Shown here: positions 1-64,000 of the stretch, one piece after another
How positions within the stretch are numbered: the first letter of the stretch is position 1
Layout: each line of letters opens with the position of its first letter
Source of the DNA: an uncultured Clostridia bacterium
GTDB lineage: Bacteria; Bacillota; Clostridia; Oscillospirales; Ruminococcaceae
Length of the DNA stretch: 64,000 nucleotides
Direction of reading: 5' to 3'
Assembly: GCA_947625155.1 (NCBI GenBank)
Contig: CANQNG010000001.1
Location: 39,148 to 103,147, forward strand
The notes under the pieces: generated by a model
The model's database searches: none
Seen by the model: the letters and a program-made list of their open reading frames with translations, nothing else
Told to the model about the DNA's origin: nothing
Made by a program: the position numbers and the translations under genes

Positions 1-217
1 ACAGACACAGGGTGTCTTTGTCTATCATGCCGGAACGAAGTTCACAGACAACCAGTTCCTGACCGCAGGCGGCAGGGTACTTGGCGTGACAGCGACTGCA
101 CCTACGCTCCCGGAGGCACTGGAACAGGCTTATGCTGCTGTCAAGACCATCGACTGGGAGCAGGTACACTACCGTCATGACATCGGGCAGCGTGCGCTTG
201 CCGTCAAGCAGGGGTGA
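1..217 (+). CDS. purD: Phosphoribosylamine--glycine ligase, C-terminal fragment (5' end lies outside the window)
   Basis: The frame starting at nt 2 reads ...VFVYHAGTKFTDNQFLTAGGRVLGVTATAPTLPEALEQAYAAVKTIDWEQVHYRHDIGQRALAVKQG*. This matches the conserved PurD C-domain pattern (GGRVLxVTA ... YRxDIGxRA). The stop is TGA at 215-217. Confidence 0.85.
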   Translation, partial: QTQGVFVYHAGTKFTDNQFLTAGGRVLGVTATAPTLPEALEQAYAAVKTIDWEQVHYRHDIGQRALAVKQG

Positions 218-223
218 TGCGGG

Positions 224-847
224 ATGCATCCGAGATTGAAACGCTGCTTCATCTGCGGACAGTATGCTAATATCTGTTTCCTGCTGTTTGCGATGTGTGC
301 CGCTTTGTACTACTGGTCGATCGAACGGAACAATGTGGAGCTTGTTGCGCTGGAAATTGCGGCATACACGGTCGAGACGATCGGCTTTGTGCTGATGTTG
401 TTTTCGCTGCTGAATTTCCACAAGATCGTTCGTCACCGTTACATCATGAAAACGGCAATGCTCATCTACCTGATCGTCGAAGTCGTCATCATGATCATGG
501 ACTTCAATGCCGACAAGCTGTCTTTCTATGAATCCGGCTCTATGGCGCTGAACATTGCGCACTGCATTTTTTCGGGGGCGATCTGCTTTACCTATCTGGC
601 GCTTGAGCCGAAAAACACAGCACTGGAAGTTGCCATCATCCTGTCGGAGGTCATTATCCTTGCGGGGATGTTCGGGGTGATCTTTCATCTGCATGTGTAT
701 ATTTCGCTCTTTGCCAATTCGATCGCCTATGTGGTGTTCTTTTCGATCATGCGGTTTCTGGTCGCACAGGAGCGCATCATGATCGACTGCCACGGCGACC
801 GGGCAAGAGAAGTCAAGTACCGGAGCGATTTCTTTGACGAATTTTAA
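224..847 (+). CDS. Hypothetical multi-pass membrane protein
   Basis: 207-aa ORF with several long hydrophobic segments (ICFLLFAMCAALYYW, IGFVLMLFSLL, AMLIYLIVEVVIMIM, VIILAGMFGVIF, IAYVVFFSIMRFL). I recognise no family motif. Confidence 0.5.
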   Translation: MHPRLKRCFICGQYANICFLLFAMCAALYYWSIERNNVELVALEIAAYTVETIGFVLMLFSLLNFHKIVRHRYIMKTAMLIYLIVEVVIMIMDFNADKLSFYESGSMALNIAHCIFSGAICFTYLALEPKNTALEVAIILSEVIILAGMFGVIFHLHVYISLFANSIAYVVFFSIMRFLVAQERIMIDCHGDRAREVKYRSDFFDEF

Positions 848-876
848 GAAAGTTTACCACGAGAGGAGGGCAGGCT

Positions 877-2739
877 GTGAGTCAAGTCATTTCGTTTTTT
901 GCGGAGGAACGGAATCCCCGTCTGCCCTATCTCAGGGAAAAGACCTCAAAGTTGACGACATCGCCGGGCGTATACTTGATGAAGGACGAAAAGGGCGGCA
1001 TCATTTACATCGGCAAGGCGAAGGATCTGCACAACCGTGTGAGCAGCTATTTCCGGCAGGGGGCTGACCACCTCCCGAAAGTGGAAAAAATGGTCTCGCA
1101 CGTTTATGATTATGATTTCATCGTGACCGGTTCGGAATATGAGGCGCTGCTGCTGGAGTGCAGCCTCATCAAGCAGCATAAGCCGCATTATAATATTCTC
1201 CTCAAGGATGACAAGGGCTACCATTATATCCGTGTTTCCGATGATCCCTATCCCCGTATCACTGCCGAAAAGCAAAAAACAGGCGGCGGTCTGTACATCG
1301 GTCCATATACGGGCGGTTTTGTCGCAAGATCGACTGTCGAGGAAGTGAACACGGTTTTCTGTCTGCCGACCTGCCGGAAAAAATTCCCGCAGATGTTCCG
1401 CAAGGGCAGACCATGCCTGAATTACCACATCCATCGCTGCATGGGGCTGTGTCAGGGAAAGATCTCGCAGGAGCAGTATGCGGATCTGATCGCACAGGCA
1501 GTCGCCTACATCCGCAGCGGCAGTCAGCTTTCGGTGGAACGGATGCAGCAGGAAATGGAAGCCGCTGCCGAGCGTATGGATTTCGAGAAAGCGGCAGTGC
1601 TTCGTGACCGCATCAAGGCGGTACAGCGGGCAGCACAGTCGCAGAAGATCATTGACAATAATTTCCGGGATGCAGATGTGATCGCCTCGGCGGACAATGG
1701 CGATGACCTGTGCATTTCTGTGCTGATGTACCGGGAGGGCAGGCTGTACGATAAGGAGAATTTCCACTTCACAGAGGAGGCGGACGAAGCACCGCTCGAT
1801 GCGTTCGTGCCTCGGTTTTACCATGGGCGGACAGATCTGCCAAAGGTCATTCTTCTCGAAGAACCGCTTGCGGAAATGGAAATGCTTTCGGAAATGCTTT
1901 CCGCACAGGCTGGGCGGAAAGTGAAGCTGACCGTGCCGCAGCGGGGCGGCGGCAGGGAATTGATCCAAATGGCAAAGGAAAATGCTGTGGAATACATTGC
2001 CGTCCACGAAAACCGCACAGGCAGGGAACTGCTGGCGGTGGAGGCGCTCGGTAAAATTCTGGGCATGGAGCATGTGCCGAAATATATCGAAGCCTACGAC
2101 ATCTCCAACCTTGCTTCGGAATCTATGGTGGCAGGTATGGTGGTGTTTGAGAATGGCAGACCTTTGAAGCGGGCTTACAAACGCTTTTCTATCAAGGAAA
2201 GCAGAATGCAGAATGACTATGCCTGTATGCAGGAGGTCATCCGTAGGCGGCTTTCGCATTTGGAGGATGGGACGGATGCAGGCTTTTCTCACAAGCCAGA
2301 TCTGATCTTGCTGGACGGCGGCAAGGGACACGTGAATGCGGTTGCGCCCATTGTAAAGGAAATGGCACCGGATATTGCACTTTTTGGTATGGTCAAGGAC
2401 TCGAAGCACCGCACCCGTGCGATCGCAACAGGCGGCGGGGAGATCAGTGTTTCGGGGACACAGAGCGCATTTCAGCTATTGACACGCATTCAGGATGAAG
2501 TGCATCGCTATTCTGTTGCCTATATGCACAGCAAGCACAAGAAACGGACATTTGCATCCGAACTGACACAGGTAGAGGGCATCGGGGAGAAGCTGGCACA
2601 GAAGCTGATGCTCCATTTCAAGACGAAGGCTGCACTGGAGGCTGCCGACCCGGAGACTTTGCGGGCTGCCGGTATCTCACAGAAAACGGCTGACAGGCTC
2701 TATCGGTTTCTGCACGAGGAGGACGACACATGCGGGTAA
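877..2739 (+). CDS. uvrC: Excinuclease ABC subunit C
   Basis: 620 aa. It has the N-terminal GIY-YIG motif (GVYLMKDEKGGIIYIGKAKDLHNRVSSYF), a UVR-type helix (FEKAAVLRDRIKAV) and a C-terminal HhH region (LTQVEGIGEKLAQKLM). GTG start preceded by GAGGAGG. Confidence 0.95.
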   Translation: MSQVISFFAEERNPRLPYLREKTSKLTTSPGVYLMKDEKGGIIYIGKAKDLHNRVSSYFRQGADHLPKVEKMVSHVYDYDFIVTGSEYEALLLECSLIKQHKPHYNILLKDDKGYHYIRVSDDPYPRITAEKQKTGGGLYIGPYTGGFVARSTVEEVNTVFCLPTCRKKFPQMFRKGRPCLNYHIHRCMGLCQGKISQEQYADLIAQAVAYIRSGSQLSVERMQQEMEAAAERMDFEKAAVLRDRIKAVQRAAQSQKIIDNNFRDADVIASADNGDDLCISVLMYREGRLYDKENFHFTEEADEAPLDAFVPRFYHGRTDLPKVILLEEPLAEMEMLSEMLSAQAGRKVKLTVPQRGGGRELIQMAKENAVEYIAVHENRTGRELLAVEALGKILGMEHVPKYIEAYDISNLASESMVAGMVVFENGRPLKRAYKRFSIKESRMQNDYACMQEVIRRRLSHLEDGTDAGFSHKPDLILLDGGKGHVNAVAPIVKEMAPDIALFGMVKDSKHRTRAIATGGGEISVSGTQSAFQLLTRIQDEVHRYSVAYMHSKHKKRTFASELTQVEGIGEKLAQKLMLHFKTKAALEAADPETLRAAGISQKTADRLYRFLHEEDDTCG

Positions 2740-3284
2740 TTACCGGAGAAGCAAAGGGGATCCATCTCAAAACGCTGGAGGGACTGGATGTGCGCCCGAC
2801 CACAGACCGGGTGAAAGAGGGGATGTTCTCTGCCATTCAGTTTGATCTGTATGGGGCAAGGGTGCTGGATCTGTTCGCAGGGAGCGGACAGCTTGGCATT
2901 GAAGCGATCAGCCGGGGCGCAAGGCAGGCGGTCTTTGTGGATCAGTCGGCTGCGTCCCTGAAAACAGTTCGGGAAAATCTGGAAAAGACGCATTTTTCTG
3001 ACCGTGCCGTGCTGCATCAGACAACGGCAGAGCAGTTTCTCCGGAAAGGGGACGGGGAAAAATTTGATCTCATTTTCCTTGACCCACCCTACAGGATGCA
3101 GATACTGGACAAAATTTTGCCGGATCTGCCCGTTTTACTGCGTCCGGGAGGAAAAATTTTGGCGGAACATGAAAAAAATTACACAATTTCTGAAAAAAAT
3201 TCGCATTTGATGTTGCAAAAAGAATATTTTTATGGTAAAATAGTAGTATCAGTGCTGCGATACACAGGGGAGGCGGAGACATGA
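2730..3284 (+). CDS. rsmD: 16S rRNA (guanine966-N2)-methyltransferase RsmD
   Basis: 184 aa. SAM-binding motif LDLFAGSGQLGIEAISRGA and catalytic DPPY motif. The start overlaps the uvrC 3' end by 10 nt. Confidence 0.85.
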   Translation: MRVITGEAKGIHLKTLEGLDVRPTTDRVKEGMFSAIQFDLYGARVLDLFAGSGQLGIEAISRGARQAVFVDQSAASLKTVRENLEKTHFSDRAVLHQTTAEQFLRKGDGEKFDLIFLDPPYRMQILDKILPDLPVLLRPGGKILAEHEKNYTISEKNSHLMLQKEYFYGKIVVSVLRYTGEAET

Positions 3285-3775
3285 GAAGAATTGCAGTCTG
3301 TCCCGGCAGCTTTGACCCTGTAACGCTTGGGCATCTGGATATTATTACCAGAGCCTCCACGCTCTTTGACAAGGTCATTGTGCTGATCTCTACGAATGCC
3401 TCAAAGAATGCGGCAAGCTTTACTGCAACGGAACGAATGATGATGATCGCGGATGCAACAGCACATCTGGACAATGTGGTCATTGATATTCTGGATGGGC
3501 TGCTTGTCAATTATGTCCGGCGGGTGCAGGCGGTCGCGATCGTCAAGGGGCTGCGGGCTGTCAGTGACTTTGAGTATGAGTTTCAGATGGCACTTACCAA
3601 TAAGGTGCTGTATGAGGGTGCTGAAACGGTATTCCTGACGACCAGCAAGGAAAATATGTACCTCAGCTCCAGTGTGGTCAAACAGGTCGCCTATTTCGGC
3701 GGGGACATCAGTCCCTTTGTACCGGCATGTATCCTGGATACCATCCGGGATCGATTGATAAAGGAGGAACATTGA
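3281..3775 (+). CDS. coaD: Phosphopantetheine adenylyltransferase
   Basis: 164 aa. N-terminal nucleotidyltransferase signature AVCPGSFDPVTLGHLDII and the typical CoaD length. ATGA overlap with rsmD. Confidence 0.93.
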   Translation: MRRIAVCPGSFDPVTLGHLDIITRASTLFDKVIVLISTNASKNAASFTATERMMMIADATAHLDNVVIDILDGLLVNYVRRVQAVAIVKGLRAVSDFEYEFQMALTNKVLYEGAETVFLTTSKENMYLSSSVVKQVAYFGGDISPFVPACILDTIRDRLIKEEH

Positions 3776-4332
3776 TGAGTATTGATGAAATTCTGGATGA
3801 TATGGATGAGCTGCTGGATAAGGCAGGCAGCGTTCCCTTTGCATCCCATAAGTCCATTATAGACGGAGAACGGATGCGGGAGTTGATCAGTGATATTCGC
3901 TTGAATCTGCCGCAGGAGATCAAGCATGCCAAAATGGTCGCTTTTGACCGTGACCGCATCATCAAGGAAGCAGAAGCTAAGGCAGAGCAGATCGTCCGTC
4001 AGGCAGAAGACCGTGCCAAGACGATCGTTTCGCAGGAATCTATTGTACGGGAAGCCAAGAACCGTGCCATTGAGGCAGCAACTCAGGCAAAGGCAGAATG
4101 TGATGCCATGCGGCAGGCTGCCAGTGCAGACGTGGCAAGAGCAAGACAAGACAGTGAAGCGATCAAGCAGGCAACGAATACTTATATGAGCAATCTGTTT
4201 GCGGATGCAGAAAGCTTTTATGCCAACGCCCTCAAGGATGTGCAGGAGCGAAAGGCAAAGCTTGACAAACTCCAGAAACGCAAGCCGGAACGCAAGCCAG
4301 AGAAGCAAGAACAGCAAAAAACAGGATCATAA
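3775..4332 (+). CDS. Coiled-coil protein of unknown function (ATP-synthase b / V-ATPase G-like helical region)
   Basis: The ORF track gives 3727..4332. I trimmed it to the ATG at 3775 because AAGGAGG sits 8 nt upstream and the ATG overlaps the coaD stop. The sequence is rich in A/E/K/R heptad-like repeats (IIKEAEAKAEQIVRQAEDRAKTIV...) with a basic tail. Confidence 0.55.
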   Translation: MSIDEILDDMDELLDKAGSVPFASHKSIIDGERMRELISDIRLNLPQEIKHAKMVAFDRDRIIKEAEAKAEQIVRQAEDRAKTIVSQESIVREAKNRAIEAATQAKAECDAMRQAASADVARARQDSEAIKQATNTYMSNLFADAESFYANALKDVQERKAKLDKLQKRKPERKPEKQEQQKTGS

Positions 4333-4393
4333 CATCCAGTTCATAATAAGTTCATTTTTTTGTGCTATACTAGAAACAATACGAGATGCAAAG

Positions 4394-4431
4394 GAGCGTA
4401 CATTCCCGGAGGGGGAAGTACGCTCTTTTTT
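4394..4431 (+). terminator. Intrinsic terminator after the uvrC-rsmD-coaD-coiled-coil operon
   Basis: Stem GAGCGTAC..TTCCC / GGGAA..GTACGCTC (about 13 bp) followed by TTTTTT. Confidence 0.7.
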
Positions 4432-4450
4432 GACAACAGGAGGTGTCCAT

Positions 4451-4921
4451 ATGGATCAGATCGATCAGAAGCTTATTTCGATCTTACAGGAAAATGCCCG
4501 TATGCCGCTGAAAGCCATTGCCCAGCAGGTCTTTCTGTCAGCGCCGGCAGTGTCTGCCCGCATTGAAAAGCTGGAGGCGCAGGGAATGATCTTAGGCTAC
4601 CATGCGGAGATCAACCAGCAGAAGCTGGGGTATCATATCGTCGCATTCATCAGCCTTGAACTTTCCGCACAGCAAAAGCCGGAATTTTACCCTTTTGTTG
4701 CTGCCTGCCCGAATGTGCTGGAGTGTAATTGTGTGACAGGCGTGTATTCTATGCTCATCAAGGTCGCTTTTGCCAGCACACAGGAGCTTGACCAATTCAT
4801 CGGGCAGCTCCAGCATTTTGGCAATACCTCCACACAGATCGTGTTCTCCACACCTGTCCCGCACCGGGATATCGTCGTACTCCTCAAAGAAGAGGAGGCG
4901 CACACACAGGATCGAGGCTAG
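4451..4921 (+). CDS. Lrp/AsnC family transcriptional regulator
   Basis: Trimmed from ORF 4199..4921 to the ATG at 4451, which follows a GGAGG RBS. The N-terminal HTH (MDQIDQKLISILQENARMPLKAIAQQVFLSAPAVSARIEKLEAQGMI) and the C-terminal RAM-type domain are typical of AsnC/Lrp proteins. Confidence 0.85.
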   Translation: MDQIDQKLISILQENARMPLKAIAQQVFLSAPAVSARIEKLEAQGMILGYHAEINQQKLGYHIVAFISLELSAQQKPEFYPFVAACPNVLECNCVTGVYSMLIKVAFASTQELDQFIGQLQHFGNTSTQIVFSTPVPHRDIVVLLKEEEAHTQDRG

Positions 4922-5188
4922 CAGCTCCATAAACTATCTCCATAAAAGATCCCCCGCCACGGCATGTGATGGGGGATCTGATAAGTTGTACCAAAAACGA
5001 TGACATGCTTTTCAATGATACCGATATGATACGTATACACGACATTCTTATCCAAATCGACCTATGCATATCATACTAGTTTTTTTGATATTTTTGTTGT
5101 TGCTTTTATGATACGTGTAATAAAGCCATTCACTAATATGCTTAAAATACGTTCTTCCAAGTACGCATTTCCAACTATCACACATACG

Positions 5189-5217
5189 TTGACATTTTCC
5201 AGAGTTCCTGTTATAAT
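5189..5217 (+). promoter_or_regulatory. Sigma-A type promoter of the ABC-F gene
   Basis: TTGACA (5189-5194), 17-nt spacer, TATAAT (5212-5217). It lies about 20 nt upstream of the RBS and ATG. Confidence 0.7.
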
Positions 5218-5238
5218 AGAAAGGAGTGAGGTGATCCT

Positions 5239-7146
5239 ATGCTGCTCAGAGCAGACAATATCCATAAAGTATACAACGGCGGACCTCTCCTGACAGGTGT
5301 CAGCCTGCAAATAGAAGATAATGACCGTATTGCCCTAGTCGGTGCAAATGGCTGCGGAAAAACGACCTTCCTGAAAATTTTGCTCGGCGAGGTGCTGCCC
5401 GATCATCTGACAGAGGGAGACGGCAGCATCACACGGGCAGCCAAGACATCCATTGGCTATCTGGCACAGTCAGCAGCACTGGACAGCAGCCTGACCGTGT
5501 GGGAGGAGATGCGTTCCGTGTTTGCCCCTTTACTGGAGGCACAGCAGAAAATACAGGAACTCGAAGCCCGTATGCAGCATGACATGAGCTGTGCAGCGGA
5601 GTATGACCGGCTTTCCGCATGGTTCACGCTGAATGACGGGTATCTGATCGATGTGAAGATCCGAACCGTCCTGCACGGTATGGGTTTCCCGGCGGAAACG
5701 CATCACCGTGTCGTCAGTTCTTTCAGCGGCGGCGAAAAGACCCGCCTTGCGCTTGCGAAGCTCCTGCTGGAAGCCCCGAATCTGCTGATCTTGGACGAAC
5801 CGACCAATCATCTGGATCTGGATACCGTTCAATGGCTGGAGACCTATTTGCAGGGTACACGTGGGGCATTGCTGTTGGTCTCGCATGACCGGTATTTTCT
5901 TCAGAAGCTGTGTACCAGTGTGTGCGAGATCGAACATGGACGGCTGACACGCTACCGGGGCGATCTCAAGTCCTATGTCATCCAGAAAAAAGCTGCACAG
6001 GAACGGCAGGAAAAGGAATACGCCCTACAGCAGAAAGAAATTGCCAGACTAGAGGACTATGTTGCCCGTAACATGGCAAGGGCATCCACCTCCAAAAGTG
6101 CCAAAAGCCGCCAGAAACAGCTTGACAAAATGGAGCGCATCGAAAAGCCCGTTACCTATGAAAAGCGGGCAGCCCTCTCCTTTACCTATGAGACAGAACC
6201 GCCTTTGGAAGTACTCGATGTGCAGGGGGTAGACATTTCGGTCGGTAAGGGTGCAGCCCGGAAAGAACTGCTCTCGGAGGTGAACTTTCTGCTCCGACGG
6301 GGAGAACGTCTCGGCATCATCGGACAGAACGGTATCGGCAAGTCTACGCTGCTCAAGGAGCTGCTTGGCATGCTCCCCCACAAGGGGAAAATACGCTGGG
6401 GAAAGAATGTCAAGATCGCCTACTTCGATCAGGAAGCCGCCGATCTGGATCCTCGCAACACCGTCATGGACGAGCTGCATGACCGTTTTCCGGCAATGCT
6501 CGATGTGGAACTGCGCAGCCTGCTCGGACAGGTGCGCATTACCGGAGAGGACGTGTTCAAGCCAGTCTCCGCCCTCAGCGGCGGCGAACGGGCAAGGGTC
6601 TGCATGGCGCTCCTGATGCTGGAACACGGGAATATCATGCTTCTGGACGAGCCGACCAACCATCTGGACATTGCCATGAAAGAAGTGCTGGAAGAAGCGC
6701 TTTCGGCATACACGGGGACACTGATCTTCGTGTCACATGACCGGTATTTTCTGGACAGGCTTGCGACATGCCTGCTGGAGCTGACTCCGGCAGGAGCCGT
6801 GCTGCACCCCTATGGATTCGGGAAATATCTGGAAATGCGGCAGGCTGCCATGGCAGAACAGCTCCCGGAAAAGCCCTCTCCGAAAACGGAAACAGAAAAG
6901 CCCGCTGCTGCTCGCCGCACCAAGGCACAGCGCAGTGCTGACACACAAAAGCGCCTGAAAATGCGTTCGCTGGAGCAGGAGATCGAGGAGCTGGAGGAGA
7001 GGATCGCCATGCTGGAAGCAGCCGTGCAGCAAGCCGGCAGCGACTACCAGAAGCTGGAGGATCTTTGCAGTGAACTGGAAGCCGCCCGTCAGCGCTCCGA
7101 GGACTGCTTTGCGGAATTGTGTGAACTGGAGGAGACCGGTCGATAA
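5239..7146 (+). CDS. ABC-F family ATPase (two ABC domains, no membrane domain; Uup/YfmR-like with a C-terminal coiled coil)
   Basis: 635 aa. Two Walker A motifs (GANGCGKTT, GQNGIGKST), two signature motifs (FSGGEKTRLALA, LSGGERARVCMA) and a charged C-terminal coiled coil (EIEELEERIAMLEAAV...). Confidence 0.9.
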   Translation: MLLRADNIHKVYNGGPLLTGVSLQIEDNDRIALVGANGCGKTTFLKILLGEVLPDHLTEGDGSITRAAKTSIGYLAQSAALDSSLTVWEEMRSVFAPLLEAQQKIQELEARMQHDMSCAAEYDRLSAWFTLNDGYLIDVKIRTVLHGMGFPAETHHRVVSSFSGGEKTRLALAKLLLEAPNLLILDEPTNHLDLDTVQWLETYLQGTRGALLLVSHDRYFLQKLCTSVCEIEHGRLTRYRGDLKSYVIQKKAAQERQEKEYALQQKEIARLEDYVARNMARASTSKSAKSRQKQLDKMERIEKPVTYEKRAALSFTYETEPPLEVLDVQGVDISVGKGAARKELLSEVNFLLRRGERLGIIGQNGIGKSTLLKELLGMLPHKGKIRWGKNVKIAYFDQEAADLDPRNTVMDELHDRFPAMLDVELRSLLGQVRITGEDVFKPVSALSGGERARVCMALLMLEHGNIMLLDEPTNHLDIAMKEVLEEALSAYTGTLIFVSHDRYFLDRLATCLLELTPAGAVLHPYGFGKYLEMRQAAMAEQLPEKPSPKTETEKPAAARRTKAQRSADTQKRLKMRSLEQEIEELEERIAMLEAAVQQAGSDYQKLEDLCSELEAARQRSEDCFAELCELEETGR

Positions 7147-7160
7147 GGACAGCGTTTTCC

Positions 7161-7189
7161 TTGACAAAATGGCTGGAATGTGGTATAAT
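7161..7189 (+). promoter_or_regulatory. Sigma-A type promoter of the polyamine operon
   Basis: TTGACA (7161-7166), 17-nt spacer ending in TGG (extended -10), TATAAT (7184-7189). Confidence 0.7.
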
Positions 7190-7249
7190 ATCAGTATTCT
7201 TTGTGAATGCGGCAGAAGCTGCGGAAATTTAGCGGAATGGAAGAACACC

Positions 7250-8698
7250 ATGAACATTGAATTACAGAGATCAGCGCCGCTGTATGAGGCGCTGGAGCAT
7301 TTCCGGCGGCAGCGGGTCGTACCGTTTGATGTGCCCGGACATAAGCGGGGACGTGGAAACCCGGAACTTGTACGGCTTTTGGGGGAACAGTGCGTCAGCC
7401 TTGACGTGAATTCCATGAAGCCCCTCGACAATCTCTGCCACCCTGTTTCCGTCATTGCGGAAGCCGAGGAACTGGCAGCGGATGCGTTCGGGGCAGCTCA
7501 TGCGTACTTTATGGTAGGCGGCACGACCTCGTCCGTGCAGAGCATGGTACTCACCGCTTGTAAGGCGGGCGACAAGATCATCATGCCCCGCAATGTCCAC
7601 CGCAGCGCCCTGAATGCCCTTGTGCTGTGCGGCGCTGAACCGGTCTACGTCGATCCGGACGTAGATGCCCATATCGGCATTGCGCTGGGCATGGCGCTTT
7701 CGGACGTGGAGAAAGCGATCATGGCACACCCAGATGCCAAGGCAGTTTTCGTGAATAATCCCACCTATTACGGGATCTGTTCCGACCTCCGGTCGATCGT
7801 GAAGATCGCCCATGCGCATGGGATGCTGGTGCTTGTGGATGAGGCACATGGAACGCATTTGTCCTTTCACGAGGATCTGCCGGCTTCGGCAATGCAGGCA
7901 GGCGCAGATATGGCAGCGATCTCCATGCACAAATCCGGCGGCAGCCTGACACAAAGCTCCCTGCTCCTGCTCAATTCTACCGTGAATACCCGCTATGTAG
8001 AGCAGATCATCAACCTGACACAGACGACCAGCGCTTCTTATCTGCTGTTGTCGAGCCTTGATATTTCCCGCCGGAATTTAGCACTTCGTGGGCATGAGAG
8101 CTTCGCCAAGGTGACAGCGATGGCAGAGTACGCCCGTGAGGAGATCAATTCCATCGGCGGCTACTATGCCTACGGGAAAGATCTTGTGAACGGGCAGAGC
8201 ATTTTCGATTATGACGTGACAAAATTAAGCGTATACACCCGTGACATAGGTTTGACAGGTATCGAGGTCTATGACTTGCTGCGGGATGAGTATGATATAC
8301 AGATCGAATTCGGGGACATTGGCAATATTTTGGCATATATTTCCATTGGCGACCGGATACAGGACATTGAACGGCTCGTGGGGGCGCTGGAGGACATCAA
8401 ACGGCTGTATTCCCGTGAAACGTCCCGTCTGCACAATGCGGAATACATCACACCGATCGTTGCAGCGACACCCCAGAAAGCATTTTATGCGGAGAAAGAG
8501 CTTGTTCCCCTCGCACAGACACCGGGGCGCATCTGCGGAGAATTCGTGATGTGCTACCCGCCGGGCATCCCCATTCTTGCGCCGGGGGAAATGGTGACAG
8601 AGGAGATCGTGGACTATATCCTCTATGCCAAGGAGAAAGGCTGTTCCATGCAGGGGTTCGAGGATATGACGCTGGAACGGCTGAACGTGCTAAAATAG
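7250..8698 (+). CDS. speA: Arginine decarboxylase (Orn/Lys/Arg decarboxylase family, PLP fold type I)
   Basis: Trimmed from ORF 7070..8698 to the ATG at 7250, which lies downstream of the promoter. N-terminus LYEALEHFRRQRVVPFDVPGHKRGRGNPEL, and SMHKSGGSLTQSS contains the PLP-lysine motif typical of Bacillus-type SpeA. The polyamine operon context supports the call. Confidence 0.85.
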   Translation: MNIELQRSAPLYEALEHFRRQRVVPFDVPGHKRGRGNPELVRLLGEQCVSLDVNSMKPLDNLCHPVSVIAEAEELAADAFGAAHAYFMVGGTTSSVQSMVLTACKAGDKIIMPRNVHRSALNALVLCGAEPVYVDPDVDAHIGIALGMALSDVEKAIMAHPDAKAVFVNNPTYYGICSDLRSIVKIAHAHGMLVLVDEAHGTHLSFHEDLPASAMQAGADMAAISMHKSGGSLTQSSLLLLNSTVNTRYVEQIINLTQTTSASYLLLSSLDISRRNLALRGHESFAKVTAMAEYAREEINSIGGYYAYGKDLVNGQSIFDYDVTKLSVYTRDIGLTGIEVYDLLRDEYDIQIEFGDIGNILAYISIGDRIQDIERLVGALEDIKRLYSRETSRLHNAEYITPIVAATPQKAFYAEKELVPLAQTPGRICGEFVMCYPPGIPILAPGEMVTEEIVDYILYAKEKGCSMQGFEDMTLERLNVLK

Positions 8699-8725
8699 GC
8701 GGTTTTAGGAAAGGTAATGTAAGCT

Positions 8726-9586
8726 ATGGATCTCTGGTTTTCTGAATATCACACGAACGGCGTGAAAATGTCCATTCGTGTGGAAAAGCAGCTTTTTTCC
8801 GAAGAAAGCGACTTTCAGCGCATCGATGTATTTGGATCCGAGGAATTCGGGCGGTTCGTTACGTTAGACGGCTCGGTCATTTTTTCCGAAAAGGATGAAT
8901 TTATCTATGACGAAATGATCGTCCACGTTCCCATGGCAGTGCACCCGGCTGTCCGGAAAGTGCTGGTCATCGGCGGCGGCGACGGCGGTGTTGCCCGGGA
9001 GCTTTCCTATTACGAGGAGATCGAACAGATCGACGTGGTCGAACCGGATGCGCTGTTCGTCCGTGTCTGTCAGGAATTTTTCCCCGACAATGCAAGAGGT
9101 CTCGATGACCCCCGTGTCAAAGTCTACTACCGGGACGGTCTGCGCTTTCTCCGGCGCAAGCAGGATGAATATGACCTCATCATCAATGACAGCACCGATC
9201 CGCTTGGACATACGGCAGGGCTGTTCACCAAGGAATTTTACGGGAGCTGCTACCGGGCGCTGCACGATGACGGTATCATGGTCTACCAGCACGGCAGCCC
9301 GTTCTTTGACGAGGACGAGGATGCCTGCCGTGCTATGCACCGAAAGGCATACCGGAGTTTTCCTATCAGCCGTGTCTATCAGGCACACATCCCGACCTGT
9401 CCGTCCGGTTACTGGCTGTTCGGGTTTGCATCCAAAAAATACCATCCGCTCCATGACCTCGATGCGGAGCGCTGGAAGCGCCGGGGCTTAAAGACTTGGT
9501 ATTACACGACCAATCTCCACACGGGCGCATTCATGCTCCCGAAATATGTGGAGGACTTGCTCGAAGAAGAAGAACACAGGACCTGA
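8726..9586 (+). CDS. speE: Spermidine synthase / polyamine aminopropyltransferase
   Basis: 286 aa. It has MDLWFSEYH...FQRIDVF, the GGGDGGVARE motif and the DSTDP motif characteristic of SpeE. Confidence 0.9.
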   Translation: MDLWFSEYHTNGVKMSIRVEKQLFSEESDFQRIDVFGSEEFGRFVTLDGSVIFSEKDEFIYDEMIVHVPMAVHPAVRKVLVIGGGDGGVARELSYYEEIEQIDVVEPDALFVRVCQEFFPDNARGLDDPRVKVYYRDGLRFLRRKQDEYDLIINDSTDPLGHTAGLFTKEFYGSCYRALHDDGIMVYQHGSPFFDEDEDACRAMHRKAYRSFPISRVYQAHIPTCPSGYWLFGFASKKYHPLHDLDAERWKRRGLKTWYYTTNLHTGAFMLPKYVEDLLEEEEHRT

Positions 9587-9599
9587 AAGGAGCTTTCCC

Positions 9600-10853
9600 A
9601 TGAGAATTTTAGTCATCGGCTGCGGCGGTGTAGCGACTGTTGCTATCCACAAATGCTGCCAGAACATGCTGTTTACCGAGATCTGTATCGCCAGCCGCAC
9701 CGTTTCCAAGTGTGAAGCGCTTGCCGCAAAGCTTGCCCCGACCACACAGGCAAAGCTGACCACAGCGACCGTGGATGCGGACAGTTTAGCGTCCCTCACT
9801 GCCCTCATGCGCAGCTACAAGCCCCATACCGTCCTGAATGTGGCGCTCCCGTATCAGGATCTGACGATCATGGACGCCTGCCTTGCGTGCGGGGCAAATT
9901 ACGTGGACACGGCAAACTACGAAGCCGAAAACACAGACGACCCCGCATGGCGTGCCATCTATGAAAAACGCTGCAAGGAAAAGGGCTTTACTGCCTATTT
10001 TGACTATTCATGGCAGTGGGCATATCAGGAGAAATTCCGGGAAGCCGGGCTGACCGCACTGCTCGGCACGGGCTTTGACCCCGGCGTGACGTCTGTATTT
10101 ACGGCATATGCCCTGAAGCATTATTTCGATGAGATACACACGATCGACATTCTCGACTGCAATGGCGGTGATCACGGATATCCGTTTGCCACGAATTTCA
10201 ATCCGGAGATCAATCTCCGGGAAGTCTCTGCAAACGGTTCGTACTGGGAAAACGGGCACTGGGTCGAGACCAAGCCCATGGAGATCAAGCGGGAATATGA
10301 TTTTGCGGGTGTGGGAAAGAAAGACATGTACCTCCTGCACCATGAGGAGATCGAATCCCTTGCCAAAAATATTCCCGGCGTGAAGCGTATCCGGTTCTTC
10401 ATGACGTTCGGGCAGAGCTATCTCACACATATGCAGTGTCTGCAAAATGTCGGTATGCTCGGTACGACACCCGTTGCCTTTGAGGGGCATGAGATCGTTC
10501 CCATCAAATTCCTGAAAGCCCTGCTCCCCGACCCTGCGACCCTCGGTCCGAGAACTGTCGGCAAGACCAATATCGGCTGCATTTTCACCGGCATTAAGGA
10601 CGGCAAGGAACGGCGCATTTATATCTACAATGTCTGCGACCATCAGGCATGCTATCGGGAGACAGGCGCACAGGCAGTCTCCTACACGACCGGTGTACCT
10701 GCCATGATCGGGACAGCACTGGTCGCAGGCGGTATCTGGAAAGGGGCAGGCGTATTCAATGTGGAAGAATTCGACCCCGATCCCTATATGGATATGCTCG
10801 ACCAGTACGGTCTGCCGTGGGTCGTAGACGAAGATCCGGCTCTGGTGGATTGA
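9600..10853 (+). CDS. Carboxy(nor)spermidine dehydrogenase (saccharopine dehydrogenase family)
   Basis: Trimmed to the ATG at 9600. Rossmann N-terminus MRILVIGCGGVATVAI. The length (about 417 aa) and its position immediately upstream of the carboxynorspermidine decarboxylase gene match CASDH/CANSDH. Confidence 0.85.
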   Translation: MRILVIGCGGVATVAIHKCCQNMLFTEICIASRTVSKCEALAAKLAPTTQAKLTTATVDADSLASLTALMRSYKPHTVLNVALPYQDLTIMDACLACGANYVDTANYEAENTDDPAWRAIYEKRCKEKGFTAYFDYSWQWAYQEKFREAGLTALLGTGFDPGVTSVFTAYALKHYFDEIHTIDILDCNGGDHGYPFATNFNPEINLREVSANGSYWENGHWVETKPMEIKREYDFAGVGKKDMYLLHHEEIESLAKNIPGVKRIRFFMTFGQSYLTHMQCLQNVGMLGTTPVAFEGHEIVPIKFLKALLPDPATLGPRTVGKTNIGCIFTGIKDGKERRIYIYNVCDHQACYRETGAQAVSYTTGVPAMIGTALVAGGIWKGAGVFNVEEFDPDPYMDMLDQYGLPWVVDEDPALVD

Positions 10854-10854
10854 A

Positions 10855-11970
10855 ATGTCGGTGTTCGATACCATTTCCACCCCTGCCTATGTCCTCGATG
10901 AGGCGGCACTGCTGCGTGATCTGCAGATCCTTTCCGGCGTGCAGCAGCGCACGGGTGCGAAGATCCTGCTCGCCCAGAAAGCCTTCTCCCTGTTTGCTGT
11001 GTACCCGCTGATCGCAAAGTACCTTGCCGGAACGGCCGCAAGCGGACTGTATGAGGCAAAGCTTGGCAGGGAACAGTTTCCGGGAGAAGTGCATGTATAC
11101 TCTCCAGCCTATAAGGAGAGCGAATTTCCGGAAATTGCGGAGACCGCCGACCATATCATTTTCAATTCCCTGCGGCAGCTCCAGAAATTCCGCCCCCTCT
11201 GCCAAGGCAAAAGCATTGGCTTGCGCATCGACCCCGAATGCTCCACACAGGAGACTGCCATGTACGACCCCTGCGCCCCCGGTTCAAGGCTGGGGGTGCG
11301 TGCGTGTGACCTGACCGCCTTCCCGGAGGTGGACGGTCTGCATTTTCACACGCTCTGCGAACAGAATGCCGATGCCTTAGCGGAGACCCTTGCTGCCGTG
11401 GAAGCTAGATTCAGTGACTATCTGTATCGGTGCAAGTGGGTGAATTTCGGCGGCGGACATCATATCACCCGTCCTGATTATGACCTGAAACTGCTCGAAC
11501 AGCTGATCATTGACTTTTCGCAGAAATATGATGTGCAGGTCTACCTAGAGCCCGGTGAAGCCGTTGTGCTGTATGCCGGGTATCTTGTGACGGAGGTCAT
11601 GGAGATCGTGCAGAAAGGCATAGACATTGCCATTTTGGATACCTCTGCCGCCTGTCATATGCCGGATGTGCTGGAAATGCCCTACCGTCCGCCCTTGCGG
11701 GGGAGTGGTAAGGCAGGGGAAAAGGCATTCACCTACCGGCTTTCTTCCCGCACCTGTTTAGCAGGGGATGTGATCGGGGACTACAGCTTTGATGAACGGC
11801 TAACAGAAGGAGACAGGCTGGTCTTTGAGGACATGGCGCTCTACACCATGGTGAAGAACAACACGTTCAACGGCATGCCCTTGCCGGACATCGGCATCCT
11901 GCATACGGGCGGCAGCTATGAGCTGGTGAAACGGTTCGGGTATGCGGATTTCAAGGGGAGGCTGTCATGA
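10855..11970 (+). CDS. nspC: Carboxy(nor)spermidine decarboxylase
   Basis: 371 aa. Alanine-racemase-fold decarboxylase pattern (TPAYVLDEAALLRDL..., GLHFHTLCEQ, GGGHHITRPDY, EPGEAVV). It is paired with the dehydrogenase gene upstream. Confidence 0.88.
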   Translation: MSVFDTISTPAYVLDEAALLRDLQILSGVQQRTGAKILLAQKAFSLFAVYPLIAKYLAGTAASGLYEAKLGREQFPGEVHVYSPAYKESEFPEIAETADHIIFNSLRQLQKFRPLCQGKSIGLRIDPECSTQETAMYDPCAPGSRLGVRACDLTAFPEVDGLHFHTLCEQNADALAETLAAVEARFSDYLYRCKWVNFGGGHHITRPDYDLKLLEQLIIDFSQKYDVQVYLEPGEAVVLYAGYLVTEVMEIVQKGIDIAILDTSAACHMPDVLEMPYRPPLRGSGKAGEKAFTYRLSSRTCLAGDVIGDYSFDERLTEGDRLVFEDMALYTMVKNNTFNGMPLPDIGILHTGGSYELVKRFGYADFKGRLS

Positions 11971-13097
11971 AGCGGCTGATAACGACCCCGAAAGACGACG
12001 ACTTCTTCATGCCCGGCGAATTTGAGCCGCATGACGGAACGATCATGATCTTCCCGGAACGTCCGGGTTCTTGGCAGTATGGCGGCGAAAAGGCGCTCCC
12101 GGCATTTTTGCAGATCTTCCAAGCCATCGCAGCGGAGGAAATGCTCTATCTGATCGTCAGCGAACGGACGAAAACAAAGGCAGAAGCACTGCTCTCCGGT
12201 GTCCGGCATATACAGTTTCTGGAGATCCCGCAGGACGATGCATGGGCAAGAGACACCGCCCCGACCTTTGTCCGGAATGCTGCCGGGGAAGTGCGTGGCA
12301 TCAACTGGCGGTTCAATGCGTGGGGCGGCAGCGTGGACGGTTTGTATGCAGACTGGCAGGCAGACAATGCCCTTGCCGGAAAATTCTGCGAAATGACAGG
12401 AATTTCCTGCTACGATGCACAGCATTTCGTACTGGAGGGCGGTTCTATCCATGCAGACGGAGCAGGAACACTGCTCACCACGGAGCGCTGTCTGTGCAGT
12501 GCCGGGCGCAATCCGCATTTGAGCAAAGCACAGATCACGGAAACGCTTTGCGCCTATACGGGGGCAGAGAAAGTTATCTGGCTGCCCCGTGGCATATACA
12601 ATGATGAGACCAACGAACACGTGGACAATGTGTGCGCCTTCCTCAGCCCCGGTGAGGTGGTGCTTGCATGGACGGATGACAAGAACGATCCGCAGTACCC
12701 CCTCTCCGAAGCCTGTCTGGAAACGCTCACCCGTGAGACGGATGCAAGGGGAAGGCAGTTCACCGTCCGGAAATTGCCTGTTCCGGCACATCCTGTCTGC
12801 ATCACCCCGGAAGATCTGGGGGGCTTCGTCTTTGCAGAGGGGGAGGATGTCCGGGAAGTCGGTGAACGGCTGGCGGCATCCTATGTGAATTTTTACTTTA
12901 CAAGACATTCGGTATTGCTGCCGCAGTTCGGCGGCGTAAATGCGGAAAGCGATGCGCTGGCAGTGCAGCTCATGCAGACATGGTGTCCGCAGCGGCAGAT
13001 CATCCCCGTTCCGGCGGCAGCTTTGATCGTCGGCGGCGGCAACATCCACTGCCTGACACAGCAGATACCGGAAAGGAGCAGATCATGCGGAAAATAA
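11967..13097 (+). CDS. aguA: Agmatine deiminase
   Basis: 376 aa. Porphyromonas-type peptidyl-arginine deiminase family motifs: DDAWARDTAPTFV, EGGSIHADGAGTLLTTERCL, and the C-terminal GGGNIHCLTQQ containing the catalytic Cys. Confidence 0.9.
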   Translation: MKRLITTPKDDDFFMPGEFEPHDGTIMIFPERPGSWQYGGEKALPAFLQIFQAIAAEEMLYLIVSERTKTKAEALLSGVRHIQFLEIPQDDAWARDTAPTFVRNAAGEVRGINWRFNAWGGSVDGLYADWQADNALAGKFCEMTGISCYDAQHFVLEGGSIHADGAGTLLTTERCLCSAGRNPHLSKAQITETLCAYTGAEKVIWLPRGIYNDETNEHVDNVCAFLSPGEVVLAWTDDKNDPQYPLSEACLETLTRETDARGRQFTVRKLPVPAHPVCITPEDLGGFVFAEGEDVREVGERLAASYVNFYFTRHSVLLPQFGGVNAESDALAVQLMQTWCPQRQIIPVPAAALIVGGGNIHCLTQQIPERSRSCGK

Positions 13098-13963
13098 CAG
13101 CGGCTGCTGTCCAGATGAACTGCACGGCAGATGTGCGGGAAAATATCGCCCATGCAGAGCATCTTGTCCGTCAGGCAGCAGCACAGGGGGCACAGATCAT
13201 TTTGCTCCCGGAATTGTTTGAACGGCAGTATTTTTGTCAGGAACGGCGGTACGAGTATTATGCCTTTGCCAAGCCCACTGCGGAAAATGAAGCGGTACAG
13301 GCTTTTTCTGCACTGGCAAAAGAGCTGGCATGCGTGATCCCGGTCAGCTTCTATGAACGGGACGGCAATACCTTGTTCAATTCGGTAGCTGTGATCGATG
13401 CGGACGGTACACTGCTGGGCGTATACCGAAAGACCCACATCCCGGATGATCATTACTATCAGGAGAAATTCTATTTCACGCCGGGCAACACAGGCTTCCG
13501 GGTGTGGGATACCCGATACGGGCGCATCGGCATTGGTATCTGCTGGGATCAGTGGTTTCCGGAAACGGCAAGGGCGCTCGTGCTTGGCGGTGCGGAGCTG
13601 CTTCTGTACCCGACTGCCATCGGCTCTGAACCGATCTTAGACTGTGACAGTATGCCCCACTGGCGGCGGACGATGCAGGGGCATGCGGCAGCCAATGTCG
13701 TTCCGGTCATCGCTGCCAACCGCTACGGACTGGAAACAGTCACCCCCTGCCCGGAAAACGGCGGGCAGCAGTCTGCGCTCCGGTTCTATGGGTCGTCTTT
13801 CCTCACCGATGAAACGGGAGAGATCGTGCAGCAGGCAGATCTTGCGGGCGATGCCGTGCTGACCGCAGCGTATGACCTCGACCAGATCGCACAGGCAAGG
13901 CTTGCGTGGGGACTGTTCCGGGACAGGCGACCGGAATGCTACCATATCCTGGCAGAGAAATGA
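13085..13963 (+). CDS. aguB: N-carbamoylputrescine amidase (nitrilase superfamily)
   Basis: Trimmed to the ATG at 13085. Carbon-nitrogen hydrolase motifs: LPELF (Glu), YRKTHIP (Lys) and GICWDQWFPE (Cys). It lies directly after aguA. Confidence 0.88.
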   Translation: MRKITAAAVQMNCTADVRENIAHAEHLVRQAAAQGAQIILLPELFERQYFCQERRYEYYAFAKPTAENEAVQAFSALAKELACVIPVSFYERDGNTLFNSVAVIDADGTLLGVYRKTHIPDDHYYQEKFYFTPGNTGFRVWDTRYGRIGIGICWDQWFPETARALVLGGAELLLYPTAIGSEPILDCDSMPHWRRTMQGHAAANVVPVIAANRYGLETVTPCPENGGQQSALRFYGSSFLTDETGEIVQQADLAGDAVLTAAYDLDQIAQARLAWGLFRDRRPECYHILAEK

Positions 13964-14008
13964 GACAGGCAGATCGATACATTTCCTGTCTCAATTTCTA
14001 AAAAATGA

Positions 14009-14037
14009 TTGACTTCTTACCAAAAAAGTAGTATAAT
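14009..14037 (+). promoter_or_regulatory. Sigma-A type promoter of leuB-ilvE
   Basis: TTGACT (14009-14014), 17-nt spacer, TATAAT (14032-14037). It is preceded by a hairpin GAGACAGG...CCTGTCTC that follows aguB. Confidence 0.7.
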
Positions 14038-14099
14038 AAGAATGTCGGTTGCGGACTGCATGTCCGGAACACTTTCAATAAAGATAGAGGATGAAATAC

Positions 14100-15182
14100 A
14101 TGATCCAGAAAATTGCAGTGATCAAGGGCGACGGTATCGGACCGGAGATCGTTTCCGAGTCCATGAAAGTGCTGAATGCCATTGCGCAGAAATACGGGCA
14201 TACGTTCTTGTTTACCGAAGTGCTGATGGGGGGGTGCTCCATTGATGCCTACGGAGAACCGCTGACGGAGGAGACCATATCCGTCTGCAAGGACAGCCAT
14301 GCCGTGCTGATGGGTTCGATCGGCGGGAATACGACCACTTCCCCGTGGTATCAGCTCCCGGCGCATCTCAGACCGGAGGCAGGTCTGCTCCGTCTGCGCA
14401 AGGAATTGGGGCTGTTTGCCAATCTCCGTCCCTGCGTGCTTTACCCGGAGCTGCGCTCTGCCTGCACACTGCGGGAGGACATCAGCAGCAAGAGCTTTGA
14501 TATGCTCATCATGCGGGAGCTGACAGGCGGCTTGTATTTCGGCGAGCGCAGGACGGAAGCCGTTGACGGTGTGATGACTGCTGTCGATACGCTTACCTAC
14601 AACGAAAACGAGATCCGCCGCATCGGTATCAAGGCATTTGAGGTCGCTATGAAGCGGAACAAGAAAGTTACCAGCGTGGACAAGGCAAATGTGCTGGATT
14701 CTTCCCGTCTCTGGCGCAAGGTCATGAACGAGGTCGCCAAGGACTACCCGGAAGTCACACTGGAGCATGCTCTTGTGGACAGCACGGCAATGCAGATCGT
14801 GCGTGACCCCTCACGGTTTGATGTCATGGTGACGGAGAATATGTTCGGGGACATTCTTTCGGACGAAGCTGCTATGGTAACAGGTTCTCTGGGAATGCTG
14901 CCGAGTGCTTCCCTGAATGAGACGAAATTCGGGCTTTACGAGCCGAGCGGCGGTTCTGCCCCGGACATCGCCGGGAAAAATGTGGCAAACCCGATCGCAG
15001 CCATTCTCTCCGGTGCTATGCTGCTGCGGTACTCCTGCGATCTGCAAACAGAAGCAGATGCTATTGAAGCAGCCGTCAAGCAGGTGCTTGCTGAAGGATA
15101 CCGGACGGCAGACATCATGAGTGAAGGCTGCCGGCAGGTAAGCTGCTCTGAAATGGGTTCCCTGATCGCAGAACGTGTCTGA
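14100..15182 (+). CDS. leuB: 3-isopropylmalate dehydrogenase
   Basis: The ORF begins at 14091. The ATG at 14100 has better spacing from the GAGG RBS. Motifs: [50 protein letters not shown]. Confidence 0.92.
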
Positions 15183-15232
15183 ACGCCAAGCGTTTTCAGT
15201 TCACATAAATTATCAGAAAGAAGGCATTCACA

Positions 15233-16258
15233 ATGGAAAAGAAAAGCATTGACTGGAGTAACCTTGGTTTTGGCTATATCCAGACCGACAAGCGGTACGT
15301 CTCCCATTACAAGGATGGCGCATGGGATGCGGGTATGCTGACAGAAGATGCCAACATTACCATAAACGAATGTGCCTGTGTGCTGCAATATGCCCAGACC
15401 GTCTTTGAGGGGCTGAAAGCATACACCACCCAAGACGGCAGGATCGTGACGTTCCGCCCTGACCTGAACGCACAGCGGCTGGCATCCTCTGCACAGCGGC
15501 TGGAAATGCCTGTATTTCCGCAGGAACGCTTCATCGATGCAGTAGAGCAGACGGTAAAGGCAAATGCTGCCTATGTGCCGCCTTATGGCAGCGGTGCAAC
15601 GCTGTACATCCGTCCGTATATGTTCGGCAGCAACGCCGTCATCGGTGTCAAGCCGGCAGATGAGTACCAATTCCGTGTGTTCACCACCCCGGTAGGACCG
15701 TATTTCAAGGGCGGCGCAAAGCCGATCACCTTGCGTGTCAGCGACCTTGACCGTGCCGCACCTCATGGAACGGGCAATATCAAGGCAGGTCTGAACTACG
15801 CCATGAGCCTGCACACACTGATGGATGCCCACAGACAGGGCTATGACGAGAATATGTTCCTTGACCCGGCAACGCATACCAAAGTTGAGGAGACCGGCGG
15901 TGCGAATTTCCTGTTCATCACCAAGGACGGCAAGGTCGTTACCCCGAAGTCTGACAGCATTCTCCCGTCCATTACCAGACGTTCGCTGGTGCATGTTGCC
16001 AAGGCATATTTAGGGCTGGAGGTCGAGGAAAGATCGGTGCTGTTCTCCGAGGTCAAGGACTTTGCAGAATGCGGTCTGTGCGGAACAGCAGCCGTCATTT
16101 CTCCGGTCGGCAGGATCGTGGATCATGATGAAGTCATCACGTTCCCGTCCGGCATGGAGCAGATGGGTCCCACCATCCAGAAGCTCTACGATACGCTGAC
16201 TGGTATCCAAATGGGCATGATCGAAGCACCGGAAGGCTGGATCCACGAGATCCAGTGA
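15233..16258 (+). CDS. ilvE: Branched-chain amino acid aminotransferase
   Basis: 341 aa. Fold-type IV PLP enzyme pattern (VFEGLKAYT, ATLYIRPYMFG, GNIKAGLNYA, EETGGANFLF, GTAAVISPV). Confidence 0.9.
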   Translation: MEKKSIDWSNLGFGYIQTDKRYVSHYKDGAWDAGMLTEDANITINECACVLQYAQTVFEGLKAYTTQDGRIVTFRPDLNAQRLASSAQRLEMPVFPQERFIDAVEQTVKANAAYVPPYGSGATLYIRPYMFGSNAVIGVKPADEYQFRVFTTPVGPYFKGGAKPITLRVSDLDRAAPHGTGNIKAGLNYAMSLHTLMDAHRQGYDENMFLDPATHTKVEETGGANFLFITKDGKVVTPKSDSILPSITRRSLVHVAKAYLGLEVEERSVLFSEVKDFAECGLCGTAAVISPVGRIVDHDEVITFPSGMEQMGPTIQKLYDTLTGIQMGMIEAPEGWIHEIQ

Positions 16259-16281
16259 CGGTCGGCAAGAGGCATTCCAAA

Positions 16282-16314
16282 GGCTGCATCCCGGAAAAGG
16301 ATACAGCCTTTTTT
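16282..16314 (+). terminator. Intrinsic terminator after ilvE
   Basis: 10-bp stem GGCTGCATCC / GGATACAGCC with one mismatch, 7-nt loop, then TTTTTT. Confidence 0.75.
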
Positions 16315-16333
16315 CATTCAGAAAGGAGAATCC

Positions 16334-17218
16334 ATGACACAACAGAGCCATCCGCTAAAGACTTCTGTACTCCATTACCTGATGCTGATCGCCGGGAGCT
16401 GCATTGCTGCTTTTGCGCTGGAAAAAATACTGATCCCTGTGCAGATCATGGACGGCGGCATGGTCGGTATCGCCATGATCGCCAGTACGCTGACCCCGCT
16501 GCCGCTTGGTATCCTGACGATCTGCCTGAATTTGCCCATGGCCTGGATCGGCGGGCGGAAGCTGGAACGATCATTCTTTATCCGGACAATTGCGGCAATG
16601 GCAATCTTTTCGGTCGCACTGGAAGTGTTCGCAAGCCCGGCATTCCACAAGATCACCATAACGGAAGATAAACTGTTAGCGACCGTGTTCGGCGGCGTGT
16701 TGCTGGGGCTGGGGGTCGGACTGGTACTCCTGAACGGCGGCTGTCTGGACGGCACGGAAGCAGTCGCCATCCTCATCAGCAAGAAAATGAATGTCTCCGT
16801 CGGGCAGTCCGTGCTGTTTTTTAACGTGCTGATCTATCTGACAGCAGGTGCTTTGTTTGGGTTGGACAGGGCATTGTACAGTATGCTGACCTACATCATT
16901 GTGTCCAAAGTGGAAGATTTTGTCAACACTGGGATGCAGCAGGGCAAGGCAGTCATGATCATCACCGATCAGGGTGAACGCATTGCGGAGGATATTTACC
17001 AGACACTTGGCAGGACAGTCACACGCATCAAGGGCAGCGGTCTGATCTCCGGGGAAAAGAGCGTGCTGTACTGTGTCATTACCCGGATCGAGCTTTCTTC
17101 CATGCGCAAGATCATAGAGAAGGATGATTATTCGGCATTCATGACAGTCTCTGATGTGACAGAGATCATCGGGAAGCACATCAAGAGCAAGGATGCACAG
17201 CTTCAGGAAAAGGAATAG
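16334..17218 (+). CDS. YitT family membrane protein (DUF161/DUF2179)
   Basis: 294 aa. Multi-pass N-terminal part with the MDGGMVGIAMI motif and a soluble C-terminal DUF2179-like domain (AVMIITDQGERIAEDIYQTLGRTVTRIKGSG...). Confidence 0.75.
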   Translation: MTQQSHPLKTSVLHYLMLIAGSCIAAFALEKILIPVQIMDGGMVGIAMIASTLTPLPLGILTICLNLPMAWIGGRKLERSFFIRTIAAMAIFSVALEVFASPAFHKITITEDKLLATVFGGVLLGLGVGLVLLNGGCLDGTEAVAILISKKMNVSVGQSVLFFNVLIYLTAGALFGLDRALYSMLTYIIVSKVEDFVNTGMQQGKAVMIITDQGERIAEDIYQTLGRTVTRIKGSGLISGEKSVLYCVITRIELSSMRKIIEKDDYSAFMTVSDVTEIIGKHIKSKDAQLQEKE

Positions 17219-17221
17219 AGA

Positions 17222-17247
17222 GAACGCCTCTCCGGGGGCGTTTTTTT
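17222..17247 (+). terminator. Intrinsic terminator after the yitT-like gene
   Basis: Stem AACGCC / GGCGTT followed by TTTTTTT. Confidence 0.7.
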
Positions 17248-17338
17248 GATCGGCAAACCTCACATCTGCGGCGGTATCCCGCATATTCCGGAATAGGTGG
17301 ACATACAATAGATCAGAACGGAAATGGGAGGGAACGCT

Positions 17339-19927
17339 ATGAAAGGACTTACCGCCGCACAGGCAAAGGAGCGTCTTGCCAAATATGGCAAAAATCAGCT
17401 CACTCAGGTCAGACCGCCCGGACCTGTGCGGATCTTCTTTTCACAATTCAAAGATGCCATGGTGCTGATCCTGCTGGCAGCCACGGCGATCTCAGCACTT
17501 CTCGGAGAGTGGACAGATGCCGTCACCATTGTCGTCATTGTGATCCTGAATGCTGTGCTTGGTTTCATTCAGGAATACCGGACGGAAAAGACCCTCGAAG
17601 CCCTGCGGAACATGACCGCACCGGCTGCAAAAGTCTGGCGGGACGGCGTGTTACAGGAACTTCCGGCAGAGGAACTTGTGCCGGGGGATGTGATCGCTCT
17701 GGAAGCAGGGGATCGCGTGCCGGCGGACTGCCTGCTGCTGCATGCCAGCCGTCTCTATGCCAACGAATCCATACTCACCGGAGAAGCCGAACCCATTGAA
17801 AAATGCCCCGGTATCGGCAAAACGGAGCTGAATGGTTTACACCTGCCGTACATCGTATACAGCGGCACAGCGATCACCCGTGGCACGGGCACGGCGGAAG
17901 TCACCGCAACCGGGAAAAATACACAGATGGGGCAGATCTCCGGTATGCTCTCCACGATCGAACGCTCCGAAACGCCCCTGCAAAAGCGCCTTGGGGAGCT
18001 TGGCAAAGTGCTGGCGTTCATTTGTATCGGCGTGTGCATAGCGGTTTTTGCGGCAGGTGTGCTGCGGGGCGAACCGGTGCTGGATATGCTGATGACGGGC
18101 ATTTCCATTGCGATCGCAGCCATTCCGGAAGGACTTCCGGCAACAGTCACGATCGCCCTTGCTCTTGCGGTCAGCAGGATGATGAAGCACAAGGCACTTG
18201 TCAACCGTCTGCACAGTGTGGAAACGCTTGGCTGTACGTCTGTTATCTGTTCTGACAAAACGGGGACGATCACCGAAAACCGTATGACCGTTACTCGTAT
18301 CGAAACAGCGGAACAGAGCTTTACCGTCAGCGGCAGTGCGCAGAAAATGGAGGGCGCCATTCTGGAAAACGGCAGGCATGTGGTGCTTTCCGGTATCCCG
18401 GCACTGCATGGGCTTCTGCGGTGTGCAGTGCTTTGCAACAACGGGGAACTGACGGCTGTCGGAAACGGTTCATGGACAGCAGTCGGAGACCCGACTGAAA
18501 CTGCCCTGCTTGCCGCAGCGGCAAAGGAAAGCGTTTCTGCCAAGACCCTTGGCTTCACCCGCATAGAGGAAGAACCATTCGAGAGCGACACCCGCTGCAT
18601 GGCTGTACTGGTGCGGAAAGGCAGGGAACGGCTTGTCTGTGCCAAGGGAGCTGTGGATGTGATGATCCGCCGGTGCAGCCATGTACGGACAAAAAACGGC
18701 GACATTCCGCTGACCTCTTCCCTTGAAAAAAACATCCTTGCCAAGGCAGAGGCACTTTCGGAGGAGGCACTTCGGGTGCTTGCCTTTGCGGAAAAGCCCT
18801 GCGGCAGTTTAGCCGAGAGCCGCAGCGGTATGGTGTTCCTCGGCTTGACAGGTATGCTTGACCCGCCCCGTCCGGAAGCCAAGGAAGCCATTCGCACCTG
18901 TGCGGCAGCTTCGGTACGGACTGTCATGATCACCGGCGACCACAAAAAAACAGCCGCTGCCATTGCCCGGAAAGCCGGACTGCTGCGGGGCGGGGAAGTC
19001 GTCACAGGGGATGAGCTTGACCTGATGACGGACGAACAGCTTGACCGGAGACTGCCGCATATTTCGGTATTTGCCCGTGTCGGTCCCTCGCACAAACTCC
19101 GGTTGGTGCGAGCATTCAAACGAGCCGGAAATATCGTCACCATGACAGGCGACGGTGTCAACGATGCCCCTGCCATCAAGGAAGCGGACGTGGGTGTTGC
19201 CATGGGTGCAAGCGGCACAGATGTTGCAAAACAGGCAGCAGATGTCATTTTAATGGATGACAACCTTGCCACCCTTGTCAGGGCAGTGGAGCAGGGGAGA
19301 TGTATTTATGCCAATATCCGAAAATTTGTCCGCTATCTGCTCTCCTGCAACATCGGGGAAGTGATCACCATGTTTTTGGGCATCCTGATGGGGATGCCGG
19401 TCGTCCTGCTGCCGGTGCAGCTTCTTTTGGTGAATTTGGCTACGGATGGCTTGCCGGCGATCGCACTCGGACTGGAGCCACCGGAAAAGAACCTGATGAA
19501 ACGCCCGCCCCGCAGACCGGACGAGAGCTTCTTTGCGGACGGACTGCTCAGCCGTATCGTATGGCGTGGTATCATGATCGGGCTGTGTACCTTGGGTTCA
19601 TTCAGTACAGCGCTGCGCTTTGGCGGTACACTCACGGAGGCAAGGACAGCAGCTTTGCTGACGCTGGTAGCTTCACAGCTCATCCACGTCTTTGAATGCA
19701 AATCCGAGCATGGCACACTGTTCCGGGTGCAGTATTTTTCCAACTGGAAGCTCATCGGTGCTGTGCTGGTGTCCGCCTTGATGATGGTGCTGACGATCTG
19801 GTTCCCGCCGATGCAGGGGCTTTTCTCGACAGCGCCGCTGTATGGAAAAATTCTCTGGCAGGCACTGGCATTTTCCTTTGCTGTGCCAATTTTTACCGCA
19901 GTCTTTGTCCCGAAAGAACGTACATAA
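17339..19927 (+). CDS. Cation-transporting P-type ATPase (Ca2+/SERCA-PMCA-like, YloB type)
   Basis: The ORF begins at 17324. The ATG at 17339 has good spacing from GGGAGGG. Phosphorylation motif CSDKTGTITENRM, TGES-type motif LTGEAEP, hinge MTGDGVNDAPAIKEADVGVAMG, PEGLP in M4, and about 10 TM segments. Confidence 0.92.
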   Translation: MKGLTAAQAKERLAKYGKNQLTQVRPPGPVRIFFSQFKDAMVLILLAATAISALLGEWTDAVTIVVIVILNAVLGFIQEYRTEKTLEALRNMTAPAAKVWRDGVLQELPAEELVPGDVIALEAGDRVPADCLLLHASRLYANESILTGEAEPIEKCPGIGKTELNGLHLPYIVYSGTAITRGTGTAEVTATGKNTQMGQISGMLSTIERSETPLQKRLGELGKVLAFICIGVCIAVFAAGVLRGEPVLDMLMTGISIAIAAIPEGLPATVTIALALAVSRMMKHKALVNRLHSVETLGCTSVICSDKTGTITENRMTVTRIETAEQSFTVSGSAQKMEGAILENGRHVVLSGIPALHGLLRCAVLCNNGELTAVGNGSWTAVGDPTETALLAAAAKESVSAKTLGFTRIEEEPFESDTRCMAVLVRKGRERLVCAKGAVDVMIRRCSHVRTKNGDIPLTSSLEKNILAKAEALSEEALRVLAFAEKPCGSLAESRSGMVFLGLTGMLDPPRPEAKEAIRTCAAASVRTVMITGDHKKTAAAIARKAGLLRGGEVVTGDELDLMTDEQLDRRLPHISVFARVGPSHKLRLVRAFKRAGNIVTMTGDGVNDAPAIKEADVGVAMGASGTDVAKQAADVILMDDNLATLVRAVEQGRCIYANIRKFVRYLLSCNIGEVITMFLGILMGMPVVLLPVQLLLVNLATDGLPAIALGLEPPEKNLMKRPPRRPDESFFADGLLSRIVWRGIMIGLCTLGSFSTALRFGGTLTEARTAALLTLVASQLIHVFECKSEHGTLFRVQYFSNWKLIGAVLVSALMMVLTIWFPPMQGLFSTAPLYGKILWQALAFSFAVPIFTAVFVPKERT

Positions 19928-19934
19928 CAGCAGA

Positions 19935-19971
19935 ACGCAGCATCCGTCCGGGTGCTGCGTATGCGTTTTTT
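19935..19971 (+). terminator. Intrinsic terminator after the P-type ATPase gene
   Basis: Stem ACGCAGCA / TGCTGCGT followed closely by a TTTTTT run. Confidence 0.7.
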
Positions 19972-20019
19972 GACTGATTTTTCCCGGAAACTTTTCAGAA
20001 AGTCTGTGAAAAGATCCCC

Positions 20020-20048
20020 TTGCATCCCGGTGAAAAATATGATAAAAT
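20020..20048 (+). promoter_or_regulatory. Sigma-A type promoter upstream of the DUF2798-like gene
   Basis: TTGCAT (20020-20025), 17-nt spacer, TAAAAT (20043-20048). It leaves a leader of roughly 130 nt. Confidence 0.55.
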
Positions 20049-20183
20049 AAACTTATACAATATATGACAGGCAGAGGCACATGCAGTACACAGGTACATA
20101 GATCTGATCACGGTATTGCCAGCAGATCACGTACCGGAAAGGAAACATGTGTCTTTCTCTGCCAGAAAGAGAGGATCTTTTCT

Positions 20184-20744
20184 ATGCCAAGAACACAATT
20201 AGAACGTATGCTGTTTGCCTTGATGACCGTCATTATCACAGTACATGCCTATGTATTTTACAGTCTGTATGTTGTGAACGGTGCGACATTCACCGCTGCG
20301 ACCGGAGAAGCTCATGTGCTGGATGCGATCCGGCAGATGGGAGGCGTTTCTGTACTGGGAAAAGCCGTTCCGATCTGGGCAGTGGTACTGATCGAATTTC
20401 TCCTTGCCTACACACTGGAGATCTTGGTAGGCAGTCCGTGTTCTTTCCGGCTAGCTTGCAGAGTATTTGACCCCCGTGAAACGCATCCGGTATTGTTTGA
20501 AACGGCGATCATCTGCGCCACAGTCGGCATCATGTGCCCGGCAATGAGCTTTTTGGCAGCCATTTTGTATTACCCGTTCCAGTATATGGATCTTGATCTT
20601 CTGACCCTGCTGGCGAACTGGATAAAGCTGGTCTGCTATAACCTGCCGTTTGCATTCTTTTCACAGCTCCTGTTCATCCAGCCGCTTGTCCGCACCTGTT
20701 TCAGAGCGCTGATGCACCGCAGCGCAGCAGCTGTCAAGTCATAA
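20184..20744 (+). CDS. Membrane protein, DUF2798-like
   Basis: Trimmed from ORF 20064..20744 to the ATG at 20184. The N-terminus (MPRTQLERMLFALMTVIITVHAYVFYSLYVV) and the repeated hydrophobic halves resemble DUF2798 proteins. The assignment is from memory of the family pattern only. Confidence 0.5.
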   Translation: MPRTQLERMLFALMTVIITVHAYVFYSLYVVNGATFTAATGEAHVLDAIRQMGGVSVLGKAVPIWAVVLIEFLLAYTLEILVGSPCSFRLACRVFDPRETHPVLFETAIICATVGIMCPAMSFLAAILYYPFQYMDLDLLTLLANWIKLVCYNLPFAFFSQLLFIQPLVRTCFRALMHRSAAAVKS

Positions 20745-20754
20745 CATACACAAT

Positions 20755-20790
20755 AGATCCCCGATGCAAGCGAGGCTGCATCGGAGATCT
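20755..20790. terminator. Hairpin between convergent genes (possible bidirectional terminator)
   Basis: Stem CCGATGCA / TGCATCGG, extended by flanking AGATC / GATCT pairs. It lies between the 3' ends of the DUF2798-like (+) and DUF4364-like (-) genes. Confidence 0.5.
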
Positions 20791-20844
20791 TGCTTTAAGG
20801 TAACAACGTACAAAGCCTTCAGGCAGTCTTTGTGCGATGTTGCC

Positions 20845-21450
20845 TTAGTTATCAGATAGATCGATCGGTTCTTCTTCCAGCCGCATGACGGTCTGCATGA
20901 CCTCGTGATAGAGGACGGAGGGGTTGGAGAGCACCCGTTCACCGAGTGCTTCCGCCTGTTTCCGGTCAGGCGTGAAGAGCTTCAGCTCCAGAAGCGGCAG
21001 CGCTCTGTCATACAGCGTCACATGCAGGTGACAGCCCTGCTCCAGCGGCTCGTAAGAAATTTTCACATCCCGTTTGTTCCGCTGTTTCCGCAGTGCTCGT
21101 GTGACCGCAAGAACGATCTCATCCCGGTAGGATCTGGCAGCAATGCTTTTGAGGCGGCGTGCGCATTCGACCCCGGTCGGTGTCAGGCGCAGGAGCTGTT
21201 CACCACGGGCATTCGTGATCGTTTCGACCGAACCGAGGGACTTTACTTCTTCCAGTGCCTCTTGGTAGGTAAAGTAATTGATAATGCCCCCCGTGACTGC
21301 CACATCATAGAGCAGTTCCTGTTCCACAGGTCCGTCCACCCGGTAGAGCAGATAGCACAGGAGAATATTGGCGACCGCAGGATCGGCAATGCTCCTGTCT
21401 GCCTTTTCGGACATTTTCAGCAGGTTCTCTTCCTGCATCTTTTTTTTCAT
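20845..21450 (-). CDS. DUF4364 family protein (winged-helix-like), last gene of the aro operon
   Basis: 201 aa. The pattern NILLCYLLYRVDGPVEQELLYDVAVTGGIINYFTYQEALEEV...LRLTPTGVE resembles the DUF4364 N-terminal region. It starts 14 nt downstream of the aroC stop. Confidence 0.6.
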   Translation of the reverse strand: MKKKMQEENLLKMSEKADRSIADPAVANILLCYLLYRVDGPVEQELLYDVAVTGGIINYFTYQEALEEVKSLGSVETITNARGEQLLRLTPTGVECARRLKSIAARSYRDEIVLAVTRALRKQRNKRDVKISYEPLEQGCHLHVTLYDRALPLLELKLFTPDRKQAEALGERVLSNPSVLYHEVMQTVMRLEEEPIDLSDN

Positions 21451-21464
21451 GCAGACCCCTCCGT

Positions 21465-22544
21465 TTAACCGGTGAAGTGCGGATAGTCCAGCATATGCAT
21501 CAGCAAGGCGATATTGACCGCTGCCTCCACGCAGGGGACAGCTTTCGGTACGGCGCAGACATCGGCATTTTTCTGCCCCGGAACGCTCTCATTTTGCATC
21601 GTGGAAAGGTTGACCGTCTCCTGCGCATTTCCCAGAGAAGCCGGCGGCGCAAATGCGACCCGCACCACGATCGGCATCCCGGAGGAAATGCCGCCTAACG
21701 TTCCGCCGTGGTTGTTGGAGCTTGTCCGGATATGCCCGTGATCGTTCACATAAAAGCTGTCATTGTGCTGACTGCCGGACATGCGTGCCGCACGGAAGCC
21801 AGCCCCGAATTCCAGCCCCCGCACACCGGGGATACCGAACATGAGCTGTGCAATGGTATTCTCCAGCCCGTCAAAGATCGGAGAACCGATCCCGGCAGGC
21901 ACATTCACGGAAACACACTCCACAACGCCGCCAAGTGTCTCGCCGCCCTCCGCAGCGGCATGGATGTCGTTGAGCATTTTCTTTCCCTGCCGGGTATTGA
22001 TAACAGGAAAACTCTTGAAGCGCACGGCAAGAATGTCCTCCTTGGTGACCTGTGTGTGGTCGAATTCCTTGTCCTTGATGCCATGGATCTCCAGTGCGTG
22101 TGCGCCCGTGTAGATACCCCGCCGTTCGAGGATCTGTCCGCACACCGCCCCTGCAAAGCAAAGCGGTGTCATGAGCCGTTCTGAGAGATGTCCGCCGTCC
22201 CGGATGTCATTGAATCCCCTGTACCGGAGCGTTCCGGTATAGTCCGCATGACCGGGGCGGGGGAGACGGTTGAGCTGTGCAAGGCTGGGTGCCTGCACCT
22301 GTGTGTTCTGGATGAAAGCACACAGCGGCGAGCCGGTCGTTCTGTCGTTCATAATGCCCGACATGACCTGCAAAAAATTGCCTCCCTCATGCACACCGGG
22401 CTCTCTGCGTTCCAGAAAGCGGTGCAGCAGGGAAAGATCCAGATATTCACCGGGCGGCAGGTTGTCCACAGTCACACCGATCGCAGGACCTTGTGCCTCT
22501 CCGAAAACAGAAACAGAAATACGATCATTCCAAACGGATGCCAT
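21465..22544 (-). CDS. aroC: Chorismate synthase
   Basis: The ORF extends to 22550 (TTG). The ATG at 22544 lies 8 nt from GGAGG. Motifs: SVFGEAQGPAIGVTVDNLPPG, RPGHADYTG, GGHLSERLM, GGISSGMPIV. Confidence 0.93.
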   Translation of the reverse strand: MASVWNDRISVSVFGEAQGPAIGVTVDNLPPGEYLDLSLLHRFLERREPGVHEGGNFLQVMSGIMNDRTTGSPLCAFIQNTQVQAPSLAQLNRLPRPGHADYTGTLRYRGFNDIRDGGHLSERLMTPLCFAGAVCGQILERRGIYTGAHALEIHGIKDKEFDHTQVTKEDILAVRFKSFPVINTRQGKKMLNDIHAAAEGGETLGGVVECVSVNVPAGIGSPIFDGLENTIAQLMFGIPGVRGLEFGAGFRAARMSGSQHNDSFYVNDHGHIRTSSNNHGGTLGGISSGMPIVVRVAFAPPASLGNAQETVNLSTMQNESVPGQKNADVCAVPKAVPCVEAAVNIALLMHMLDYPHFTG

Positions 22545-23754
22545 TGGCAATTCCTCCTAAAGCTTGATAGTCCTCAAAAAAGGCAGGATAGGATTTTTCC
22601 ACGCACTCTGCCCCCTTGATCGTGACGGGCGCATCTGCCCTTGTTGCTGCAATGGCAGCACACATGGCGATCCTGTGATCGCCCGCACTGGAGATCGTGC
22701 CCCCGTGAAGCGTTCCGGTCGGGTGTATCTCCAGTCCGTCCGGAAAGATACGCACATCGCCGCCGAGCGTGTTCAGCAGGGAAGCGGTCGTTTCCAGACG
22801 GTCGCTCTCCTTGATGCGCAGTCGTTCTGCGCCGGTGATCCTTGTGATACACGGCGCAAAGTTTGCTGCCACCGCAGTGATCGGTACAAGATCAGGGATG
22901 TCCGAGGCATCCACCGTGCAGACCCCGTTTGTCCCGTACATTTCTTTCAGGATGTCTGCCATCCGTCTGTCGCCTTGTACGGAATTTTCCGGCATGTTGG
23001 CAAGTGTCACGGAAGACCCGAGCGCATTGGCGGCAAGGAAGAATGCTGCCTGTGAGAAGTCTCCCTCCACCCGTTCCTGAACAGGCTGAAAGCGCTGTCC
23101 GCCCGGTATGCGGTAGCCGTCTGCGGTTTCCATGACCGTGACCCCGAAGCGTTTCAGGCAGTCGATCGTCATATCCGCATAAGGTCTCGATTGCAGGGGC
23201 GAGGTAAGACAGATCTCTGAGTCTCCTTCCAGCAGAGGCAGTGCCAGCAGCAGCCCCGTCACGAACTGGGAGGAAATATCCCCCTCCAGCATAAATTTCC
23301 CGCTCCGGAGCTGTCCCTTTACCGTAAAGGGCATCGTGTTCTGGTAGTCAAAGGCAACGCCTTTTCCGGAAAATTCCCGCAGATAGGGCGTAATGGGGCG
23401 CTGTGGAAGCCTGCCCTGTCCCCGGAATCCTGTTTCCGTCCCTAGAGCTGCTGCCACCGGGATAAGGAACCGCAGTGTCGAGCCGCTTTCACAGCAATCG
23501 GCAATGCAGCTTGCCGCAGGTCTCTGGATACCTGTCACTGTGACCGTATCTCCCTCGACCTGAAAGTCAGCCCCAAACGCTTTCATCACGGAGATCGTCG
23601 CCTCAATATCCTTGGAAAAGCTCACCCCCGTGATACAGGAGACCCCGTCTGCCAGCCCCGCACAGATGAGCAGCCTGTGTGCCATGCTCTTAGAGGCAGG
23701 GACAGCGACCGTTCCTGCGAGCCGGTGCGGTGTAATGACAAGATCCATCCTCAC
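22525..23754 (-). CDS. aroA: 3-phosphoshikimate 1-carboxyvinyltransferase (EPSP synthase)
   Basis: 409 aa. Motifs: PASKSMAHRLLICAGLA, GSTLRFLIP, RPITPYL, and the C-terminal DHRIAMCAAIAA. The start is either GTG at 23754 (4-nt overlap with aroB) or ATG at 23748. Confidence 0.92.
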   Translation of the reverse strand: MRMDLVITPHRLAGTVAVPASKSMAHRLLICAGLADGVSCITGVSFSKDIEATISVMKAFGADFQVEGDTVTVTGIQRPAASCIADCCESGSTLRFLIPVAAALGTETGFRGQGRLPQRPITPYLREFSGKGVAFDYQNTMPFTVKGQLRSGKFMLEGDISSQFVTGLLLALPLLEGDSEICLTSPLQSRPYADMTIDCLKRFGVTVMETADGYRIPGGQRFQPVQERVEGDFSQAAFFLAANALGSSVTLANMPENSVQGDRRMADILKEMYGTNGVCTVDASDIPDLVPITAVAANFAPCITRITGAERLRIKESDRLETTASLLNTLGGDVRIFPDGLEIHPTGTLHGGTISSAGDHRIAMCAAIAATRADAPVTIKGAECVEKSYPAFFEDYQALGGIANGIRLE

Positions 23755-24800
23755 ACCGTCCTTTCAAAGTGTTTCCGGAATCCCGGCAGGGTGTCGCAGT
23801 GTATCTTTGCCTGTCCGATAGGGGAGCAGACGATATAGCGCAGTTCGCCGCCGGAGCGCTTCTTGTCGTGTCCGCACAGATCCAACAACTCCGTCAGGCT
23901 GACCGGCACATCCGACGGCAAGCCATACTGCGCCACGCAGCCGCAGAGCTTCTTCCAGTCCTCTGTGTCGCCGCAGTACCGTGTCATCAGGCACATCCCG
24001 GCAGCGACTGCACAGCCGTGTGTGATACCCTCATAGTGATAATACGCTTCAATGGCATGACCGAGCGTATGCCCGAAATTCAGGATCATGCGCAGTCCGG
24101 ATTCCTTTTCATCCTCTCCCACGACATCCCGCTTGATACCCACACAGACCGGGATGATCTCATCCAAATGCGTCTGCACATTGTCGATATGACAGCAGCA
24201 CAACAGGTCAAAGAGCTGTCTGTCAGCGATCATGCCGTACTTGATGACCTCCCCCATGCCGTCGATGAGGAATCCCCTCGGCAGCGTAGAGAGGGTATCG
24301 GGGTCACAAAGCACCACATCAGGCTGATAGAATGCACCGACCAGATTTTTGCCCTCCGGCAGGTCGATGGCAGTTTTGCCGCCGACCGAGGAATCGACCT
24401 GTGCCAGCAGGGAAGTGGGTATCTGCACATAATGGATGCCCCGCAGATAGGTCGCAGCCGCATAGCCTGTCAGATCGCCCACAACGCCTCCGCCGAGTGC
24501 GATCAGACAGTCGGAGCGTGTGATCTCTTTCTGACAGAGAAAGGTATAGATCTGCATCAAAGTGCCGGCATTCTTAGAGCGCTCTCCATGCGGAAAGACG
24601 AACAGCTCCGTCCGGTATCCGGCATCCTGCAGGGATCTGGCAACAGTATCGCTGTAGAGAGGCGCTACATTGTCATCAGAGATGATGACACAGGTGCGGC
24701 TCCCGATCAGGTTTTTTATCAGCGTTCCGCAGTTTTTCAGAATGTCCCGTCCGATCAGCACGTCATAGGGCTTCCCGGTGGGGACATGGATCGTTTTCAT
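23751..24800 (-). CDS. aroB: 3-dehydroquinate synthase
   Basis: Trimmed from ORF 23751..24968 to the ATG at 24800, which lies 9 nt after GGAGG. Motifs: GGGVVGDLTGYAAATYLRGIHYVQIPTSLLAQVDSSVGGKT, and NFGHTLGHAIE with the metal-binding His residues. Confidence 0.92.
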   Translation of the reverse strand: MKTIHVPTGKPYDVLIGRDILKNCGTLIKNLIGSRTCVIISDDNVAPLYSDTVARSLQDAGYRTELFVFPHGERSKNAGTLMQIYTFLCQKEITRSDCLIALGGGVVGDLTGYAAATYLRGIHYVQIPTSLLAQVDSSVGGKTAIDLPEGKNLVGAFYQPDVVLCDPDTLSTLPRGFLIDGMGEVIKYGMIADRQLFDLLCCCHIDNVQTHLDEIIPVCVGIKRDVVGEDEKESGLRMILNFGHTLGHAIEAYYHYEGITHGCAVAAGMCLMTRYCGDTEDWKKLCGCVAQYGLPSDVPVSLTELLDLCGHDKKRSGGELRYIVCSPIGQAKIHCDTLPGFRKHFERTV

Positions 24801-24848
24801 GATATTCATCCTCCTTGGATCTCTGTCAGGGTAAGACCCCCTACTATA

Positions 24849-24877
24849 ATCATACCCAATTTCCAGAAATTTGTCAA
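24849..24877 (-). promoter_or_regulatory. Sigma-A type promoter of the aroB-aroA-aroC operon
   Basis: On the minus strand: TTGACA (24877-24872), 17-nt spacer, TATGAT (24854-24849). Confidence 0.65.
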
Positions 24878-24964
24878 GAGATACAAGCACATTTCTTGCA
24901 GAAAAATGTGTTTCCGACCGTTTTCTGATGTTCCGGAGCAAAAACAGGTGTTTCCTGCTCGTCC

Positions 24965-24993
24965 GCATATTCCGGACAGATCAGGCATATGAT
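24965..24993 (+). promoter_or_regulatory. Sigma-E-like (mother-cell) promoter upstream of spoIIIAA
   Basis: GCATATT (24965-24971), 14-nt spacer, CATATGAT (24986-24993). The Bacillus sigma-E consensus as I remember it is (G/T)(A/C)ATA(A/T)(A/T)-N14-CATACA(A/C)T. The site lies 60 nt upstream of the spoIIIAA ATG. Confidence 0.45.
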
Positions 24994-25054
24994 CTTCTAA
25001 GAGCAGAAGCAGAGAGCCGCTGCCGATTTCTTCAGAAAGGATGAAAAAGAATAG

Positions 25055-25966
25055 ATGAAAGCTTTAGACAACCTGAAAAGCACCCTTGAGTACTTGCCCG
25101 CTGCCGTTCGCCGCAGTCTCCAGAGGATACCGGACAGCCGTCTTGCCCGTGTGCAGGAGATCCGCCTGCGCAGCAGCCGACCTGTGGGCATCGCAGAAAG
25201 CGGACGGGAACAGTTCCTGACAGCAAACGGCACGCTCACCCTCCAGCCGGAAGCTGCCCTGACTGTCAGTGCGGACGACATTGCCCGTTCCTTTCAGGCA
25301 GTGGTGTCCTATTCGGTCTACAGCCATGAGCAGGACACGGCAGAGGGCTACGTGACCATCCGGGGCGGATGCCGTGTCGGCATCTGCGGAAGCGCTGTCC
25401 GGCAGGGCGGCAGGGTGCAGTCCGTGCGGAACATCAGCGGACTGAATTTCCGCATTGCCGGAGAATATCTTGGCACAGCGGCATCCGTCATGCGGCAGGT
25501 AGGGCAGGGGAGCAGCCTGCTGGTCGCCGGCGAAGTGGGCAGCGGAAAGACGACCTTTCTTCGGGACATTTGCCGGATGCTGGGGAACAGTTACCGGACT
25601 GCTCTGATCGATGAACGGGGAGAGCTTGCCGCCGTGCTGCGGGGCGTGCCGCAGAATGATGTCGGGCTGATGACAGATGTACTGGACGGCTACCCACGTG
25701 CAGCAGGGATCCGCACAGCGCTGCGGGTACTCACACCGGACTACATCGTCTGCGACGAGATCGGCACACTGGAGGATGCCGAAGCCATTTTGCAGGCAAG
25801 CGGCTGCGGCGTGCGGTTTGCGGCATCTGCCCATGCGGGCAGCATAGATGACCTAAAACGCCGCACAGTATTGCAGCCGCTGCTCGAAGCGGACGTGTTT
25901 CGCTATGCGGTGCTGCTCGGCGGGAACGGACGGGTACAGACGCTCCGGAGGTTACAGACGGTATGA
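25055..25966 (+). CDS. spoIIIAA: Stage III sporulation protein AA (ATPase)
   Basis: 303 aa. Walker A GEVGSGKTTFLRD, Walker B-like YIVCDEIG, and it is the first gene of an eight-gene spoIIIA-type operon. Confidence 0.9.
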   Translation: MKALDNLKSTLEYLPAAVRRSLQRIPDSRLARVQEIRLRSSRPVGIAESGREQFLTANGTLTLQPEAALTVSADDIARSFQAVVSYSVYSHEQDTAEGYVTIRGGCRVGICGSAVRQGGRVQSVRNISGLNFRIAGEYLGTAASVMRQVGQGSSLLVAGEVGSGKTTFLRDICRMLGNSYRTALIDERGELAAVLRGVPQNDVGLMTDVLDGYPRAAGIRTALRVLTPDYIVCDEIGTLEDAEAILQASGCGVRFAASAHAGSIDDLKRRTVLQPLLEADVFRYAVLLGGNGRVQTLRRLQTV

Positions 25967-26463
25967 AGCTGCTCGGACTGCTTTGCATTCTGCTTGCGTG
26001 TACGGGGGCAGGACTGTATGCCTCCGCCCGCCTGAAGCGTGAGACAAGGGCAGCGGAGCTGCTCATGGCACTGACAGAGGACTGTGCTGCCTGTATCCGT
26101 TGTCAGAATACAGAACTGCGGGAGCTGCTCGGACAACTGGCAGTACACCCGAATTACAGCAGGTTCGGTTTCCTGAAAGCTGTCAGCGAGGGACTTTCCC
26201 CCAGCACACCGCCGCAGGAGGTCTGGCAGAAAGCGGTCCGGAGCGACCCGGCAGTGCCGGCACAGGCGAGGGAGATCTTATGCAGCCTTGGAAATGTGCT
26301 TGGTACGACGGATACGCAGGGGCAGCTTGCAGCGCTGGAGCTGCACCGGATACAGCTCCGTGCGGCAGCAGGGGAGAGCCGGGAAAGGTATACTGTACAG
26401 GGAAAGCTCTACCGTTCGCTCGGGCTGCTTGGCGGGGCAGCGGCAGTGGTACTGCTCCTGTAA
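25963..26463 (+). CDS. spoIIIAB: Stage III sporulation protein AB
   Basis: 166 aa. N-terminal TM helix, ATGA overlap with spoIIIAA, and position and size typical of SpoIIIAB. Confidence 0.8.
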   Translation: MKLLGLLCILLACTGAGLYASARLKRETRAAELLMALTEDCAACIRCQNTELRELLGQLAVHPNYSRFGFLKAVSEGLSPSTPPQEVWQKAVRSDPAVPAQAREILCSLGNVLGTTDTQGQLAALELHRIQLRAAAGESRERYTVQGKLYRSLGLLGGAAAVVLLL

Positions 26464-26489
26464 GGTCAGCGGGAAAATGGAGGACTACA

Positions 26490-26684
26490 ATGGACATCGA
26501 CCTGATCTTCAAAATTGCCGGTACGGGTATCATCGTCGCCGTACTGAGCCTTGTGCTGAAAAAAGCGGAGCGTGACGAGCAGGCAATGATGACCACGCTT
26601 GCCGGGCTGATCGTGGTGCTGATGCTGGTCATTGACCAGATCAGCGAGTTGTTCAATACGGTCAAGGCGGTATTCGGATTATGA
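26490..26684 (+). CDS. spoIIIAC: Stage III sporulation protein AC
   Basis: 64-aa two-TM protein MDIDLIFKIAGTGIIVAVLSLVLKKAERDEQAMMTTLAGLIVVLMLV..., which matches the highly conserved SpoIIIAC pattern. It sits inside the longer spurious ORF 26100..26684. Confidence 0.88.
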   Translation: MDIDLIFKIAGTGIIVAVLSLVLKKAERDEQAMMTTLAGLIVVLMLVIDQISELFNTVKAVFGL

Positions 26685-27067
26685 GCATCCAGACAACGGC
26701 AGCGCTGTGCATCATCGGGAGCGTGCTCTGTCTGGTGCTGCGGGAGTACCAGAGACCGCAGGCAGCGCTGCTGGGTATCGTGGTCGTCGTGGGGACGATC
26801 CTGAGTGCGATGCCGGAGGTGCGGCAGATCGCCGAGACCGCTTCGGCGCTGTATGCACAGAGCAGTCTTTCGCCTACCTATTTCGTTATCCTTTGCAAAG
26901 CGCTGGGCATTGCCTACCTGACGCAGCTCGGTTCGGACATCTGCCGGGACTGCGGTGAAGCGGCGATCGCCTCGGCGGTAGAGCTGTGCGGACGCATCAG
27001 TCTGGTGGCTCTTGCGCTGCCGCTGTTCGTGCAGCTCACAGAGACTGTTCTGGGGGTGATCGGATGA
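26681..27067 (+). CDS. spoIIIAD: Stage III sporulation protein AD
   Basis: 128-aa polytopic membrane protein. ATGA overlap with spoIIIAC. Motif CKALGIAYLTQLGSDICRDCGE is typical of SpoIIIAD. Confidence 0.88.
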   Translation: MSIQTTAALCIIGSVLCLVLREYQRPQAALLGIVVVVGTILSAMPEVRQIAETASALYAQSSLSPTYFVILCKALGIAYLTQLGSDICRDCGEAAIASAVELCGRISLVALALPLFVQLTETVLGVIG

Positions 27068-28170
27068 AGCATCTGGGGGTAGTGGCGGCGGCACTGCTGC
27101 TGTGCATCTTGCTGTGTACAGGCTTGGCGGTGCGGGCGGAGGACAGCCTTCCGGTGCTGTTTGAAGCGAGCGGTGCAGACGAGCTGGGGGAAGCTTATCT
27201 CCCGGAGGGGGCAGACGTGTCTGATCCGGCATCTTTCACGTCCATGACTTTGCCCGGTCTGCTGCAGACCCTTGCCGGGAGCATAGCTGACCGGTTGGGC
27301 GAGCCGCTGCGGGTGCTGACTTTGCTGATGGGAGTGATCCTGTTGTCTGCCCTTGCCGCCAGCATGAAAGGGGAGCAGAGTGCTGCCGGTACGGTCTACG
27401 AGGTCGTGTGTGTCCTCTGTGCTGTCGGCATTGCCTGCGAACCGATGAGCCGGGTATTTTTGCAGGCGGCGGAGGTACTGAAGAGGACGGCGGATCTCAT
27501 GCTGACGTTTTCGGGGATCTTCGGGGGCGTGCTGGCAGTCGGCGGGGGCTTGACGGTCTCAGCAGTCTACCAGAGCAGCATGGCAGTACTCTGTGAACTG
27601 GCACTGGAAGTCGCTGCCAAATTTCTGCTCCCCCTGCTGGGTATGTGCCTTGCCATGAGCATTGTAGATGCTGTAAACCCGGCGATCTCACTGGAGGGTA
27701 TGATCAAGCTGATACAGAAAGTTTCGGCATGGGTGCTAGGCTTGCTGATGGCGTTGTTTTTAGGGATGCTTTCCGTGCAGAGCATGGTAGCGGTGTCTGC
27801 TGACCGTGCGGGTACCAAGGCAGCCAAATATATGATCTCCGGCTTTGTACCGATCGTGGGCGGTGCGGTCTCGGAGGCATATGCCGCCGTATTGGGCAGC
27901 ATGGGGATCCTGCGCTCGACTACGGGCATGATCGGGATCCTTGCACTGCTGTCGATCTTAGTCCCCGTGCTGGCAGAGCTGGGGATCTACCGTCTGCTGG
28001 CGGCGATCGCAGCGGCAGTCTCGGAACTGTTCGGGACAAAGCAGCTGACACGCCTGTTCCGGAATATGGAAAGCGTCATGGCGACAGGCTTTTCGATCGC
28101 GGTGTGCTTTTCGGTGATGTTTATTTTTTCGACTGCGGTCATGATGCTGCTCGGCGGCACGCAGACCTGA
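27064..28170 (+). CDS. spoIIIAE: Stage III sporulation protein AE
   Basis: Trimmed to the ATG at 27064 (ATGA overlap with spoIIIAD). It has a signal peptide followed by a multi-pass membrane protein with the motif KAAKYMISGFVPIVGGAVSEAY. Confidence 0.88.
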   Translation: MKHLGVVAAALLLCILLCTGLAVRAEDSLPVLFEASGADELGEAYLPEGADVSDPASFTSMTLPGLLQTLAGSIADRLGEPLRVLTLLMGVILLSALAASMKGEQSAAGTVYEVVCVLCAVGIACEPMSRVFLQAAEVLKRTADLMLTFSGIFGGVLAVGGGLTVSAVYQSSMAVLCELALEVAAKFLLPLLGMCLAMSIVDAVNPAISLEGMIKLIQKVSAWVLGLLMALFLGMLSVQSMVAVSADRAGTKAAKYMISGFVPIVGGAVSEAYAAVLGSMGILRSTTGMIGILALLSILVPVLAELGIYRLLAAIAAAVSELFGTKQLTRLFRNMESVMATGFSIAVCFSVMFIFSTAVMMLLGGTQT

Positions 28171-28184
28171 AAGGAGGTGCAGGC

Positions 28185-28655
28185 ATGGAACGTTTGCGGG
28201 AAGCTGTTCTGGGGGCATGTATGCTGAGTACGGCAGTCGGTATCGTGAGCCTGATCCGTCCGAGCCGTCTGCTGGACCGGCAGATACGGTTTCTGATCTC
28301 ATTGCTGTTCGTCATCTGCCTGACCGTACCGTTCGTGCAGATGGATGTGCCGGATCTGCCGGAATTTCTGTCCGGGGATCACAGTGCCGAGCCGTCCGAA
28401 GCTCTGCAAAACGCACTTGACACACAACTGACCGCCGAAGCTGCCCGCCGTGCGGAAGCCGTCCTGAAAGAGCAGCTCACACAGGCAGGCATCACCTGCA
28501 CGTCTTTGCATGCCGGGGTTCATATTGCTGAGGACGGCAGCATATATATTAGTGAAGTCAGTGCAGAATGCAGCGATCTCGCTTCCGCCTGCCGGGTGCT
28601 GGAGGAACTGCTCGGGAAGGAGGTGACGATCTGTGTTACAGAAGCTCTTTCCTGA
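28185..28655 (+). CDS. spoIIIAF: Stage III sporulation protein AF
   Basis: Trimmed to the ATG at 28185, which follows AAGGAGGTG. Two N-terminal TM helices plus a soluble domain, in the sixth position of the operon. Confidence 0.75.
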   Translation: MERLREAVLGACMLSTAVGIVSLIRPSRLLDRQIRFLISLLFVICLTVPFVQMDVPDLPEFLSGDHSAEPSEALQNALDTQLTAEAARRAEAVLKEQLTQAGITCTSLHAGVHIAEDGSIYISEVSAECSDLASACRVLEELLGKEVTICVTEALS

Positions 28656-29166
28656 GCTAAAAAAGAAAGACCTCGTCCTGCACGGCATCGTTCTGCTGGG
28701 ACTGCTCGGCATGGCATGTATCCTGCTTTCCTCCCTGCTCTCCCCGAAAACGGAACGAACGGCAGAGCAGGCGGTCTCAAGCGAACAGGAGACATACCGC
28801 CTTGCCCTGCAGGAGCAGCTTACGGAGATGCTTACGTCTATTTCGGGTGTGGGGCAGGCAGAGGTGCTTGTCACGCTCGAGGGCAGTGAGCAGTACCGTT
28901 ATGCACAGGATGACGACCGCACGGTCTCCGACACGCAGGTGCGCAGCAGCACGAGCTATGTCACTGTCGGAGGCAGCCGTGAAGCGCTGGTGGAATCCGT
29001 CTCCCATCCGGGTATCACCGGCGTTGTGGTCTCCTGTGAAGGCGGTGCGAGCAGCACCGTACAGGAGGCTGTCTACAAAGCCGTTTCCGTAGCGTGCGGA
29101 CTGCCTGTCAGTCAGATCTATGTCACAAGATCAGCAGGCTCATCACGAAAGGAGAATGTTTCATGA
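28633..29166 (+). CDS. spoIIIAG: Stage III sporulation protein AG
   Basis: GTG start after AAGGAGGTGA. N-terminal TM helix and a C-terminal ring-building-motif-like region (GITGVVVSCEGGASSTVQEAVYKAVSVACGLPVSQIYV). Confidence 0.82.
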   Translation: MLQKLFPELKKKDLVLHGIVLLGLLGMACILLSSLLSPKTERTAEQAVSSEQETYRLALQEQLTEMLTSISGVGQAEVLVTLEGSEQYRYAQDDDRTVSDTQVRSSTSYVTVGGSREALVESVSHPGITGVVVSCEGGASSTVQEAVYKAVSVACGLPVSQIYVTRSAGSSRKENVS

Positions 29167-29741
29167 AAAAACCATCTGTTATCATCGGCAAGCGTCAGAT
29201 CGTCCTGTCCTGCCTGACGGCAATGCTTGCCATCGCGGTTTACATCAATTATTCGCTCTCGCAATCGGAGCAGATCACGCCGGTCACGGAGTTGGACGGG
29301 CAGACCCATTACGGCGATATGGAGTTCGTCAACGCTGGACTGGAAGAAGAGCCGGTCGATGCGGCGGCAGAACAAACAGCAGCCGACCCTGCCGCTGACT
29401 ATTTCGCACAGGCAAGACTGGAAAAAGCGACCAACCGTGATGAAGCCGTCCAGACCCTGCAAATGATCATGGGCGGCGGCGATATCACCAACGAGGAAGC
29501 CGTTACCACTGCTCTGAGTGCTGTTGAGGTCTCCAAGCTCATCGAGAGCGAGGGCAATATCGAATCGCTCATCCGTTCGCAGGGGTTCGAGGACTGCGTG
29601 GTGTATCTGGACGGCGATTCTGCGAAGGTCGTAGTACGTTCGGACGGGCTGGAGGCAGCCGATGCTGCCCTCATCAAGGACATTATTTTGGGTGAGATCG
29701 CAATTTCTTCAGAAAATATTAGAATTTTTGAGGTAAAGTAG
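29163..29741 (+). CDS. spoIIIAH: Stage III sporulation protein AH
   Basis: Trimmed to the ATG at 29163 (overlaps the spoIIIAG stop). TM anchor, acidic linker and a C-terminal domain (FEDCVVYLDGDSAKVVVRSDGLEAADAALIKDII) typical of SpoIIIAH. Confidence 0.8.
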   Translation: MKKPSVIIGKRQIVLSCLTAMLAIAVYINYSLSQSEQITPVTELDGQTHYGDMEFVNAGLEEEPVDAAAEQTAADPAADYFAQARLEKATNRDEAVQTLQMIMGGGDITNEEAVTTALSAVEVSKLIESEGNIESLIRSQGFEDCVVYLDGDSAKVVVRSDGLEAADAALIKDIILGEIAISSENIRIFEVK

Positions 29742-29770
29742 TTGTAAAATCCTTGAAAATTTGGTATAAT
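29742..29770 (+). promoter_or_regulatory. Sigma-A type promoter (extended -10) of the asp23-nusB-... operon
   Basis: TTGTAA (29742-29747), 17-nt spacer ending in TGG, TATAAT (29765-29770). It sits in an AT-rich intergenic tract. Confidence 0.65.
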
Positions 29771-29859
29771 AAAAGTAAGGCAGATTTTTCAGGCAAAAAA
29801 CATACATAATTGTAAATATTATGTAATGTTGCCAAAAAAACACAGAAAGGATGTTCTAT

Positions 29860-30189
29860 ATGAGTACAGTCAGATCCGCAAGGCGGTCTGTCAACATCTC
29901 GGACGAGGTACTTTGCCGGGTGGCAGCCCTTGCTGCACAGGATGTGGAGGGCGTTGTCCGGCTTGCCGGAACGCATAGTCTGCAAGATCCTCTGGGGAGA
30001 TCCGTCCGGATCCGGAATCTGGGCGGTGCGATCTCCGTACAGGTGAGCCTTGTCATCAGCGGCGGCAGCCGTGCCGTGACCGTGGCAAAGCAGGTCCAGC
30101 AGGCAGTCAAGCAGGGGATCCAAGATATGACCGGTGTGACAGCCGTGCATGTGAATGTAGAGATCAGCGGCATGGAGGAAGATGTGTAA
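29860..30189 (+). CDS. Asp23/Gls24 family envelope stress protein (alkaline shock protein-like)
   Basis: Second ATG (29860) chosen from the RBS spacing. ISDEVLCRVAALAAQDVEGVV and VEISGMEE match the Asp23-family pattern. It occupies the same position as yqhY upstream of nusB in Bacillus. Confidence 0.8.
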   Translation: MSTVRSARRSVNISDEVLCRVAALAAQDVEGVVRLAGTHSLQDPLGRSVRIRNLGGAISVQVSLVISGGSRAVTVAKQVQQAVKQGIQDMTGVTAVHVNVEISGMEEDV

Positions 30190-30255
30190 CGCATCGGCAG
30201 CATACGGCTCATCCGTATGCTGCACAGCCGTTTGTCAGGAAAGGAAAGGAACACT

Positions 30256-30672
30256 ATGACAAAACGTGAATGCAGGGAAAATGCGTTTATCCTGCTCTTT
30301 GAGGCATCGCTGCGGGATGATACGCCGGAGGAGCTGTACCGCATTGCCGAGGAGCTGGAAGAACCGGCACTGAATGACAGGGTGAAAGCCCTCGTGGAGG
30401 GCGTGCTGGCACATGCGGAAGAGATCGACGGCATCATTGCTTCTTACAGCAAGACAAGGGCAGTCAGCCGTATCGCACGGGTGGATCTCATTTTGCTGCG
30501 CATGGCGATCTATGAACTGCTCTATTGCCCGAAGGTGCCGGTCAATGTGGCAGTCAGTGAGGCGATCGGTATTTCCGAGAAATATGCCTATCAGGAGGAC
30601 ACGGCTTTCATCAACGGTGTGCTGGGCGCTTACTCCCGTTCACTGCCGCCCCGCACACAGGAGAACGCCTGA
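30256..30672 (+). CDS. nusB: Transcription antitermination factor NusB
   Basis: Trimmed to the ATG at 30256. RECRENAFILLFE..., DLILLRMAIYELLY, and VAVSEAIGISEKYAYQEDTAFINGVLG match the NusB pattern. Confidence 0.9.
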   Translation: MTKRECRENAFILLFEASLRDDTPEELYRIAEELEEPALNDRVKALVEGVLAHAEEIDGIIASYSKTRAVSRIARVDLILLRMAIYELLYCPKVPVNVAVSEAIGISEKYAYQEDTAFINGVLGAYSRSLPPRTQENA

Positions 30673-31604
30673 TGGCGCTGTATCTGGGGCTCGATACCAG
30701 CAACTACACCACTTCCGCCGCCGTCTATGACAGCGAGACACATGCTGTCCGGCAGGCAAAGCAGCTTCTTCCGGTCAAACCCGGTGAAAAGGGGCTGCGG
30801 CAGAGCGATGCGGTGTTCCATCATACCGTACAGCTCCCGGAGGTGCTGGCACAGGTGGACTTTACGGGGTGCGCAGGGATCGGGGTCTCCGGAAAGCCGA
30901 GGCAGGCAGAGGGTTCGTACATGCCCTGCTTTCTGTGCGGTGCAGGTGCTGCCCGGATGCTCGGACAGGCGCTTTCCGTTCCGGTGTACATCACAAGTCA
31001 CCAGACGGGGCATATTTTAGCGGCGCTGTATGCGGCAGGGAAGCTCTCACTGTTGGGGAGACCGTTCATTGCATTCCACGTCAGCGGCGGAACGACAGAG
31101 TGCGTACTGTGTGAGCCGGATGAAAAGAGACTGATACATATCGAGCCGCTTGCCGGTTCGCTGGATCTCAAAGCAGGACAACTGATCGACCGGGTGGGGA
31201 TCATGCTGGGTCTGCGGTTCCCGTGCGGTGCAGAGCTGGAACGGCTGGCAGAGGAGAGCCAAGCGCCATGCCGCTATCAGCCTGTGTGCAAGGAGGCGGA
31301 CTGTTGTCTGTCCGGGCTGGAGAACCAGTGCAGGGACTTCCTTGCGCAGGGGCACTCTCCGCAGGATACCGCAAGGTTTTGCCTGACGGCTGTGGCAGAG
31401 GTGCTTGCGGAAATGACAGAACGTGTGCTTGCTGACAGACCGCTGCCTGTGCTGTATGCAGGCGGTGTGATGTCGGACAAGCTGATACAGGAACGGCTGA
31501 CAGGAGACGGCAGATATTTTGCATCGCCGGAGTTTTCCTGTGACAATGCTGTGGGAACGGCATTGTTTGCCGCTGCACAACAGGAGGGGCTATGTCGGTC
31601 ATAA
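30672..31604 (+). CDS. TsaD/Kae1 (peptidase M22, ASKHA-fold) family paralogue of unknown role
   Basis: 310 aa. LGLDTSNYTTSAAV (phosphate-1-like), HQTGH (resembles the HxxxH metal site of TsaD), and AFHVSGGTTE (ASKHA phosphate-2-like). TGATG overlap with nusB. Confidence 0.6.
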   Translation: MALYLGLDTSNYTTSAAVYDSETHAVRQAKQLLPVKPGEKGLRQSDAVFHHTVQLPEVLAQVDFTGCAGIGVSGKPRQAEGSYMPCFLCGAGAARMLGQALSVPVYITSHQTGHILAALYAAGKLSLLGRPFIAFHVSGGTTECVLCEPDEKRLIHIEPLAGSLDLKAGQLIDRVGIMLGLRFPCGAELERLAEESQAPCRYQPVCKEADCCLSGLENQCRDFLAQGHSPQDTARFCLTAVAEVLAEMTERVLADRPLPVLYAGGVMSDKLIQERLTGDGRYFASPEFSCDNAVGTALFAAAQQEGLCRS

Positions 31605-32875
31605 CAGTTTCACAGCTCAACACTTACCTGTCCTCCGTCCTTGGCGGGGACAGCAGACTGCGGCGTTTTATGTTACAGGGTGAGGTCGCCAATTTCAAGA
31701 AACATACTTCCGGGCACTGGTATTTTTCCCTGAAAGACAGCAGCAGCACCATCCGTGCGGTGATGTTCCGGAGCCATGCGGGCAGGATGAAGTTCCTCCC
31801 GAAAGACGGCATGAAAGTCATTGTCAGTGCCAGTGTAACGGTCTATGAGGCAGGCGGTTACTATCAGGTGAATGTGACCGACATGCAGCCGGACGGTGTG
31901 GGGGCTGCCTTGCTGGCATTGGAGCAGAGAAAGGAAAAGTTCCGGAAAGAGGGACTATTGGATCCAGCCCGGAAGCGGGAACTGCCCTTTCTGCCGCATA
32001 CGGTCGGGGTCGTTACTTCCTCGACGGGTGATGCTTTGCAGGATATCCTGCGCACGGTAGGGAACCGCTGTCCGTTGGTGCGGGTTCTGGTATTCCCGGT
32101 GCTTGTGCAGGGCGAACGGGCGGCGGAGAGCATTGCTGCCGGGATACGCTTTGCGGGGACACAGGGGTGCGATGTCATCATTGTGGGCAGGGGTGGCGGA
32201 TCGGCAGAAGATCTCGAGCCGTTCAATGCCGAGGCAGTCGCCTATGCGATCGCCGGCTGCCCTGTGCCGGTGATCTCAGCGGTCGGGCATGAAGCGGATG
32301 TGAGCCTTGCAGATCTGGTCGCCGATGTCCGTGCAGCGACCCCGACGGCGGCGGCAGTCGCTGCCGTTCCGGAACGCAGCGCCCTGCACGAGCAGGTACG
32401 GCAGACCGTGCAGCGGCTCGAGCAGGCTTACCTTGCGGGGATCCGGACGAGGCAGCAGCAGTTGGACATACTGACCGGAGGGCTGAAGCAGTGCCGCCCG
32501 GATCACCGGATCCGGCTGCACAGGGCGGAGTGCGATAAACTGACCGAACGCCTGCAAAAGGCGATGCAGCTTTATCTGACCCGCAGAAAGGCAAAGCTGG
32601 ATGCCGGGCAGAAGGAGTGCCTTCGTCTGACAGAACGGATGCAGAAGTCCATGCAGCTCTTTCTTGCCAGAAAAAGCGCCCAGCTAACGGCACAGCAGGA
32701 GAAGCTGACACAGCTTGACCCGCTGCGCATCCTGCAAAGGGGCTATGCGGCTGTTTATAACGAAAACGGTGCGGTGCTGACCGCTGCCGCTGATGTGAGA
32801 CCCGGTGAGCGTATCCGGGTGCAGCTGGCGGAAGGCAGCCTGACCGCAAGAGTGGAGGAACATCATGCAATATGA
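31592..32875 (+). CDS. xseA: Exodeoxyribonuclease VII large subunit
   Basis: 427 aa. N-terminal OB-fold pattern (VSQLNTYLSSVL...GEVANFKKHTSGHWYFSLKD), GRGGGSAEDL, and a long C-terminal helical region. Confidence 0.92.
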   Translation: MSVITVSQLNTYLSSVLGGDSRLRRFMLQGEVANFKKHTSGHWYFSLKDSSSTIRAVMFRSHAGRMKFLPKDGMKVIVSASVTVYEAGGYYQVNVTDMQPDGVGAALLALEQRKEKFRKEGLLDPARKRELPFLPHTVGVVTSSTGDALQDILRTVGNRCPLVRVLVFPVLVQGERAAESIAAGIRFAGTQGCDVIIVGRGGGSAEDLEPFNAEAVAYAIAGCPVPVISAVGHEADVSLADLVADVRAATPTAAAVAAVPERSALHEQVRQTVQRLEQAYLAGIRTRQQQLDILTGGLKQCRPDHRIRLHRAECDKLTERLQKAMQLYLTRRKAKLDAGQKECLRLTERMQKSMQLFLARKSAQLTAQQEKLTQLDPLRILQRGYAAVYNENGAVLTAAADVRPGERIRVQLAEGSLTARVEEHHAI

Positions 32876-33062
32876 GGAAATGATGAAAAGGCTGGAAGAA
32901 ATTACCTGCCGTCTGGAAAAGGAACAATTACCGCTGGCAGAGGCTGCCAAGCTCTATCAGGAGGGGATGCAGCTTTCGGCGCAGTGCCATGCGCTGCTCG
33001 ACAAGGCTGCGCTTGCTGTGCAGGAAATGCAGGTCCCGGCAGGAAATGGAGGGGATGCCTGA
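32865..33062 (+). CDS. xseB: Exodeoxyribonuclease VII small subunit
   Basis: 65 aa. EEMMKRLEEITCRLEKEQLPLAEAAKLYQEGMQL matches the XseB pattern. It overlaps the xseA 3' end. Confidence 0.9.
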   Translation: MQYEEMMKRLEEITCRLEKEQLPLAEAAKLYQEGMQLSAQCHALLDKAALAVQEMQVPAGNGGDA

Positions 33063-33958
33063 TGAACGTGAAGGAACAGCTTACTGCCTACGCACAGCGC
33101 TGCGAGAGCGATATGCTGGAGCGTGTGGCAGATATGGAGAAACGTGCGCAGGGCATGGATATTGGCACTTTGTTCGATGCGATGCGGCATTCGCTGACAG
33201 CGGGCGGCAAGCGGATACGCCCTGCCATGATCTATGCGTTCTGTGCAGCCTGCGGGGGTACACCGGAACAGGCTGATGCAGCAGCCTGTGCTATGGAAAT
33301 GACACATACATCCTCTCTGATCTTTGACGACCTGCCGGCAATGGACAATGATGATATGCGCCGGGGCAAGCCATCCTGTCACAAGGCGTTCGGGGAGGCA
33401 ACGGCGATCTTAGCGGGCGATGCGCTGATCTGTGCGCCGTTTGCTGTCATTGCGGAGGATACGGCGCTTTCCGCAGAACAGAAGGTGGAACTGGTGCGTA
33501 TCCTGTCTGTCTTTGAGGGGACGGGCGGCATGGTCGGCGGTCAGCAGATGGACATGCAATTTGAAACGCAGGAGACTGTCACTGTTGACGAGCTGGAAAC
33601 GATGTGTAATGGCAAGACCGGTGCGCTGATGGCGGCAGCCTGCCAGATGGGCTGTGTCTGCGGCGGCGGCAGTCCGGAACAGCTCTCGGCAGCAAAGCAG
33701 TATGGGTATTATGTGGGACTGGCATTCCAGATCATGGACGACATTCTGGATGTGACAAGTACGGCAGAGGTGCTCGGCAAGCCGATCGGCAGCGATGAAC
33801 AGGAAGGCAAAAAGACCTTCGTCACGCTGCTTGGCTTGGAGGCAGCAAAGGCAAGGGCTGCAAAGCTGACGGCACTTGCCCATGAACAACTGGACTGCTT
33901 TACGGGTACGGAATTCCTGCATGCACTGACGGATGCCCTGCTGGTACGGGTACAGTAA
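33062..33958 (+). CDS. ispA: Farnesyl/geranylgeranyl diphosphate synthase (polyprenyl synthetase)
   Basis: Trimmed to the ATG at 33062, which overlaps the xseB stop. First DDxxD-type motif LIFDDLPAMDNDDMRRGKP and second motif FQIMDDILD. Confidence 0.92.
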   Translation: MNVKEQLTAYAQRCESDMLERVADMEKRAQGMDIGTLFDAMRHSLTAGGKRIRPAMIYAFCAACGGTPEQADAAACAMEMTHTSSLIFDDLPAMDNDDMRRGKPSCHKAFGEATAILAGDALICAPFAVIAEDTALSAEQKVELVRILSVFEGTGGMVGGQQMDMQFETQETVTVDELETMCNGKTGALMAAACQMGCVCGGGSPEQLSAAKQYGYYVGLAFQIMDDILDVTSTAEVLGKPIGSDEQEGKKTFVTLLGLEAAKARAAKLTALAHEQLDCFTGTEFLHALTDALLVRVQ

Positions 33959-33970
33959 GGGGCGTGCAGC

Positions 33971-34411
33971 ATGGTATATAATCCCATTCTTTGTGCGGCA
34001 GTTTTCGGCTGGGCTGCTGCACAGTTCATCAAATTTATCCTGCATTTCGTTCAGAATGCAAGTTTCCGGCTGGAACGGCTCTATGGGTCGGGCGGCATGC
34101 CTAGCTCGCATTCCTCATTGGTCTGCGCAGCATTTATTTCCACAGGACGTGCAGAGGGCTGGGACAGCCCGATCGTTGCGGTCATGTTTGTGGTGGCAGC
34201 GATCGTCATGTATGATGCAGCCAATGTCCGTCTGGAGGCAGGAAAGCATGCCAAGCAGCTCAATGAGATCATGATGCGGCTTTTGGCACAGGACGGAAAC
34301 ACTGACACTAAGATAAAGGAGTTTAAGGAATTACTGGGTCACACACCATTTCAGGTGGTGTGCGGCGCAGTGCTGGGCATCGTGATCGGTGCGCTGATTC
34401 CTTTGCGGTGA
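33971..34411 (+). CDS. Divergent PAP2 family membrane protein (YuiD/DUF212-like)
   Basis: 146 aa. GGMPSSHSSLVCA and MYDAANVRLEAGKHA motifs typical of the acid phosphatase/vanadium haloperoxidase-related family. Confidence 0.8.
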   Translation: MVYNPILCAAVFGWAAAQFIKFILHFVQNASFRLERLYGSGGMPSSHSSLVCAAFISTGRAEGWDSPIVAVMFVVAAIVMYDAANVRLEAGKHAKQLNEIMMRLLAQDGNTDTKIKEFKELLGHTPFQVVCGAVLGIVIGALIPLR

Positions 34412-34415
34412 GACT

Positions 34416-36311
34416 ATGGACAGAATGGAAAAGGATCAGAACAGGCAGGAGATCTGTCTCAGAGATCTTCAGCTTCCGCAGGATCTGAAAAAACTGGATC
34501 TCTACCAGTGCCGCCGGCTGACAAAGGAGATACGGGGGATCTTGGTACGGACGATCTCTCATAACGGCGGACACCTTGCCTCGAATCTGGGTACGGTGGA
34601 GCTGACACTGGCGCTGCACAGGGTCTTTGAATCCCCACAGGACAAGTTCATCTGGGATGTCGGGCATCAGTGCTATACGCACAAGCTCCTGACCGGACGG
34701 CTGCATGAATTCTCCCATATCCGCAAGGAGGGCGGGATCTCCGGTTTCCCGAAACCGATGGAGTCGCCGCATGATGCCGTTATCAGCGGACACAGCAGCA
34801 CGTCTATTTCCAGTGCATGCGGTATTGCCGAGGCGATGCGGCTCAAGGGGGATACGCAGCACCGTGTCATTGCCATTATCGGTGATGGGGCATTTACCGG
34901 CGGACTTGCCTTTGAGGGGCTGAACAACGGCGGAAAGAAGAAGCTGCAAAATCTGATCGTGATACTGAATGACAACGATATGTCGATCTCCGGGAATGTG
35001 GGGGCAGTGTCTGGCTATTTGCGCTCTATCCGGGAAAGCGAGGGCTATGTCCGCCGCAAACAGGAGCTGGAGGGCAATCTGCGGAATACCCCTGTTGTCG
35101 GCATACCGACGATCAAGGTGCTGAAAAAGACAAAGGACAGCTTCAAAAGGATCGTGATCAAGCAGGCGACCATGTTTGAGCAGATGGGGTTTGTGTATCT
35201 CGGTCCGGTGGACGGGCACGACCAGCAGGAACTGGAGGATGTGCTCAATACGGCAAAGCGCTATGATGCGCCGGTGTTTATCCATGTCAAGACGATAAAG
35301 GGAAAGGGCTATCTCCCGGCAGAGAAAGATCCTACCCAATTCCACGGGGTGTCGAGATTCGATATTATGACGGGAAACCCGGAAGTTTCAGGTGATGACT
35401 GCTACTCGGCAGCCTTTGGCAAGGAGCTGACACGGCTGGCAGCAGAGGACAAGCGTATCTGTGCCATTACTGCTGCGATGGAATTCGGGACAGGCTTGCA
35501 GTATTTTGAAGCGGAGTTCCCGGAGCGCTTCTATGATGTGGGGATCGCCGAGCAGCATGCTGTCACTTTTGCGGCAGGGCTGGCAGCCTCGGGAGCGATC
35601 CCGGTGTTTGCGGTGTATTCCACATTTTTGCAGCGTTCCTTTGACCAACTGATACACGATGTGGCGATCGGCGGGCTGCATGTGGTGCTTGGCATCGATC
35701 GGGCAGGGTTTGTCGGGGAGGACGGCGAAACGCATCAGGGAACATTTGATGTTTCCATGCTGACAGCCGTGCCGGGCAGTGTGATCTATTCGCCGGTCGG
35801 CTATGAGGAACTGCGGCAGTGCCTGCGGCGTGCTGTCTTTGCGGAAACGGGGCTGGCAGCAGTCCGCTATCCGAGGGGCAGCGAAAAGGGGCTGACATTC
35901 CCGGGCAGACCGGAGACAAATTACAGCTTTATCGACGGGGAGTCGGATGTGCTGCTGATCTCTTACGGACGGGCTTTTGAGTCTCTCTGGCAGGCGCACT
36001 GCACGTGTGAAAAGATCGGCTACCGGACAAGTCTGCTGCGGCTGACGAGGATCTTCCCGGTGGAGGAGGATCTTGTGGAACAGGCGCTTTCCTACAGGAC
36101 GGTCATCTTCTTTGAAGAGGGCAGGGGATACGGCGGTATCTCGACCATTTTTGGTTCTTTGCTGGCACAGTACGGCTTCACGGGGCGGTTTGTGCGGGTA
36201 TCGGCAGACGGCTTTCAGAAGCAGGCATCCATGCCGGTACAGCTCGACAAGGCGGAGCTTTCTGCTCCGGCGGTGTGCCGCTATATCTACGCCTATGGCA
36301 CAAAGAGCTGA
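34416..36311 (+). CDS. dxs: 1-deoxy-D-xylulose-5-phosphate synthase
   Basis: 631 aa. GGHLASNLGTVELTLALHRVF, the ThDP motif IIGDGAFTGGLAFEGLNN...LNDN, and FYDVGIAEQHAVTFAAGLA. Confidence 0.95.
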   Translation: MDRMEKDQNRQEICLRDLQLPQDLKKLDLYQCRRLTKEIRGILVRTISHNGGHLASNLGTVELTLALHRVFESPQDKFIWDVGHQCYTHKLLTGRLHEFSHIRKEGGISGFPKPMESPHDAVISGHSSTSISSACGIAEAMRLKGDTQHRVIAIIGDGAFTGGLAFEGLNNGGKKKLQNLIVILNDNDMSISGNVGAVSGYLRSIRESEGYVRRKQELEGNLRNTPVVGIPTIKVLKKTKDSFKRIVIKQATMFEQMGFVYLGPVDGHDQQELEDVLNTAKRYDAPVFIHVKTIKGKGYLPAEKDPTQFHGVSRFDIMTGNPEVSGDDCYSAAFGKELTRLAAEDKRICAITAAMEFGTGLQYFEAEFPERFYDVGIAEQHAVTFAAGLAASGAIPVFAVYSTFLQRSFDQLIHDVAIGGLHVVLGIDRAGFVGEDGETHQGTFDVSMLTAVPGSVIYSPVGYEELRQCLRRAVFAETGLAAVRYPRGSEKGLTFPGRPETNYSFIDGESDVLLISYGRAFESLWQAHCTCEKIGYRTSLLRLTRIFPVEEDLVEQALSYRTVIFFEEGRGYGGISTIFGSLLAQYGFTGRFVRVSADGFQKQASMPVQLDKAELSAPAVCRYIYAYGTKS

Positions 36312-37077
36312 CATGGCGCTGGCGGAACGGGGGCTTTGCCGCAGCCGTTCTCAGGCAAAGCAGCGCATTACAGCCGGAGAAGTCCTCTGCAACGGCAAGC
36401 CGCTGTGTAAGCCTTCGGACATGGTGGAGGACACGGATGAACTGACTGTCACCGGAACGCATTTTGTCGGTAGGGGAGGACAGAAATTAGCCGGAGCGCT
36501 TGCTGTTTTCCCGGTCACGCCGGCAGGGAAGATCTGCATGGATGTGGGGGCTTCTACGGGCGGATTTACAGATTGTATGCTGCGCAGCGGTGCGGTAAAG
36601 GTCTATGCGGTCGATGTGGGACATGGTCAGCTGGAGGCATCCCTGCGGGGAGATGCACGGGTCGTGGATCTGGAGGGGACGGACATCCGGCGGCTGGAGC
36701 GTTTGCCGGATATGCCTGCGTTCTGCGGCATCGATGTATCCTTTATTTCCCTGAAACTGGTGCTGCCGGCGGTGTACAAGCTGCTGGCGGAACAGGCAGA
36801 CTGCATCGCACTCATCAAGCCGCAGTTTGAGGCAGGGCGGGCACATATCGGCAAGGGCGGCATCGTGCGTTCGGCAAGGGTCCACGTGCAGGTGCTTGGG
36901 GAAGTGCTGCGATCTGCGCAGGAAATGGGCTTTTCCGTGGAGGGGGTCTGCGTTTCCCCGATCCGGGGCGGGGACGGTAATACGGAATATCTGACATGTC
37001 TGCAAAAAAGTCCCGGCTGCCGGAAGCCCCTACCCGATCTGAAAACACTCACGGAAATGGCTGGTCTCAGGAGGTAG
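36295..37077 (+). CDS. tlyA: TlyA family rRNA 2'-O-methyltransferase (S4 + FtsJ domains)
   Basis: S4-like N-terminus (RADMALAERGLCRSRSQAKQRITAGEVLCNG) and SAM motif MDVGASTGGFTDCML. The start is either ATG 36295 (overlaps the dxs end by 17 nt and keeps the conserved R-x-D) or ATG 36313. Confidence 0.85.
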   Translation: MAQRADMALAERGLCRSRSQAKQRITAGEVLCNGKPLCKPSDMVEDTDELTVTGTHFVGRGGQKLAGALAVFPVTPAGKICMDVGASTGGFTDCMLRSGAVKVYAVDVGHGQLEASLRGDARVVDLEGTDIRRLERLPDMPAFCGIDVSFISLKLVLPAVYKLLAEQADCIALIKPQFEAGRAHIGKGGIVRSARVHVQVLGEVLRSAQEMGFSVEGVCVSPIRGGDGNTEYLTCLQKSPGCRKPLPDLKTLTEMAGLRR

Positions 37078-37080
37078 AAC

Positions 37081-37989
37081 ATGCTCAGGTTTGTGATCTA
37101 TCCGAATTTTCAGAAAAAAAATGCGCTTTCCTGTGTCCGGGAGGTATGCGGCAGGCTGCATCGGCTTGGCGGAGATGTCTGGCTCGATGAACGCTGCCGG
37201 GCAGCGCTGGCGGGCATCCCTTTTGTACACTACGGCGTATTCCGGGAGCTTACAGAACGGGCAGATATTGTCATTGCCATCGGCGGGGACGGGACGATCT
37301 TGCGCTGTGCCAAGAAAATGCTCCCGTCAAGCGCTGTGCTGCTCGGCATCAACACGGGGCATCTTGGCTTTATGGCTGGATTGGAAACGGAAGATCTGGA
37401 CGAGCTGGGCAGGCTGTTCCGGGGAGAATATTTTCTGTCGCAGCGGATGCTGATCGAGGGCAGGCTCACGGGCGGAGAACAGACGGTGTGCTTTACGGCG
37501 CTCAATGATATTGCCGTCTCGGGGATGTGCGGAAAGGTGTTCGATCTTTCTGTGCGGGCAGATCAGAAACTGATCGGGCGCTACCGGGCGGACGGTATGG
37601 TCTGCTCTACGCCGACGGGTTCGACTGCCTATGCGCTTTCGGCAGGCGGACCATTGCTCGAACCGGAGCTTTCCTGTATTGAGATCGCCCTGATCTGTCC
37701 GCATTCTCTGTTCAACCGTCCGGTGCTTCTCTCCAGTGACAGGCATATCACCGTGACACATACCGCTGAGGCAGCCAAACAGATCTGCCTGAGTGCGGAC
37801 GGCGAACCGCCGGTCGCTTTTCCGGCGGGATATGAGCTGGAGATCTGCCGTTCAAGGCACATGGTCAGTCTGGTCAGCCTGACGAGCGGCAGTTTTTACG
37901 ATGCCATCAACCGGAAACTGATGCAGTCTATCAAAGGATTTTCCGAGGAAGTGCAGGAGGGATACCATGAAACAGGCAAGACAGAATGA
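37081..37989 (+). CDS. nadK: NAD kinase
   Basis: 302 aa. GGDGTIL motif, NDIAV, and STPTGSTAYALSAGGP motif. Confidence 0.92.
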   Translation: MLRFVIYPNFQKKNALSCVREVCGRLHRLGGDVWLDERCRAALAGIPFVHYGVFRELTERADIVIAIGGDGTILRCAKKMLPSSAVLLGINTGHLGFMAGLETEDLDELGRLFRGEYFLSQRMLIEGRLTGGEQTVCFTALNDIAVSGMCGKVFDLSVRADQKLIGRYRADGMVCSTPTGSTAYALSAGGPLLEPELSCIEIALICPHSLFNRPVLLSSDRHITVTHTAEAAKQICLSADGEPPVAFPAGYELEICRSRHMVSLVSLTSGSFYDAINRKLMQSIKGFSEEVQEGYHETGKTE

Positions 37990-38404
37990 GATCATAGCGC
38001 TTGTGCGGCAGCAGCCTGTCGGCAATCAGGATGAACTGATGCTGCTGCTGAAAGAAAAGGGCTTCCCGGTGACACAGGCGACCATTTCGAGGGATATCCG
38101 GGAGCTGAAACTTGTCAAGCGTGCCGATGCGGACGGAAATTACAGCTACTGTCTGCCGGAACTGCCTGCACAGGAGGAAATGCTGATCGGCAACATTCTT
38201 TCGGTCGATCATGCGGGCAATACGGCTGTCATCAAATGCCGCCCCGGCACGGCACAGGCAGTCTGCACGGTGCTGGACAATATGCTCCGCCCGGAGATCG
38301 TGGGAACGCTGGCGGGGGATGATACCATTTTCGTGCTGGTGCGCACGGGCAGACAGGCAGAGAATTTCACGGCGGAGCTGAAACTGAAGCTCCGGAATGG
38401 GTGA
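37967..38404 (+). CDS. argR: Arginine repressor
   Basis: 145 aa. Winged-helix N-terminus (QNEIIALVRQQPVGNQDELMLLLKEKGFPVTQATISRDIRELKLVK) and C-terminal GTLAGDDTIFV motif. Confidence 0.93.
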   Translation: MKQARQNEIIALVRQQPVGNQDELMLLLKEKGFPVTQATISRDIRELKLVKRADADGNYSYCLPELPAQEEMLIGNILSVDHAGNTAVIKCRPGTAQAVCTVLDNMLRPEIVGTLAGDDTIFVLVRTGRQAENFTAELKLKLRNG

Positions 38405-38408
38405 GAGC

Positions 38409-40064
38409 ATGTTAGAAGAATTATACATCGAAAATTTGGCAGTCATTGAACAGGCACAGATCGCTTTCGGGGCTGCGTTCCATGTGTTTACCGGTGAGAC
38501 TGGTGCGGGTAAATCTATTCTGATCCATGGCATCCAAGCAGTGCTGGGGCAGCGTGTCTCAAGGGACTGGGTGCGCACGGGCTGCGACAGGGCACAGGTC
38601 ACGGCGCTGTTCACCGGACTTCCGGCGGGTGTGCTGCAGCTCCTGCGGGAAATGGACATTGCCTGCGATGAGGGGCAGATCACCTTATCCCGTGAGATCC
38701 GGGCAGACGGCGGCAGCATTGGCAGGATCAATGGAAAGACCGCTTCGGTCACGGCTTTGCGTGAGATCGGTACGCTGCTGATCTCCATTCATGGGCAGCA
38801 TGATAATCAGATCCTGCTTGCGCCGGAGCAGCATCTGGCGGTGCTGGATGCGTTCGGGGGGGATACCTCGTACCTAGAAGCCTATCAGCAGGCGTTCCGG
38901 GAGCTGCAAAGCACGGCTCGGGAGCTTGGCAGGCTGAAAAAAGAGGAGCAGCAGCGCCGGCAGCGCTCTGTTCTGCTGAAAAAACAGATCGAGGTGATCG
39001 GTGCGCTCGATCCCCGTGAGGGGGAGGAGGATGAACTGGAAAATGCCTTGATGCAGGCAGAAAATGCCGAGCATATCCTCTCTTCCCTGAATGGTGCGGC
39101 AGGCATGCTTGCCGGGGAGGAAGGCATCGTTGACCAGATCGAGGGGGCAGTCTCGCTGCTGCGGGAGATCGAGGATGTTTGTCAGACGGACGAGCTGACG
39201 GAGCGCCTGAAAGCGGCAGAGATCGAACTCAAGGACATCGCCGAGGAACTGACAGGCATGGCGGACGATGTGAACCTTGACGAGCAGCGTGCCGAGAAGC
39301 TGCGTGACCGCTATCATGCCATTTCTGCAGTGAAAAAGCAGTTTTTCTGTGACTTTGACGAACTGATCCGGATGTATGCAGATGCAAAGGCAGAGATGGA
39401 GACCATGCAGAGCGATATGAGCCGGATCCATGCGCTGGAGGAAAGAAAGGCAATGCTGCTTGCGGATGTGACCGAAAAGGCAAATGCACTCTCCGACTAC
39501 CGGGAGACAACGGGCAGACGGTTTGTGGAACGGGTCACGGAGGAGCTGCGGTTTTTGGACATGCCGGATGTGGTGCTGACCGTGCAGCATGAAAAGGGGA
39601 AGCTGACCATTCAGGGGCGGGACAGTGTTGTGTTCCTGATCTCTGCCAACAAGGGCGAAGCACCGAAGCCGATCGCAAAGATCGCATCCGGCGGTGAGCT
39701 TTCGAGGATCATGCTGGCGCTCAAGTCCGTCATTGCGGACAGGGACAGCATCCCGACGCTGATCTTCGACGAGATCGATACTGGTGTCAGCGGCAGAGCT
39801 GCCCAGAAGATCGGCATCAAGCTCCGGGAACTGAGCCGCAGCCGTCAGGTGCTGTGCGTAACGCATCTGTCACAGATCGCTGTCATGGCGGATACGCATT
39901 TCATGATCGAGAAGCACGAGGAAAATGCCCGCACTGTCACACAGGTGCATCTGCTGGATCTTGAGGGGCGTGTGGCGGAGATCGCCCGCATCATGGGCGG
40001 CGATGATCCGAGCGAACTCATGCGGGAGAATGCCCGGGAGGAGCTGCGGAAAGTTGGCATGTGA
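38409..40064 (+). CDS. recN: DNA repair protein RecN
   Basis: MLEELYIENLAVIEQAQIAF..., Walker A FTGETGAGKSI, a long coiled coil, signature ASGGELSRIMLALK, and Walker B LIFDEIDTGVSG. The ORF begins at 38397 and I prefer the ATG at 38409. Confidence 0.93.
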   Translation: MLEELYIENLAVIEQAQIAFGAAFHVFTGETGAGKSILIHGIQAVLGQRVSRDWVRTGCDRAQVTALFTGLPAGVLQLLREMDIACDEGQITLSREIRADGGSIGRINGKTASVTALREIGTLLISIHGQHDNQILLAPEQHLAVLDAFGGDTSYLEAYQQAFRELQSTARELGRLKKEEQQRRQRSVLLKKQIEVIGALDPREGEEDELENALMQAENAEHILSSLNGAAGMLAGEEGIVDQIEGAVSLLREIEDVCQTDELTERLKAAEIELKDIAEELTGMADDVNLDEQRAEKLRDRYHAISAVKKQFFCDFDELIRMYADAKAEMETMQSDMSRIHALEERKAMLLADVTEKANALSDYRETTGRRFVERVTEELRFLDMPDVVLTVQHEKGKLTIQGRDSVVFLISANKGEAPKPIAKIASGGELSRIMLALKSVIADRDSIPTLIFDEIDTGVSGRAAQKIGIKLRELSRSRQVLCVTHLSQIAVMADTHFMIEKHEENARTVTQVHLLDLEGRVAEIARIMGGDDPSELMRENAREELRKVGM

Positions 40065-40138
40065 CGCATTTTTACAACATAGAAAAAGCCCTGCCGGATC
40101 AGCCGGAGCAGGGTATCAGATAGAAAAGAGGAATTCAT

Positions 40139-41623
40139 ATGGACAACCGTACCATGATGCAGTATTTTGAATGGTATCTGCCGGATAATAGCTTGCTCTG
40201 GAACAGGGCAGCGGCACAGGCAAAGGCATTGCGGGAAGCAGGCATCTCGATGGTCTGGCTGCCGCCTGCCTATAAGGGGGCTTCCGGTGCAGAGAGCGTG
40301 GGGTATGATGTCTACGATCTGTATGACTTAGGGGAATTTGATCAGAAAGGCTCTGTGCGCACCAAATACGGTACCCGTGAGGAATATCTGACGGCGGTCA
40401 GGGCATTGCAGGAGCAGGGGATCTCCGTGCTGTGCGATGTGGTGCTGAATCACCGGATGGGTGCGGATGGCACAGAAGAGGTCGTGGTCGAGGAAGAACA
40501 GGCAAACGACCGGGATCAGGACATTGGCGGGAAACAGACGATCGTAGCTTGGACAAAATTTGATTTTCCGGGGCGGGCGGATGCCTATTCTGCATTCCAC
40601 TGGCATGCGGCGCATTTCAGCGGAGCAGACTGGGACGAGCGCAGCCGCCGGAACGGGATCTTCCGGTTTGACGGAAAGCATTGGAACGGGGAGACCGACA
40701 ATGAGAACGGGAATTATGATTACCTGATGGGGGTCGATCTGGACACAGATCATCCTGAAGTCATACAGGAAATGCAGGATTGGGGAAAATGGTATCTTGA
40801 CACGGTCAAGCCGGACGGACTGCGGCTGGATGCGGTCAAGCATATCGGGTTTGACCGCTACCGGCAGTGGATAGAAGCCATGCGTGCGCATGCCGGGGAA
40901 AAGGGACAGGATGATCTCTTCATTGTCGGTGAATACTGGAGCAACGAACTGGGAAAGCTGACACATTATCTGGATGTGACACAGCATGCGCTGGCGCTGT
41001 TTGATGTGCCGCTGCATTTTCATTTTTTGCAGGCAGCGACCTCGAATGGAAATTACGATATGCGGCAGTTGTTTGAGGGAACGTTCACCGGAACAGAGCC
41101 TGCTTACGCAGTGCCGTTTGTGGACAACCATGACACACAGCCGGGACAGGCACTGCAGTCGTTCATTCCGGCATGGTTCAAGCCGATCGCCTATGCGGTC
41201 ATTTTGTTGCGGGATGTGGGAACGCCGTGTGTATTCTACGGGGACTATTATGGCATTCCCCATGACGGTATCGCAGCCGTGCAGGGGCTGCGGACACTGC
41301 TGCAGGTGCGTAAGTCGTATGCCTACGGGACGGAGCATCTGTATTTTGACGATGCCTCTGTGGTCGGATTTACACGGGAAGGGGATGCGGAGCATGAACA
41401 TTCCGGTATAGCGGTACTCTTGAGCGACAGTGTCGGCGGCACAAAGCGCATGTATGTCGGGACGGCGCTAGCAGGTGCCTGCATGGTGGATGTGATGGGC
41501 AGGCGCAGAGAGTGCATACAGATCAGCGAGGATGGCTTCGGGGAATTTGCCGTGGACGGCGGTTCGGTCTCCGTCTGGGTACGTTTGGAGGCGGCTGCGG
41601 CATTGTTTATCGGGGAGACCTGA
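40139..41623 (+). CDS. Cytoplasmic alpha-amylase (GH13, Bacillus licheniformis/E. coli AmyA-like)
   Basis: 494 aa with no signal peptide. TMMQYFEWYLP, DVVLNHR, GLRLDAVKHI, VGEYW and FVDNHD are the four GH13 conserved regions. Confidence 0.9.
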   Translation: MDNRTMMQYFEWYLPDNSLLWNRAAAQAKALREAGISMVWLPPAYKGASGAESVGYDVYDLYDLGEFDQKGSVRTKYGTREEYLTAVRALQEQGISVLCDVVLNHRMGADGTEEVVVEEEQANDRDQDIGGKQTIVAWTKFDFPGRADAYSAFHWHAAHFSGADWDERSRRNGIFRFDGKHWNGETDNENGNYDYLMGVDLDTDHPEVIQEMQDWGKWYLDTVKPDGLRLDAVKHIGFDRYRQWIEAMRAHAGEKGQDDLFIVGEYWSNELGKLTHYLDVTQHALALFDVPLHFHFLQAATSNGNYDMRQLFEGTFTGTEPAYAVPFVDNHDTQPGQALQSFIPAWFKPIAYAVILLRDVGTPCVFYGDYYGIPHDGIAAVQGLRTLLQVRKSYAYGTEHLYFDDASVVGFTREGDAEHEHSGIAVLLSDSVGGTKRMYVGTALAGACMVDVMGRRRECIQISEDGFGEFAVDGGSVSVWVRLEAAAALFIGET

Positions 41624-41641
41624 GGGGCGTTTCGGCGGCAA

Positions 41642-42763
41642 TTAAGTCAGCTGATGCAGGAATACAAGTTCGTCAGTACCGCCGGTCAGCACTGTGTGCA
41701 GGTCGGCGATCATCGCCGCAGCCCCGGTCGTCTGCTGAAACAGGTTTTTCCCCGTACACCAGACAGCTCCATTTTGCACCGCCCGGAGATCGGCTAACAC
41801 GGGATCCTTGGCAAGCAGTTCATCCATGGTCTGCAATTCGCTGTCAATGGCACTGTTGTAGATCAGCACATCCGCATCCTTTGCCAGTTCGTAGAAGCGT
41901 TCTCTTTGGATATTCATTGTAGAAAGGGCATTTTCCTCGACATGGAGAGCTTCTGCCGTGAAACAGTACTGCCCCCCCGCAAGCTCGATCATCCGTGAGA
42001 TGTAATCCCCCGGCTTATGTACCGTTACATACCCGTTTGCCGAGATCGAAAAGAACGCAACGGTTTTCCGTTCCTCTTCCGGCGGGAGACTGGCAGTGAG
42101 CGTTTCAAATATTTCCGCCTGTTCCGAAAAGAACTGCTCCGCCTCGTCTGCTTTTCCGACCAGCAGCCCATACAGCCGCACCCATTCCATTCGCCCGAGC
42201 GGGTGTGTTTCGTAGCTGGAGCGTTCCGTCAGCACCGGAATGCCAAGCTGTTCCAATTGCTCACGTGTTTCGGGGCTGTGGTAGATCATGGTCGATTCGA
42301 TCGCCAGCGGACAGCCGAGCAGCATTTCATAATCGGGCGCACTGTACTTGCCGACATACTGCATCGAGCCGTCCGCAAGTGCCTCCTGTACGGCAGGCAA
42401 GCTCCAGTTGGCTTCACTGGTGGAAGTCATCGTCACCTTGTCAAGCGCCCCTATCCCGTCAAACAGATCCACCGCTGAGGACGCTGCCACATACAGATCT
42501 CTTAACGGAAGCTGTAAAACAACGCAGTCACCCGTTTCTGCCGGGATCTCCGCCCCCTCCGGCACAAGCAGATAGTCTGACCCGTCCGCAATGGTGACCT
42601 CCGCATAGCCGCCCTCAAAATAGTCCACTGCAAATTGCTCTGCATACCGCAGCTCCATGCTGCCTGTCTGTTTGAGTGAGGCAAGTGTTTCCGGCTGTGC
42701 AGGGGACGCAGCGCAGCCTGTCAGGCAAAGGCAGCCAAGCACAGCCCATATCAGCCGCTTCAT
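41642..42763 (-). CDS. Lipoprotein, ABC-type substrate-binding protein of the BtuF/FhuD/FecB (cluster A-II) class
   Basis: 373 aa. Lipobox signal MKRLIWAVLGCLCLTGC. Two-lobe periplasmic-binding-protein pattern (DLYVAASSAVDLF..., ..DYEMLL, DVLIYNSAID). The start overlaps the upstream gene's stop (ATGA). Confidence 0.8.
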   Translation of the reverse strand: MKRLIWAVLGCLCLTGCAASPAQPETLASLKQTGSMELRYAEQFAVDYFEGGYAEVTIADGSDYLLVPEGAEIPAETGDCVVLQLPLRDLYVAASSAVDLFDGIGALDKVTMTSTSEANWSLPAVQEALADGSMQYVGKYSAPDYEMLLGCPLAIESTMIYHSPETREQLEQLGIPVLTERSSYETHPLGRMEWVRLYGLLVGKADEAEQFFSEQAEIFETLTASLPPEEERKTVAFFSISANGYVTVHKPGDYISRMIELAGGQYCFTAEALHVEENALSTMNIQRERFYELAKDADVLIYNSAIDSELQTMDELLAKDPVLADLRAVQNGAVWCTGKNLFQQTTGAAAMIADLHTVLTGGTDELVFLHQLT

Positions 42764-43629
42764 TGAATGGTGGAAGGATCGAATGTCAGGGTATATTCGA
42801 TCTCATAGGGTGTACTCATGGCAGTGGTATCCGCTGTGACGGGCATCGGATAGCCGAACCCGTTCACCGGAATGGTGAACACGGAGACTGGGTCAAGCGA
42901 GTCCGGCTCGAAGCGTTCGCCGTCTACGGTCATGTAGTCATAATTCGGACTGCCCCATACAATTTCCGCAAAGGCTTTCCCGTCCGTGACCGTGAGCTTT
43001 GCGGGTGACTGCACAGTCGCCCGCCCGGAACCGCCGCTGACAGTGACTGCAACGGTATATGTCCCGTCTGCAAGCCCCAGATCTTCTGCACTTGTGACAT
43101 ACCCTTCGGCAAATGCTTCTGCTGGCAGGGAGTCCGCCCGAAACAGGATCGTCCGGTCATACCAGAGTTCTTTTTTCTTGCTGTAGGCAGCAAGCGGAAT
43201 GCCCATATCCAGCCCCTCCACCGGAACGGTAAAGGTATGCACCCCGTCCTCCGTTTCCACAAAGGGGATGCGGTCACTTTCGTCAGCGTTTGCGGCTTCT
43301 TCAGCCGTACCGGGATACACGTAAAGATACCCCGTGCCGCTCATCGTGAGAACGGCAGACATCGTGCCGTTTTCTACTGTCAGCGTGCAGGCAGTGATCT
43401 GGAACATGGTCGAACTGGAATCCACCGTCACCTCGTAGCTGCCGTCTTTGAGAAGATCTGCATAGACGGGTGTCATGCCATCTTCCACCACCTCGACCGG
43501 CGGGGCAGTGGCAGGTTCGGTGACAGAGGCAGTCTCTGCATCCGTTTCGGCAGGGGAGTGGTTTTCAGCGGGCGCAGTACAGCCTGTCAGCAAAGCGGCG
43601 AGCAGCAGGGGGAAAACTATTTTTTTCAT
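42760..43629 (-). CDS. Lipoprotein with two tandem beta-rich domains of unknown function (possibly NEAT-like)
   Basis: Trimmed from ORF 42760..43821 to the ATG at 43629, which follows GAGGAG. Lipobox MKKIVFPLLLAALLTGC and an acidic/Pro/Thr linker. Two homologous domains of about 105 aa follow (DGSYEVTVDSSS...LTVENGTMSAVL... and DGTYTVAVTVSG...LTVTDGKAFAEIV...). Confidence 0.7.
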   Translation of the reverse strand: MKKIVFPLLLAALLTGCTAPAENHSPAETDAETASVTEPATAPPVEVVEDGMTPVYADLLKDGSYEVTVDSSSTMFQITACTLTVENGTMSAVLTMSGTGYLYVYPGTAEEAANADESDRIPFVETEDGVHTFTVPVEGLDMGIPLAAYSKKKELWYDRTILFRADSLPAEAFAEGYVTSAEDLGLADGTYTVAVTVSGGSGRATVQSPAKLTVTDGKAFAEIVWGSPNYDYMTVDGERFEPDSLDPVSVFTIPVNGFGYPMPVTADTTAMSTPYEIEYTLTFDPSTIQ

Positions 43630-43694
43630 AGACAATCTCCTCTTGGATAAGAATTGTGGAAAAGGCGGCAGGGAGTTCCTTGCCGCCTTTCGCC

Positions 43695-44741
43695 TCAGTG
43701 CAGGGAATCTATGGCTGCCTGTGTATGTTCCGTGTAAAGCGTGCGGATGTCCTCGTTTTCCCCAAGTCCCCGCAGCAGGCACTCGACCTCGTAGCCCTCG
43801 TTGGCAAAGACGGTTTTCCACGAATCGGCTTCATCGCCTGCCATGTCATTGTTGGCATGGTCTCCGGCAACGACCATCAATGGCTCGAGCACGACACGCT
43901 TGTGATCTCCGGCATTCACGGCAGCAAGCACATCCTCCAGTGATGGCTCTGCTTCGACCGTGCCGATAAAATAATTTGTCTTTCCGGCATCTGTCAGCAT
44001 TTCCTGCATTTTTGCATAAACGCCGTTGGAGTCCGCTTCAGTGCCGTGTCCCATGAATACGATCGCCGTTTCGCCGTCATCGTAGTCAGCCGTCCAATCC
44101 GTGATCGCTGTGATCACCCGGTCAAAGTCATCCTCACTTGACAGCAGCGGTTCTCCGATCGCCACGTGTTCAAAAGCATCCGCATACTGTGCCACTTCTG
44201 CAGTCAGGTCATGGTATTCCAGACCGTTCATCAGGTGCGTAGGCTGTACGATCAGCGTTTTCACGCCATTGTCTACTGCCCGATCCAAGGCAGCTTGCAC
44301 ATCATCGATCAGGATGCCGTCCCGCTGCTGCACGTGGTCAATGATGATATTGGATGTAAAACCCCGGCGGACAGCATAGTCCGGGAATGCAGTCTCTATG
44401 GCATCTTCAATTGCCCCGATCGTCAGGCGGCGGCTGTCATTGAAACTTGTCCCGAAACTGATGACCAGAATTTCTTTCTCGCCGATCTCATCCTGATTGC
44501 GCACATTGTCCAGTGCAGCGTCTCCGGTGTTGTAGTTTTCCGCATCGTCTGCTTCGGGGGCAGAAGTTTCCGGTTCGGTGGGTGCTTCTGTTTCCGGTTC
44601 GGTGGGTGCTGCGGTCTCCGATTCCGTGGCAGCAGCAGTTTCCTCCGGGACAGAGCTGGAAGAAGTACTCGTTTCCGTGCTGCATCCGGTCAGCATGGCA
44701 GCCACACCCAGACACAGCAGGAGCTGTAATGTTTTCTTCAT
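43695..44741 (-). CDS. Exported (lipoprotein) CbiK-type sirohydrochlorin cobaltochelatase homologue
   Basis: Trimmed from ORF 43695..44999 to the ATG at 44741, which follows AAAGGA. Lipobox MKKTLQLLLCLGVAAMLTGC and a TEAPTEPE-type linker. The CbiK-fold core follows, with motifs ILVISFGTS, FMGHGTEA and VVAGDHANNDMAGDE..SWK. Confidence 0.8.
   Translation of the reverse strand: MKKTLQLLLCLGVAAMLTGCSTETSTSSSSVPEETAAATESETAAPTEPETEAPTEPETSAPEADDAENYNTGDAALDNVRNQDEIGEKEILVISFGTSFNDSRRLTIGAIEDAIETAFPDYAVRRGFTSNIIIDHVQQRDGILIDDVQAALDRAVDNGVKTLIVQPTHLMNGLEYHDLTAEVAQYADAFEHVAIGEPLLSSEDDFDRVITAITDWTADYDDGETAIVFMGHGTEADSNGVYAKMQEMLTDAGKTNYFIGTVEAEPSLEDVLAAVNAGDHKRVVLEPLMVVAGDHANNDMAGDEADSWKTVFANEGYEVECLLRGLGENEDIRTLYTEHTQAAIDSLH
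44566..44610 (-). repeat. Tandem 24-nt coding repeat (linker TEAPTEPE x2) inside the CbiK-like gene
   Basis: GTTTCCGGTTCGGTGGGTGCT occurs exactly at 44566-44586 and 44590-44610 (plus strand), giving a 24-nt period. It encodes the Pro/Thr/Glu linker. Confidence 0.8.
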
Positions 44742-44784
44742 GGAAAAATCATCCTTTCTGTAAGAGAAAGGTATTCCCGTCTGC

Positions 44785-44814
44785 AAAAAATGCTTCCTGC
44801 CGAAGCAGAAAGCA
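44785..44814 (-). terminator. Riboswitch expression platform: intrinsic terminator upstream of the CbiK-like gene
   Basis: On the minus strand: TGCTTTCTGC-TTCG-GCAGGAAGCA (10-bp stem with one G-U pair) followed by TTTTTT. It lies between the aptamer and the RBS. Confidence 0.75.
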
Positions 44815-44889
44815 CCGCAAACAGACTCTGCTTTCACAGAGCCTGCAACAGTACGATCAATACCTCGTGATCTGAGACTGCATGGCAGT

Positions 44890-45055
44890 CTCTGTACCCA
44901 TAAACGGCAGGTTTCCTGACTTGTGCATCTGCACGGCATACTTACCTTCCCGGTTAAAACCAGTGGCGCTGCAAGGCAGCACAGTATGACGCTCCGCATT
45001 CACAGTGACGAGATCGTACGACATTTGCAGTCGTTTCCCTTTTACCCTCCGCATG
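44890..45055 (-). promoter_or_regulatory. Cobalamin (B12) riboswitch aptamer
   Basis: The minus strand reads GGAGGGTAAAAGGGAAACGAC...GTCGT...CGTCACTGTG...AGCGCCACTGGTTTTAACCGGGAAGGTAAG...AAGTCAGGAAACCTGCCGTTTATGGG. The hallmark elements AGGGAA, CACTGT, the B12 box GCCACTG, GGGAAGG and AGTCAGGAAACCTGCC appear in the canonical order. Confidence 0.88.
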
Positions 45056-45119
45056 ACAAAGCACCGGAGGCACCGTTTACGTTGAAATATGCAATTATCC
45101 TATACCGGTATATACTGCT

Positions 45120-45148
45120 ATTATAGCAGAACTCTCTCCGGAATGCAA
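45120..45148 (-). promoter_or_regulatory. Sigma-A type promoter of the riboswitch-controlled lipoprotein operon
   Basis: On the minus strand: TTGCAT (45148-45143), 17-nt spacer, TATAAT (45125-45120). Confidence 0.7.
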
Positions 45149-45222
45149 GCCTTTCCGGGAGAAATAGGCAGTTTTTTCAGAAATATGCACATTTTTTCCG
45201 GATCTTCGTCATATCTGCTAAA

Positions 45223-45251
45223 GATCCCCGCTGCCTATGCAGCGGGGGATC
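45223..45251 (-). terminator. Hairpin after the dockerin-protein gene (terminator-like, weak U tract)
   Basis: GATCCCCGCTGC-CTAT-GCAGCGGGGGATC, a 12-bp stem with a one-base bulge, starting 4 nt after the stop codon. The downstream T run is poor. Confidence 0.45.
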
Positions 45252-45254
45252 AGA

Positions 45255-48020
45255 TCATTCTGTCATCCTCATTCCGGTTTTCCCGGTGTTGTCCTGTCCG
45301 AGCAGATACCGCTGCATTGCCACAACATCGCCCACACCGGCGCTGCCATTTCCGTCACAGTCTGCGATCACATCCGCAGTACCGGAAAGTACGGCATATT
45401 TCAGGAGGGCAAGGTCGAAAGTGTCGATCATTTCGTTCCCGTCCATGTCGCCGACATAGAACGCCCTTACAGGCGGGAGGACTTCTTCGGTTTCCGTGTA
45501 ATAGTATTCCGGTTCGGCAACTTCCTTAAAGTTCACCCGGAAGAAGTCCATCGACCCGATAGATCCGCCGATCGTGTAGTCAGCTCCCGTGGAAATGACC
45601 TCCGCCGGGTCAAGTGTGACCGTTCCGGCAGCGGCTGTTTCCCCATTGACAACGAGCTTGGCATCGTCACCGCTCAGCACAAGGCTGACCGTTACCCACT
45701 CACCGTTGTTGTAGACATTCCCGGTAGTGAGAGTTTCCGCCTGTCCGTCTTTGGCAGCGATGAACGTGAAAGCACCGTCTTTCGCCGTCAGTGTCATATA
45801 GGTATCCGCATCCCCGAAGCGGAAGATCGTTCCGTTCCCCCGCATCAGGACTGCTGTCTGGTAATCGGCATCGTGCAGCGCCGCATAGGAGCTGTCTGCT
45901 ATCAGCTTCTGGTCGGTATCCGTAAAGGTGAGCACGCCCTTTCCACTTGTGCGGTCTTCCTCCCAGAGCGGTGTATTCAGGGCAGCCGCATAGGTGGAAG
46001 TGTAGGTATCGACAGCGATCCGGCTGCTGTCCTCTGTAAATTCCAGCCCGGCATACTGTCCGTCTGAATAAGGACGGCTGTTGACATAGGTGTCCGGGCT
46101 TGCCCAGCCATAGACAGAGCCCTGCGCCAGTGTCCGGCTCGAATCGTCATAGTAGTCGCCGTCTGCGATCGCCTGTCCGCCTGCTGCACCGTCAGCCATA
46201 CAGAAAGCCACGCCCTTGACGGAAGCATTTCCGCTGACGGCATAATTTCCATAGACCATACCGCTTTCGAGTACACGGGCATTTTCGGAAACGACCGCAC
46301 TGCCTGTTACACCTGCATAGTCGGCAACAATGGCATTATCTTTCACCTGTGCCCGTTCTGCCACAACGGCATGACCGGTCACAATGGCATTCCCGGAGAC
46401 CTGTGCGCTGTCCGTAACGGTCGCATAGCCGTCAATGACTGCATTCCCGGAAACCTTCGCATAGCCAAGTACCCGTGCGTTTTCGCCGACATAAACGCTG
46501 TCATCGACCTGCGCTGTGGCTGCCACAAAACCGCCGCCGTTCGGGTGATGGCTGCCTTGCAGCATGGCAGAACTGATCCGCTCCTGCTGTATCTCTGCCC
46601 CGTCCAGCGTGACCGCATAGGGGTAGCGTGTCTTACTCAAAAATGGCACATGATCTTCGTCAAATTCTCCCTCATTGTATGCCCACGGCACACCGACCTG
46701 CATCAGCGTTTCCGTATCGGGGGTAGCAGTGACGGTAAGATAAGCTTCCGCATCGGCTGCGGCATCATAGGGCATCGTGACCTGCTCTCCGGCTGAAAAC
46801 AGCTTGGAATAGCGTGTTTCGCCGTCCCGCTGCTTCACAACGATGCAGGCTCTCCAGTCCGCACCTGCCACATCTGTCAGACCCTCGAGTGTGACCGTGA
46901 TCGCATCCCCCTTGACGGCAAGCGGGATCAGGTTGATGCCGAACTGCTGCGGCGCACGTTCGGTCGGGACGGTGTAGAAATTCTCCCGTTCGCTGCTCTG
47001 TTCGAGAAGCGTGTAGATCTGTCCCCAGTTCCATGCACCGGAAGAAAGCAACTGTTCCTGCCGGGCAAGATAGCGTTCCTGCTGTGCAAGATCGAGGGTG
47101 GCAAGGCGCTTTGCATAGTTGCCGAGCGTTTCCTTGAGGTCTGCCCCTGAAAGGCGTTCGATCTCCAGATAGGGGTATTCATCGACCTCCCCCTGCTGCA
47201 TCATGGAGCGCATGAAGTCCTTGCCATAGCCGGGCAGACCGTCCGGGTTTTCCGTCAGGTACTGGAGAAATGCCCACGAGGCATAATTGTCTCGTCCCAA
47301 GATCGGCGTGAAGCAGAGGTTTTTCATATAGGTCTCAAAGTAGTCCGTACCGCTTGCCGGGTCTGTCACCCATTGGCTGTAATAGTCCGAATAGAGGAAC
47401 TGTTCTCTGTACCAGTTGCCGATAGATTCCCACCATGACTGCACATATTTATTGGCATTCCAGCCCCGCTGGTGCGCTGTCACAACGTGTCCGAATTCAT
47501 GCGGCAGCACCCATGAGGGATTCGGGCTGTTCTGCATCGCACCCACGCAGCAGAACATATAGGCAAAGCCCTCTCTGTCATACGCCATGTATGCCCAGTC
47601 ATCCGTAAAGCCATCCAGCCCTGTGCCGGAAATGTAGAAATTGACCTTGTACTGGTTCCCGTCCCGGAGCGCAAGGTCAACGGACTGCGTAGGCGGTTCC
47701 ATTTGCAGGTCGTCCATGTACACGGCATAGCAGGCTTCGAGGTGTGCGGCATTTTCCTGTAGAAATGCCTCTGTGACCTGTGCGGAATCCGCACCGTTCT
47801 TTCCCCAGATGAACTGAAAATGCTCCGATCCCCAGCGTTCCACATCCTGTCCGCTGCAAAGGACATCCCTTGTTTTCAGCGCATCTGCCTGTACCTGTAC
47901 GGCATCCGTCGTGCCGAGTTGGATCGCCTGTGCCGGAACAGCCCCCGTGCCGAAGCACATTGCCGCCGCACAGACCCCGGCGGCAATACGCCGCCAATGT
48001 TTGTGGTCGCTCATCTTCAT
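45255..48020 (-). CDS. Secreted dockerin-containing multidomain protein: HExxH (zincin-like) domain + beta-helix repeats + LamG-like domain + type-I dockerin
   Basis: 921 aa. Signal peptide ...CFGTGAVPAQA. HEFGH at residues 174-178 (nt 47487-47501). 18-residue repeats VSGNAVIDGYATVTDSAQ / VSGNAIVTGHAVVAERAQ / VKDNAIVADYAGVTGSAV / VSENARVLESGMVYGNYA (about nt 46206-46523). C-terminal dockerin duplicated Ca-binding segments GDMDGNEMIDTFDLALLKYAVL and DCDGNGSAGVGDVVAMQRYLLG (nt 45291-45458). Confidence 0.85.
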   Translation of the reverse strand: MKMSDHKHWRRIAAGVCAAAMCFGTGAVPAQAIQLGTTDAVQVQADALKTRDVLCSGQDVERWGSEHFQFIWGKNGADSAQVTEAFLQENAAHLEACYAVYMDDLQMEPPTQSVDLALRDGNQYKVNFYISGTGLDGFTDDWAYMAYDREGFAYMFCCVGAMQNSPNPSWVLPHEFGHVVTAHQRGWNANKYVQSWWESIGNWYREQFLYSDYYSQWVTDPASGTDYFETYMKNLCFTPILGRDNYASWAFLQYLTENPDGLPGYGKDFMRSMMQQGEVDEYPYLEIERLSGADLKETLGNYAKRLATLDLAQQERYLARQEQLLSSGAWNWGQIYTLLEQSSERENFYTVPTERAPQQFGINLIPLAVKGDAITVTLEGLTDVAGADWRACIVVKQRDGETRYSKLFSAGEQVTMPYDAAADAEAYLTVTATPDTETLMQVGVPWAYNEGEFDEDHVPFLSKTRYPYAVTLDGAEIQQERISSAMLQGSHHPNGGGFVAATAQVDDSVYVGENARVLGYAKVSGNAVIDGYATVTDSAQVSGNAIVTGHAVVAERAQVKDNAIVADYAGVTGSAVVSENARVLESGMVYGNYAVSGNASVKGVAFCMADGAAGGQAIADGDYYDDSSRTLAQGSVYGWASPDTYVNSRPYSDGQYAGLEFTEDSSRIAVDTYTSTYAAALNTPLWEEDRTSGKGVLTFTDTDQKLIADSSYAALHDADYQTAVLMRGNGTIFRFGDADTYMTLTAKDGAFTFIAAKDGQAETLTTGNVYNNGEWVTVSLVLSGDDAKLVVNGETAAAGTVTLDPAEVISTGADYTIGGSIGSMDFFRVNFKEVAEPEYYYTETEEVLPPVRAFYVGDMDGNEMIDTFDLALLKYAVLSGTADVIADCDGNGSAGVGDVVAMQRYLLGQDNTGKTGMRMTE

Positions 48021-48070
48021 ATTCCCCCTGAAAAATTCTGCCTGTCTGTCATTCTATGGCAGTTACAAGA

Positions 48071-48099
48071 ATTATACCATAAATTCCTGACAAAGTCAA
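48071..48099 (-). promoter_or_regulatory. Sigma-A type promoter of the dockerin-protein gene
   Basis: On the minus strand: TTGACT (48099-48094), 17-nt spacer ending in TGG, TATAAT (48076-48071). Confidence 0.7.
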
Positions 48100-48151
48100 T
48101 AAGATCATAGGAAAAAACACGGCAAAAGCATTTATTTTTACGTTATGGGGC

Positions 48152-48180
48152 TTGAGATCCTGACGAAAATGTGGTATACT
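48152..48180 (+). promoter_or_regulatory. Sigma-A type promoter of pepF
   Basis: TTGAGA (48152-48157), 17-nt spacer ending in TGG, TATACT (48175-48180). Confidence 0.6.
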
Positions 48181-48255
48181 ATAAAGGCAACACCACACAA
48201 AGACCGCCTGACGGCTTTGCACGGTGCTGCCTAAAAAACGAAAGGACGATCTGCC

Positions 48256-50037
48256 ATGCTCAGAACAGAGATACAAGAACAGGACAAATGGGATCTTACT
48301 ACGATCTATGCGACCACAGAGGACTGGGAAAAAGCCGTTGCGGAAGCACAGGCACGCATTCCCTGTTTTCCGGAACTGCTTCCGGAAATGCTTTCCTCCC
48401 CGGAGGCGCTTTTCCGGACAGTGGAGGCGCTTGTCAAATTGGAAGCAGCAGTGCAAAAGATCTACACCTACGCCAATTTGCGCTATTCGGAGGATACTTC
48501 GGACAATACTGCCCGTCAGCTGATGGGACGTGCGCAAGATCTGTCAACAGCACTTGCGGAAGCGACTTCCGGCTTTGATACGGCATTGCTGTCCCTCACC
48601 CCGGAGATGCTTGCCAAATTTACAGAGGACTATCCACCGCTGCGGGCGTATGAGATCCTGCTCCGGAATATGCTGCGCTTTCATCTGCACACCCTGTCTG
48701 CCCCGGAGGAAGCGCTTTTAGCCGCCTTTGAAAAAGAGCGCTCCACGGCTTCGGAGACCTATGAGACCATGACGGCTTCCGACCTGCGGTTCGGGACAAC
48801 GATCGATGAGGACGGCAAGGAGATCGAACTGACCGACACGCTCTACGCCCGTCTGGTGCGCTCCGAAAACCGTGAGGTGCGCAAGTCGGCATTTGAGACA
48901 CTATATGCAGGCTATGACCGTTTCCGGAATACCTTTGCTTCCCTGTATGCCGGACAAATTGAAACAGAGAAAGTCTGCGCTAAAGTACGCCATTACGGCT
49001 CTGCGCTGGAACATTCTCTGTTCTATGACCATGTGACACCGGAGATCTACCGGAATATCGTGAAAAACGTCAGCTCCCACCTCGATGTGCTGTTCCGCTA
49101 TTACCGCCTGAAAAAGAAAGTACTGGGTCTGGAAGAGCTGCATATGTATGACATTTATGTCCCCCTCAGTCAGCAGAGCAGGCAGCATTACACCTATGCG
49201 GAAGCAAAGGAAGAAGTGCTTGCCGCCTGCGGTATTTTCGGGGAAGAATACGTGAACACGCTCCGCAAAGGCTATGAAAGCCGCTGGGTGGATGTCTACC
49301 CGAACACCGGCAAGGTCGGCGGTGCCTTTTCAGGCGGCTGTGCCGGAACAGCGCCGTTTATCCTGCTGAATTTTCAGGGACTGGATGAAGATGTCTCCAC
49401 GCTTGCCCATGAGTCCGGGCATTCCATGCACAGCTGGTACACCCGCAGGAACAATCCCCTGCAATATGCGGATTACAGCATCTTTGTCGCCGAAGTGCCG
49501 TCCACGGTCAATGAACTGCTGCTTGCCTATCACAAGCTCGAACACACGACCGACCGGGCAGAACGGCTTTCCATTCTGGGCGGCTTGCTGGAACTGTATA
49601 AGGGAACGATCTTCCGGCAGGTGATGTTTGCGGAATTTGAGGACGAAATGCACACCCTCTCGGAAAACGGAGAGATCCTGACAGCCGATCTGCTGTGTGA
49701 AAAATATTATGCCCTTAACCAGAAATATTTCGGAAATGAAGTCGTTCTTGACAAACAGATCGCCTCTGAATGGATGCGGATACCGCATTTTTACTACGGA
49801 TTTTATGTGTACAAATACGCCATCGGTCTGACTGCCGCAAGCCATATCGTCCGCCGTCTCCGTGCGCACGGACCGGGTGCATTGGATGCCTATCTGCGAT
49901 TCCTGAAACTGGGCAGCACGCAGACCCCCATCGCATCCCTTAAGATCGCAGGCGTGGACATGACCGGAACAGAAGCCTTTGACAGCGCCGTGAAAACTTT
50001 CGGCGAACTGATCGACGAATTTGAAGCACTGCTGTGA
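48256..50037 (+). CDS. pepF: Oligoendopeptidase F (M3B family)
   Basis: 593 aa. Zinc motif LAHESGHSMHS with a downstream Glu, and the N-terminal WDLTTIY pattern typical of PepF. Confidence 0.92.
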   Translation: MLRTEIQEQDKWDLTTIYATTEDWEKAVAEAQARIPCFPELLPEMLSSPEALFRTVEALVKLEAAVQKIYTYANLRYSEDTSDNTARQLMGRAQDLSTALAEATSGFDTALLSLTPEMLAKFTEDYPPLRAYEILLRNMLRFHLHTLSAPEEALLAAFEKERSTASETYETMTASDLRFGTTIDEDGKEIELTDTLYARLVRSENREVRKSAFETLYAGYDRFRNTFASLYAGQIETEKVCAKVRHYGSALEHSLFYDHVTPEIYRNIVKNVSSHLDVLFRYYRLKKKVLGLEELHMYDIYVPLSQQSRQHYTYAEAKEEVLAACGIFGEEYVNTLRKGYESRWVDVYPNTGKVGGAFSGGCAGTAPFILLNFQGLDEDVSTLAHESGHSMHSWYTRRNNPLQYADYSIFVAEVPSTVNELLLAYHKLEHTTDRAERLSILGGLLELYKGTIFRQVMFAEFEDEMHTLSENGEILTADLLCEKYYALNQKYFGNEVVLDKQIASEWMRIPHFYYGFYVYKYAIGLTAASHIVRRLRAHGPGALDAYLRFLKLGSTQTPIASLKIAGVDMTGTEAFDSAVKTFGELIDEFEALL

Positions 50038-50047
50038 TGCTCGGCTG

Positions 50048-50593
50048 TCAGGTCGTTTCTTCGAGAACGGCATCGATGACATTCGGCGCATAGTCTGCCT
50101 GTAAAATGCCCTCTGCCGTTCCGATCAGCCCGTTTTCATCGTAGACATAGGCAACGCCTGTCACAATGAACACATACTTGTCCCCGTACAGCCAGACACC
50201 GTTTTTCAGTGTCTCTGCGTCTGTCATATCCTGTAAGCTGTACAGACCTGCGATCTCCTGCACGGAAAGCACTTCCACATCCTTGACAGACCCGGTCCGT
50301 ATATTAGGATGATGCAGATAACATGCTCCACCGCCGTCATAATAGTCCACATCCGCTGTGATACGGGCAATTCCACCGTCCGCAAGGGTAAGCGCATCCT
50401 GTGCAGCACAGCGCTCTACACCGATCTTGTATTCATCCATACTGTACAGCCCATCGCCGCAGCGGAACACCACCAGCTCCTCATTTTTGACCGTTGTGAT
50501 CTCCATATAGTCCGGATAAGGTGCATGATGTTTCGCTGTACACCCCGTCAGCAGCACCAGTACTGCCAGAACCGTACAAAATATCCTGTGCAT
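50048..50593 (-). CDS. Hypothetical lipoprotein
   Basis: The ATG at 50593 follows GGAGG. Lipobox MHRIFCTVLAVLVLLTGC. I recognise no domain. It lies immediately downstream of the VWA lipoprotein gene. Confidence 0.6.
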   Translation of the reverse strand: MHRIFCTVLAVLVLLTGCTAKHHAPYPDYMEITTVKNEELVVFRCGDGLYSMDEYKIGVERCAAQDALTLADGGIARITADVDYYDGGGACYLHHPNIRTGSVKDVEVLSVQEIAGLYSLQDMTDAETLKNGVWLYGDKYVFIVTGVAYVYDENGLIGTAEGILQADYAPNVIDAVLEETT

Positions 50594-50607
50594 ACTTCCT
50601 CCTGTCA

Positions 50608-52017
50608 TTACTGCCCGTCCCGGTATTCCCGGATGATGCGCACGATGATGTCATGCAGCTTTTCCACTTCATAGTCACCAATAATGGGTTCTAAGTGGGA
50701 ATCACCGATACCGGAATCGTCCGTCAGGAACACATAGCTCCCGTTCGTGCAGATCGCAGCCGCCCGCCCGAACAGTTCTGTATCCCGTGAACCGTTCGAG
50801 GATACGACCGGAACAAGGTGAATGCCCCGCCGGGAAGCCTCCGCAATGGCAGCCTGTAAGGTTTCCTCCTGCCCGGTATGGGGCGGTGCATCAAAGATCA
50901 GGAATGCGACCTTGGCGGCATCGTCCTGCCAGCCCGCATGAAACATCGTCTCCTTGAGGACTTCGGCAACGGCTTCCGGTTCGTCACCGCCGCCGTCAGC
51001 CGATTCGCCAGAGAGCTGGGAACGGATCGCACTCACATCATTCGTAAAATCGCCTGTCCTTGTGACATAGCTGTCACCGGCATCCTTGTAGAAGCTGACT
51101 GCCCATGTGGTGTCGGCATCGCCGACCTCCTCGGCAATGGCGCTGAAATCGCTTTGCAGATAGAGCATCTCATCTCCCATCGATCCGGTGGTATCGAGAA
51201 TGAACATCACCTGTGTCTTGTCAAAGAGGACAGGCGTGCTTTCGAGGGTGATCTCCGTCTGTCTGTCCGTACTTCCGCCGCCCTGTGAACCGCCGGAAGC
51301 GGCTGCCTCAATGTCGGCAGTCTGCTGTGAACCGCCTCTGGAGAGCCGTACCTGTACACCGCTGCGTGTGCTGTCGATCAGATAGGCGTGTCCGTCCTTG
51401 TCCGTCACGGATGTCCAGACCACATTCCCGGCAGCATCGAGGAGTTCGGCAGTCGCATTCGGCAGGACAGCCCCATCCGCCGCCTTGGCAGTTACAGCGA
51501 CCCGGCAAGTCGGATCAAGCCCGAAACTTGGGAAAGCAATGACACCCGTGTTGACCAGATTCGAGAAGAATCCCCAGTTCTCATGGTCGTTCCATTGCCC
51601 GGCAGTCAGCAGGCTTGCCTGTGCCTGAACGCCATTTTGCAGCTTGCTGTCCGGGTCTTCCACATCCGGTCCCACCACATACGGGTCTACTACATCCGGT
51701 CCTTCCGGAACGGGTGCATCTCCCATAGCTTCCCCCGGGGCAGCTTCAAGTCCGTCTGCGGGATCCTCTGCTTCACCGGCTGCTTCAAGGGCTTCGTCGC
51801 CATAGTCCTCCGCTTTCATCACAACGTCTCCGGCATCGCCCTCGGCATCCACAGCACCCTCAGCCTCTCCGTGCGGTGCAGGGGATGCCGCAGCACCGCC
51901 GACTTCCGCAGGTGCGAAACCGTTCGTGTAAGATCCATCGCTTTTCGTACTGCACGCTGTGCAGGAGAGCAGTGTCATTAAAATTGCCAGTGTGTAAGCT
52001 GTTTTCTGTAATTTCAT
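50608..52017 (-). CDS. Lipoprotein with von Willebrand factor type A (VWA) domain
   Basis: Trimmed from ORF 50608..52101 to the ATG at 52017, which follows AAGGAGG. Lipobox LAILMTLLSCTAC and a long acidic low-complexity region. The VWA domain has a MIDAS-like FILDTTGSMGDE motif. Confidence 0.75.
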   Translation of the reverse strand: MKLQKTAYTLAILMTLLSCTACSTKSDGSYTNGFAPAEVGGAAASPAPHGEAEGAVDAEGDAGDVVMKAEDYGDEALEAAGEAEDPADGLEAAPGEAMGDAPVPEGPDVVDPYVVGPDVEDPDSKLQNGVQAQASLLTAGQWNDHENWGFFSNLVNTGVIAFPSFGLDPTCRVAVTAKAADGAVLPNATAELLDAAGNVVWTSVTDKDGHAYLIDSTRSGVQVRLSRGGSQQTADIEAAASGGSQGGGSTDRQTEITLESTPVLFDKTQVMFILDTTGSMGDEMLYLQSDFSAIAEEVGDADTTWAVSFYKDAGDSYVTRTGDFTNDVSAIRSQLSGESADGGGDEPEAVAEVLKETMFHAGWQDDAAKVAFLIFDAPPHTGQEETLQAAIAEASRRGIHLVPVVSSNGSRDTELFGRAAAICTNGSYVFLTDDSGIGDSHLEPIIGDYEVEKLHDIIVRIIREYRDGQ

Positions 52018-52168
52018 ATCAATTCCTCCTTCATGCCCTTGTCTGGGCTTCTGTTGATCAATACGGATGAAGAAGGCAATTTGTATGGGGCAGATATGCA
52101 CAAAGTTTCCAATATGATCTTATATAAAATCGACAAATTCATGAAACCCACAGAAAGGAGCATCCTAA

Positions 52169-52714
52169 ATGATCTACTATACAGCAGACCCCCATTTTGG
52201 GCATGAAGCGATCATCCGCTTCTGTCACCGTCCATTTGCCGATGTGGAAGAAATGAACAGGGTACTTATGGAAAACTGGAACAGCATTGTGCAGGAAGAA
52301 GATGAAGTCTATCTGCTCGGCGATGTGTTCTTCAAGGGCAGACCGGAACAGATCCTGCCCCGTCTCAACGGCAAAAAGCATCTCATCATCGGCAACCATG
52401 ACAGGCGGCATCTACAGAAAGAGAATTTCAACAGGCATTTTGAGAGCATACAGGAATACCTCTGCATCGACGACAACGGACGGCGTGTGGTGCTGTTCCA
52501 TTACCCGATCTATGAATGGGACGGTTTTTTCCGGGGCAGCTATCATCTATACGGGCATGTCCACAACAGCGAGGTCAACCGCATTATGCTCCGGCAGGAG
52601 CGTGCTTTCAATGCAGGTGTTGACCTCAATGACTTCACGCCGCAGACACTGGACAGCCTTATCCGGCGGAAACCGTTTCTTTTGGAGCAGTTCTGTCCGG
52701 TCTTTCCGGAATGA
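52169..52714 (+). CDS. Metallophosphoesterase family protein
   Basis: 181 aa. Calcineurin-like motifs: DPHFGH, LLGDV, GNHD, GHVH. Confidence 0.8.
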   Translation: MIYYTADPHFGHEAIIRFCHRPFADVEEMNRVLMENWNSIVQEEDEVYLLGDVFFKGRPEQILPRLNGKKHLIIGNHDRRHLQKENFNRHFESIQEYLCIDDNGRRVVLFHYPIYEWDGFFRGSYHLYGHVHNSEVNRIMLRQERAFNAGVDLNDFTPQTLDSLIRRKPFLLEQFCPVFPE

Positions 52715-54194
52715 CCCCGTACAGCCGGAACAGGATCCGCTGCACCGCAAGATACAGCACACAGGCAAGCATGGCAAACAGCACCATACCCGGGATACTT
52801 CCGCCCGGCTGCACGTGCAGCAGCAGGAAGATCATACCAGCGCCCTGCGCCGCAAAGACTGCCGCAAACAGCGGGATCCCCAGCAGTCTGACCGGTTCGG
52901 GGCGCAGTTTTGTGCGCCGAAACACCAGCATCAGACGGCTGACGTTGCCGCAGATATTGCTTGCATAGTAGGAAAGCACGATGCCATAAAACCCGAACAG
53001 CGGGATAAAGACCAGCACGATCGAAATGCGTATCACATATTCGCAGAGGTAATTCAAGGAGGAAAACGTCTGTGCGCCGATGCCCTTGATGATGCTTTCT
53101 AAGACGATCTCCAGATAGATGAACGGCACGACCGGTGCAAGGAGAACGATCATATTCCCTGCCGCAGCACCGCCGCCGAGGAGAACGCCCAGTTCCTGCC
53201 CGAACAGCAGCATCATCATCGTGATGAACACCGCATAGACAATGGTCTGCCGGAGCGTTTTCTCCGTGAGTGCCCGGACACGTTCCTGCCGTCCGGCAGC
53301 GGTCTCCCTTGCAGTCTCGGTCACAAGGATACCTGCCAAGGAGCAGAGAATGGTAGACGGAAAGAACAGCGTCGGGATGATAATGGCTTCAAACAGCCCG
53401 AACTGACTGAATGCCTCCGCCGTGGAATTGCCCGCCTGCCGCAGGGTGATAGGTACGAGGGCATCATTGGCAGAGCTTAAAAAAGACGTCAGCGCCGAAC
53501 CCAGCATCACCGGAACGGCAAGCCGGATGTATTGCAGGAGAGAAACAGAAGTCTTTCCCGTTTTCGCAAGCGGACAGGACGGCAGAAAGCACAGCATGAA
53601 CAGCAAAGAAGCCCCCGCCCCGGCAATGGAGCTGACTGCCGTCATGGTACACAGGGCAGCCGGGCTTTCCGGCTTGTGCAGGAGCACTGTCCCTGCCATG
53701 CAGGCTGTCCGTACCAGAAATTCGATGCCGTCCGAAGCGGCACAGACTCCCGCCCGGCAGCAGGCGTTGAACCGCCCTTTGACACAGGCAGCGACCGTCA
53801 GCAGCGGCAGCGAAGCCGCCATCAGCCGCAGGGGCGAAGTCAGCTCCGGGCTTTTCAGGAACTGCACGCTGCACTGCGGTGCAAACAGTATCAGCACCCC
53901 TGCTGTGCAGAAACTCAGTACAAGGCTGACACCTGTGCAGTAGCCAAGCATTCTCTGCGGGTCACGCTGCCGTCTGCCAAGCTCCTCGGAGAGAAACCGG
54001 CTCACACACAGAAAGACATTTCCGCTTGCCGTCACAGAGGCAAGCCGAAAAAAAGAAGCCGTCAGCGTGAGTATCCCGATCGCTTCCGTGCCGAGCTGTG
54101 CCGTCATGAACACGTTCAGCAGCAGGGAAAGCCCGTCAAGCAGCATCTGAATGACAGTCAGCAGAATGGTGTCCCGTAAAATATTGCGCCGCAT
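52659..54194 (-). CDS. MOP-superfamily flippase (polysaccharide biosynthesis / MATE / SpoVB-like)
   Basis: The ATG at 54194 follows AAAGGGGGG. About 511 aa and roughly 14 predicted TM segments. The N-terminal pattern resembles Wzx/MurJ/SpoVB-type proteins. The 3' end overlaps the convergent phosphoesterase gene by 56 nt. Confidence 0.6.
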   Translation of the reverse strand: MRRNILRDTILLTVIQMLLDGLSLLLNVFMTAQLGTEAIGILTLTASFFRLASVTASGNVFLCVSRFLSEELGRRQRDPQRMLGYCTGVSLVLSFCTAGVLILFAPQCSVQFLKSPELTSPLRLMAASLPLLTVAACVKGRFNACCRAGVCAASDGIEFLVRTACMAGTVLLHKPESPAALCTMTAVSSIAGAGASLLFMLCFLPSCPLAKTGKTSVSLLQYIRLAVPVMLGSALTSFLSSANDALVPITLRQAGNSTAEAFSQFGLFEAIIIPTLFFPSTILCSLAGILVTETARETAAGRQERVRALTEKTLRQTIVYAVFITMMMLLFGQELGVLLGGGAAAGNMIVLLAPVVPFIYLEIVLESIIKGIGAQTFSSLNYLCEYVIRISIVLVFIPLFGFYGIVLSYYASNICGNVSRLMLVFRRTKLRPEPVRLLGIPLFAAVFAAQGAGMIFLLLHVQPGGSIPGMVLFAMLACVLYLAVQRILFRLYGVIPERPDRTAPKETVSAG

Positions 54195-54301
54195 GGCTGT
54201 CCCCCCTTTCAGTCCTGTTGGCATTTTATGCGAAAGCTTTGCGCATTAGACCGATAGCAGGGGCGGTTTGCATAAATTTCCGGAAAAACCTGTGCGCCCT
54301 A

Positions 54302-54330
54302 TTGACGAAACGGATTTTTTTCGGTATAAT
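54302..54330 (+). promoter_or_regulatory. Sigma-A type promoter of rpe and the rnf-like operon
   Basis: TTGACG (54302-54307), 17-nt spacer, TATAAT (54325-54330). Confidence 0.7.
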
Positions 54331-54380
54331 AGAATAAGGGGCGTATGTGCCCCGAAAAAGGAATTGACGGAGGTACTGTC

Positions 54381-55040
54381 TTGGAACAGAAAATTTCTGC
54401 CTCGCTTCTGAGTGCGGATATGCTGCATCTTGCGGATGCGCTGCACAGTCTGGAGCAGGCTGGTGTGGATATGCTGCATTTTGATGTCATGGACGGCTGC
54501 TTTGTGCCGAATATTTCTTTCGGACTGCCGGTACTCAAGGCATTGGCAAAGGCATCCTCCTTGTTTATGGATGTTCACTTGATGATCGAAGATCCCTGCT
54601 CGTATGTTAAAAATTTTGTGGAAGCAGGGGCAGATATGCTGACATTTCATCTGGAGAGCAGGAGCGACCCGTTCCGGACGATCCAAGCCATCCATGATGC
54701 CGGCTGTCAGGCAGGTATCTCCCTGAGACCGGCTACCCCTGCCAAAGCGCTCCTGCCGTTTCTGGACGAGCTGGACAGTATCCTTGTGATGACCGTAGAA
54801 CCCGGCTTCGGCGGACAGAGTTATCTCACAGACATGACCGCCAAGATCGCCGAAGTGCGCAGCATGATCGGCACACGGAAGATCCTGCTCTCGGCAGACG
54901 GCGGCATTTGTAAGGAAACAGCGCCCGCTGCGGCAAAGGCAGGAACGGATGTGCTTGTGGCAGGAAGCTGGCTGTTTGCGCAGCAGGATATGCGTGAAGC
55001 CGTGGCATGGCTGCGCCGCAGCGGGGAGGCATCCCTTTGA
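54381..55040 (+). CDS. rpe: Ribulose-phosphate 3-epimerase
   Basis: The ORF starts at 54345. I prefer the TTG at 54381, which lies 7 nt after GGAGG. ISASLLSADMLHLADAL..., HFDVMDGCFVPNISFG, HLMIEDP, MTVEPGFGGQ, ADGGI. Confidence 0.9.
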   Translation: MEQKISASLLSADMLHLADALHSLEQAGVDMLHFDVMDGCFVPNISFGLPVLKALAKASSLFMDVHLMIEDPCSYVKNFVEAGADMLTFHLESRSDPFRTIQAIHDAGCQAGISLRPATPAKALLPFLDELDSILVMTVEPGFGGQSYLTDMTAKIAEVRSMIGTRKILLSADGGICKETAPAAAKAGTDVLVAGSWLFAQQDMREAVAWLRRSGEASL

Positions 55041-55954
55041 ACCGATACAGGTCTGCACGCCCGATCCGCCGCCCGGAATACTGGGCTGTGGTGCTTTCGG
55101 TCGTGATCGCCGGGGTGTGCTTTTACGGCATACGGGCAGCGGCAATATACGGGCTGGCAGCGGTCACGGCGGTCGTGACAGACTTTGTCTGCCTGTTCCT
55201 AAAGGGAAAGTCCTACCGTGTGGTAGATCTCTCCAATATCGGCAATGCACTGATCTTGGCAATGCTGTTCCCGGCAAGTGTGCCGTATTCTATCGTGCTG
55301 CTGAGTACTGTATTTGCGGTAGGTGTCACGCATATTTTCGGCTACCGGCATGATCTGCTGTTTCCGCCGGCTGCGGCAGGGTATCTGTTTGCGGTGCTTT
55401 GCTGGCGGGATGAGGTGCTTCTGTGTCCGGCAGCAGGGGAGAGGCTCGCTTTGTTCGGCTCACGGGCAGAGGTCGCTGCTTCGTTCAGTGCGGAGGTAGA
55501 CCAGAATGCAGGTATCCGCACGAGTGCATTTGACATTCTGATCGGTGCTGTGCGGACACAGCTCGGCACGGGGTGTCTGCTCTTGCTGATAGTGGGGATC
55601 ATCGTGCTGGTACTGCGCAGGCAGCTGTCTTTCTGGGGCGTGTTGGGCTATTTCGTCGGTACAGTACTCATCGTACTTGCCTTCGGAGCGCCGCTGCAGG
55701 CGATGGCTGGCAATATGTTTTTATTTTCCATGCTGTTTCTGGTGGCTGATCCATGCGTGATGCCGGGCGGCGTGGTGACGGATCATGTCGCAGCTCTGGT
55801 GACAGGTATCGCAGCGGGGTTTCTGCTGGCGGAATATCAGTTAGAATATGCGCCGGTCACGGCAGTCATGCTGACATGTCCGATCTGGCAGATGCTGTAT
55901 CGATTTGAGAACGACCGTACCCGAACAGAGAGAAAGCAGGTGGAGACAGAATGA
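55037..55954 (+). CDS. Divergent RnfD/NqrB-family membrane protein
   Basis: The ORF starts at 55007. The likely start is the TTG at 55037, which lies 7 nt after GGGGAGG and overlaps the rpe stop. DLSNIGNALILAMLFPASVPYSIVLLSTVFAVGVTHIFG...FPPAAAGYLF and FSMLFLVADPCVMP line up with the conserved RnfD blocks (SAxxTGLLLAxxxPP...FAI..K..FGG.G.N.FNPA and FFM.TDP.T.P). Confidence 0.65.
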   Translation: MNRYRSARPIRRPEYWAVVLSVVIAGVCFYGIRAAAIYGLAAVTAVVTDFVCLFLKGKSYRVVDLSNIGNALILAMLFPASVPYSIVLLSTVFAVGVTHIFGYRHDLLFPPAAAGYLFAVLCWRDEVLLCPAAGERLALFGSRAEVAASFSAEVDQNAGIRTSAFDILIGAVRTQLGTGCLLLLIVGIIVLVLRRQLSFWGVLGYFVGTVLIVLAFGAPLQAMAGNMFLFSMLFLVADPCVMPGGVVTDHVAALVTGIAAGFLLAEYQLEYAPVTAVMLTCPIWQMLYRFENDRTRTERKQVETE

Positions 55955-56592
55955 GACCCGGAACATTTTCTGTCACGGACGGACTGTTCCGCCGCAACGC
56001 TGTGCTTTCGGAGGGCATGGTCATCGCCCCCATCGTGGTCTGCTGCGACACGCTGCACAAGGCGCTGCTGCTGTCTTTGGCATTTGCGGTCATTACGGCG
56101 GTGAGCGTGTTCGTTGGTTCGTTCTATCCAAAGAAGCTGCCCTATGCGGTGCGCATCATGCTGTATGCACTGACGGCTGCGGTCGTCTATATCCCGGCAG
56201 TGCTTCTCTGCGAATATATCAGCCCGGAAACCTATGCGGCATTGCGTTCCATGCAGATGCCCGGTACAGATCTTCCGGGAAATGCCTTTCTCTATCTGCC
56301 GCTGCTGACGGTGAATTCCTTCATCGTGCTGCACTCGGAGCTGTATTTCTACCGCCTGCGCAGAACACTGATGACGGGGGCGCTGCTGTTTCATATCGCC
56401 GGATCCTGTCTGACAGCGTGTGTGGCAGGCTGCATCCGGGAGGTACTGGCATACGGGAGCCTGTCCGGTCATGCGGTGGATATGCCGCTTTTGCTGCGGG
56501 GCTTTGCTGCACCGTGGGGCGGCTTTATCCTATTGGGCGTGTTGTGCGCCCTGCACCGTGCGCTGTTCGCACAGAAACAGGAGGAAGCATGA
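55951..56592 (+). CDS. Divergent RnfE/NqrD-family membrane protein
   Basis: 213 aa with ATGA overlap to the upstream gene. DGLFRRNAVLSEGMVIAPIVV... aligns with the RnfE N-terminus GLWKNNxxLVQLLGLCPLLAV. LYLPLLTVNSFIV aligns with IFIPLIVTNCIVV. Confidence 0.6.
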   Translation: MRPGTFSVTDGLFRRNAVLSEGMVIAPIVVCCDTLHKALLLSLAFAVITAVSVFVGSFYPKKLPYAVRIMLYALTAAVVYIPAVLLCEYISPETYAALRSMQMPGTDLPGNAFLYLPLLTVNSFIVLHSELYFYRLRRTLMTGALLFHIAGSCLTACVAGCIREVLAYGSLSGHAVDMPLLLRGFAAPWGGFILLGVLCALHRALFAQKQEEA

Positions 56593-57215
56593 ACTGGCTG
56601 TTGACTGTGCTGGTGTCGCTGCTGCTGGAGAATTTGATCTTTACACAGGCACTTGGCACGAGCACCTTGATGGCTGCCGCCCGGAACCGTTCGAGACTGC
56701 CGCTGTTGGCGGCATTGATGACGCTCTTTTCTGCACTGGCAAGCATGTTCCTCCAACTGCTGTATTTTGGGCTGGGGCTTGCGGCACTACCGGAAGAAAT
56801 GCGTCGTCTGGTGCAGCCGTTATTGTACACGGCAGTCGTCAGTCTGCTTTACGGTGCAGTGCTGCTGGTGCTGTACCGCTTTCTGGGAGAGCGCTCTGCC
56901 GCTTTCAAAAAATATGTACACCTTTCGGCATTCAACTGTGCTGTTATGGGTACACTGTATCTGGCGTTCCCCGCTGACCGGGACGATCTGAGTTTCCGTT
57001 TTCTGGGAAATGTGCTGGCTGACCGGCACACGCTCACAGGTGCGATGCTGTTCGGGCTGCAGGAGGGACTTGGCTTCCTGCTGGCAGCCGTGCTGATCTC
57101 AGCAGTCAGGGAACGTCTCTATGCCAAAGAAGTCCCGGCAGCTTTCCGGGGGTATCCGGCAGCGATCGTGTTCATCGGGCTTTTATCGATGGCGGTCTAT
57201 TCCATTGTGCAGTAG
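56589..57215 (+). CDS. Divergent RnfA/NqrE-family membrane protein
   Basis: 208 aa with ATGA overlap to the upstream gene. LLENLIFTQALGTSTLM aligns with LVNNFVLxxFLGLCPFMG. SAFNCAVMG aligns with ITTNCAVLG. VRERLYAKEVPAAFRGYPAAIVFIGLLSMA aligns with IRERLxxxDVPxxFRGxxIALITAGLMSLAF. Confidence 0.65.
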   Translation: MNWLLTVLVSLLLENLIFTQALGTSTLMAAARNRSRLPLLAALMTLFSALASMFLQLLYFGLGLAALPEEMRRLVQPLLYTAVVSLLYGAVLLVLYRFLGERSAAFKKYVHLSAFNCAVMGTLYLAFPADRDDLSFRFLGNVLADRHTLTGAMLFGLQEGLGFLLAAVLISAVRERLYAKEVPAAFRGYPAAIVFIGLLSMAVYSIVQ

Positions 57216-57260
57216 AATGATCATAGAGAAAGAGAACGAGAGAGGAGCAATGGATCTCTG

Positions 57261-58406
57261 ATGAAATTCAAACCGAAGGGACGGAAGATCTATCGGGAAA
57301 AGACCCGTTTTGAGCGCCTGCGTGCCTTCCGGAGCAATACAGGTGCCATTTTGGTAACAGTGCTGTGTGCTGGCGTTCTGGGCTTTGTGGGGTACAGTGC
57401 CGGAGGACCTGTGCTGCGCTTTTTACAGGAGCAGAATGTGCTTTCTGCCCCGGAGAAACACACCGAAACGACAGAGGCAGCACAGACAGCACTGCCTGAG
57501 ACCGTACAGTCCGCAGAACTGACAGAGCCAGCTACAGAAGTCCCCGCACCGCCGCAAGAAGCTCCCACCGATCCGCAGTCCGATGCTGTGATGCTGGAAA
57601 TGCGTGGGGTAGAGCTTGCCACGGATGCGCTCGCTACAGAAGAAACGCTTGCGGCAGCGCTGAATGCCGTTCCGGCAGGGACGACCCATGTGCTCGTGCC
57701 GCTGAAAACAGAGGGCGGAACGATCTACTTCGCCTCTGCCAATGCGGATGTCAAGCGCACGGATGCCGTTCAGGCATTCCTGCCGATCGGCACGATCTAT
57801 GATGCGATCCTGAAAAAAGGCTTTATCCCGGTCGCTGTCATCAATACCCTCGAGGATGATCTGTATCCGCAGAGCTTTATGGATGCGGCATACCGCATAG
57901 CAGGCAGCGGAGACTACTGGCTGGATGCACCGCCTGAAGAGGGCGGCAAGCCGTGGATGTCACCGTTCAGCGAACTGGCAAGACAGTACCTTGCAGAGCT
58001 GACCTATGAGATCTATATGACCGGATTTCAGGAATTTGTCTGCGAGGGGCTGACGTTTCCAGCATTTACAGACGAGCAGCTCGCACAGCTCGATCCACGC
58101 TGCGGGGCAGCCGACCGTTACACCGCTTTGGCGGATACCGTGGAGCAGATGCAGGAGGCTGCCCCGAATGCGACCTTCTATATCGGGGCAGATGGCAGAC
58201 GTATCCTCAACAATGAGAGCGATGTGCTTTCCGCCGCCCAAACGCTGCAGATCGCGGGTGTGTTGCTGACGGTGGATGATGTCACTTTTGCCAATGCAGA
58301 TCTGCTGCGTTCCGCAGCCGGAACGGTCCCCTGTGTGCTTGCGTGGAAAACGGCAGTGCCGACAGGAGAAACGTCCTATGTGCAGGTGATGGAAAATGAG
58401 AACTGA
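57261..58406 (+). CDS. Hypothetical membrane-anchored extracytoplasmic protein
   Basis: 381 aa. Basic N-terminus, one TM helix (ILVTVLCAGVLGFVGY), a Pro/Thr/Glu linker, then a globular domain of about 270 aa. I cannot assign a family with confidence; a TIM-barrel glycoside-hydrolase-like fold is possible. Confidence 0.5.
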   Translation: MKFKPKGRKIYREKTRFERLRAFRSNTGAILVTVLCAGVLGFVGYSAGGPVLRFLQEQNVLSAPEKHTETTEAAQTALPETVQSAELTEPATEVPAPPQEAPTDPQSDAVMLEMRGVELATDALATEETLAAALNAVPAGTTHVLVPLKTEGGTIYFASANADVKRTDAVQAFLPIGTIYDAILKKGFIPVAVINTLEDDLYPQSFMDAAYRIAGSGDYWLDAPPEEGGKPWMSPFSELARQYLAELTYEIYMTGFQEFVCEGLTFPAFTDEQLAQLDPRCGAADRYTALADTVEQMQEAAPNATFYIGADGRRILNNESDVLSAAQTLQIAGVLLTVDDVTFANADLLRSAAGTVPCVLAWKTAVPTGETSYVQVMENEN

Positions 58407-58460
58407 TGCTTTCCGGCATGCAGACACCGGGGTGTGCATATCATAAAAGGAGTGAGGGCA

Positions 58461-59423
58461 ATGTCTGAAAAATTTACCATATCCCTGAAGAAGATCATCA
58501 ATGAATTCAAGCTGGAGGTCATCTATACCCCGAAAGATCCCGCCGAGCTGCTCATTGACGAGAATGATGTCAACCGTCCGGGCTTGCAGCTGATGGGGTT
58601 CTACGAGTACTTCAACCCGGAACGTATCCAGATCATCGGAAAGATGGAATTTGCCTATTTATCGACCATTGATGAAAAGACCCGGCGGGAACGGCTGGAG
58701 CTGCTGTTCTCCCAGAAACTGCCAGCGCTCATCATCGCACGGGAGCTGCCGTATTTTTCGGAAATGCTGGAGCTTGCCCAGAAATACAATGTCCCGCTGC
58801 TGCGCAGCAAGGACAGCACTTCCAATTTCATTGCCGGGCTGATCGCTTTCCTGAACCTCAATCTTGCGCCCCGCATCACCCGCCACGGTGTGCTGATCGA
58901 GATCTACGGCGAGGGCGTGTTCCTGACCGGTGAGAGCGGTGTCGGAAAGAGCGAGACTGCGATCGAACTGGTCAAGCGTGGTCACCGCCTTGTGGCAGAC
59001 GATGCTGTGGAGATCCGCAAGGTGTCCAACATCAGTCTTGTCGGTTCGTCCCCGGACAATATCCGGCACTTTCTGGAACTGCGTGGTATCGGTATCATCA
59101 ATGCCCGCAGACTGTTCGGTATGGGCGCTGTCAAAGTGACGGAGAAGATCGATCTGGTGGTCGAGATGGAACTGTGGAATCCGGAGAAGATCTACGACCG
59201 CATGGGTGTGGATACCCAGTATGTGTCCATTTTAGGCGTAAAAGTGCCTTCACTGACGATACCTGTCAAGCCCGGCAGGAACCTTGCGGTCATCTTAGAA
59301 GTTGCTGCCATGAACAACCGTCAGAAAAAAATGGGCTACAACGCAGCAACGGAGCTGCTTGACCGGCTTGGCATGGATATGGAAGCCACCGAGACTGTCA
59401 AGGACTACGATGCTTTGTATTAA
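58461..59423 (+). CDS. hprK: HPr kinase/phosphorylase
   Basis: Trimmed to the ATG at 58461. Walker A GESGVGKSETAIEL, the signature LVADDAVEI, and LELRGIGIIN. Confidence 0.93.
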   Translation: MSEKFTISLKKIINEFKLEVIYTPKDPAELLIDENDVNRPGLQLMGFYEYFNPERIQIIGKMEFAYLSTIDEKTRRERLELLFSQKLPALIIARELPYFSEMLELAQKYNVPLLRSKDSTSNFIAGLIAFLNLNLAPRITRHGVLIEIYGEGVFLTGESGVGKSETAIELVKRGHRLVADDAVEIRKVSNISLVGSSPDNIRHFLELRGIGIINARRLFGMGAVKVTEKIDLVVEMELWNPEKIYDRMGVDTQYVSILGVKVPSLTIPVKPGRNLAVILEVAAMNNRQKKMGYNAATELLDRLGMDMEATETVKDYDALY

Positions 59424-59444
59424 ACTACATACAGGAGGGAAACC

Positions 59445-60356
59445 ATGGAGGCGCTGCTTGCACAGCTAAAACAGGAGCATGGGATCGCATTACAGAGGCA
59501 TGTGCCGCTGGCGGAACACACAACTTTCCGCATTGGCGGAAATGCCGCTTACTGGGCGGAGATCGTCGATGAGGAGATGCTGCGCATTCTGGTACAGAGC
59601 TGTACCCGAGCAGGGAGACCCTTTTTCGTGCTGGGGAGAGGCAGTAATGTCCTGGCAGCCGATACAGGCTATGACGGGCTGATCCTGCACATCGGGGACG
59701 GCTTTTCAGAGGTGAAAACGGATGGGTGTTCTCTCACCTGTCAGGCAGGTGCTTCACTGGCAAGGGTGTCCGGGATAGCAGCGCAGGCAGGGCTTTCCGG
59801 CATGGAAGGGCTTTCCGGTATCCCCGGAACGATCGGGGGCGCACTGTTCATGAATGCGGGCGCTTACGGCTATGAGATGTGTGACATCGTGACCTCGTGC
59901 CGCTATATGGATGCGGACGGCAATGTCTATACGGCAGAGAAAGAAGCGCTTTCCCTTTCCTACCGGCACAGCCGGTTCATGGAAGAGCCGGGCATTATTC
60001 TTTCGGTGACAGTGGAACTGCATCCGGGCGAACCGCAGCAGATCGCAGACGAAATGTCAGCACTGCTTGCCAGACGCAGCGAAAAGCAGCCCCTCAATTT
60101 CCCGAGTGCAGGGAGCACGTTCAAGCGTCCTGCGGGGAGTTACGCATCTCTGCTGATCGACCAGTGCGGGCTGCGGGGGAGGCGTGCCGGCGGTGCGCAG
60201 GTGAGCGAAAAGCATGCAGGCTTTGTGGTAAATACGGGCGGTGCGACCTGCGCAGACGTGCTTGCCCTTTGTCAGACCGTACAGCAGGAAGTACGGGAAA
60301 AGACCGGCTATGTGCTGGAGCTTGAGCCAGTCTTGCTCGGTGTGGAGCCGGAATGA
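59445..60356 (+). CDS. murB: UDP-N-acetylenolpyruvoylglucosamine reductase
   Basis: 303 aa. FAD-binding pattern TTFRIGGNA...VLGRGSNVL, GIPGTIGGALFMNAGAYG, and AGSTFKRP. Confidence 0.92.
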   Translation: MEALLAQLKQEHGIALQRHVPLAEHTTFRIGGNAAYWAEIVDEEMLRILVQSCTRAGRPFFVLGRGSNVLAADTGYDGLILHIGDGFSEVKTDGCSLTCQAGASLARVSGIAAQAGLSGMEGLSGIPGTIGGALFMNAGAYGYEMCDIVTSCRYMDADGNVYTAEKEALSLSYRHSRFMEEPGIILSVTVELHPGEPQQIADEMSALLARRSEKQPLNFPSAGSTFKRPAGSYASLLIDQCGLRGRRAGGAQVSEKHAGFVVNTGGATCADVLALCQTVQQEVREKTGYVLELEPVLLGVEPE

Positions 60357-60372
60357 TCGCAGGAGGAACAGA

Positions 60373-61236
60373 ATGCAGCTTGTCATTATCACGGGCATGT
60401 CCGGTTCGGGCAAGTCCACAGCGATGCGGGTCATGGAGGATATCGGGTTCTATTGTATCGACAATCTGCCGCCGCTGCTGATCCCGAAGATCGTGGATAT
60501 TTGCGGACAGGCAGAGGGCAGCCTGAACAAGGTCGCCATTGCGGTGGATATTCGGACAGGGGATATGTTTTCCGAGATCGATGATGCCATCCGCAGCCTG
60601 AAAGCCCACATGCCCGGTCAGGTCAAGGTCATCTTTACGGAGGCATCCGATGAAGTGCTGCTGCGGCGCTATAAGGAGACCCGCCGCCGCCATCCCCTGA
60701 GCAGTAAGTATGGTTCGATAGCGGAGGCGATCGCGCAGGAACGTGCGCAGCTATCGCCCCTCCATGCAAGGGCAGATTATTTTATTGAGACATCCGGACT
60801 GAGCACGGCACAGCTTGGCGAGGAGATACGGGGGCTTTTTCTGGATAATACGGCAGATTCCCTGCTGGTGAAGGTCATGTCGTTCGGCTATAAATACGGG
60901 ATCGCAGGGGATTCGGATCTGGTCTTTGATGTGCGCTGTCTGCCGAACCCCTTTTATGTTCCGGAACTGAAAACGCATACTGGCTGTGAGGACTGTGTAC
61001 GGGACTATGTGATGCAGTCGGAGCAGTCTAAGGCATTGCTGTCAAAGATCGAAGATCTGCTGGAATTCCTGCTGCCGCTTTACATTGCAGAGGGAAAGAG
61101 CCAGCTTGTGGTGGCTTTCGGCTGCACGGGCGGCAAACACCGGAGCGTGACATTTGCGGAGCTGGTGGGGGATGCGCTCCGGGAAAAGGGCTACCGGGTA
61201 CACAAGCTGCACCGGGATATTGCCAAAAACCGCTGA
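60373..61236 (+). CDS. rapZ: RNase adapter / nucleotide-binding protein RapZ (YvcJ)
   Basis: Trimmed to the ATG at 60373, which follows AGGAGG. MQLVIITGMSGSGKSTAMRVMEDIGFYCIDNLPP, and the C-terminal GCTGGKHRSV motif. Confidence 0.92.
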   Translation: MQLVIITGMSGSGKSTAMRVMEDIGFYCIDNLPPLLIPKIVDICGQAEGSLNKVAIAVDIRTGDMFSEIDDAIRSLKAHMPGQVKVIFTEASDEVLLRRYKETRRRHPLSSKYGSIAEAIAQERAQLSPLHARADYFIETSGLSTAQLGEEIRGLFLDNTADSLLVKVMSFGYKYGIAGDSDLVFDVRCLPNPFYVPELKTHTGCEDCVRDYVMQSEQSKALLSKIEDLLEFLLPLYIAEGKSQLVVAFGCTGGKHRSVTFAELVGDALREKGYRVHKLHRDIAKNR

Positions 61237-61250
61237 AAGGAGGTGCGGAG

Positions 61251-62168
61251 ATGTCTTTTTCGCATCAGGTGCGGGAATGTATCCGCAGTACGATCACCGA
61301 TCAGGACAAGCGCTTTGCCTGTCTGTACGGGATGCTGCTCTATGGCAGAGCAGTCAGCCGGGACAGCATCTGTCTGAAAAGCGAGAGCGATGTGTTCCGT
61401 GCCGTCTTTACTGCGCTGATGCATACCATCTTCCCGTCCGTCACCCTGCAGATCGAAGAGAGACCCCGGAAGAACGGAAGTACGCTGTATATCTACCGGG
61501 TCACAGATGCCGGACAGGCAGCGACTGTCCGGCATACGTTTCATATCCACGAGGAGCGCCGGGTAGACATGCGAAATCTGCCCAACAACAGCATGGGCAC
61601 GTTTCTGGGCGGGGTGTTCCTGACGTGCGGGAGCATGACCGACCCGGAAAAGGACTACCACCTTGAATTCACAGCCCCCACGGAGCTGCTCTGCCGTGAT
61701 CTGTGCGACATCCTCTACAGCGTGGGCGTTCACCCGAATGTAACACAGCGCCGCTATGCGTGGTCTGCCTACCTGAAAATGTATGAGGAGATCGGCGACC
61801 TGCTGACTTTTATGGGCGCACAGAAATGCACGCTCGACCTGATCGATATTCAGATCGACAAGGAAGTCAAGAACCATGTCAACCGCATGAACAACTGCGA
61901 CATGGCAAATATTGACAAGGTCATCAAGGCTTCGGAGCGGCAGTGCCGGGAAATTGCACTGATCCAGCAGCACGGCGGTTTGCAGTCGCTTTCCCCGGAA
62001 CTGCGGGAACTGGCGGAGCTGCGGCTCGAAAATCCGCATCTCAGCTTGCAGGAACTTGGGGAGATGCTGAAAAAGCCGATCGGGCGTTCCGGTGTAAATC
62101 ATCGGTTTCAGCGTATTTCTGCGATCGCCGGACAGTATACGGGAGGAGGAACACCGCATGACAAATGA
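61251..62168 (+). CDS. whiA: DNA-binding protein WhiA
   Basis: 305 aa. MSFSHQVRECI..., a degenerate LAGLIDADG-like middle domain (FLGGVFLTCGSMTDPEKDYHLEF), and a C-terminal HTH (SLQELGEMLKKPIGRSGVNHRFQRI). Confidence 0.9.
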   Translation: MSFSHQVRECIRSTITDQDKRFACLYGMLLYGRAVSRDSICLKSESDVFRAVFTALMHTIFPSVTLQIEERPRKNGSTLYIYRVTDAGQAATVRHTFHIHEERRVDMRNLPNNSMGTFLGGVFLTCGSMTDPEKDYHLEFTAPTELLCRDLCDILYSVGVHPNVTQRRYAWSAYLKMYEEIGDLLTFMGAQKCTLDLIDIQIDKEVKNHVNRMNNCDMANIDKVIKASERQCREIALIQQHGGLQSLSPELRELAELRLENPHLSLQELGEMLKKPIGRSGVNHRFQRISAIAGQYTGGGTPHDK

Positions 62169-64000
62169 TGCCTTTGTACACCTGCACGTTCACAGCGAAT
62201 ACAGTCTGCTCGACGGTGCGTGCCGTATCGAAGCACTGGTGGAACAGGTAAAAGCGCTCGGGCAGACAGCGGTTGCCGTGACAGATCACGGCAATTTGTT
62301 TGCGGCTGTTGCCTTCTATGATGCGGCGAAGGATGCCGGTATCCAGCCCATTATCGGCTGTGAGGTCTATGTGGCGCAGCGCAGCCGCTTTGACAAAGAT
62401 CAGATGTTAGACGGCAAGAGCTATCATCTTGTACTGCTGTGTGAAAATGAAGAGGGCTACCGGAATTTGGTCAAGCTGGTCTCTTTTGCCAATACAGAGG
62501 GATTTTACAAAAAGCCGAGGATCGACCGGGCTTTATTGCAGAAATATCACAAGGGGCTGATCTGTCTGTCTGCCTGCCTTTCGGGTGAGATCCCAAGGCT
62601 GCTGCTGGACAGGGAGTATGCAGCGGCAAAGCAGACAGCGCTGTGGTACAGGGATCTGTTCGGGGCAGACAACTTTTTTCTCGAAGTACAGAACCATGGC
62701 ATTCCGGAGGAAAAGCAGATCATGCCCTTACTTCTGCGGCTTGCGGGGGAAACGGGCATCCCACTCGTTGCTACCAATGATGCACACTATCTGAAGCGTT
62801 CTGATGCGCAGATGCAGAAAGTTCTTCTCTGCATCCAGACTGGAACGGCACTCCATGAACCGAACAGCATGGGCTTTTCCATGAGTGAATACTACCTGAA
62901 AAGCACCGAGGAAATGGCTGCCCTGTTTGCCAATTGCCCGGATGCCATTAGCAATACCAGACGGATCGCCGACCGCTGTCATGTGGGATTTGTGTTCGGA
63001 CAGCGCAAGCTGCCGCATTTCGTGCAGGACGGCGTGACGGACAATACGGCTTTTTTTCATGCGCTCTGCGAAAAAGGGATGCACAAGCGCTACGGGGAAC
63101 ATATTACCCCCGAAATAGAAAACAGGCTGCACTATGAAATGCAGGTCATCGAACAGATGGGGTTCGTGGATTATTACCTGATCGTGTGGGATCTTATCCG
63201 CTATGCCCGGATGCACGACATTCCGGTCGGACCGGGCAGAGGTTCGGGGGCAGGCAGTCTGTGTGCCTATTGTATCGGTATCACCAGCATTGACCCGATC
63301 GCCGGAAAGCTGCTGTTTGAGCGCTTTCTGAATCCGGAACGGGTAAGCATGCCGGACTTTGACATTGACTTCTGCATCGAGGGCAGGCCCAAGGTCAAGG
63401 AGTATGTGGTGAACCGCTACGGCAGCGACCACGTTGCTGAGATCGTTGCTTTCGATACCCTGAAAGCGAAAGCTGCCGTGCGGGATGTCGGACGTGTGCT
63501 GGGGATACCCTACGGGCTTTGTGACAAGGTCGCCAAGCTGTTCGGGTTCGATATGACCATTGCAGAGACACTGGCAGAAGTAAAAGAACTGAAAGCCCTG
63601 TATGATACCGATGAACAGGTACACCGCCTGCTGGATCTTGCTGCACAGATCGAGGGAATGCCACGCCATACGAGCACCCATGCGGCAGGGGTGGTCATTG
63701 CGGCTTCTCCGGTCAGCGACTATGTCCCTTTGCTGAAAAACGGCGACGCCGTGCAGACACAGTACACCATGACAGTGCTGGAGCGTCTGGGTCTGCTGAA
63801 AATGGATTTTCTCGGCTTGCGCAATCTGACGATCATACGGAATGCGGAACGGGCGATACAGCGGCATACGCCAGCATTTTCAGTCAACAGCATCCCACAG
63901 GATGACCCGGAAGTATATGCACGCATCAGCAGCGGCGATACATCCGGTATGTTTCAGCTCGAAAGTGCGGGGATGCGAAATTTTATCATGCAGCTCAAGC
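62158..64000 (+). CDS. dnaE: DNA polymerase III alpha subunit, N-terminal part (continues beyond the window)
   Basis: Open frame from the ATG at 62158 to the window end. MTNDAFVHLHVHSEYSLLDGACRIE... is a PHP domain. Later GRGSGAGSLCAYCIGIT and PDFDIDF. It is absent from the ORF track only because there is no stop inside the window. It overlaps the whiA end by 11 nt. Confidence 0.93.
   Translation, partial: MTNDAFVHLHVHSEYSLLDGACRIEALVEQVKALGQTAVAVTDHGNLFAAVAFYDAAKDAGIQPIIGCEVYVAQRSRFDKDQMLDGKSYHLVLLCENEEGYRNLVKLVSFANTEGFYKKPRIDRALLQKYHKGLICLSACLSGEIPRLLLDREYAAAKQTALWYRDLFGADNFFLEVQNHGIPEEKQIMPLLLRLAGETGIPLVATNDAHYLKRSDAQMQKVLLCIQTGTALHEPNSMGFSMSEYYLKSTEEMAALFANCPDAISNTRRIADRCHVGFVFGQRKLPHFVQDGVTDNTAFFHALCEKGMHKRYGEHITPEIENRLHYEMQVIEQMGFVDYYLIVWDLIRYARMHDIPVGPGRGSGAGSLCAYCIGITSIDPIAGKLLFERFLNPERVSMPDFDIDFCIEGRPKVKEYVVNRYGSDHVAEIVAFDTLKAKAAVRDVGRVLGIPYGLCDKVAKLFGFDMTIAETLAEVKELKALYDTDEQVHRLLDLAAQIEGMPRHTSTHAAGVVIAASPVSDYVPLLKNGDAVQTQYTMTVLERLGLLKMDFLGLRNLTIIRNAERAIQRHTPAFSVNSIPQDDPEVYARISSGDTSGMFQLESAGMRNFIMQLK

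Follow-up and report, generated by a model that had tools for sequence, protein, structure and literature searches.

A cobalamin riboswitch-controlled trio of surface lipoproteins in Clostridia, predicted to form the front end of a corrinoid uptake relay

The locus studied here lies in a 64-kb stretch of clostridial DNA (hereafter, the window) and consists of a cobalamin riboswitch leader followed by three genes for exported lipoproteins, g1, g2 and g3, all on the minus strand (Table 1). On balance, we favor a reading in which the locus supplies the extracellular part of an Isd-style corrinoid relay at the cell surface, one that would feed a BtuCD-type importer, the ligand being predicted. The system most likely captures B12-type molecules, and we infer both the identity of the ligand and the direction of its hand-off. 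These three genes stand at the head of an operon that is conserved in hundreds of gut species and occurs in at least 552 Clostridia species genomes. In the searchable literature we found no paper describing the trio or the operon, and a September 2026 review calls extracellular cobamide capture in Gram-positive Firmicutes 'entirely uncharacterized' (PMC13616437). The surface corrinoid capture module proposed in the first-pass annotation is supported, with its ligand inferred and with cobalt uptake as a less probable rival explanation.

Leader and protein folds

The riboswitch aptamer described by the first-pass annotation, which had suggested a search with RF00174, gave a full-length match to this family (model 1-189/189; 97.3 bits vs a gathering score of 31.5; E = 4.8e-23). 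It is the only cobalamin riboswitch found by Rfam in the whole window, and its score is on par with those of related loci. The terminator hairpin with a U tract was also found: its stem appears in both the MFE and the centroid folds of the leader (folding z = -4.1 vs shuffled sequences), and it is likely the expression platform of the riboswitch. A second, small hairpin may also have a regulatory role. Upstream of the aptamer, a promoter-like site shows a perfect -10 hexamer preceded by TGC (an extended -10) and would function as the promoter. The site is as first described, but its -35 hexamer agrees with the consensus at 3/6 positions, so that calling it a 'consensus promoter' was an overstatement; because of this weak -35, a consensus promoter scanner did not report it.

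Gene starts were chosen as those with a Shine-Dalgarno sequence. The g2 stop and the g3 start overlap by 4 nt (ATGA), as previously seen. The three N-termini contain K/R residues, a hydrophobic stretch and L-T-G-C (AAMLTGC in g1), bearing out the lipobox signal peptides claimed for all three products. These export signals are conserved: using a heuristic, a lipobox signal was present in 73/77, 69/78 and 64/73 homologues of g1, g2 and g3, respectively, and the lipobox-negative homologues that were inspected still have N-terminal signal peptides.

Table 1. Features of the locus and its surroundings (positions within the window).
Feature	Position	Strand	Description
Promoter-like site	45120-45148	-	TTGCAT-17-TATAAT; read from sequence
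Cobalamin riboswitch aptamer	44889-45092	-	RF00174 (Rfam)
Terminator-like hairpin	44785-44813	-	GCUUUCUGC-UUCG-GCAGGAAGC + U6; ~75 nt 3' of the aptamer
Second small hairpin	44753-44771	-	Overlaps the Shine-Dalgarno sequence of g1
g1	43695-44741	-	348 aa; exported lipoprotein, CbiK fold
g2	42760-43629	-	289 aa; lipoprotein, two NEAT-like beta-sandwich domains (predicted)
g3	41642-42763	-	373 aa; lipoprotein, class-III Peripla_BP_2 solute-binding protein
Alpha-amylase gene	40139-41623	+	Neighbor of g3, convergent
ABC-F protein gene	5239-7146		Sole other ABC match in the window

In g1, residues 89-344 match Pfam CbiK (278 bits) behind a Ser/Thr/Pro/Glu-rich linker, in agreement with the exported, linker-borne CbiK-fold protein initially proposed. 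The score against NCBIfam SiroCoChCbiK (238 bits) falls under the cutoff of 400. Matches in the PDB are CbiK (1qgo, 4e-44), FetB (9b86, 4e-43) and CbiK(P) (2xvx, 2e-37): g1 has a class II chelatase fold with the tetrapyrrole cleft of CbiK, and the His/Glu/His triad is kept in 77 exported homologues but for a single E->H change. The protein might act by binding its ligand only, or through catalysis too.

No Pfam or NCBIfam family matched g2 above threshold, Pfam NEAT reaching 20.6 bits, under its gathering score of 32.8. The protein is an internal duplication (halves 28% identical, E = 4e-4), so the duplicated, beta-rich product of the first-pass annotation stands while its 'unknown family' does not, since the AlphaFold model (pLDDT 82) is NEAT-like. 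The significant Foldseek matches of this model in the PDB are NEAT haem binders only (IsdX1, IsdX2-N5, Hbp2-N2 and IsdH-N3; target-normalised TM-score up to 0.70). Judging from the model, g2 is a tandem NEAT-like protein, with domains at about residues 55-165 and 185-289. Domain 2 has YEIEY where NEAT domains carry the YxxxY motif; among 81 homologues, the position of the iron-ligating Tyr is occupied by His in 64 and by Tyr in 10, giving an [H/Y]xxxY motif at the haem-ligand position, and the lip region reads GGSG[R/K]. Giant relatives contain up to 11 g2-type domains and resemble multi-NEAT hemophores.

The third product is a class-III binding protein, as claimed (Peripla_BP_2, 112.6 bits), yet its sequence is IsdE-like instead of BtuF-like. 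A profile of the g3 family matched only Lmo2184 (3.4e-10) and IsdE (1.9e-3) among solved structures, which places g3, at the sequence level, nearest to these haem binders and not to BtuF. At the position aligned with the haem ligand His229 of IsdE, members of the g3 family have Asn or Ala. Tetrapyrrole binding by g1 and g2 is plausible because of the NEAT-only fold matches, the His/Tyr ligand position, and the CbiK cleft with its triad.

Operon conservation and the absent importer

In 57/63 complete loci the genes run CbiK, g2, binding protein, FecCD permease, ABC ATPase, which fits the hand-off to a transporter foreseen in the first-pass annotation. A cobalamin riboswitch lies directly 5' of the CbiK gene in 70/73 species-level related loci, across families, and is absent in the other three; these riboswitches were found by nhmmer, and Rfam confirmed all ten of the nhmmer-positive loci on which it was run. 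Single-ORF fusions join CbiK to g2 (L066, L078, L087 and P0147) or g2 to the binding protein (L064, L072, P0126, P0127 and P0264), and they support a joint function of the three proteins. Further split or partial arrangements are seen in L017, L076 and L078. Among the culturable species that carry the operon are Evtepia gabavorous, Butyricicoccus porcorum, Ruminococcus flavefaciens FD-1 and Clostridium asparagiforme.

Genes of cobalamin biosynthesis or salvage (cbiC/D/F/G/H/J/L, cobQ or cobT) lie no more than 8 kb away in 29/82 loci, the remaining 53 (this window among them) not being beside cbi genes. The ATPase gene abuts cbiD in seven loci and cobQ in six, on the same strand and behind a single riboswitch, an arrangement that we read as co-transcription. 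The recurrent neighbor gene families that we identified belong to cobalamin biosynthesis, with no haem-degradation or iron gene among those checked. Riboswitch-less sets beside haem or iron genes, which would have pointed to haem, were thus not the pattern found, and the corrinoid claim survived each of the three computational refutation tests proposed with it.

The window itself contains no FecCD permease and no partner ATPase, as the first-pass annotation had stated; this is not a feature of the system, since relatives encode both directly downstream, but a derived loss in this lineage. Importer genes are also absent in a 91%-identical relative, L008. Against it, dN/dS is 0.14 for g1, 0.11 for g2 and 0.07 for g3, values showing that the three genes are under purifying selection and still in use without an adjacent btuCD. 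With the importer genes lost here, the three proteins would have to depend on an importer from another locus or else serve as a surface store.

Proposed relay and alternative readings

We propose that, when intracellular adenosylcobalamin is low, the riboswitch permits readthrough of the terminator and the three surface-tethered proteins are made. Outside the cell, g2 and g1 would bind cobalt tetrapyrroles, with cobamides and incomplete corrinoids (cobinamide or cobyric acid, for example) as the most likely ligands, and would pass them to the IsdE-like g3, as NEAT proteins pass haem to IsdE. In turn, g3 would dock on a BtuCD-type (FecCD/ABC) importer. The context, i.e.: the cobalamin gene linkage of related loci, points to B12 over iron. 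Several observations speak against a corrinoid relay: in the trio we detected nothing similar to BtuF, BtuG, BtuH or BtuJ; among solved structures, each of the three proteins comes closest to ones with a haem or porphyrin connection (FetB, CbiK(P), NEAT, IsdE); a purely binding role leaves the strict conservation of the triad unexplained; the riboswitch is missing from three related loci; and this window has no importer.

The main rival, which we hold to be unlikely, is cobalt acquisition: the exported CbiK would insert Co(II) into an extracellular tetrapyrrole (sirohydrochlorin or porphyrin), and the NEAT-like and IsdE-like proteins would deliver the cobalt-loaded tetrapyrrole to the FecCD/ABC importer, so that the cell would gain cobalt, or even an intermediate of the pathway, for making B12 de novo. 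It would account for the near-invariant triad, and it agrees with the planar metalloporphyrins bound by NEAT and IsdE relatives. Cobalt transporters often sit 5' in riboswitch-controlled cbi operons, and at least seven loci carry the module as the 5' portion of such an operon (cbiD-L-F-G-H-J). Moreover, FetB, the exported CbiK homologue of P. gingivalis and a relative of g1 (E = 4e-43), inserts Co and Mn into porphyrin in vitro (PMC13065792), and a riboswitch-controlled system with a BtuF-like binding protein, CbtJKL, imports Co(II) (PMC7689651), which also counts against the corrinoid relay. The fetched loci contain no second CbiK/CbiX-family ORF and no CbiM-motif ORF, yet this absence is weak evidence because the flanks span only 10 kb. 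Against cobalt acquisition, there is no evident extracellular source of metal-free tetrapyrrole, and the operon has neither an exporter nor a dechelatase to free the cobalt. Most loci (53/82) are not beside cbi genes, the six in which the module adjoins late or salvage genes (cobQ, cobT) fit corrinoid salvage better, and the relatives with many repeats, which look like scavengers, suggest that a scarce, preformed ligand is being captured.

Uptake of haem or porphyrin for iron, in the style of Isd or Iht and with an incidental or cross-regulatory B12 riboswitch, seems improbable to us. The closest characterised relatives are indeed haem-linked (NEAT hemophores, IsdE/Lmo2184, FetB/IhtB and the D. 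vulgaris CbiK(P)) and domain 2 of g2 keeps its [H/Y]xxxY motif, but the riboswitch is conserved across families, the recurrent neighbors identified are cobalamin genes, the His229 position is changed in g3, and g2 scores under the NEAT threshold. Least probable of all is that the trio in this genome is a decaying, functionless remnant after loss of the permease and ATPase. The missing importer and the mere 18 nt between the g3 stop and the convergent amylase gene would fit this idea; against it are three intact ORFs with export signals and Shine-Dalgarno sequences, a riboswitch scoring as high as in relatives, the low dN/dS (0.07-0.14) against L008, itself without importer genes, and the split or partial arrangements known elsewhere.

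Comparison with known systems

Sinorhizobium meliloti CbtJKL resembles the corrinoid relay that we favor in that an adenosylcobalamin riboswitch controls an ABC importer with a BtuF-like binding protein, but it lacks chelatase-like or NEAT-like accessory proteins and was shown to take up Co(II) and not B12 (PMC7689651). The P. gingivalis IhtABCDE (IhtB/FetB) and D. vulgaris CbiK(P)-btuCDF systems likewise have an exported CbiK-fold protein with its catalytic residues kept, its gene lying next to binding-protein, FecCD permease and ATPase genes. Both are Gram-negative, without a NEAT-like partner, and are read as related to haem or iron (dechelatase, Mn-porphyrin synthesis). A single B12 element in Desulfovibrio governs both cbiK-cbiL and btuCDF (PMC545781).

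Like BtuFCD and the Bacteroides relay (BtuG/BtuH/BtuJ/BtuK, BtuB), the present system combines riboswitch control and several surface lipoproteins, putatively for corrinoid capture, with a BtuCD-type importer encoded after them, and its setting is likewise one of gut competition for cobamides. Unlike that relay, it is built of CbiK-fold and NEAT-fold parts with no detected sequence or fold similarity to BtuG, BtuH or BtuJ, in a Gram-positive host without an outer membrane or BtuB.

Isd-type relays include S. aureus IsdH/B/A/C->IsdE->IsdF, B. anthracis IsdX1/X2, and Listeria Hbp2 and Lmo2184. Compared to them, the present system is under cobalamin riboswitch control with cbi/cob linkage, shows no evident iron control, sortase, cell-wall anchor or haem oxygenase, and has the exported CbiK as an additional member; g2 is a lipoprotein under the Pfam NEAT threshold, with the lip GGSG[R/K] and mostly His at the axial-ligand position of domain 2, and the His229 position of IsdE is not conserved. 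What both share is the architecture: NEAT-fold surface or secreted proteins, sometimes with many repeats, followed by a class-III lipoprotein and a FecCD-type ABC importer, with the g2 fold and the g3 profile each matching Isd-type components.

Genes and leader of the trio

The three genes of the trio, encoding an exported CbiK-fold lipoprotein (g1), a tandem NEAT-like lipoprotein (g2) and a class-III binding protein (g3), lie on the minus strand behind one cobalamin riboswitch. The observation of the first-pass annotation was confirmed, apart from the consensus label of the promoter. The ATG of g3 overlaps the stop codon of g2, and the N-termini of all three products consist of Lys/Arg residues, a hydrophobic stretch and then L-T-G-C, as in the lipobox signal peptides proposed earlier (AAMLTGC, AALLTGC and LCLTGC for g1, g2 and g3; heuristic lipobox test). 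The lipobox Cys is invariant across the g2 alignment. Longer ORFs of 434 and 353 aa were considered as g1 and g2 and rejected as not real, since they extend into the riboswitch or into the gene upstream and have no Shine-Dalgarno-supported start.

Rfam matched the full aptamer (model positions 1-189 of 189), the sole structured RNA across the 64-kb window, confirming the cobalamin riboswitch of the first-pass annotation, and the fold of the leader is better than that of shuffled sequences (z = -4.1). The GC-rich stem and U6 tract downstream correspond to the terminator hairpin that had been read there, and g1 may be subject to a further, translational control through the small hairpin just past it. 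The promoter had been called a consensus one: its site and perfect -10 hexamer hold, but the word consensus does not, since the -35 hexamer matches 3/6 consensus positions, which is also why the consensus scanner omitted it.

Features of the trio and its riboswitch leader in the window
Feature	Position	Strand	Description
Promoter-like TTGCAT-17-TATAAT	45120-45148	minus	-10 hexamer perfect, with TG extension; -35 matches 3/6 of consensus
Cobalamin riboswitch aptamer RF00174	44889-45092	minus	Rfam 97.3 bits vs gathering 31.5, E = 4.8e-23
Terminator-like GC-rich hairpin + U6	44785-44813	minus	~75 nt 3' of the aptamer
Small hairpin CCUUUCU-CUUAC-AGAAAGG	44753-44771	minus	covers the g1 Shine-Dalgarno, just past the terminator
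g1	43695-44741	minus	348 aa, good ribosome-binding site
g2	42760-43629	minus	289 aa, good ribosome-binding site
g3	41642-42763	minus	373 aa, good ribosome-binding site

Neither a FecCD permease nor a cognate ATPase is encoded within the 64-kb window, in line with what had been noted; an ABC match at 5239-7146 was considered as the partner ATPase and ruled out, being an ABC-F protein. The gene next to the trio, previously described as a convergent cytoplasmic amylase, is indeed a convergent alpha-amylase in which a signal peptide is absent. Elsewhere in the surroundings, the gene at 45255-48020 (minus strand) encodes a secreted protein of 921 aa that contains DUF6055 and LamG domains. Its C-terminus looks dockerin-like by eye (DMDGNEMIDTFD...DCDGNGSAGVGD), although Pfam gave no dockerin; this end suggests a cellulosome-type Oscillospiraceae host. 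The same DUF6055/LamG gene also adjoins the trio in the related locus L008. A dxs / NAD kinase / argR / recN block (34416-40064) flanks the window trio 3' and flanks a complete five-gene operon 5' in L022 (Butyricicoccus porcorum), and its opposite placement hints at a shared ancestral neighbourhood followed by rearrangement.

Folds of the three products

A complete CbiK domain occupies residues 89-344 of g1 (Pfam PF06180, 278 bits vs a gathering threshold of 26.2) and sits behind a Ser/Thr/Pro/Glu-rich linker, an arrangement that the first-pass annotation had described correctly. Against the biosynthetic-enzyme equivalog NF047852 (NCBIfam) the protein scored 238 bits and did not reach the cutoff of 400; because it lies below this cutoff and is exported, we do not count g1 among the biosynthetic CbiK equivalogs. 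Apart from its own lipobox signal peptide and linker, fusions of homologues to extracellular partners also speak against a cytoplasmic location. The solved structures of Salmonella CbiK (1qgo, 4e-44), FetB/IhtB (4e-43) and CbiK(P) (2e-37) were similarly near to it, FetB/IhtB being an outer-membrane protein of P. gingivalis and CbiK(P) a periplasmic protein of D. vulgaris. When g1 is aligned with 1qgo, its motifs FMGHG, TVE and GDHA coincide with the catalytic/metal-binding His/Glu/His, so that the His-containing active-site blocks read earlier in g1 are indeed retained, and they are kept in 77/77 exported homologues save one E-to-H change. We take the corresponding residues of S. enterica CbiK to be His145, Glu175 and His207.

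The second product had been described as a duplicated beta-rich protein of unknown family. The duplication stands: the g2 structure predicted by AlphaFold (33 homologues) has two beta-sandwich domains with a mean pLDDT of 82, and the two halves derive from an old duplication (28% identical, E = 4e-4). The unknown family does not, as all significant PDB matches of the predicted structure in Foldseek were haem-binding NEAT domains (IsdH-N2N3, IsdB, IsdX1, IsdX2-N5, Hbp2-N2 and IsdH-N3), the last four with a probability of 1.00 and a target-normalised TM of 0.64-0.70, and IsdX1 at 22% identity. By sequence profile, g2 falls in no Pfam or NCBIfam family above threshold; its match to the Pfam NEAT family is sub-threshold (PF05031, 20.6 bits vs gathering 32.8), so it is not a member at threshold. 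Relatives give 22-32 bits for NEAT, and many bear a precomputed PF05031 tag. On the last strand of domain 2, YEIEY is present in the window protein at the place of the iron-ligating YxxxY of NEAT domains, a position set by model secondary structure and a partial IsdX1 alignment and not by coordinates; relatives have [H/Y]xxxY, the first residue being His in 64/81 and Tyr in 10/81. In domain 1 the motif is KxxxY without variation, and the lip, SSSxMF, is rich in Ser. Given the two beta-sandwiches, which fit the eight-stranded NEAT fold, the duplication and the significant PDB matches, all of them to NEAT, g2 as modelled is a divergent tandem NEAT-like lipoprotein and not an unknown fold.

For g3, the label BtuF/FhuD-type of the first-pass annotation holds in one respect: the protein has the class-III fold (Peripla_BP_2, PF01497, 112.6 bits), but no sequence kinship to solved BtuF was detected. 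The profile of the g3 family (26 orthologues) matched solely Lmo2184 (3.4e-10) and IsdE (1.9e-3) among solved structures at E <= 0.01, with BtuF absent from these matches, the single sequence matched no solved structure, and no NCBIfam family was assigned. IsdE is the haem-binding protein of the S. aureus Isd system, and Listeria Lmo2184 is presumably its counterpart in the Listeria NEAT-protein locus. The column of the IsdE haem ligand His229 is occupied by Asn or Ala in the g3 family. That g3 binds corrinoids is our inference from the riboswitch and from the presence of cbi/cob genes near related loci.

The operon in related genomes

More than 4,600 close homologues of g2 were found in the 90% clustered protein set, mostly in Oscillospiraceae, Ruminococcus and Lachnospiraceae genomes and in metagenome-assembled genomes, and the family comprises 2,512 clusters at 50% identity. 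Scanning one genome per GTDB species gave at least 552 loci in species-level Clostridia, 80 of which were fetched for comparison with 10-kb flanks, including those of the cultured strains R. flavefaciens FD-1, Butyricicoccus porcorum, Evtepia gabavorous, C. asparagiforme and Enterocloster lavalensis; ORFs were labelled by phmmer. The order CbiK, g2, binding protein, FecCD permease and ABC ATPase was observed in 57/63 loci with enough flank. According to the first-pass annotation, homologous trios found without riboswitches beside haem or iron transport genes would have pointed to haem; the outcome was the opposite, with a riboswitch directly 5' of CbiK in 70 of the 73 loci with upstream sequence (nhmmer, seeded with the window riboswitch). 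Rfam confirmed 10/10 related loci that were re-checked, the weakest nhmmer matches included, and found the other three (L053, L058 and L083) to be truly without a riboswitch. These three, two labelled Eubacterium sp. and one uncultured Lachnospiraceae, have the same genes with a more diverged CbiK (266-285 bits vs about 400), and L058 has a second g2-like gene of 393 aa (16767-17948).

Some loci depart from the common layout. The transporter genes of L017 are upstream of the riboswitch on the opposite strand, L076 is without a binding-protein gene, and L078 has a CbiK-g2 fusion only. The operon ends after the binding protein only in the window genome (and the identical loci L001-L005) and in L008, which is 91% identical; the absence of permease and ATPase is a derived state of the window lineage. 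Between the window and L008, dN/dS was 0.14 for g1, 0.11 for g2 and 0.07 for g3, and the trio is therefore kept by selection without adjoining importer genes. In this lineage, either the importer must be encoded elsewhere or the trio must have a role as a surface-bound store.

Fusions in single reading frames join CbiK to g2 (L066, L078, L087 and the protein P0147) and g2 to the binding protein (L064, L072, and the proteins P0126, P0127 and P0264). Every homologue inspected has either a lipobox or a signal of the signal-peptidase-I type, the latter in a few Lachnospiraceae. Together the fusions and the export signals argue for joint action of the three proteins on the outside of the cell. Signals of the signal-peptidase-I type (...AMA/DE, ...VQA/EE) occur on CbiK in L074, L076 and L060 and on g2 in L074 and L076; such versions would be secreted, hemophore-like forms. 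As in multi-NEAT hemophores, up to 11 g2-type domains are present in one relative, the 1,965-aa P0121. In this protein and in P0123, P0125, P0133 and P0248, 5-11 copies of the domain-1 type of g2 are found in tandem. A 196-aa single-domain g2 paralogue with an N-terminal hydrophobic segment is encoded in L081 (7545-8135, plus strand), adjoining a pair of ABC exporter-like genes; it lies outside the riboswitch, on the upstream side.

Clustering of flanking ORFs linked the operon to B12 metabolism. The recurrent families that were checked with Pfam were CbiC, CbiD, CbiF/H/L methyltransferases, CbiG, CbiJ, CobQ and CobT; an unrelated ABC ATPase was there as well, and no haem-degradation or iron-regulation genes were found among them. 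cbi/cob genes lie within 8 kb in 29/82 loci. In seven loci (L012, L020, L024, L038, L048, L064 and L066) the ATPase gene overlaps cbiD or lies directly against it, both genes being on one strand, and the surface and transport genes are there the 5' part of a cbi operon predicted to be riboswitch-controlled; all seven stand behind a single riboswitch (for example L048, 14179-19232). A further six loci have cobQ immediately after the ATPase gene, some of them with cobT as well. Two back-to-back riboswitches are present in L036 (7370-7556, minus strand, and 8164-8364, plus strand; 98 and 104 bits), one facing cbiC-D-F-G-H-J and the other a CbiK/NEAT-like/BtuFCD operon. The fetched loci contain neither a second CbiK/CbiX-family ORF (jackhmmer) nor a CbiM-motif ORF (motif search), both weak negatives because the flanks span just 10 kb.

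Candidate mechanisms and known systems

We lean toward an Isd-style relay turned to cobalt tetrapyrroles and feeding a BtuCD-type importer, a reading whose chances we put at slightly better than even: the riboswitch, the location and folds of the proteins, and the order, fusions and linkage of the genes are observed, and it is the ligand and the direction of transfer that we infer. Low AdoCbl would open the riboswitch; the NEAT-like and CbiK-fold lipoproteins would then bind corrinoids at the surface and hand the ligand to the IsdE-like binding protein, which would dock on the importer.

An unlikely alternative, kept alive by the fact that the strict chelatase triad goes beyond a simple binding role, is that Co(II) is inserted into a tetrapyrrole outside the cell by the exported CbiK, whose product the relay would then bring in to supply cobalt. 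FetB, an exported CbiK homologue, has Co and Mn chelatase activity in vitro (PMC13065792), and the riboswitch-controlled BtuF-like CbtJKL is a Co(II) importer (PMC7689651). Also in its favour, the module heads cbi operons and the fetched flanks hold no other chelatase-family or CbiM-like gene. Yet there is no evident extracellular source of a metal-free macrocycle and no dechelatase, most loci, that of the window too, are not beside cbi genes, and some are joined to the late-stage or salvage genes cobQ and cobT. We likewise consider it rather improbable that CbiK is active in extracellular cobalt insertion and that the NEAT-like and IsdE-like proteins carry its product to the importer; if they do, many Clostridia would acquire cobalt as a macrocycle that is already chelated, or even start the B12 pathway from one, and cobalamin metabolism would then include an extracytoplasmic step that has no characterised precedent. 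Haem or iron uptake, to which the nearest characterised relatives point, is very unlikely in view of the riboswitch and gene context, which argue otherwise. Least credible is that the trio of the window is a decaying remnant, a proposal that the dN/dS values contradict.

In the gut and the rumen, competition for B12-type cofactors shapes the community, and surface capture machinery is known for Bacteroidota only; according to a September 2026 review, extracellular cobamide capture in Gram-positive Firmicutes 'remains entirely uncharacterized' (PMC13616437). Our full-text literature search gave no description of a NEAT-like protein or exported CbiK in a riboswitch-controlled Firmicutes B12 operon, a statement that leaves room for older comparative-genomics papers that may list the genes. 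The locus offers a candidate capture system in at least 552 species-level Clostridia genomes; it is built from known folds, widespread and testable in cultured strains, several of its carriers being culturable. If the NEAT-fold and CbiK-fold proteins bind corrinoids, two well-studied folds, one known for haem and one for chelatases, would gain a new ligand class. The surface relay that we favour would also explain the exported CbiK homologues beside ABC importers in distant phyla and provide markers for predicting B12 scavenging in Firmicutes, and a chelatase active outside the cell would represent a new route of cobalt acquisition.

In the way it would work, the system resembles three known kinds. 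One is the exported-CbiK-plus-ABC module, as in P. gingivalis (IhtABCDE) and in Desulfovibrio, in which a single B12 element governs both cbiK-cbiL and btuCDF (PMC545781). With the Bacteroides BtuG/H/J surface relay the system has in common its regulation and presumed cargo, but the proteins are unrelated. It is with the Isd NEAT relay that it shares its folds, together with the class of its binding protein and permease.

Follow-up and report, generated by a model that had tools for sequence, protein, structure and literature searches.

An Rnf/Nqr-derived D-E-A membrane trio without redox equipment at its locus, conserved beside rpe in Oscillospirales

Layout of the locus

The window, the whole stretch of DNA analyzed (64 kb of a rabbit-gut Oscillospiraceae genome), carries three translationally coupled genes at positions 55037–57215, here called D', E', and A'. 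Together with their neighbors, the features are as follows.

54302..54330, + strand: sigma-70-like promoter (TTGACG-17-TATAAT) before rpe, 11/12 matches, from a consensus scan only
54345..55040, + strand: rpe, ribulose-phosphate 3-epimerase (PF00834, 231 bits; TIGR01163, 251 bits against a cut-off of 212.6)
55037..55954, + strand: D', polytopic protein of RnfD/NqrB fold, 305 amino acids, TTG start (PF03116)
55951..56592, + strand: E', RnfE/NqrD-like, 213 amino acids (PF02508)
56589..57215, + strand: A', RnfA/NqrE-like, 208 amino acids (PF02508)
57261..58406, + strand: DUF4015 protein, 381 amino acids (PF13200), the usual gene 3' of the trio

The rpe stop and the D' start overlap in TTGA, with a GGGGAGG Shine–Dalgarno sequence upstream, and ATGA overlaps join D' to E' and E' to A', each with a separate Shine–Dalgarno sequence; the coupling proposed in an earlier reading of the sequence alone (the sequence-only reading) agrees with these coordinates. 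The genes rpe, D', E', and A', and probably that for the DUF4015 protein, run in the same direction as one compact unit, preceded by a strong promoter-like site that is likely to be its start as judged from the consensus match. No convincing + strand terminator was seen between rpe and the DUF4015 gene. Exact RNA-seq contigs covered 56520–56683 (E' region) and 57917–58098 (DUF4015 gene), both of them low-depth and metatranscriptomic, and DNA carry-over is possible. The rpe at this locus probably serves as the housekeeping copy; other neighbors are murB and a gene for a MurJ/SpoVB-like flippase. The sequence-only reading had named the upstream neighbor correctly, but its downstream "hypothetical" is the glycoside-hydrolase-like DUF4015 protein.

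Homology, cofactor sites, and missing subunits

True homology links D' with RnfD/NqrB, E' with RnfE/NqrD, and A' with RnfA/NqrE, as their conserved blocks had suggested. All three exceeded the curated Pfam gathering scores: D' matched PF03116 with 89.1 bits (E 4e-25; gathering score 27.7), and E' and A' matched PF02508 with 54.5 bits (E 2e-14) and 72.7 bits (E 5e-20; gathering score 23.8 for both). Scores against the NCBIfam models fell far below their cut-offs (rnfD, 45.6 against 207; rnfE, 24.6 against 213; rnfA, 52 against 229; nqrB, 18.6 bits, nqrD, 15.6–19.6, and nqrE, 41.3, with cut-offs of 235–414). The AlphaFold model of D' (pLDDT 74, pTM 0.74; loop 130–179 of low confidence) gave TM-scores of 0.74–0.78 to RnfD (9eri_D, 7zc6_D, and 8ahx_D) and 0.68–0.74 to NqrB, the next fold class being urea transporters at 0.42.

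For residue-level comparison, a family profile of E' was mapped onto 7zc6_E (99 bits) and 9eri_E (85 bits), A' was aligned with HMMER to 8ahx_A, 9eri_A, 7zc6_A, and 7xk3_E, and a D' family profile was aligned to 7zc6_D and 9eri_D. The four [2Fe-2S] cysteine positions (RnfA C25 and C113; RnfE C25 and C108; Acetobacterium woodii numbering) are occupied by Ser, Cys, Ala, and Ser: A' has LGTST for LGICP and retains the C113 equivalent in FNCAV, and E' has VIAP for GMCP and VNS for VNC. The loss of three of four ligands, which the sequence-only reading had placed at MVIAP, TVNS, and LGTST with FNCAV kept, thus holds against the solved structures. Family alignments showed the same pattern in about 30 species. 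An exhaustive search returned 360 representative clusters of E'-like proteins; among the 136 best scorable of these, 121 lack both RnfE cysteines and none keeps the pair. Loss of the cofactor sites extends to divergent members (L027–L031 and L038–L042), and in two of these, L038 and L041, A' is also without Cys at the C113 position.

In RnfD, the ApbE flavinylation motif, (S/T)GA(T/S), lies in the extracytoplasmic loop; D' has no such motif in any of 24 homologues or of the divergent members, in line with the failure to find one by eye. In the profile alignment, variable D' residues beside an invariant Ser (xSLSA) stand opposite the flavinylated Thr of TTATPL; this Ser was considered as a cryptic flavinylation site and is unsupported, as its flanks do not fit the ApbE motif. 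N123 and D249 are riboflavin ligands of A. woodii RnfD (bioRxiv 10.1101/2024.06.21.599731). The first is an invariant Pro in D' of the window's clade (FPPAA), and the equivalent of the second, D238, is present in at least 90% of sequences. The loop region is not shortened as had been thought: D' has 305 amino acids against 310 in clostridial RnfD, and the gaps are small.

Of the six-subunit set RnfC, D, G, E, A, and B of a functional Rnf complex (ferredoxin:NAD+ oxidoreductase), only D, E, and A have counterparts at the locus. As the sequence-only reading had stated of the flanks, rnfC, rnfG, and rnfB are absent: neither the 64-kb window nor the roughly 10 kb around the related loci of about 30 species contains them, and tblastn with four RnfC-like proteins gave no match in the window or in L002–L031. 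No RnfG-like FMN carrier or RnfB-type gene occurs in any of 40 loci, and genes for NqrA, NqrC, and NqrF are missing from the locus. The trio is therefore an Rnf/Nqr membrane core without redox equipment at its locus.

Conservation, gene order, and the DUF4015 protein

The trio is under purifying selection and belongs to a large Oscillospirales family that shares the same losses. Between the window and a related locus (L004), dN/dS was 0.20 for D', 0.08 for E', and 0.16 for A', compared with 0.12 for rpe and 0.14 for murB. Identity among species is 45–70%, with dozens of invariant positions (45 in D' across 24 homologues). The term "degenerate" in the sequence-only reading is apt for the cofactor sites and not for the genes, since dN/dS of 0.08–0.20 does not indicate decay. 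Long E'-like relatives (300–545 amino acids) have disordered, charged tails in which no fused Pfam domain was found.

Mapping of the neighborhoods showed the order rpe-D'-E'-A'-DUF4015 with identical flanks in about 30 Oscillospiraceae species; the trio and DUF4015 gene also occur in L038–L041, where the flanks are unrelated. Far from being an orphan, as first described, the trio is thus part of a conserved module, rpe-D'-E'-A'(-DUF4015). Wherever a locus extends to that side, rpe lies just upstream of the Rnf-derived block; in L038 and L039, mecA on the opposite strand and C', an RnfC-like gene, are placed between rpe and D', and in L040 only C' is. The DUF4015 gene follows A' in L002–L031 and L038–L041 but not in L042, and L035 and L037 have rpe and DUF4015 without the trio. 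Because of these three loci, the DUF4015 partnership is not obligatory, and adjacency is weakened as a proof of it. The rpe locus of Caproicibacterium lactatifermentans has no trio. Because the synteny is seen largely within one bacterial order, shared ancestry and not function may account for some of it. Genes of pentose and fucose catabolism often adjoin the locus: Aldolase_II, FGGY, and Fucose_iso in L002, L003, and L036, FGGY in L037, and transketolase, FGGY, and RbsD_FucU in L038.

The DUF4015 protein (PF13200, 38.4 bits against a cut-off of 27) consists of a conserved basic N-terminus, one transmembrane helix, a disordered linker, and an extracytoplasmic TIM-barrel domain resembling glycoside hydrolases. 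Its AlphaFold model (pLDDT 85.6) matched Cthe_0052, GH66 dextranases, GH191, and the PelA hydrolase domain in Foldseek (E 1e-9 to 1e-5); the protein is predicted to be surface-anchored and glycosidase-like. The sole mention of DUF4015 in the literature searched reports its fusion to YkyA regulatory domains of cell-wall enzymes (PMC12700454).

Possible functions and comparison with known systems

A non-redox role of D'E'A' is well supported. The sequence-only reading had arrived at a repurposed, Rnf-derived module that is not a redox-driven pump, and the lost cofactor sites, the absence of RnfC/G/B at the locus, and the purifying selection all agree with it. In A. woodii Rnf, the R67–E115 ion pair and N107 of RnfE, together with Y105 and N112 of RnfA, line the Na+ path, their roles resting on mutagenesis and MD (bioRxiv 10.1101/2024.06.21.599731), and RnfA/E have been described as working by alternating access (PMC12174285). 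E' keeps the equivalents of R67, N107, and E115; among the 136 best scorable E'-like representatives, these positions are R/K in 124, N/D in 104, and E/D in 106, respectively. A' retains the equivalents of Y105 and N112, with P107 replaced by His and T110/T111 by Ala/Phe. Because these Na+-path positions and the antiparallel, alternating-access A/E pair are kept, our preferred reading, to which we give a probability of roughly 0.4, is that D'E'A' may be an Rnf-derived, redox-independent translocator of ions, or of solutes coupled to ions, tied to carbohydrate handling. The transport part of this reading is drawn entirely from the retained residues and the behavior of the parent enzyme, and folding alone could be the reason for their retention.

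Under the translocator reading, the complex would have given up electron transfer: Na+ or H+ would pass downhill through the A'/E' heterodimer, either by itself or together with a coupled small solute, and D' would be the third membrane partner. An older form of the module would have had an RnfC-like Fe–S subunit on the cytoplasmic side that was lost in the window's clade. A carbohydrate role at the cell envelope is suggested by the fixed place of the trio, after Rpe of cytoplasmic pentose-phosphate metabolism and before a surface glycosidase-like protein. More speculatively, the complex might represent an undescribed class of membrane machine in which the ion core of the ancient Rnf/Nqr pump, released from electron transfer, uses or dissipates a Na+/H+ gradient and either imports a sugar-derived solute or powers or gates the DUF4015 hydrolase. 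In the literature searched, neither a cysteine-less Rnf D-E-A module nor its link to DUF4015 is described.

We consider it unlikely, though worth weighing, that D'E'A' transports nothing and would instead be a scaffold or transducer for the DUF4015 protein, whose transmembrane helix would replace RnfG, and which would be anchored, positioned, or switched as a surface glycan hydrolase. FtsEX, which controls peptidoglycan hydrolases, would be an analogy only. Several observations argue for such a role: the DUF4015 gene comes after A' at almost every locus, even distant ones whose flanks are unrelated; the protein has a type-II single-pass topology with an outside domain, like RnfG; DUF4015 occurs in YkyA fusions; and murB and the flippase gene are neighbors. 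So does the conservation of the cytoplasmic N-terminus and transmembrane helix, which are the most conserved non-catalytic parts of the DUF4015 protein (no variation at I10, Y11, G44, or P50 among 35 sequences); the same N-terminus is, however, conserved in the trio-less loci L035 and L037, and L042 has the trio without DUF4015. A pure scaffold would have no need of the R67, N107, and E115 equivalents, and their retention leads us to favor a translocator over a mere scaffold.

Continued redox function, with RnfC/G/B or other carriers encoded elsewhere or with another metal center built from the remaining Cys and His (A' HLSAFNC; E' P+4 Cys and the His of VLHSE), appears very improbable. Deeper relatives do have an RnfC-like subunit in which two 4Fe-4S motifs are intact, and their D' preserves the riboflavin-site motif GGLGNNxFNPA. 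In the window's clade, two invariant Cys and two His lie close to where the cluster used to be, among them an extra conserved Cys of E' four residues past the motif Pro. This P+4 Cys was found in only 17 of the 136 best scorable representatives, and A' of L038 and L041 is without Cys at the C113 position; a new metal site formed by the E' P+4 Cys, the E' His of VLHSE, the A' His at P107, and A' Cys113 was therefore rejected family-wide. The missing ligands and flavinylated Thr motif, the invariant Pro at N123 in the window's clade, and the lack of an RnfG-like carrier in 40 loci also stand against redox activity; A. woodii mutants in the cluster cysteines are inactive (bioRxiv 10.1101/2024.06.21.599731).

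That the trio is a decaying, non-functional remnant of a duplicated rnf operon, as the lost ligands, the three lost subunits, and the low NCBIfam scores could suggest, is contradicted by the selection and conservation data (dN/dS in the range of rpe and murB, cross-species identity, invariant positions, and the 360 clusters), by intact frames with preserved start/stop overlaps and Shine–Dalgarno sites, and by the presence of RNA contigs.

Rnf and Nqr are central to energy conversion in anaerobes and pathogens. A conserved natural core without redox centers implies that the membrane core is selectable by itself, and it would allow the passage of ions or solutes to be studied in a simple system free of electron transfer. 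The ion route in these enzymes is debated, with RnfA/E (bioRxiv 10.1101/2024.06.21.599731) and NqrB/RnfD (PMC12174285) as the candidates; if the translocator reading is true, an uncoupled Rnf core could decide between them experimentally. Public records label the trio genes "electron transport complex subunit D/E", so metabolic reconstructions for Oscillospiraceae of the rumen and gut may be in error where they assign these organisms all or part of an Rnf complex.

A functional analogy has been drawn between RnfA/E and ion-coupled secondary transporters that have broken core helices and work by alternating access (PMC12174285); by sequence and fold, the trio is unrelated to any known transporter family. 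In Na+-NQR (NqrABCDEF, Vibrio cholerae), D' finds its match in NqrB and E'/A' in NqrD/NqrE. Na+-NQR has retained riboflavin, the two covalent FMNs, and the [2Fe-2S] cluster of NqrD/E and is still a redox pump, whereas the checked sites of the trio are lost or altered. The best solved matches of all three proteins are the Rnf complexes of Clostridium tetanomorphum (7ZC6) and A. woodii (9ERI). The order D-E-A is that of clostridial rnfCDGEAB minus C, G, and B, the basic N-terminus of E' and the opening of A' directly with a transmembrane helix resemble the antiparallel RnfE/RnfA pair, and the five Na+-path equivalents are held in common. Unlike Rnf, the trio has no RnfC/G/B at its locus, one of four cluster cysteines, no covalent-FMN motif in D', Pro for N123, and the A' changes at P107 and T110/T111, and it probably shares its transcript with rpe and a glycosidase-like gene instead of genes for electron transfer.

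The closest parallels in cultured organisms are distant relatives in Zongyangia hominis, Acetanaerobacterium elongatum, and Candidatus Soleaferrea massiliensis, whose clusters read rpe-(mecA)-RnfC-like-D'-E'-A'-DUF4015 and whose E' proteins, labeled at NCBI only "Rnf-Nqr domain containing protein", are 28–33% identical to that of the trio (BLASTP). As in the trio, the A/E cysteines and the FMN motif are lost. These clusters differ from the window's clade in having an RnfC-like subunit of 400–420 amino acids with an SLBB domain and two 4Fe-4S motifs (and, in Soleaferrea only, a Complex1_51K match) and in keeping the canonical GGLGNNxFNPA of D'. They look like an older form of the module, giving a stepwise series from full Rnf through C'D'E'A' to D'E'A' that parallels the loss of cofactors in NqrA, a cofactor-free RnfC homologue and a precedent for such loss in the superfamily (PMC12174285).

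Gene order and expression signals around the trio

The RnfD/NqrB-, RnfE/NqrD- and RnfA/NqrE-like genes at 55037-57215 (D', E' and A') lie between rpe and a gene encoding a DUF4015 protein, downstream of which follow hprK, murB, rapZ and whiA.

Features of the rpe-to-DUF4015 interval
54302-54330, before rpe: promoter-like site TTGACG-17-TATAAT, near-consensus, by consensus match only
54345-55040, plus strand: rpe, from the ORF call
55037-55954, plus strand: D', TTG start, 305 aa
55951-56592, plus strand: E', 213 aa
56589-57215, plus strand: A', 208 aa
57261-58406, plus strand: DUF4015 gene, 381-aa single-pass protein

The translational coupling described in the sequence-only reading, including that to rpe, was borne out. 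A TTGA overlap joins the rpe stop to the D' start, with GGGGAGG 9-10 nt before it, and ATGA overlaps are present at the D'/E' and E'/A' junctions, each with its own Shine-Dalgarno site. A consensus scan from rpe to the DUF4015 gene gave no convincing plus-strand terminator. Rabbit-gut metagenomes contain the window sequence, and exact contigs in one metatranscriptome, across the E'/A' junction and within the DUF4015 gene, give weak positive evidence of transcription.

Divergent from rpe is a gene for a 521-aa Polysacc_synt/MatE (MurJ/SpoVB-like) flippase (52659-54224, minus strand), and many related loci also have a homologue of it upstream of rpe, in some cases with an Aldolase_II/FGGY/fucose-isomerase block between. 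A 497-aa VWA-domain protein (50608-52101, minus strand) has an N-terminal signal/lipobox-like segment and an acidic Ala/Glu/Asp/Pro-rich low-complexity region; after its gene comes a 186-aa ORF (50048-50608, minus strand), lipoprotein-like and without a Pfam match.

The product downstream of A' had been read as a single-pass hypothetical protein. The single TM helix stands, but the protein belongs to DUF4015 and has a glycosidase-like α/β barrel: a conserved basic N-terminus (KGRKIYR) and the helix are followed by a low-confidence linker and the barrel, which is confidently modelled (pLDDT 85.6). Foldseek placed the barrel near Cthe_0052, GH66 dextranases, GH191 α-galactosaminidases including TM1410, and the PelA hydrolase domain; this modelled fold makes it probable that the protein is a glycan hydrolase anchored to the surface. 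DUF4015 domains elsewhere are fused to YkyA domains, regulators of cell-wall deacetylases (PMC12700454).

Homology and cofactor sites

D', E' and A' are members of the Rnf/Nqr membrane-subunit superfamily, as first proposed, and the suggested Pfam check bore this out: the gathering score was exceeded by D' against PF03116 (89 bits) and by both E' (54.5 bits) and A' (72.7 bits) against PF02508. Against the NCBIfam rnfD/E/A and nqrB/D/E models they reached only 16-52 bits, the cut-offs being 184-415, so that they are family members and not equivalogs. Among solved structures, the best matches were to RnfD, RnfE and RnfA from Clostridium tetanomorphum, Acetobacterium woodii and Azotobacter vinelandii, with NqrB/D/E next. 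The AlphaFold model of D', in which extracytoplasmic loop 130-179 is the sole long low-confidence part, gave TM-scores of 0.74-0.78 to RnfD and 0.68-0.74 to NqrB, and its fold distantly resembles those of urea and ammonia channels.

In A. woodii the [2Fe-2S] cluster is ligated by C25 and C113 of RnfA and C25 and C108 of RnfE, and riboflavin by N123 and D249 of RnfD (bioRxiv 10.1101/2024.06.21.599731).

Counterparts of Rnf sites in the trio (A. woodii numbering)
RnfA C25: Ser in A' (LGTST)
RnfA C113: Cys retained in A' (FNCAV)
RnfE C25: Ala in E' (VIAP)
RnfE C108: Ser in E' (VNS)
RnfD N123: Pro in D', invariant (FPPAA)
RnfD D249: Asp retained in D'
RnfD gating F245: Phe retained in D'

The alignments thus confirm the substitutions listed in the sequence-only reading, in which three of the four cluster cysteines are replaced and that of FNCAV is kept. 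The flavinylation motif reported missing from D', (S/T)GA(T/S), was absent from D' in 24/24 homologues, and the flavinylated Thr of TTATPL aligned to variable D' residues adjoining an invariant Ser (consensus xSLSA). The accompanying claim of a shortened D' loop proved weak, D' having 305 aa versus 310 aa for clostridial RnfD. D' Ser149 (55481-55483) is invariant and lies no more than 1-2 positions from the place of RnfD's flavinylated Thr; its flanks do not match the ApbE motif.

Conservation, distribution and history

In a scan that took a single genome for each GTDB species, 31 loci were recovered; the trio is present in 28, all from uncultured Oscillospiraceae, Ruminococcus or Clostridia MAGs of rabbit, ruminant or other gut origin. 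The order rpe-D'-E'-A'-DUF4015-hprK-murB-rapZ-whiA was kept wherever the contig extends. Neither the window nor the flanks of related loci L002-L031 contained an RnfC-like gene, in agreement with the earlier statement that no Rnf partner genes flank the trio; the term 'orphan' does not fit, the trio being part of a conserved rpe-trio-DUF4015 module. Identical substitutions occurred in every species, including the divergent subgroup L027-L031 (27-42% identity). Cross-species identities of 45-59% (D'), 57-70% (E') and 48-57% (A') were similar to those of rpe and murB, and Nei-Gojobori dN/dS between the window and its closest relative was 0.20, 0.08 and 0.16, respectively (rpe, 0.12; murB, 0.14; DUF4015, 0.18). 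Lineage-specific loop insertions of ~15-25 residues mark the window sub-clade in E' (56235-56300; …SPETYAALRSMQMPGTDLPGNAF…) and A' (56955-57030; …PADRDDLSFRFLGNVLADRHTL…); other members lack them or have different ones.

When 1.84 billion representative proteins were searched exhaustively by phmmer, with E' as the query, 360 clusters were recovered at E <= 1e-3 (110 at E <= 1e-10). Among the best 150 of the 360, both cysteine columns were scorable in 136: 121 lacked both cysteines, 15 kept C25 alone and none kept both. The equivalent of R67 was R/K in 124/136 representatives, that of E115 was E/D in 106/136 and that of N107 was N/D in 104/136. In A. woodii these residues supply the ion pair at the cytoplasmic Na+ entrance and some of the buried Na+ site, and their mutation impairs growth or activity (bioRxiv 10.1101/2024.06.21.599731). 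The E'-family profile matched solved RnfE at 99 bits, so that the family stands out from noise as a well-defined sister group to RnfE. A subgroup of 300-545-aa E'-like proteins (P0257, P0275, P0227, P0213 and others) has long, disordered tails that are rich in Pro/Glu/Lys and match no Pfam domain; in P0257 and P0275 they share the short C-terminal motif …ELExLMxxSLDDII…. Most of this subgroup keep G(L/I)CP (P0227 and P0213 do not); in place of the NC motif, the subgroup has NS/NP with a Cys 6-7 residues on ('xCE'), P0213 having neither.

The suggested mapping of neighbourhoods placed the trio next to rpe in the clade and in two distant loci, L041 (rpe-D'-E'-A'-DUF4015, other flanks) and L042 (no DUF4015). 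A profile search added named, cultured organisms: the order is rpe-(mecA, opposite strand)-RnfC-like-D'-E'-A'-DUF4015 in Zongyangia hominis and Acetanaerobacterium elongatum, and the same without mecA in Ca. Soleaferrea massiliensis, the genes that flank the block being unrelated from one of the three to another. Unlike the window clade, these organisms have an RnfC-like protein (399-420 aa), which keeps two CxxCxxCxxxCP motifs and SLBB, with a Complex1_51K (FMN/NADH) match in Soleaferrea only. Their D' retains GGLGNNxFNPA and also lacks the flavinylation motif; cluster cysteines number none in E' and one or none in A'. Some related Oscillospiraceae have rpe-DUF4015-hprK-murB-rapZ-whiA and no trio (L035:6306-9145, L037:6273-9116), indicating that the whole block came or went together, precisely at the rpe/DUF4015 junction.

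In the simplest history, a clostridial-type rnfCDGEAB would have lost G, B and the A/E cluster to give C'D'E'A' (C', the RnfC-like subunit), the window lineage would then have lost C' and the riboflavin-site Asn to leave D'E'A', and some lineages would have lost the whole block, which throughout would have stayed beside rpe and, usually, DUF4015.

A second, different truncated Rnf-derived cluster lies beside rpoD in Ruminococcaceae YAD3003, RUG13376 and RUG13477 (L034:8415-13416, also L032 and L033). In L034 it encodes a full-length RnfC (Complex1_51K, RnfC_N, 2x4Fe-4S), an RnfD-like protein (PF03116, 166 bits) without the SGAT motif, and two proteins without a Pfam family, a 450-aa single-TM and a 382-aa polytopic one; E, A, G and B are absent.

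Possible function and relation to known systems

We consider D'E'A' to be a functional, non-redox Rnf derivative, with a probability of roughly 85%. A proposed ion path in Rnf is the antiparallel RnfA/E pair, which switches between inward and outward states and has been likened to ion/solute symporters (PMC12174285; bioRxiv 10.1101/2024.06.21.599731). Because this pair remains, with its ion-pair and Asn positions conserved, our tentative preference is for a translocator of Na+/H+ or of an ion-coupled solute that works independently of redox chemistry, in which D' would be a structural or channel partner. The fixed linkage to Rpe and a surface glycosidase-like protein, with pentose/fucose genes often nearby, suggests a role in carbohydrate handling.

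In the main rival, which is unlikely, D'E'A' would be a scaffold or transducer for the DUF4015 protein, whose TM helix would replace that of RnfG. The trio fails each defining feature of functional Rnf/Nqr that could be tested, from the subunit set at the locus and the cluster cysteines to the flavinylation motif, a riboflavin ligand and equivalog scores; it is incapable of carrying electrons through the membrane as Rnf does, and persistence of a redox function, whether via unlinked subunits or via a new metal site, is very unlikely. The module is kept by selection in hundreds of lineages, and decay is effectively excluded.

In public annotation such genes appear as 'electron transport complex subunit D/E' or 'Rnf-Nqr domain containing protein', and a full-text search of one library turned up neither an account of the cysteine-less module nor one of its rpe/DUF4015 link. 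There is a realistic chance that D'E'A' represents a new functional class. The superfamily has one already cofactor-free member, NqrA, yet that subunit works within a redox-active complex (PMC12174285).
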